Shown here in pieces: positions 1 to 20,000 of a stretch of 20,000 bases of DNA. Positions within the stretch are counted from its first letter, which is position 1. The number at the start of each line of letters is the position of its first letter. The stretch is taken from the NCBI GenBank assembly GCA_016218805.1, contig JACRCW010000159.1:51634-71633 (forward strand). The letters run 5' to 3'. The translations under genes and the position numbers were made by a program. This DNA is from Deltaproteobacteria bacterium. GTDB taxonomy: Bacteria; Myxococcota; JACRCW01. The notes beneath the pieces are model-generated. The model made no database searches and was not told where the DNA came from. It saw only the letters and a list, made by a program, of their open reading frames with translations.

Positions 1-111
1 CACCACGGTGAGCGCGGTGGTGCTCTGCGTCCCGAAGAGCACCAGCTTCCCGCTGAGCCCCCCCACAATGAATCCGATGCCGAACACGAGGTTCCAGATC
101 CCGGCGCCCAT
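1..111 (-). CDS. Small hydrophobic (membrane) protein, 5' part only; runs off the window edge
   Basis: ATG at 111 preceded by GGAG (117-120, 5-nt spacing). Open to position 1: MGAGIWNLVFGIGFIVGGLSGKLVLFGTQSTTALTVV. GC-rich third codon positions; directly downstream of lipB. Confidence 0.7.
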   Translation of the reverse strand, partial: MGAGIWNLVFGIGFIVGGLSGKLVLFGTQSTTALTVV

Positions 112-140
112 GAGCACTCCCGTCGTCAATCCTGCGCGTA

Positions 141-836
141 TCACGGCCCCGCGGCCGCCTCCAGCCGGCGCCCCAGCGCGCGCGCCAGCGCGGGTGCCAG
201 CGTGTCCATCACGGCGTCCATGGGGGGTGTGCGCGCGCCCAGGCGTGCCTGCAGGCTGGTGACGCCGCGGTGCTGCAGCCCGCACGGCACCACCAGCGAA
301 AACACCGACAGGTCCGTGGTGACGTTGAACGCCAGCCCATGGCTCGTGACAAACCGCGTCCCCTTCACGCCCACCGCGCAGATCTTCTCCATGCGGCCGC
401 CGGGCGCGGGCGGGTCCAGGAACACGCCGCTCTCACCGGGGATGCGCTGTCCCGCCAGGCCCAGCCCCGCCATGACGTCCAGGACGGCCTGCTCCAGCGC
501 GCGCACGTAACGGGGGAGGTCGCGTTCCTCGCCCTCCAGCTTCACAATGGGATAGGCCACCAGCTGCCCCGGCGCGTGCACGGTGACGTCGCCACCGCGG
601 TCCACTTCAACCAGGTCAATCCCGCGTGCGGCCAGCAGCGCGTCGGTAGCCAGCACGTTGGTGCGGCCCCAGCGGCGCGTGATGGTGATGACGGCGGGGT
701 GTTCCAGCAACAACAGCGTGTCGGGAATGACGTCGTCCTGGCGCTGGTCGCGCAGCTGCTTCTGCAGGTCAAAGGCGTCCCGGTACGGCACGGTCCCCAG
801 CTTCCGCAGCCGGAGCACGGGTGCGGGGTCAGACAT
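141..836 (-). CDS. lipB: Lipoyl(octanoyl) transferase LipB (231 aa)
   Basis: Motifs LLLLEHPAVIT, DRGGDVTVHAPGQLVAYPI, KICAVGV, TSHGLAFNV, VVPCGL. ATG at 836 overlaps the ileS stop (ATGTCTGA). Confidence 0.95.
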   Translation of the reverse strand: MSDPAPVLRLRKLGTVPYRDAFDLQKQLRDQRQDDVIPDTLLLLEHPAVITITRRWGRTNVLATDALLAARGIDLVEVDRGGDVTVHAPGQLVAYPIVKLEGEERDLPRYVRALEQAVLDVMAGLGLAGQRIPGESGVFLDPPAPGGRMEKICAVGVKGTRFVTSHGLAFNVTTDLSVFSLVVPCGLQHRGVTSLQARLGARTPPMDAVMDTLAPALARALGRRLEAAAGP

Positions 837-3741
837 GCTCCACCACGTCCACGCAGCGTGCGCACAGCAGCGGGTGCTGCGCGTGTGTGCCCACCGACGG
901 GGAGTGCAGCCAACAGCGCGTGCACCGTGCGCCCGCGGCCGGCTCCACGCGGATGCGAAGGCCCTGCACGGTGGCAGCGTCCTGGAACGTGTCATCCCGG
1001 ACCTGCTCCAGCAGCTCCACCTGGCTGGCCAGCAGCAGGCCGGGCAGCTCGTCACTCAGGCCGTTGAGGAAGTCCCGCAGCTCAAACGGGCAGCTCAACA
1101 GCACCGCGGCCTCCGCGCTGTGGTGTCCTTGGGCGCGGAACGCTTCCAGCGCCTTCTGCACGTCCTGCCGCACGCGCAACACGCGCTCAAACGTCGACAG
1201 CACCGTGGCGCGGTCCGCGCGGTCGTACCCGTCGGCCGGCGCGGGCAGCTCCGCCAGATGCACGGAGCCGGCGCGCTTGGGGTCGGGCGGCAGCGCGTCC
1301 CAGGCCTCTTCGCAGGTGAACGGCAGGATGGGCGCCGCCAGCGCACACAGCCCACGCGTGATGAGGTACAGCGCCGTCTGCGCCGAACGCCGGCGCGCGC
1401 TGGTGGTGGCGTCGCAGTACAGCGTGTCCTTCTGCACGTCCAGATAGAACGACGACAGGTCCCCGGAGATGAACTCGTTCACCGCGTGGATGACCTGGTG
1501 GAACTCGTAGGCCTCGTACGCGGCGCGCACGCGCACCACCAGGTCCGTGAAGCGCGCCAGGATGTAGCGGTCCAGCGGCGGCAGTCCCTCCCGCGGCACC
1601 AGGTCCCGCGCCGGATCAAAGTCCGATGGATGCACGTTCCCCAGCATGAACCGCAGCGTGTTGCGGAACTTGCGGTAGCCCTCGGACAGGCGCGCCAGGA
1701 TGGTGCGGCTGATGCGGATGTCTCCCGTGTAGTCCGTGGCTGCCACCCACAGGCGCAACAGTTCCGCCCCGTGTTCCGCAATCACCTCGTCAGGCGGGAT
1801 GTAGTTGGCGGAGCTCTTGGAATACTTGTGTCCCTTCCCGTCCACCACAAACCCGTGCGTGAGCACCGTGCGGTACGGCACCAGGTGACGCGCGCCCACG
1901 GCAATGAGCAGCGTGGAGTGGAACCAGCCGCGGTGCTGGTCGCTCCCCTCCAGGTACAGGTCCGCGGGCAGCGAGACGTGCCGCCAACGGCCGGACCCGC
2001 ACACAGCGGCGTAGGACGCGCCGGATTCAAACCACACGTCCAGGATGTCCTGCTCCGGGCGGAAGCTGGTGCCGCCGCAGCCGCTGCAGGTCATCCCCGC
2101 CGGGTGCAGCTCGGCGGGCGCGCGCGTCCACCACGCGTCGGCGCCTTCGCGTTCAAACAACGCAGCCACGTGTTCCATCACCTCACGCGTGGCCGTGGAG
2201 CGGCCGCAGCCCGTGCAGTGGAACGCCGGGATGGGGACGCCCCACACGCGCTGGCGGCTGATGCACCAGTCCGGCCGCGCCTGCAGCATCCCGCGGATGC
2301 GCTGGATGCCCCATGACGGGACCCAGCTCACCCCGGGCAGCGCGTCCAGCGCGGCCTGCCGCAATCCGGACGCTTCCATGGAGATGAACCACTGCTCCGT
2401 CGCGCGGAAGATGACCGGGTTCTTGCAGCGCCAGCAGTGCGGGTAGTCGTGCTCCACGCGCGCATCCGGACTGCCCAGCAGCATCCCGCGCTCCGCCAGC
2501 AGGCGCATCACCGCGGCGTTGCCGGATGGCCGGCCGCCACGGGACTGCACCACGTGCAGACCGGTCAGCGCCGGCTCCCGCGCCGCAGCGGTGAACAACC
2601 CATCCGCATCCACCGGCGTGGCAATCTCCAGGCCCACCTGCCGCCCCAGCACAAAATCCTCCGGCCCGTGCCCCGGCGCCGTGTGCACCAGCCCCGTGCC
2701 CTGGTCCGCTTTCACGCCCTCTGAGCGGATGAACGGGACGCGCAGCCCGGGCAGGAACGGGTGATCCGCGCCCAGCGTGTTGCGCCCATCCGGCGAGCAC
2801 ACCGCCCCCAGTTCCACCGGAATCCCGTCAACAAGCTGCGCGCCCGTGGCGGCCTCCACCGCCGCGCGCATCCGCTCCGCCACGATGTAGCGGCCCGCCC
2901 GCCCGTCCACGCGCCACGCGCGGTAGCCGAACGTGTCATCCCCGACGGCAATGGCGCGGTTGGCCGGCAGCGTCCAGGGCGTGGTGGTCCAGACCAGCGC
3001 GCTCACCCGTTCGGTGGCCAGCGCGGGGTTGAGCGCCACGCGCGTGGCGTCATCCGTGACGGGGAAGGCCACAAACGCGGACGGCGAGTGCAGCACCTGG
3101 TGCTCCACCTCCGCCTCCGCCAGCGCCGTGCGGCAGCTCCAGCACCAGTGCACCGGCTTGGTGCCCTTGTAGAGCGTGCGCCCGTCGGCAAACCGCGCCA
3201 GTTCGCGGATCACGGAGGCTTCGTAGGTGGGATCCAGTGTGCGGTACGGCGCGTCCCACTGCGCAAACACGCCCAGGCGGCGGAACTGCTCGCGCTGCAC
3301 GCCCATCCACTTCTCCGCCTCCTGGCGGCACCGTGCGCGCACCTCCAGGCGCGGGAGCGTGGCCTTCTCATCAGGCGAAAGCGCACGGTCCACGTTGAGC
3401 TCAATGGGAAGGCCGTGGCAGTCCCAGCCGGGGACCAGGTTGCACAGCCACCCGGTCATGTTCCGGTACTTGGCCACAATGTCCTTCAACGTCTTGTTGA
3501 GGATGTGGCCGTGGTGGATGTTGCCGTTGGCGTAGGGCGGCCCGTCGTGGAGGACAAACAGCTTCCCCGCCCGGTTCTTCTCCAGCACGCGCGCGTACAG
3601 GTCCGTGCGCTCCCAGTGCGCCAGCAGCCGCGGCTCCAATTGCGGGAGGTTGGCCTTCATGGGGAAGTCCGTGCGCGGCAGCCGCACCGTGTCACGGTAT
3701 CCGCCCGCGGCCACCGCGGGTGCCTGTGCGTCCGTAGTCAC
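829..3741 (-). CDS. ileS: Isoleucine--tRNA ligase, type 1 (C-terminal zinc finger), ~970 aa
   Basis: LPRTDFPMKANL, LHDGPPYANGNIHHGH, PGWDCHGLPIE, WTTTPWTLP, GTGLVHTAPGHG, DWCISRQRVWG, YLEGSDQHRGWF, KYSKS, CTRCW...LCARC. GTG at 3741 has GGAGG 5 nt upstream, so it is preferred over the TTG at 3789. Confidence 0.97.
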   Translation of the reverse strand: MTTDAQAPAVAAGGYRDTVRLPRTDFPMKANLPQLEPRLLAHWERTDLYARVLEKNRAGKLFVLHDGPPYANGNIHHGHILNKTLKDIVAKYRNMTGWLCNLVPGWDCHGLPIELNVDRALSPDEKATLPRLEVRARCRQEAEKWMGVQREQFRRLGVFAQWDAPYRTLDPTYEASVIRELARFADGRTLYKGTKPVHWCWSCRTALAEAEVEHQVLHSPSAFVAFPVTDDATRVALNPALATERVSALVWTTTPWTLPANRAIAVGDDTFGYRAWRVDGRAGRYIVAERMRAAVEAATGAQLVDGIPVELGAVCSPDGRNTLGADHPFLPGLRVPFIRSEGVKADQGTGLVHTAPGHGPEDFVLGRQVGLEIATPVDADGLFTAAAREPALTGLHVVQSRGGRPSGNAAVMRLLAERGMLLGSPDARVEHDYPHCWRCKNPVIFRATEQWFISMEASGLRQAALDALPGVSWVPSWGIQRIRGMLQARPDWCISRQRVWGVPIPAFHCTGCGRSTATREVMEHVAALFEREGADAWWTRAPAELHPAGMTCSGCGGTSFRPEQDILDVWFESGASYAAVCGSGRWRHVSLPADLYLEGSDQHRGWFHSTLLIAVGARHLVPYRTVLTHGFVVDGKGHKYSKSSANYIPPDEVIAEHGAELLRLWVAATDYTGDIRISRTILARLSEGYRKFRNTLRFMLGNVHPSDFDPARDLVPREGLPPLDRYILARFTDLVVRVRAAYEAYEFHQVIHAVNEFISGDLSSFYLDVQKDTLYCDATTSARRRSAQTALYLITRGLCALAAPILPFTCEEAWDALPPDPKRAGSVHLAELPAPADGYDRADRATVLSTFERVLRVRQDVQKALEAFRAQGHHSAEAAVLLSCPFELRDFLNGLSDELPGLLLASQVELLEQVRDDTFQDAATVQGLRIRVEPAAGARCTRCWLHSPSVGTHAQHPLLCARCVDVVEHV

Positions 3742-4036
3742 GGAGACCTCCCGCGCGGCGCCGTAGCGGGGCGCGTTCGTCGGGGTCAAGGCCGGGCGGG
3801 GCTCTGGCGCGCGGGCCGCGCGGGCTATCTTGTGCGGATGCGCACTGCGTCACTGTTCCCGCTGCTGCTTTGCACCGTCACGGCGCGCGCGGACTTCCGC
3901 GACGACCCGGAGCGCGCCCCTCGCGTGAAGGCCGCACGGCAGCGCGCCACCGACGTCATCCAGGGCCACTACCGGGCCGCCGGCGTGGCCTACCCCGGCC
4001 GCGTGCACCTGCGCGCGTTCAAGGGTGAAGGCGTGG
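3671..4036. repeat. Direct repeat A, copy 1 (ileS 5' end + divergent intergenic region + 5' end of L,D-transpeptidase gene)
   Basis: Aligns by eye with 4865-5229, with about 11 substitutions and one 1-bp indel over 366 bp. Confidence 0.97.
3742..3837. promoter_or_regulatory. Divergent promoter region (also duplicated at 4935-5030)
   Basis: Minus strand: TTGACC (3789-3784), N18, TACGGC, then the GGAGG RBS of ileS. Plus strand: TATCTT (3826-3831) lies 6 nt before ATG 3838, a leaderless-type layout. Confidence 0.5.
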
Positions 4037-4065
4037 CGACCGTGATCATCGGCCCGGGTGGGTGA
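3838..4065 (+). pseudogene. Truncated 5' duplicate of the L,D-transpeptidase-family gene (66 codons plus a foreign tail)
   Basis: MRTASLFPLLLC...LRAFKGEGV matches the start of 5031-5762, then diverges at 4037 (ATVIIGPGG*). The catalytic HxxxxxxGC region is absent. Confidence 0.9.
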
Positions 4066-4077
4066 GAAGGACCAGTG

Positions 4078-4630
4078 CTATGGGGTCGCGCGTAGGTCGG
4101 TGTACTCGGGGTGATGCTCCAACGCGGTCGTGGCTTGAGCGATCCACGTGGGAAGTGCGCCGTAGACCTTGCGCAACTGGCCGTCCTGGGTGCGCGCACA
4201 CAAGCGCGCGTCCGTGCCATCCACCGAGTTGTCGTAGATGTAGACGCGGTTGGCATGCCGCCGGCAAGTTGGCGAGTGACCGGGTCCAACGGGTGACGAT
4301 CTTGTCGATGGGCACCGTGTGCCCGCCCTCGATGACGCGTGCCGTCACGCGCGCGGCGTTGATGGTGGGGTCGGACGTTCCGATGAAGAACACGCGGACG
4401 AAGTAGCCCGCAGCGCGGCACGCCTCGACGAACGCGACCTTGTCGCGGGTCGAGAACACGGTTCAAACGCCAGGCTCGCACCCGCGGCGCGCAGTTCTTC
4501 GCGCCGGGCGGTGGTCCACTGCGCAGCGCGCATCACCGCCTCCGGCGAGTTCCAGTCTCCGAAGCGGTCACGGGACCGTTGTCTTGCCCGCGCCGTTGGG
4601 CCCTGCCACCACCGGCAGGACGGGGCTCAT
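4078..4630 (-). pseudogene. Zeta-toxin-like / AAA P-loop ATPase (COG4185-like), disrupted
   Basis: Reconstructs across frame breaks near 4573, 4461 and 4255: MSPVLPVVAGPNGAGKTTV / RDRFGDWNSPEAV...SLAFE / VFSTRDK...RVFFIGTSDPTINAARVTARVIEGGHTVPIDKIVTRW / NRVYIYDNSVDG...RATP*. The ATG overlaps the upstream stop (ATGA). Confidence 0.85.
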
Positions 4631-4824
4631 GCGCGGCGGTCACCCAGAGGGGAGGGCGCGTCCACCGCGTTCGCGTCGGCAAGGCGGCGGACCTCCGCGT
4701 ACAGCCGTTGCAGGGCGGCCTGGTGGCGCGCAGTGACGTCGGCAAAGGCTTCGTGTGACAACTCCACGAGTTCCTCGTCCGTTGGCTCGTAAGCGGGGTC
4801 GGCGAAATTCGTCTTGCGCGACAT
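4627..4824 (-). CDS. Small protein (65 aa) with acidic N-terminal half, putative antitoxin/partner of the zeta-like ATPase
   Basis: MSRKTNFADPAYEPTDEELVELSHEAFADVTARHQAALQRLYAEVRRLA... Translationally coupled to the ATPase. TACGAT (4836-4831) lies 6 nt before the ATG. Confidence 0.65.
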   Translation of the reverse strand: MSRKTNFADPAYEPTDEELVELSHEAFADVTARHQAALQRLYAEVRRLADANAVDAPSPLGDRRA

Positions 4825-4864
4825 GGCGCCATCGTAGTGCGCCGCCCGTCGTGGCACCAGCCCG

Positions 4865-4934
4865 GTGCGCGGCACCGCACGGCGTCCCGGTATCCGCCCG
4901 CGGGCGCCGCGGGTGCCTGTGCCTCCGTAGTCAC
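4865..4934 (-). pseudogene. ileS: Truncated duplicate of the ileS 5' end
   Basis: GTG 4934 with GGAGG. VTTEAQAPAAPAGGYRDAVR versus VTTDAQAPAVAAGGYRDTVR in the intact gene; 1-bp deletion near 4875; homology ends at 4865. Confidence 0.9.
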
Positions 4935-5229
4935 GGAGACCTCCCGCGCGGCGCCGTAGCGGGGCGCGTTCGTCGGGGTCAAGGCCGGGCGGGGCTCTGG
5001 CGCGCGGGCCGCGCGGGCTATCTTGTGTGGATGCGCGCCGCGTCACTGTTCCCGCTGCTGCTTTGCACCGTCACGGCGCGCGCGGACTTCCGCGACGACC
5101 AGGAGCGCGCCCCCCGCGTGAAGGCCGCACGGCAGCGCGCCACCGACGTCATCCAGGGCCACTACCGGGCCGCCGGCGTGGCCTACCCCGGCCGCGTGCA
5201 CCTGCGCGCGTTCAAGGGTGAAGGCGTGG
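4865..5229. repeat. Direct repeat A, copy 2
   Basis: Matches 3671-4036. Contains a dead ileS start and the live start of the transpeptidase gene. Confidence 0.97.
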
Positions 5230-5762
5230 TGGAACTGTGGGCCGGACCCGACGGCCAGGAACTCAAGCGCGTGCGGTCTTTTGCGGTGTGCGCGCGCAGC
5301 GGCGGCCTGGGGCCCAAGCGCAAGGAGGGGGACGGCCAGGTACCGGAGGGGTTCTACCAAGTGGACCGGTTCAACCCATACTCCAACTTCCACCTCTCGC
5401 TCGGCGTGAGCTACCCCAACGCGGCGGACCGCGTGCGCAACAAGGGCAACCGCCTGGGCGGGGACATCTTTGTGCACGGCAACTGCGTGACCATTGGGTG
5501 CCTGCCGCTGCGGGACGGGCCCATTGAGGAACTCTACGTGGCGGTGCTGGACGCGCGGCTGGGCGGGCAGAAGTCCATCCCCGTGCACATCTTCCCGCAC
5601 CGCATGGATGATGAGGGCATGAAGTGGCTGCGCGCGTTGGGCCCGGATGACGCGTTGTGGGCGTTCTGGGAGGAACTGCGGCCCGGGTATGATGCGTTCG
5701 AACGGACGCACCGCGTGCCGCGCGTCGTCGTGGACCGGGCGGGACACTACGTCGTGAGATAG
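5031..5762 (+). CDS. YkuD-fold L,D-transpeptidase-family protein, YafK/DpaA-like, with signal peptide (243 aa)
   Basis: LRAFKGEGVVELW, SGGLGPKRKEGDGQVPEGFY, NPYSNFHLSLGVSYPN, GGDIFVHGNCVTIGC, VHIFP, FWEELRPGYDAFE. N-terminal signal peptide ending ARA. Confidence 0.9.
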   Translation: MRAASLFPLLLCTVTARADFRDDQERAPRVKAARQRATDVIQGHYRAAGVAYPGRVHLRAFKGEGVVELWAGPDGQELKRVRSFAVCARSGGLGPKRKEGDGQVPEGFYQVDRFNPYSNFHLSLGVSYPNAADRVRNKGNRLGGDIFVHGNCVTIGCLPLRDGPIEELYVAVLDARLGGQKSIPVHIFPHRMDDEGMKWLRALGPDDALWAFWEELRPGYDAFERTHRVPRVVVDRAGHYVVR

Positions 5763-5773
5763 CCGCTGTCGTC

Positions 5774-5817
5774 GAGGGTGACCGCGGGGCGTGGCTCGGC
5801 AGGAGCCTCGCCCTCCC
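5774..5817. repeat. REP-like palindrome between convergent genes; may also act as a terminator
   Basis: Stem GGGCG-T-GGCTC / GAGCC-T-CGCCC. The minus strand reads GGGAGGGCGAGGCTCCTGCCGAGCC (GGAG head followed by a palindrome), with a degenerate partner GAGGGTGA at 5774. Confidence 0.55.
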
Positions 5818-5827
5818 AGGCACACCA

Positions 5828-6682
5828 CTACTTCTCGGGCGGGTACTCGTAGAAGCCCGCGCCCGTCTTCCGGCCCAGCTTCCCCGCACGCACCAGGCGG
5901 CGGAGGATCTGCGGCGGACGGAACTGCTCGCCCACCTCGCGCCACAGGTGGTCCGCAATGGCCAGCCGCACGTCCAGCCCCACAAGGTCCGTCAGCTTCA
6001 GCGGCCCCATGGGGTGCCGGTACCCAAGCTCCATCGCGCGGTCTATGTCCTCCGGCGACGCCACACCCTCCTCCACCATGCGCATGGCCTCCAACCCCAG
6101 GATGATCCCCAGCCGCGAGCTGGCGAACCCCGGGCTGTCCCGCACCACAATGGCCTCCTTGCCCAACCGCTTCACCAAATCCTTCGCCGCCGCCACCGTG
6201 GCGTCGTCGGTGCGTTCGCCGCGAACCACTTCCACCAGCTGCATCACCGGCACCGGGTTGAAGAAGTGCATGCCCACGCAGCGGCCCGGCTTCTGCAACG
6301 CGCTCCCCACCTGCGTGATGGACAGACTGGAGGTGTTCGTCGCCAGGATTGCGCGCTCGCTGATCACCTTCTCCGCCGCCGCGAACAACCGCTGCTTGGC
6401 GCCCATGTCCTCGACGATCGCCTCCACCACCAGGTCCGCGCCTTCGCATGCGGCACGCACGTCAGTCGTCGTACGGAAGCGGCCGCGCGCGGCTTCCAGG
6501 TCTGCCGCGGACAGCTTGCCCTTCTCCGCCGCCTTGGCCAGGCCGCCCAGCACCTTCTGCTTGCCGCTCTCCAGCCGGCCTGCGTCCTCTTCCATGCCGC
6601 TGACGGTGAAGCCCGCCTGCAGCAGCACCTGCGCAATGCCGCTTCCCATGGTTCCCAGTCCCATCACCGCTGCGCGTTCCAT
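5828..6682 (-). CDS. 3-hydroxybutyryl-CoA / 3-hydroxyacyl-CoA dehydrogenase (284 aa)
   Basis: Rossmann VMGLGTMGSGIAQ, LVVEAIVE, LATNTSSLSIT, GMHFFNPVPVMQLVEV, DSPGF, HPMGPLKLTDLVGLDV, GKLGRKTGAGFYEY. GGAGG 5 nt before ATG 6682. Confidence 0.95.
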   Translation of the reverse strand: MERAAVMGLGTMGSGIAQVLLQAGFTVSGMEEDAGRLESGKQKVLGGLAKAAEKGKLSAADLEAARGRFRTTTDVRAACEGADLVVEAIVEDMGAKQRLFAAAEKVISERAILATNTSSLSITQVGSALQKPGRCVGMHFFNPVPVMQLVEVVRGERTDDATVAAAKDLVKRLGKEAIVVRDSPGFASSRLGIILGLEAMRMVEEGVASPEDIDRAMELGYRHPMGPLKLTDLVGLDVRLAIADHLWREVGEQFRPPQILRRLVRAGKLGRKTGAGFYEYPPEK

Positions 6683-6683
6683 T

Positions 6684-6761
6684 TCTGCCTCCGCCGTCAT
6701 TGTGGCGGGCGCGGTGTGACGCCGTGGCGTGGCCGCGTCAAGGCCCGGTGATGCCGCGCGC
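6684..6761. repeat. Direct repeat B, copy 1 (RBS and upstream region of the dehydrogenase)
   Basis: 73 of 78 positions identical to 8339-8416 by eye. Confidence 0.95.
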
Positions 6762-6926
6762 CACCCGCTGGGCAAATTGGGGCGGGGACCTTCCGGGTCA
6801 CCTCCATGACGACACGCGCAGCACGCGAAGGCCCAACGACACCCAGCGACGACGAGACGGACGACCCACGTGCGCCTTGCCGGAGGGAGTGCGGCGGCGC
6901 AGGATTGCGGGGGGGGATAGCCCTGC

Positions 6927-8330
6927 ATGGACACGACAGCGATTCCAGGACGACGGATGGGCCCACTTTCCGGTGCTGAAGGAGCGCGTGGTCAACCGGG
7001 CACCCGGGTGGGCGGCCTGCCACGCCAACGAGCACGCCTGGTCACGTGCATCACCGCTGCGCTGTGTTGCATGGGGGAGGACTGTGGCGACGAAGGGGTC
7101 ACCAACACGGTGATACACGGTGATGGGACGATCGAGCGCTCGGTGGTGCAACGGCGGGTTGCGTTTCCCGTAGACCCCGCGTCCGCGGGTTGGCAGCAGA
7201 TTCGGAACAATGCGACTCCCGCGGACGCTGAGGCGAGTTGGCGGTCCCCGCAGAAGCCTCTTCAGGAAACGAATCTATTTGGCGTCCGGGGGCGCTTCTC
7301 CCGCGCCGAAGACATTCCGGCGCACACGCGACTCGCGAACGGGAGTGCGTATCCTGTTCGACGGAAGTACCAGCGGCGGGCGTTGGTGTTTGCATGGGAA
7401 CACTCGTGGACAGAGACCTTTCCCCAGACGCGTCGCCTGTCGGCAGCCTTGGAGGCTGCGGAAATCATGTACGACGACCGCGTGTGGGAGAATGAAGTAC
7501 TTTTCGATGAGGTGTACGGGCGCGTTTGTGATGCATCTCCCTTCTATCGGTGGGCTCGCACCGAAGGGCGCACGTGGGTGCTTGAGTTGACAACCGCGCT
7601 CCTTGTCGCGGACTTTGACCCGCTTTCCGAAGCGTTTCTCGACGAGTACTTGGCCATTGCGCGGAAGCACGGGTTTGACCCCAGTGCGCAAGGTCCGTTC
7701 AAAGACGCATGGTGGCACCCCGTTTCCCGTTTCGCCCGGACCAGGTTTCTCGCGCTGGCCCGCCCGCGCGGAGACGCCGGACCCGTGTCAGAGGAGATGG
7801 CCTCGCTGGCAGTGGGGGAAGCGGAGGAACCGGACGGTGGGCCGATTGCGGACGCGAGGAAACGTGTCACGGCACGATTCGGCTCACCTCTTGGCTCCAT
7901 TCGAGAGGAACCCTGGGCGCGACTCACTGGAGATCTCGCCTCTTCTCCGTCGACAACGGACACGCTCACCATGCCGGGAATTGTCGTTGAATCAACCGGT
8001 GAGCAGATTGCGCCCAATCGGGTTCGCTGGCGAAGCGGGCGCAAGGAAGCGTGGAGCGCGCGCGGGCTGACCCTGGCCGCGACCTCCCTTGAACCCTCCG
8101 TCTCCGCACAGCGTGCCATGGGCGTGAAGATCACCACGCACGAAGACCTGGTGCGATGGCGCGACCTCTACAATGCGCTCGGGGAAGAAGACGCCGCACG
8201 CGTCGTGCAATCGGTGAAGCAACGTTCGCGCAGACCGTTGCTGGAGTGGTGGCGGTCTCCTGCTTGCGCGCGTGTGCCAGAAGTGGGTGCGGTCCTGGGC
8301 TTCCTGAAGTGGAAGCCTGGCCCCAGGTAG
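6927..8330 (+). CDS. Hypothetical exported protein, possibly a lipoprotein (up to 467 aa; true start may be downstream)
   Basis: Long ORF filling the interval between the B repeats. RQRAR-LVTCITAALCCMGEDC resembles a signal peptide. Many A/T-ending codons compared with neighbours. Possible promoter TTGCCG-N17-CAGGAT at 6877-6905. Confidence 0.7.
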   Translation: MDTTAIPGRRMGPLSGAEGARGQPGTRVGGLPRQRARLVTCITAALCCMGEDCGDEGVTNTVIHGDGTIERSVVQRRVAFPVDPASAGWQQIRNNATPADAEASWRSPQKPLQETNLFGVRGRFSRAEDIPAHTRLANGSAYPVRRKYQRRALVFAWEHSWTETFPQTRRLSAALEAAEIMYDDRVWENEVLFDEVYGRVCDASPFYRWARTEGRTWVLELTTALLVADFDPLSEAFLDEYLAIARKHGFDPSAQGPFKDAWWHPVSRFARTRFLALARPRGDAGPVSEEMASLAVGEAEEPDGGPIADARKRVTARFGSPLGSIREEPWARLTGDLASSPSTTDTLTMPGIVVESTGEQIAPNRVRWRSGRKEAWSARGLTLAATSLEPSVSAQRAMGVKITTHEDLVRWRDLYNALGEEDAARVVQSVKQRSRRPLLEWWRSPACARVPEVGAVLGFLKWKPGPR

Positions 8331-8338
8331 CAGAGCTG

Positions 8339-8416
8339 TCTGCCTCCGCCGTGGTTCTGGCGGGCGCGGTGTGACGCCGTGGCGTGGCCGCGTCAACGCC
8401 CGTTGATGCCGCGCGC
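8339..8416. repeat. Direct repeat B, copy 2
   Basis: Matches 6684-6761. Begins 8 nt after the stop of the 467-aa ORF. Confidence 0.95.
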
Positions 8417-8894
8417 GGCCAGGCGTTCCGTCATCTCAGCGAGGTACCGGCCTTGGGGCCGGAATCGCACAGATTGCACAGCTCAGCCATCCGGAGCGCA
8501 CGTTGGACGTCGTAGCAGTGGGGCAATGCGGCGGCCGCTACCAGGTGTTTCCGTCGACATACCCATCCAGCCGCAGGGTGAGAAGCCACCGCGCACCATC
8601 TTGTCGACGGATCTCGCCATTCCATCTTCTATCCAGCCGGTGCGCTTGCCGTGGCAGTGGTGGCGGCCGTAGCACGACGTTGACACCCACCACCCAAGGA
8701 GACGCCAGGGCGACCCGTTCGGGCTGTCAAGTTCAACCTCGCCACCGCCATTGCGGCGCTGCCGGATGAAGCGCGTCTCAAGGACCCCGGCCTCCGGGCA
8801 GACATCTACCGCGGTGAGGCGAGCGCCAGCGCCCTCAACGCCAAGGCGCAGCGCAGCAAGTTCCTCCCGTGCCGGGGTTCTCCGTCAGCCACGT

Positions 8895-9062
8895 GCGGAA
8901 CAGCCGCCCCTCCTGGTCAACCAGCGTGAAGACCGGCATGAACGCCACCGCGATGACCAGTGGCGAGAAGAACACGCCGGGCCCCACCTCCAGCAGTGCC
9001 TCCAGTCTCACGTCGTGGAAATCACCCATACGGCCCCCGGCAATCCAATGGTGGCAGCGGTT
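8895..9062 (-). pseudogene. Internal fragment of a CusA/CzcA heavy-metal RND efflux permease
   Basis: HHWIAGGRMGDFHDVRLEALLEVGPGVFFSPLVIAVAFMPVFTLVDQEGRLFR resembles the CusA TM5-6 signature (EVGPxxFFSLLVIxxxFxPxFxLxxQEGRLF). Only ~55 codons of a protein normally >1000 aa. Confidence 0.8.
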
Positions 9063-9065
9063 CAC

Positions 9066-9490
9066 CGGCTCCGGCGCGCTGTGGAAGCTGTGGGGCAACG
9101 AGGTCCTGGTGGCCCCGCTCATCGTCCCCAAGGTGTGCCCCACCGGCCTGGTGCGTGACGCCAACGGCGACCTCGTGCGTGCGTGGCGCTGAGGCTGGAC
9201 TCGTGGGACTGGTTTGCCGCGGAACGCCAGGACATCCTCACGCGCTTGTGGCAGGGCAACGTCCGCAACCTGCTGGTGCTCACCGGTGACCTGCGTTCCA
9301 CCATCATGGCGTCCGCCTATTGACCCCGAGCTCGCCTGGACAGTGAACGCTGGGGTCACGGCGTGCTCGCAGCGGCGCCACGTGTGAGGTGGTGCAAGTG
9401 GACAAGAGCCTGGACGCAGACCCCGCCGAAGTGCTGGTGGTGCGGCAGGTGGCGGTGGACGCGGGCAGCACCGTGGTGCGCAACCTCTGA
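9066..9490 (+). pseudogene. C-terminal fragment of a PhoD-type alkaline phosphatase, multiply frameshifted
   Basis: Across frames: SGALWKLWGNEVLVAP; LDSWDWFAAERQDILTRLWQGNVRNLLVLTGDLRS (compare PhoD DxWDGY.xER...NxVVLTGDxH); GHGVL; VAVDAGSTVVRNL* with stop at 9488-9490. Confidence 0.75.
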
Positions 9491-9604
9491 TTGTCCCTGG
9501 GCCACCTCAGAACGCGCACGGGATGACCCGCATCACGCCGGGCCCGTCCACGCTCGTGATAGCGTCTGCGCCCCCGGATCCCCCGGTCCTACTGGGAGAC
9601 GCTG

Positions 9605-12600
9605 ATGGCCCTCCTGCGCGCGCTTGTCATTCCCCGCCCTGTTCTTGCGTTCCCCTCCGCCCTGTTCTGCGCTTGCCTATCCACGCTGGCGTGCCACAAC
9701 GCGGCCACGTCCTCCACCGTGACTCCGGCTCCCGCGCCCGCTGCCGCTCCGGCGGAACTTCCCGACGTGATGCGCCGCGCGCACTTCGCCTTCCATCCGG
9801 TTGGCGTGGCGGATTGGTCAGGCGGAGGCACGCACTACCAGGTGGACGTCCACCAGGGCGGTATCCGGTTCACGCCCGGGGTGTCGGAGGGCGGAGGTTC
9901 CTTCACCGCGGGACCGCCGCTGGAGCTGGAGACCCGGGGCGTGCGTCGCGGAGCGCGCGAGCGCCTGCTGGACGTGCCCGCGGCGCGCGGTGACGGCGAA
10001 GGCAGCCTGCGGATCTCCCGCGACGACGCCGAGGAGGTGCTGCAGAACACCGCGGACGGGCTGTGGCAGCGCTGGGAATGGACCACGGAGCCCGACGGCG
10101 ACGGTGACCTGGAGGTCACGGTGGCGGCCAGCGGGTTGCCATATGCCGGCACATCCGACGAGGCGGTTCACTTCCGCGACCCGGGGTCGCCGGTGGGCGT
10201 GCGCTACTCGCATGCGACGTGGATTGACGCCGACGGGAACCGGACCCGCATTGAGGCCCGCTGGGATCACGGACACATTGCCCTGGTGGTTCCCGCGGCG
10301 GTGTTGTCCGCATCCGCGTATCCGGCGGTGCTGGACCCGGTGGTGGGCCCGGAGGTGGCCGCGGACGCGGGTGCGGTGGTCGTCAGTGCGTCCGGCACGG
10401 CCGTCAGCGGGCCCCTGCTCGCGTACGGCGCTTCCACCTACCTGGCCATCTGGAACGACTCCCGGTTCGGCTACACCACGACGATGGGGGCGCGCTTCAA
10501 CGCCGCCGGCACGGCGTTGGATCCCACCGGTTTTGTCATTGGGCGGTTGGCGGAAACACTGGCGTTTGACGGGACCAACTTCCAGGTTGCGTACGCGGAC
10601 TACAATACCGGTCTGTACGGGTACCGGATCACCCCGGCCGGCGTCATCGACGGCAGCGTGTACACCCTCAATACCGCGCTTTACATGCAATACCCGCGCA
10701 TGGCGTGCCAGGCGGCAACGCAGTGCCTGGTGGTCTACCGGAAGCTCAACACGGGCAACTTCCGGTACGAAACCTGGGGCCATCGCATCAATCTGAATGC
10801 CACGCCGCTGGGCAGCGCGTTCGCCATCTATGTGTTGAACAGCACCAATTCTCACGACGTCGCCTTTGATGGCACCAATTACGGGATTGCCATTGAGCGG
10901 CAATACGCGTCCGGCGGTATTGTCCTTGGGCAGCGTGTCTCTACCGCGGGCACGCTGGTGGGTACGGAAGTCAACATCTCCACCGTGACGCCCACGGTGG
11001 CCCAGGCGTCTGTGCCCCGGATTGCGTACGGGGGAGGGAAGTACCTGGTGGCGTGGCAGGACAACCGCGCCGGCAGTGCCAGCGGGCCGTTTGACATCTA
11101 CGGCGCGTTCTACGGCACCGACGGGACCGTGGGCGCCAACGTCCAGCTCGGCAACGCCGCGGGCGGCGAACAGGTCACGCCGGTGGTGTCCGGTGACGCG
11201 GCCAACTTCTTGGTGGCGTGGAACCACCTCCGGCCGGACGGGAAGAACGAGGTCTGGGCCAACCGCCGCCGCGTATCCGATGGCGCGCTGCTGGACGGGA
11301 CGGGCGTGCTGCTGGTGGGCGCCGCGGGTGCGGATAACTCGGTTTCGGCGACTGTCTATGACAGCACCGGACACGCGCTGGGATTCCGTGCCACGCCGGC
11401 GTTGTCCACCAACCAGGACAACTACCTGGCCCGCTACAACACGGGCGGCGCGGCCCTGGCGCTGCGGGACGCTGCGCCCCTGCTGATGACGACGTCCGGC
11501 AACCGGCAGGTGGTGCCGGATGTGGCGTATGACTCGGTCAACGCGTTGTATCTGGCGGTGTGGCAGGACACGCGGCTGGGAGCCTCCAATCTGTACGGGG
11601 CACGCTTTGACAGCGGCGGTGCGTTGCTGGACGCCGCGGCGTTCCTCATTGCGCAGGGCGCCGGTTCCCGGGACAAGCCGCGCCTGGCGTTTGACGCCGC
11701 CAGCGGACGGTTCCTGGTGGTGTGGGAGGACAACCGCAACGGCGCCTGGGACATCTACGGGGGCCGCCTCACGTCGCCTGCCAGCCCCACGCTTCCAACG
11801 CTGGTGGACACCAGCGCGGGGTTCCTGGTCTCCAGCAACGGCGCCGGCGTGCCCGCCGCCAACAACCAGATCACGCCGGACCTGGTGCTGGCGCCCTCCA
11901 CCGGCCGGATGCTGGTGGTCTGGAGCGATGGACGCACCGGGTCGGACATCTACGGTACCCGGGTGGACATGACCGCGGCCTCGCCCGTGGTGGACCTCAC
12001 CGGCAAGGTCCTGGTTGACACGGCGGCGGTGTCCCTGATCCTGCCCCGCATTGCGCACGAAGGCCCCAACTCGCTGCTGGTATGGGTGGATTATTGGGGT
12101 GATAAGATCGACGCGGCGCGTTTTGACGCCAGCCTCACCAAGATCGCCGCTTCGGACCTCACGGTGGACACAGTGGTTCGCAGCTACACGCGTCCGTCCG
12201 TGTCGTTCGGCGGGGGCGCCTATATCGTGGCGTGGGAGAACTCCAGCTTGCGCATCAACGCGGCGCGCATCACCGCGGCCGGCGTGCTCTCCGGCGTGCA
12301 ACGGGACGTCTGGTACAGCGGCGTGGTCAGCCCGACCTCACCGGACGTTTCATTTGATGGCACCTACCACGTGGTCCTGTTTGAATACGCGGCTTCCACT
12401 ACCAGTTCACGTGACGTGCTTGCGGGACGCGTCCGCGCCACCGGCTCCATCAAGGACAGCACACCCCTGTCCATTGCGGCTGGCGCGGGCATTGACGAGG
12501 GTTTCCCCGCCGTCGGTTCCACCAACACCAACACGCGCCGGTCGCTCGTCGTGTATTCCCGGTATGACAGCAGCGCCGCCGTGCGCGCGCTGCGGGCGCA

Positions 12601-15600
12601 GGCCCGGACGTTCCTCTCCAACGACCGACCCGCCGCCGCAACACCGCAGGCATTCTCCGTCAACGAGGACGCCGCCGGCAGCTTCACCGTGGTGTGCACC
12701 GATGGCGACAGCGACCCACTCACGTGGGCCAAGCTGACGGATCCCACCAACGCTTCGGTGTTCACGTGGACCGGGCCCGGCTTCAACTACACGGGCAACG
12801 CCAACTACTTTGGCACTGACACGTTCACGGTGCGCTGCAGCGACGCGTTTGAAAGCGCGCCGACCACCACCGTGAACCTCACCATCAACTCCGTCAACGA
12901 CGCGCCGTCCTTCACCAAGGGCGCGGACCAGGTGATCAACGAGGACGCGGGCGCGCAGACGGTGGCGAATTGGGCCACCGCGATCAGCGTGGGCCCGGCC
13001 AACGAGTCAGCGCAGACCCTCTCCTTCACCGTCACCAACACCAACACCGCGCTGTTCTCAGTGCAGCCGGCGGTGAGCGCCGCCGGGACCCTCACGTACA
13101 CCGCCGTGGCCAACGCCTATGGCATGGCCACGGTGAGCGTGCGCGCAGTGGACACCGGCGGCACCGCCAATGGCGGCCAGAACCAGTCACCCATCCAGAC
13201 GTTCACCATCACGGTGAATCAGGTCAATGACGTGCCCTCCTTCACCAGGGGCGCAGACCAGGTGGTGAACGAGGACGCCGGCGCGTTGACCGTCGTCGGT
13301 TGGGCCACCGCCCTCAGCCCTGGTCCTGCCAATGAGAGCGGGCAAACCCTCACATTCACTGTGTCCAATGACAACAACGGGCTGTTTGCCGTGCAGCCGG
13401 TCATCAGTTCTGCCGGCGTGCTGTTGTACACGCCGCTGGCCAACGCCAACGGAACCGCGGTGGTCACCGTCACCCTGTCCGACAACGGCGGCGTGGCCAA
13501 CGGGGGTGTGGATACCTCGGCAGCGCAGACGTTCAACATCACGGTGAGCGCCGTCAATGACGCGCCGTCCTTCCTCAAGGGCGCCAACCAGGCGGTGACG
13601 GAGGACAGTGGCACCACCACCGTTGCCAACTGGGCCACTGCGCGCTCCGCCGGGCCCGCCAATGAAAGCGGTCAGACGCTGACGTTCATCCTGGCCAATG
13701 ACAACAATGCGCTGTTTTCCGTGCAGCCCGCCGTCAGCCCGGCGGGTACCCTCACATTCACGCCGGCGGCCAACGCCAGCGGCACGGCCAACCTCACCGT
13801 GTACGTCCAGGACAACGGCGGCGTTGCCAACGGTGGCGTGGATGTTTCGCCCACGCAGTCCTTCACCGTGGCGGTGTCCGCGCTGAATGACGCGCCCGTG
13901 ATCACCACGCCGGCGGGAGCCCAGACAGTGAACGAGGACACCGCGCTCATCTTCAGCGGCGCACGCCTGGTGTCCGTTGCCGACGTGGACGTGGCATCCG
14001 GCAGTCTGCAGGTCACGCTCATTGCCACCAACGGCACGGCGTCATTGTCCGGCATTGTTGGACTTGTCTTTTCTACCGGTACCGGCACCAATGACGCCAC
14101 CATGACGTTCACCGGCGCCCTGGCCGACGTGAACACCGCGCTCAACGGCATGGCGTTCACGGGCACACCGCTCCACTACAACGGCGCCGCACAACTGGAC
14201 CTCACCGTGGATGACCAGGGGAACACGCCCGCGCCCGCGCAACAGGGCACCGCGTCCATCCCCGTCTCCACCAACGCCGTGAATGACGCGCCGGTGAACA
14301 ACGTCCCCGCCGCGGGGCAAAGCACGCCCCAGAACACGGACCTGGTGTTCAATACGGCCAACGGCAACCGCATCTACGTCCAGGACGTGGACCACGGCGG
14401 GCTGACCGAACAGGTCCACCTCACCGTCCTCTACGGCTACCTCACGCTGGCCTCCACCACCGGCATCAACTTTGACACCGGCGTGGACGGGTCCGCGGAC
14501 CTGACCATCAGCGGGACGGTCAACAACCTCAACGCCGCGCTCAACGGGATGCGCTATTCGCCCAACACCGGCTACACCGGGCCGGACACGCTCACCGTGG
14601 ACACCAGTGACCTGGGCCGCACGGGCTCCGGCGGCGTCAGGACGGACCTGGACACCGTGGGCATCACCGTGTTGGCGCCCAACCTCCCGCCGGTGAACAC
14701 GGTTCCCGCGGCGCAGTCCACCAACGAGGACACCAGCCTCGCTTTCTCCACCGCCGGCGGAAACCGCATTGCGCTCAGTGACCCGGATGCCGCGTCCGCC
14801 ACCGTGGAACTCGCGCTGACCGCAACCAACGGCGTCCTCAAGCTGTTCACGACGACGGGAATCACGTTCCAGTCCGGCGCGGATGACACCGCGGCCATGA
14901 CGCTGCGCGGGACGCTCCTTGCACTCAACGCCGCGCTGGACGGGATGCTGTTCAAGCCCACCGCGCAGTTTTCTGGTGGCGCCAGCGTCTCACTGGTCAC
15001 GGATGATCTCGGGAACACCGGGACCGGCGGCGCCAAACAGGACAGCGACACGGTGACCATCACCGTGAACGCGGTGAATGACGCGCCCATCATTTCCGAC
15101 ATTGCGGACCAGTCCACCAACGAGGACACGGCCACCGGCGCCCTGGCGTTCACCGTGACGGATCTTGACACCGCGCTCGCCAGCGTCACCGCCACGGGTA
15201 CGTCCTCCAACACCACGCTGGTGCCCAACGGGAGCATCGTGTTCGGCGGCGGCAGCGGGGCCAACCGCAACGTCACCGTCACGCCCGCACCCGGTGAAGC
15301 GGGCTCCACCACCCTCACCGTGACCCTTTCGGACGGCGCCGGCGGCACGGCGAGTGACACGTTTGTCCTCACCGTGAACGCGGTGAATGACGCACCGACG
15401 ATCTCCGACATTCCCGACCAGTCCACCAACGAGGACACCGCGAGCAGCGCCATCGCGTTCACCGTGGGTGACGCGGACACCGCGCTCACCAGCGTCACCG
15501 CGACCGGGACGTCTTCCAACACGGCGCTGGTGCCCAACGGCAACATCATGTTCGGCGGCGGCAGTGGCGCGGCGCGGACGGTGACCCTCACGCCGGTGGC

Positions 15601-18600
15601 CAACCAGTCCGGCACCACCACCCTCACCATCACCCTTGCGGACGGCGCCGGTGGCACGGCCAGTGACACGTTTGTCCTCACCGTGAACGCGGTGAATGAC
15701 GCGCCCACCATTTCAGACATTGCGGATCAGTCCACCAATGAGGACACGGCCACGGCCGCCCTTGCGTTCAATGTGACGGATCTTGACACCGCGCTCACCA
15801 GCGTCACGGCCACCGGCAGCTCGTCAGACCCGGCGCTGGTGCCCAATGGCAGCATCGTGTTTGGCGGCGGCACGGGCGCGGCGCGGACGGTGACGGTGAC
15901 CCCGGCGGCGGGACAGTCCGGAACGGTCACCATCACGGTGACACTGGCGGACGGCGCCGGCGGCACTGCGTCAGACGCATTCCAATTGACGGTGAACGCG
16001 GTGAATGACCCACCCACCATCTCCAACATCCTGGATCAATCCACCAACGAGGACGTACCCACCGCGGCCATTGGTTTCACCATTGCGGATCCAGACCACG
16101 CGGCCGGCGTGCTGGTGCCCACCGCCACGTCCTCCAACCCCACGCTGCTGCCGGATTCGCGCATCACGTTGGGCGGTACGGACGGCAACCGCACCATCAC
16201 GCTGGCGCCCGCAGCGGACCAATCCGGCACCTCCACCATCACGGTGACCATCTCAGACGGTGTGGGCGGGACCGTCCAGGACAACTTTGTGCTCACCGTG
16301 AACGCCGTGAATGACGCCCCCGTCATCAGCGCCATCACGGACACCTCCGTTGACGAAGACCTCAGCACCGGTGCCATCGCGTTCACGCTGGCCGACGTTG
16401 ACAACGCGGTGTCTGGCCTGACCCTCGCCGCGGCATCGGACAACCCGACGCTGTTGCCGGCGGGGAGCATGGTGCTAGGCGGGAGCGGGAGCGCGCGCAC
16501 GGTCACGGTCACCCCGGCGGCCAACATGTCCGGGACTGCCGTGGTCACCCTCACCGTTTCCGACGGAAGCGGCGGCTCCGCAGTGGAGTCCTTCACGCTG
16601 GTGGTGAACGCCGTGAACGACGCGCCTGTGATCAGCGCCATTGGAGATGTGGGAATCCAGGAGGACACGCCCAGCGTTCCCACCGCGTTCACACTGAATG
16701 ATGCGGAGACCCCCGCGGCCAACCTCGTGCTGACGGTGGCTTCGTCAGACCTGGGGGTGGTGCCGGTGGCCGGTGTGGTGATCTCGGGCACCGGGGGGTC
16801 GCGCATGGTGGAGGTGACCCCCGCGACCAACGCGTCCGGTACGTCCACTGTCACCGTGACCGTGACGGACGGCGCCGGCGCTTCGTCGTCGGAGAGCTTC
16901 CTGGTCACGGTCAACGCCGTGGATGACACGCCGGTGATCTCCGCCATCAGTGACCAGGGCATTGCGTTGAATACCAGCACCGGCGCACTGTCCTTCACGG
17001 TGGGCGATGTGGAGACCCCGGCGGCGAGCCTGCAGTTGTCCGCGAGTTCCTCCAACACAGCGCTGATTCCGGTATCTGCCGTGGTGTTCGGCGGCGGCGG
17101 TTCCGCGCGCACGGTCACCGTCACGCCGACGGCCGGTCAGACCGGCAGTGCCACCGTTACCATCACCGTGTCGGACGGCGCGCTCACCGCGTCGGAGGTG
17201 TTCGTCGTGTCGGTCAGCGCCAACGTCCCGCCGACAATCTCCGACGTGGTTGACCAGTCCACGACGGAGGACGCCGCGCCGTTGACGGTGTCTTTCACGG
17301 TGGGTGACGCGGAGACGCCCGTTGACAGCCTCACCATGGAAGCGGTGTCATCCGATCCGGCGCTGATTCCCGTGGAAAACATCACCTTTGGTGGCAGCGG
17401 TTCCGCGCGCTCAGTCACCCTGGCTCCGCTGGCCAACGCGAATGGCACGGCGACCATCACCTTGACGGTGCGCGACGACGACGGCGGTACGGGGAATGAC
17501 TCGTTCATCCTCACCGTGAGCGCGCTGAACGATGCGCCCACCGTGTCCACCATTCCGGCCACCGTGACCAACGAGGACAGCCCCACTGCGCCGCTTGCCT
17601 TCACCGTGGGTGACGTTGAAACCACGGCGGGGAGCCTGCTGGTGACCGCCACGTCGTCGGACCAGGCGCTGCTGCCGGACGGAAACATCACGCTCAGCGG
17701 CAGCGGGTCCAACCGCACGGTGACGCTGGCCCCGGCCCCCAACCGCTCCGGCACCTGCACGGTGACCCTGGTTGTTTCTGACGGCAACCAGACGACGGCG
17801 ACCACGTTCACGTTCACCGTCAACGCGCTGGCGGACGCACCCACCGTGGGCGCGCTGGCAGACCGGACCACCGACGAGGATGCGGCACCGCTTCAGGTGG
17901 ACCTTGCCGTGGGTGACGCTGAAACGCCGGCAGGCAGCCTGGTGGTCACGGTGACCTCGTCAAACGGGGCGGTCGTGGCGCCCGCGGGCATCACGCTGGG
18001 CGGGTCCGGCGCGGCGCGCACGGTCACCCTGGCCACGCTGGCGGACGCCAACGGGACCACCACCATCACGGTCACCGTGTCAGACGGAACGTTGTCCACC
18101 AGCGAGGAGTTTGTGCTCACGGTCAACGCGGTGAATGACCCGCCGGTGGCGCAGGCGCAGTCCGTTGCCACCACGCGGGACACCGGTGTGGCGGTGGCCC
18201 TGGTGGCAACCGACGTGGATGGGGACCCGCTGACGTATTCCATTCCCACCCCCCCGGTGAACGGCACGCTGTCCGGAGCCGCGCCCAACCTGGCCTATCA
18301 GCCCAACGCGGGTTTTGTGGGCGCGGATTCACTCCAATTCTCCGTGACGGATTCCGGCGGCCTGACCAGCACCGCCGCCGTGTCCATCACGGTGCGGGCG
18401 ACCAACACGCGGCCGGTGGCAACACCGCAGGTGGCCGGTGTGACGGAAGACGTGGCGGCCGCCATCCTGTTGACGGGCAGTGACCCGGACGGGGACACGC
18501 TGGTGTATTCCGTCGTTGTCAATCCGCGGCACGGCACGCTCACCGGGACGCCACCAGACCTGCAGTACCTGCCGGAAGCGGATTACAGCGGGCTGGATGA

Positions 18601-19816
18601 TTTCTCGTTCCGCGTGTTTGACGGCGTGGACAACTCGTCCGCTGCCATGGTGACGCTGATCATCCAGGCCGCGAACGACGCGCCCGTGGCGGCCGCTCTG
18701 TCCGTCAGCGTTATCTCCGGAGCCACCGTGTCCATCACGCTTGCTGCCTCGGACGTTGAGGGAGATACGCTGGCGTTCAGCGTTGGCGTGCGGCCCACGC
18801 ACGGCACGCTCACCGGCACCCCGCCCACCGTGGTCTACCAGTCCGCGGCCGGCTACGCGGGACCGGATCAATTCACGTTCTTTGCCAGCGACGGATCACT
18901 GACCTCCGCCGCCGCGGTGGTGAACCTCACCGTGTTGGCGGCGCCCGGCACGCCCACGGCGGACAACCAGGCCGTCAGCACGGCGGAGGACACTCCGGTC
19001 AGCATCACGCTCACGGCAACGGACCCGGAGGGAGACCCGGTGACGTTCGCGGTGGTCACCGCCCCGGTACACGGCACGCTGACCGGGACGCCTCCGTTTG
19101 TGATCTACACGCCGTTCGCAAACTACGCCGGCAGTGACACCTTCACATTCAGCGCGTCCGACGGCGTCCGCACCTCCGCGCCGGCCAGGGTGGACCTCAC
19201 GGTCACCGCGGAGAATGACCCGCCCATGGCGCTGGTCCAGTCGTTGGTCACACCGGCGGACGTGGCTTTGGATGTTCTACTCACGGGCCTGGACGTGGAG
19301 GGTGACGCGCTGACGTTCACCGTGGAGACGCAACCCACGCACGGCGCGCTCGGCGGCACGGCCCCGTCGGTGCGGTACACGCCGGCCGCGGGCTACCAGG
19401 GCGAGGACTCGTTCACCTTCTCCGTGAGTGACGGCGTCCTGGCCTCACCCGCGGCGACGGTCACCATTGCGGTGGGGGCGGTGGACGGCGGCAGCGGAGA
19501 CGCCGGCGCGCCCGACGGTGGCACGCCGGACGCGGGAACCGCCGACGGCGGGACGACGATGAACGACGGCGGCGACACCGATGCTGCCGTCAGCACCGAC
19601 GGAGCGGTGGTCACGCCGGACAGCGGCACCCCGGATTCGGGGGCGGCCACCGGTGATGGCGGCACGGTGAGCACGCCGGATGCCGGTGGCGGCGGCGGCG
19701 GAGATGAGCCGCCTGAGCCCACCTGCGGCTGCCGCGTAAGTAGCGAAAACGCACCGGAACCGTGGGCGGCGCTGGTGTTGCTTGGGGCGTGGCTGACGGC
19801 GCGGCGGCGGCGATAG
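9605..19816 (+). CDS. Giant cell-surface protein (3403 aa): signal/lipobox, N-terminal domain, beta-propeller-like repeats, 22 Ig/cadherin-like modules, acidic Gly-rich linker, MYXO-CTERM
   Basis: GGGAG upstream of the ATG; LSTLAC; repeated YLxVWxDxR...DIYGxR blades; VNDAP/NEDT repeats; C-terminal TCGCRVS...PWAALVLLGAWLTARRRR. Confidence 0.93.
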   Translation: MALLRALVIPRPVLAFPSALFCACLSTLACHNAATSSTVTPAPAPAAAPAELPDVMRRAHFAFHPVGVADWSGGGTHYQVDVHQGGIRFTPGVSEGGGSFTAGPPLELETRGVRRGARERLLDVPAARGDGEGSLRISRDDAEEVLQNTADGLWQRWEWTTEPDGDGDLEVTVAASGLPYAGTSDEAVHFRDPGSPVGVRYSHATWIDADGNRTRIEARWDHGHIALVVPAAVLSASAYPAVLDPVVGPEVAADAGAVVVSASGTAVSGPLLAYGASTYLAIWNDSRFGYTTTMGARFNAAGTALDPTGFVIGRLAETLAFDGTNFQVAYADYNTGLYGYRITPAGVIDGSVYTLNTALYMQYPRMACQAATQCLVVYRKLNTGNFRYETWGHRINLNATPLGSAFAIYVLNSTNSHDVAFDGTNYGIAIERQYASGGIVLGQRVSTAGTLVGTEVNISTVTPTVAQASVPRIAYGGGKYLVAWQDNRAGSASGPFDIYGAFYGTDGTVGANVQLGNAAGGEQVTPVVSGDAANFLVAWNHLRPDGKNEVWANRRRVSDGALLDGTGVLLVGAAGADNSVSATVYDSTGHALGFRATPALSTNQDNYLARYNTGGAALALRDAAPLLMTTSGNRQVVPDVAYDSVNALYLAVWQDTRLGASNLYGARFDSGGALLDAAAFLIAQGAGSRDKPRLAFDAASGRFLVVWEDNRNGAWDIYGGRLTSPASPTLPTLVDTSAGFLVSSNGAGVPAANNQITPDLVLAPSTGRMLVVWSDGRTGSDIYGTRVDMTAASPVVDLTGKVLVDTAAVSLILPRIAHEGPNSLLVWVDYWGDKIDAARFDASLTKIAASDLTVDTVVRSYTRPSVSFGGGAYIVAWENSSLRINAARITAAGVLSGVQRDVWYSGVVSPTSPDVSFDGTYHVVLFEYAASTTSSRDVLAGRVRATGSIKDSTPLSIAAGAGIDEGFPAVGSTNTNTRRSLVVYSRYDSSAAVRALRAQARTFLSNDRPAAATPQAFSVNEDAAGSFTVVCTDGDSDPLTWAKLTDPTNASVFTWTGPGFNYTGNANYFGTDTFTVRCSDAFESAPTTTVNLTINSVNDAPSFTKGADQVINEDAGAQTVANWATAISVGPANESAQTLSFTVTNTNTALFSVQPAVSAAGTLTYTAVANAYGMATVSVRAVDTGGTANGGQNQSPIQTFTITVNQVNDVPSFTRGADQVVNEDAGALTVVGWATALSPGPANESGQTLTFTVSNDNNGLFAVQPVISSAGVLLYTPLANANGTAVVTVTLSDNGGVANGGVDTSAAQTFNITVSAVNDAPSFLKGANQAVTEDSGTTTVANWATARSAGPANESGQTLTFILANDNNALFSVQPAVSPAGTLTFTPAANASGTANLTVYVQDNGGVANGGVDVSPTQSFTVAVSALNDAPVITTPAGAQTVNEDTALIFSGARLVSVADVDVASGSLQVTLIATNGTASLSGIVGLVFSTGTGTNDATMTFTGALADVNTALNGMAFTGTPLHYNGAAQLDLTVDDQGNTPAPAQQGTASIPVSTNAVNDAPVNNVPAAGQSTPQNTDLVFNTANGNRIYVQDVDHGGLTEQVHLTVLYGYLTLASTTGINFDTGVDGSADLTISGTVNNLNAALNGMRYSPNTGYTGPDTLTVDTSDLGRTGSGGVRTDLDTVGITVLAPNLPPVNTVPAAQSTNEDTSLAFSTAGGNRIALSDPDAASATVELALTATNGVLKLFTTTGITFQSGADDTAAMTLRGTLLALNAALDGMLFKPTAQFSGGASVSLVTDDLGNTGTGGAKQDSDTVTITVNAVNDAPIISDIADQSTNEDTATGALAFTVTDLDTALASVTATGTSSNTTLVPNGSIVFGGGSGANRNVTVTPAPGEAGSTTLTVTLSDGAGGTASDTFVLTVNAVNDAPTISDIPDQSTNEDTASSAIAFTVGDADTALTSVTATGTSSNTALVPNGNIMFGGGSGAARTVTLTPVANQSGTTTLTITLADGAGGTASDTFVLTVNAVNDAPTISDIADQSTNEDTATAALAFNVTDLDTALTSVTATGSSSDPALVPNGSIVFGGGTGAARTVTVTPAAGQSGTVTITVTLADGAGGTASDAFQLTVNAVNDPPTISNILDQSTNEDVPTAAIGFTIADPDHAAGVLVPTATSSNPTLLPDSRITLGGTDGNRTITLAPAADQSGTSTITVTISDGVGGTVQDNFVLTVNAVNDAPVISAITDTSVDEDLSTGAIAFTLADVDNAVSGLTLAAASDNPTLLPAGSMVLGGSGSARTVTVTPAANMSGTAVVTLTVSDGSGGSAVESFTLVVNAVNDAPVISAIGDVGIQEDTPSVPTAFTLNDAETPAANLVLTVASSDLGVVPVAGVVISGTGGSRMVEVTPATNASGTSTVTVTVTDGAGASSSESFLVTVNAVDDTPVISAISDQGIALNTSTGALSFTVGDVETPAASLQLSASSSNTALIPVSAVVFGGGGSARTVTVTPTAGQTGSATVTITVSDGALTASEVFVVSVSANVPPTISDVVDQSTTEDAAPLTVSFTVGDAETPVDSLTMEAVSSDPALIPVENITFGGSGSARSVTLAPLANANGTATITLTVRDDDGGTGNDSFILTVSALNDAPTVSTIPATVTNEDSPTAPLAFTVGDVETTAGSLLVTATSSDQALLPDGNITLSGSGSNRTVTLAPAPNRSGTCTVTLVVSDGNQTTATTFTFTVNALADAPTVGALADRTTDEDAAPLQVDLAVGDAETPAGSLVVTVTSSNGAVVAPAGITLGGSGAARTVTLATLADANGTTTITVTVSDGTLSTSEEFVLTVNAVNDPPVAQAQSVATTRDTGVAVALVATDVDGDPLTYSIPTPPVNGTLSGAAPNLAYQPNAGFVGADSLQFSVTDSGGLTSTAAVSITVRATNTRPVATPQVAGVTEDVAAAILLTGSDPDGDTLVYSVVVNPRHGTLTGTPPDLQYLPEADYSGLDDFSFRVFDGVDNSSAAMVTLIIQAANDAPVAAALSVSVISGATVSITLAASDVEGDTLAFSVGVRPTHGTLTGTPPTVVYQSAAGYAGPDQFTFFASDGSLTSAAAVVNLTVLAAPGTPTADNQAVSTAEDTPVSITLTATDPEGDPVTFAVVTAPVHGTLTGTPPFVIYTPFANYAGSDTFTFSASDGVRTSAPARVDLTVTAENDPPMALVQSLVTPADVALDVLLTGLDVEGDALTFTVETQPTHGALGGTAPSVRYTPAAGYQGEDSFTFSVSDGVLASPAATVTIAVGAVDGGSGDAGAPDGGTPDAGTADGGTTMNDGGDTDAAVSTDGAVVTPDSGTPDSGAATGDGGTVSTPDAGGGGGGDEPPEPTCGCRVSSENAPEPWAALVLLGAWLTARRRR
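12620..19480 (+). repeat. Intragenic tandem array of 22 Ig/cadherin-like modules
   Basis: NDAP-type module starts spaced 276, 3x330, 396/399/396, 3x309, 7x300-306 and about 5x270 nt. Confidence 0.9.
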
Positions 19817-19876
19817 GACGACGCGCTCAGCGCAGCGGCAGCAAGGAATCGGAAAATATCAAGTCGGACGATATTT

Positions 19877-19960
19877 GTAGCGGCGGCACCCGTGGCCGCC
19901 GCGGAGAGCCGCGCGGTCTACATCGTCACTCCCTGCGGCGAGTGCATGCCTCGCCGCTAC
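19877..19960. repeat. Inverted pair of GTAG-headed REP-like palindromes (REPIN-like)
   Basis: Plus strand 19877-19902: GTAGCGGCGGCACCCGTGGCCGCCGC. Minus strand 19960-19935: GTAGCGGCGAGGCATGCACTCGCCGC. Both are 26 nt with an 8-bp stem and 7-nt loop. Confidence 0.75.
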
Positions 19961-20000
19961 GAAGTCTGTCGACATGATCGGGTTGTTCATTTCCAAATCC

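Follow-up and report, generated by a model that had tools for sequence, protein, structure and literature searches.

Insertions with long duplications of host DNA in an uncultured myxobacterial genome and their oriented association with IS91/ISCR-family remnants

How can a foreign gene come to lie between two long copies of host DNA while the genes on either side stay whole? The question arises twice in the window, a 20,000-nucleotide (nt) stretch of a deltaproteobacterial genome (contig JACRCW010000159.1, positions 51,634 to 71,633). Alignment measured the two imperfect direct repeats that a preliminary description had put at ~365 and 78 bp: R1 (3671 to 4036 and 4865 to 5229; 366 aligned bp, 96.7% identity) with 828 bp between its copies, and R2 (6684 to 6761 and 8339 to 8416; 78 bp, 93.6% identity) with 1,577 bp between its copies. 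As that description held, the two are unrelated, with zero matches between them in an all-against-all comparison of 36 duplication units. R1 has two copies in the genome and R2 has three, the third R2 copy being due to a nested third event.

R1 copy 1 consists of the start of ileS, a divergent promoter region, and 66 codons of a YkuD-family gene. The intact ileS gene (829 to 3741, minus strand; Pfam tRNA-synt_1, E = 1e-123; start by codon model) has its first 71 bp inside this copy, and a truncated YkuD-gene start (3838 to 4065, plus strand; alignment and codon model) runs into cargo 1 (4037 to 4864). In copy 2, it is the YkuD start that works and the ileS start that is dead; the intact YkuD gene (5031 to 5762, plus strand) is LdtF/DpaA-like, with matches to PF03734 and, under the cutoff, NF040599 (E = 4e-42). 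The earlier reading of the repeats as promoter/ribosome-binding-site copies holds for R1 in part, since the divergent promoter region is there, with 71 bp from ileS and 199 bp from the YkuD gene beside it. Cargo 1 occurs once in the genome and hardly looks foreign by GC content (68.5%, versus 70.2% for the genome). It contains a frameshifted zeta-toxin-like/AAA_33 ATPase pseudogene (4055 to 4630, minus strand; 299 homologues with PF06414/PF13671, matches split over frames), which we predict from sequence to be the putative toxin of a bacterial toxin-antitoxin pair, and a 65-amino-acid gene (4627 to 4824, minus strand) that overlaps the ATPase start by 4 nt, has no family hit, and from the gene layout is a putative antitoxin. 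No IS91 remnant was found in cargo 1. An oriIS-like 40-mer before the small gene was rejected because 15.7% of 3,000 control 40-mers scored as high.

R2 had also been taken for a promoter/ribosome-binding-site copy, but it proved to be the leader of a 3-hydroxyacyl-coenzyme A (CoA) dehydrogenase gene (5828 to 6682, minus strand; PF02737/PF00725) joined to the 3'-terminal 8 codons of a desaturase-family gene, of which copy 1 keeps a dead 3' end and of which contig C91 carries an intact copy. The cargo 2 gene (7071 to 8330, plus strand; frame intact and open from 6927, start uncertain) does look foreign, with 64.8% GC and atypical codons. Its product belongs to an unnamed family of 440 to 490 amino acids (127 representatives, about 30% identity) without Pfam or NCBIfam hits; a word-index search returned no relatives, and an atlas search gave only leads below 0.9. 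No Rfam families or sigma-70 promoters were found in 3000 to 9700. Reading frames continue through the outer repeat edges in ileS, the YkuD gene, the dehydrogenase gene, and (on C91) the desaturase gene; the first three of these genes are intact, as reported before.

An assembly chimera of co-occurring strains is extremely improbable as the source of these structures. The genome is a 170-contig assembly, all four read sets come from one study, and none of the contigs listed spans the whole stretch. However, at least three of the four repeat/cargo junctions are bridged by independently assembled read contigs (4 runs, one study), with no mismatch in the pieces listed (X2, 3990 to 4640; X4, 4812 to 5029; X1, 6712 to 8123; X2, 6543 to 6996), among which the cargo 2/copy 2 junction is absent. 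The preliminary description had named reads that fail to span the junctions as evidence against it; instead, the cargos have read depths of 25.7 and 24.7, at the single-copy level of 25 to 27, while the shared repeat is deeper (39.9). Moreover, the repeat copies differ by 3 to 6%, and a second genus (G001) shows the same structures.

The first part of cargo 2 includes a 200-bp remnant from the oriIS end of an IS91/ISCR-family element, although no mobility gene had been seen there. Profile and alignment identify positions 6820 to 7021 (plus strand; 5' side toward R2 copy 1) as an eroded posttransposase trailer plus oriIS end: the segment resembles the DNA that follows IS91-family transposase genes at other places in this genome (69% over about 200 bp, E = 5e-23; profile match, E = 5e-17), and its end scores 58, against a maximum of 33 among 3,000 control 40-mers. 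A Y2 (HUH) transposase gene upstream of this end is absent from the window; homologous trailers on C14, C89, and C129 have Y2 transposase fragments directly upstream. Family copies end in CTACCC followed by GTTC, GTTT, GTTT, GTGT, and GTTT, with the window copy degenerate in the last bases, and this end lies ~210 nt after the transposase stop both in this genome (G000) and in G001, which is the canonical oriIS position. The family shares with IS91, IS801, and IS1294 an oriIS about 200 bp 3' of the gene beside a GT-type tetranucleotide, Y2 transposase remnants (PF04986, PF14319), and the absence of inverted repeats (PMC13181058, in the part available). It differs in that IS91 elements make no target duplication (same source and part) and in that no intact element and no full-length transposase were found in this assembly. 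A conserved 5' block, on the side where terIS would lie, is common to three other copies, and C14 and C89 hold element-cargo-element arrays. Searches for PF01609, PF03050, PF00665, and PF02371 gave no hits in an assembly from which multicopy elements may have been lost, and ISAzo13 and Y1 gave only 3 and 2 hits.

The third event is nested with R2. A 395-bp unit (8058 to 8451) recurs with 94.7% identity at C91:783-1176, where an IS91-family transposase remnant adjoins it and the intact desaturase gene follows; both copies are present in reads at similar depth. Comparison with C91 shows an orphaned desaturase 3' end at 8393 to 8451 (minus strand). The remaining DNA up to the contig end, which is also the window end (8452 to 20000; a repeat element, efflux-gene fragments, and a 3,403-amino-acid Ig/cadherin protein), is probably the cargo of this event, if C132 and C91 adjoin. 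The C91 junction shows 9-of-10-base microhomology and so was not the work of a transposase.

Whole-genome self-alignment, which had been proposed as a check, revealed the pattern throughout the genome: under one filter, low-copy, nonparalogue pairs numbered 36 direct and 0 inverted, which supports recurrent gene gain that spares both flanking genes. The suggested targeting of gene starts was not borne out, since 3' ends were covered no less often: 11 pairs touch a 3' end alone, 5 a 5' end alone, 8 reach both, and 12 touch neither. Terminal inverted repeats were absent from all 29 cargos tested, as had been noted for the window, and no shared end motif was found across cargos. Background rates, taken from G001 and G002, were 3 pairs in 782 kb and 0 in 400 kb, respectively, versus 26 in 5.99 Mb for this genome. 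Copy divergence (pN/pS 0.38; 33 N, 31 S) and mutation spectrum do not separate a donor allele from an in-place copy, and erosion of the repeat with age was dropped as an idea (repeat length versus identity, rho 0.43, P = 0.14, n = 13).

IS91-family remnants lie in 8 of the 36 same-contig pairs, R2 included, and in both cross-contig pairs. Remnants of a known mobile element had been named as a possible refutation; they are indeed present in these pairs, and none was seen in R1 or in 28 of the 36 same-contig pairs. Since the IS91 class normally makes no target duplications (PMC13181058, available part), the remnants can explain the duplications only by an indirect route. At 9 of 20 remnant loci, a low-copy host segment within 600 bp on the 5' side is repeated downstream in direct orientation, compared with 1 of 20 for the flipped orientation and 5 of 356 random points in other atypical islands (Fisher P = 8e-10); 2 of the 9 rest on assumed contig adjacency. 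The other 11 loci showed no 5' duplication, and only 4 to 5 of these are near contig ends. In the first catalogue, 8 of 15 remnant loci were inside cargos that cover 1.17% of the genome. The gap between the repeated host segment (A) and the remnant is 0 in five cases and about 20, 60, 60, and 105 bp in four. From an iterative soft-scoring search for further remnants, round 0 alone was used, because rounds 1 and 2 drifted into GC-rich noise; three weak hits (C91:16721, C80, and C92) were discarded and six kept, among them C28:154546, without protein-level support, and C133, with weak support. The C91 remnant family came from looking beside a known duplication.

G001 has three duplication-plus-remnant cases. 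On its contig C95 lies a 905-bp duplication (99.3%) whose start coincides precisely with GTTC, a tetranucleotide of the IS91 type; a remnant lies inside, and another oriIS end follows copy 2. Among eight further preselected remnant clusters of G001, the two with room on both sides fit and six are cut by contig ends. Across 40 IS91 loci in 21 more distant genomes, we found no clear non-tRNA case of a host-derived flanking repeat; the repeats of this kind were three tRNA att sites, one unexplained 57-mer, and one uninspected 71-mer. A scan of genome contigs gave five loci only, all of them in G001 and already in the set. The nearest genome belongs to another genus and has three other genes and no duplication at its ileS/YkuD site. 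ComEC is present in G000.

The pattern had been regarded as undescribed. Insertion with long target duplication (ILTD) was, however, reportedly described by Nobusato et al. in 2000. In the accessible part of the paper by Furuta et al. (2010; PMC2853133), it denotes an insert of <20 kb flanked by direct copies of a host segment that is >30 bp long and otherwise unique. The segment often includes a start or stop codon, with the host gene kept whole, and the cargo is of the addiction type, namely, restriction-modification genes, with other mobile elements absent and the mechanism not known. With duplications of 366 and 78 bp, inserts of 828 and 1,577 bp, and continuous flanks, the R1 and R2 structures are ILTDs, L-A-X-A'-R presumably derived from L-A-R; R1 also fits the original definition of an insert without another mobile element, and R2 does not. 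This genome differs from the published cases in its varied cargos, the dozens of events per genome, and the oriented IS91 remnants in about a quarter of them. That part of the paper mentions neither IS91 nor rolling circles, and our literature search found no paper linking ILTD to IS91.

The closest parallel is ISCR1 in complex class 1 integrons, arranged 3'-CS, ISCR1, gene, partial 3'-CS (Toleman et al., via PMC7707992; PMC3934969 and PMC9376610, in the parts available). In both, a repeat is followed by the element (5' side first, oriIS last), the captured gene, and the second repeat, and tandem element-cargo arrays occur. There the anchor is always qacE/sul1, on plasmids and integrons, whereas here the repeats are chromosomal gene borders, different each time, the elements are eroded, the cargos contain no integrase, and there is no integron (the marks of a complex class 1 integron being intI1, attI, and a duplicated qacE/sul1 3'-CS). 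The system would work like a complex class 1 integron but is not one.

We consider it somewhat probable that an IS91/ISCR-family rolling-circle element, acting as proposed for ISCR1, caused a subset of the duplications, including R2 and the nested third event. The element would land beside host DNA A, and replication from oriIS would overshoot the terminator and take A along. The A-plus-element unit would then land beside foreign gene X, a second overshoot would yield a circle (A'-element-oriIS-X), and one homologous crossover in A with an empty-site chromosome would give L-A-element-X-A'-R with both flanking genes whole; later deletions would wear away the transposase and those halves of A that no longer serve a gene. 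The ISCR1 model of two overshoots, a circle, and a crossover is published, as are rates of 1 to 14% for one-ended transposition (PMC7707992 and PMC13181058, available parts). Single-crossover integration of a chimeric circle was among the routes first suggested and fits best. The end structure, orientation bias, and enrichment are observed; the circle and crossover are proposed. Against this route, A mostly has its inner edge inside a gene, which requires either a disrupted gene in the donor or later trimming of the edge.

Those inner edges would fit one-step template switching or break repair, which we judge unlikely. A broken fork would switch by microhomology onto a preformed element-oriIS-cargo circle or single strand, entering inside or just before the transposase gene, copy the cargo, and reenter the chromosome behind its exit, leaving A twice; this route does without a donor in which the element adjoins A. 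Five junctions at which A passes straight into the transposase gene, each time at another internal point, the C91 microhomology, and distal junctions without a GT signal all favor it, as does a laboratory observation of IS481 at a duplication joint without its usual target repeat (PMC11708052, available part). GT-type cut sites at duplication edges were rejected: in 3 of 11 oriented cases, read by eye, the distal junction starts with GT, which is about chance. However, random circle entry and exit predict both orientations, and 9 cases with the element 5' side at A were seen versus 1; two cases retain the conserved element 5' end 20 to 105 bp from A, and the G001 C95 case has its GTTC start and second oriIS end. 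Decayed integrase-made islands, in which A and A' derive from att sites, the integrase was deleted, and IS91 elements are passengers favoring island ends, are a still more improbable source. Such islands (tRNA sites; GIsul2/CR2-sul2) likewise have direct repeats that restore a gene end and often IS91-like elements inside, and movement of the CR2-sul2 unit was shown to depend on an integrase rather than on rolling-circle replication (PMC9376610, available part); one of the 36 pairs is a tRNA-Thr att, 3 of the 40 outside loci have IS91 118 to 1,029 bp inside a tRNA att and reading inwards, and C85 has an 83%, 390-bp att-plus-integrase duplication. Nevertheless, none of nine hits to the integrase family PF00589 falls in the 36 cargos, where no integrase remnant was found, no core is common to the 36 units, 35 of 36 are not tRNAs, and units of 180 to 900 bp that reach over two gene ends are longer than att overlap regions. 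IS1634 and IS1549 are insertion sequences that make long duplications. These, like IS1630 (named in the available part of PMC2853133), resemble our cases in the long, variable duplications and differ in that our cargos have neither terminal inverted repeats nor a DDE transposase.

For R1 and the other remnant-free pairs the balance is different. R1 matches the end structure of the rolling-circle route without a remnant, and its origin by that route with complete loss of the element is possible but doubtful. For R1, we lean toward element-independent ILTD, by double-strand-break repair capturing addiction modules (hypothesized for restriction-modification genes; PMC2853133, available part) or by tandem duplication followed by replacement, in which case the 36 pairs are a mixture of routes. 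This agrees with the lack of a remnant found in cargo 1, with C136 and C160, which resemble tandem duplications with internal deletions, and with toxin-antitoxin-type or nuclease families in 7 of 20 regions scanned (UPF0175 twice, DUF433/DUF5615, BrnT, HicB, Uma2, and AAA_21 plus DUF4276), 6 of them without a remnant. Against it, total loss is plausible, since remnants in this genome shrink to 40 to 80 bp, and on C124 toxin-antitoxin-type cargo also lies behind a remnant. Such cargo may explain the persistence of easily looped-out blocks.

From 2000 onward ILTD has lacked a mechanism, and capture by ISCR elements has been considered almost solely for resistance genes beside a single anchor sequence. 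The oriented association of ILTD with IS91 remnants, found at numerous unrelated sites on the chromosomes of two genera from one uncultured myxobacterial family, links ILTD and ISCR capture in a single testable hypothesis and offers a simple genomic signature to seek elsewhere. In its broadest and rather unlikely form, IS91-family elements would run a general, integrase-free gene acquisition at any chromosomal gene border and then erode, and most "element-free" ILTDs, R1 included, here and elsewhere, would be their scars. If the hypothesis that links ILTD and ISCR capture holds, gene gain in the environment through rolling-circle elements is undercounted, because its traces escape standard annotation.

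The assembly (6.43 Mb, 70.2% GC) carries the window as the final 20 kb of contig C132. Both direct repeat pairs named in the preliminary description were recovered there by alignment: R1 (positions 3671 to 4036 and 4865 to 5229; 96.7% identity) and R2 (6684 to 6761 and 8339 to 8416; 93.6% identity). R1 reaches from ileS, of which it contains the initial 71 bp, across the divergent intergenic region into a YkuD-family gene (66 codons); ileS is served by copy 1 and the YkuD gene by copy 2. R2 consists of the leader of a 3-hydroxyacyl-CoA dehydrogenase gene plus the 8 codons that end a desaturase-family gene. The intact form of the latter gene lies on contig C91, preceded by a third R2 copy; this third copy is part of a longer, nested duplication of positions 8058 to 8451 (395 bp, 94.7%). 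The ileS/YkuD site of a relative from a second genus, G001 (contig C476, 875 to 3730 of locus L016), is occupied by three other genes together with a 249-bp palindrome (3330 to 3575), which makes this border a variable slot in each of the two genera. A REP-like repeat (28 to 45 bp, >35 genome copies) lies at 5777 to 5821; the genome contains two Y1 transposase-family matches.

The evidence argues against a chimeric assembly as the source of these structures. The proposed check for spanning reads was borne out for three of the four repeat/cargo junctions, which were bridged, mismatch-free in the pieces shown, by contigs from four runs of a single study that do not give long-range phase; the cargo depth equaled single-copy depth, and the C91 variant of the duplication was present in the reads at similar depth.

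Cargo 1 consists of a 65-amino-acid gene and, after it, a zeta-like/AAA_33 ATPase gene disrupted by frameshifting, a layout suggesting a dead toxin-antitoxin pair; a distant intact paralogue of the ATPase (30%; C26, 19248 to 20072, minus strand) is also preceded by a small gene. Cargo 2 contains one intact gene of an unnamed 440- to 490-amino-acid family (127 representatives), and the 200 bp ahead of it (6820 to 7021) match a repeated family in the genome. Further downstream lie a repeat family of ∼180 bp (8455 to 8640; ≥10 diverged copies, most of them located between convergent genes), unnamed and MITE- or REP-like in type, and an AcrB/CzcA-type efflux gene fragment (8896 to 9190; 82% identity to an intact gene on C43). 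The plus-strand gene at 9605 to 19816 encodes a 3,403-amino-acid protein in which Big_9/cadherin-like domains are numerous and whose C-terminal tail resembles a sorting signal, which we take to be MYXO-CTERM; this protein may itself be the cargo of the nested duplication.

The repeated family of 6820 to 7021 represents the 3′ terminus of an IS91/ISCR-type element, so that cargo 2, previously described as showing no mobility gene, carries an element remnant. Upstream, other family copies extend into sequence encoding the C-terminal part of a transposase (up to 82% identity to an IS91-family protein of G001); they end ∼210 bp past the stop codon with CTACCC followed by GT, as do the G001 elements. 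Pfam and homology searches found the IS91 material of this genome to be remnants only. At 9 of 20 remnant loci (2 of the 9 spanning contigs, and one remnant family having been discovered by inspection beside an already known duplication), a low-copy host segment lying within 600 bp of the remnant's 5′ side recurs downstream in direct orientation, compared with 1 of 20 with the orientation flipped and 5 of 356 at random points in other atypical islands (P = 8e-10). R2 and the nested duplication belong to the nine, R1 does not, and the other 11 loci have no duplication partner. The only flipped case was contig C78 (13929 to 20254), where two interleaved duplications surround one gene and an IS91 5′ half is oppositely arranged. 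A tyrosine integrase gene directly adjoins an IS91 transposase 5′ half on C165 (24215 to 25630) and at locus L022, and a single 853-amino-acid open frame in genome G023 contains both.

A genome-wide survey (≥40 bp, ≥85% identity, 250 to 15,000 bp apart, ≤3 copies, not both inside genes) retained 36 of 98 pairs, all direct and none inverted. Contacts with gene 3′ ends were no rarer than those with 5′ ends (only 3′, 11 pairs; both, 8; only 5′, 5), which contradicts the earlier view that promoters and gene starts are targeted. The set is mixed: it includes one tRNA att site, the C134 pair is probably a contig-end overlap, and a few pairs resemble paralogues or else tandem duplications that have suffered deletions. 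Toxin-antitoxin-type or nuclease families occurred in 7 of 20 regions scanned. Counted in fixed 20-kb tiles, there were 26 pairs in 5.99 Mb here, 3 in 0.78 Mb of G001, and 0 in 0.40 Mb of G002. A tRNA island on C85 carries a 390-bp, 83% duplication including att and the integrase 5′ end (10818 to 11206 and 18887 to 19241), a relic of tandem integration.

A random sample of G001 yielded a fresh case on its contig C95: a 905-bp, 99.3% duplication (by reading of the translation, the end of proA plus rsfS) that starts exactly at GTTC and encloses a transposase remnant, with another oriIS (replication-origin) end following copy 2. Among eight further G001 remnant clusters chosen beforehand, two had sufficient flanking sequence on either side, and both matched; the remaining six were cut by contig ends. 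The pattern was absent at three other G001 remnants (on its contigs C78 and C3, and a second one on C95). Among 40 IS91 loci from 21 more distant genomes (the profile missed the gene in 2), element-derived repeats in 18 were ordinary ISCR-type arrays, tRNA att sites enclosed 3, and there were one unexplained 57-bp repeat and one uninspected 71-bp repeat; the link between the duplications and IS91 is thus shown in one family only. A 3-kb island at tRNA-Asp in G069 (L174, 3838 to 6955) carries a complete IS91-family gene and a 43-bp att repeat without mismatches, with no integrase-sized frame inside by eye.

IS91 elements are described as making no target duplication, overshooting their terminator in 1 to 14% of events, and forming circles (PMC13181058), and a model for ISCR1 derives the order repeat, element, gene, repeat from overshooting twice, circularization, and a single homologous crossover (PMC7707992). 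Order and orientation are alike here, whereas the anchor is a different chromosomal border every time. We slightly favor such a route for the remnant-bearing cases: overshooting the terminator twice would give a circle, and one homologous crossover in a chromosomal border would then leave the observed arrangement. Its weak points are that the GT-type cut is kept at only 3 of 11 edges, that the inner edge of the duplicated segment usually lies within a gene, and that CR2 was shown to be moved by an integrase (PMC9376610). The first two, with the 9-of-10 microhomology seen in one case, mean that later deletion at the duplication edges would have to be assumed. That microhomology also bears on one-step template switching, which we consider unlikely; divergence between copies is uninformative on mechanism. 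Decay of integrase islands, to which the CR2 precedent lends some support, appears more doubtful still, since no integrase matches (PF00589) or remnants were found inside the 36 pairs. For R1, an origin independent of the element is somewhat the likelier one.

The end structure is an insertion with long target duplication, which is a known class described for restriction-modification genes, with repeats often across start or stop codons; the paper describing it leaves the mechanism open and makes no mention of IS91 (PMC2853133). Within the open-access literature searched, no paper joined this class to IS91, and the two papers containing both terms mentioned IS911 only. The pattern is real, and its new part is the oriented IS91 footprint, which provides a testable handle on the old question of how insertions with long target duplication arise.
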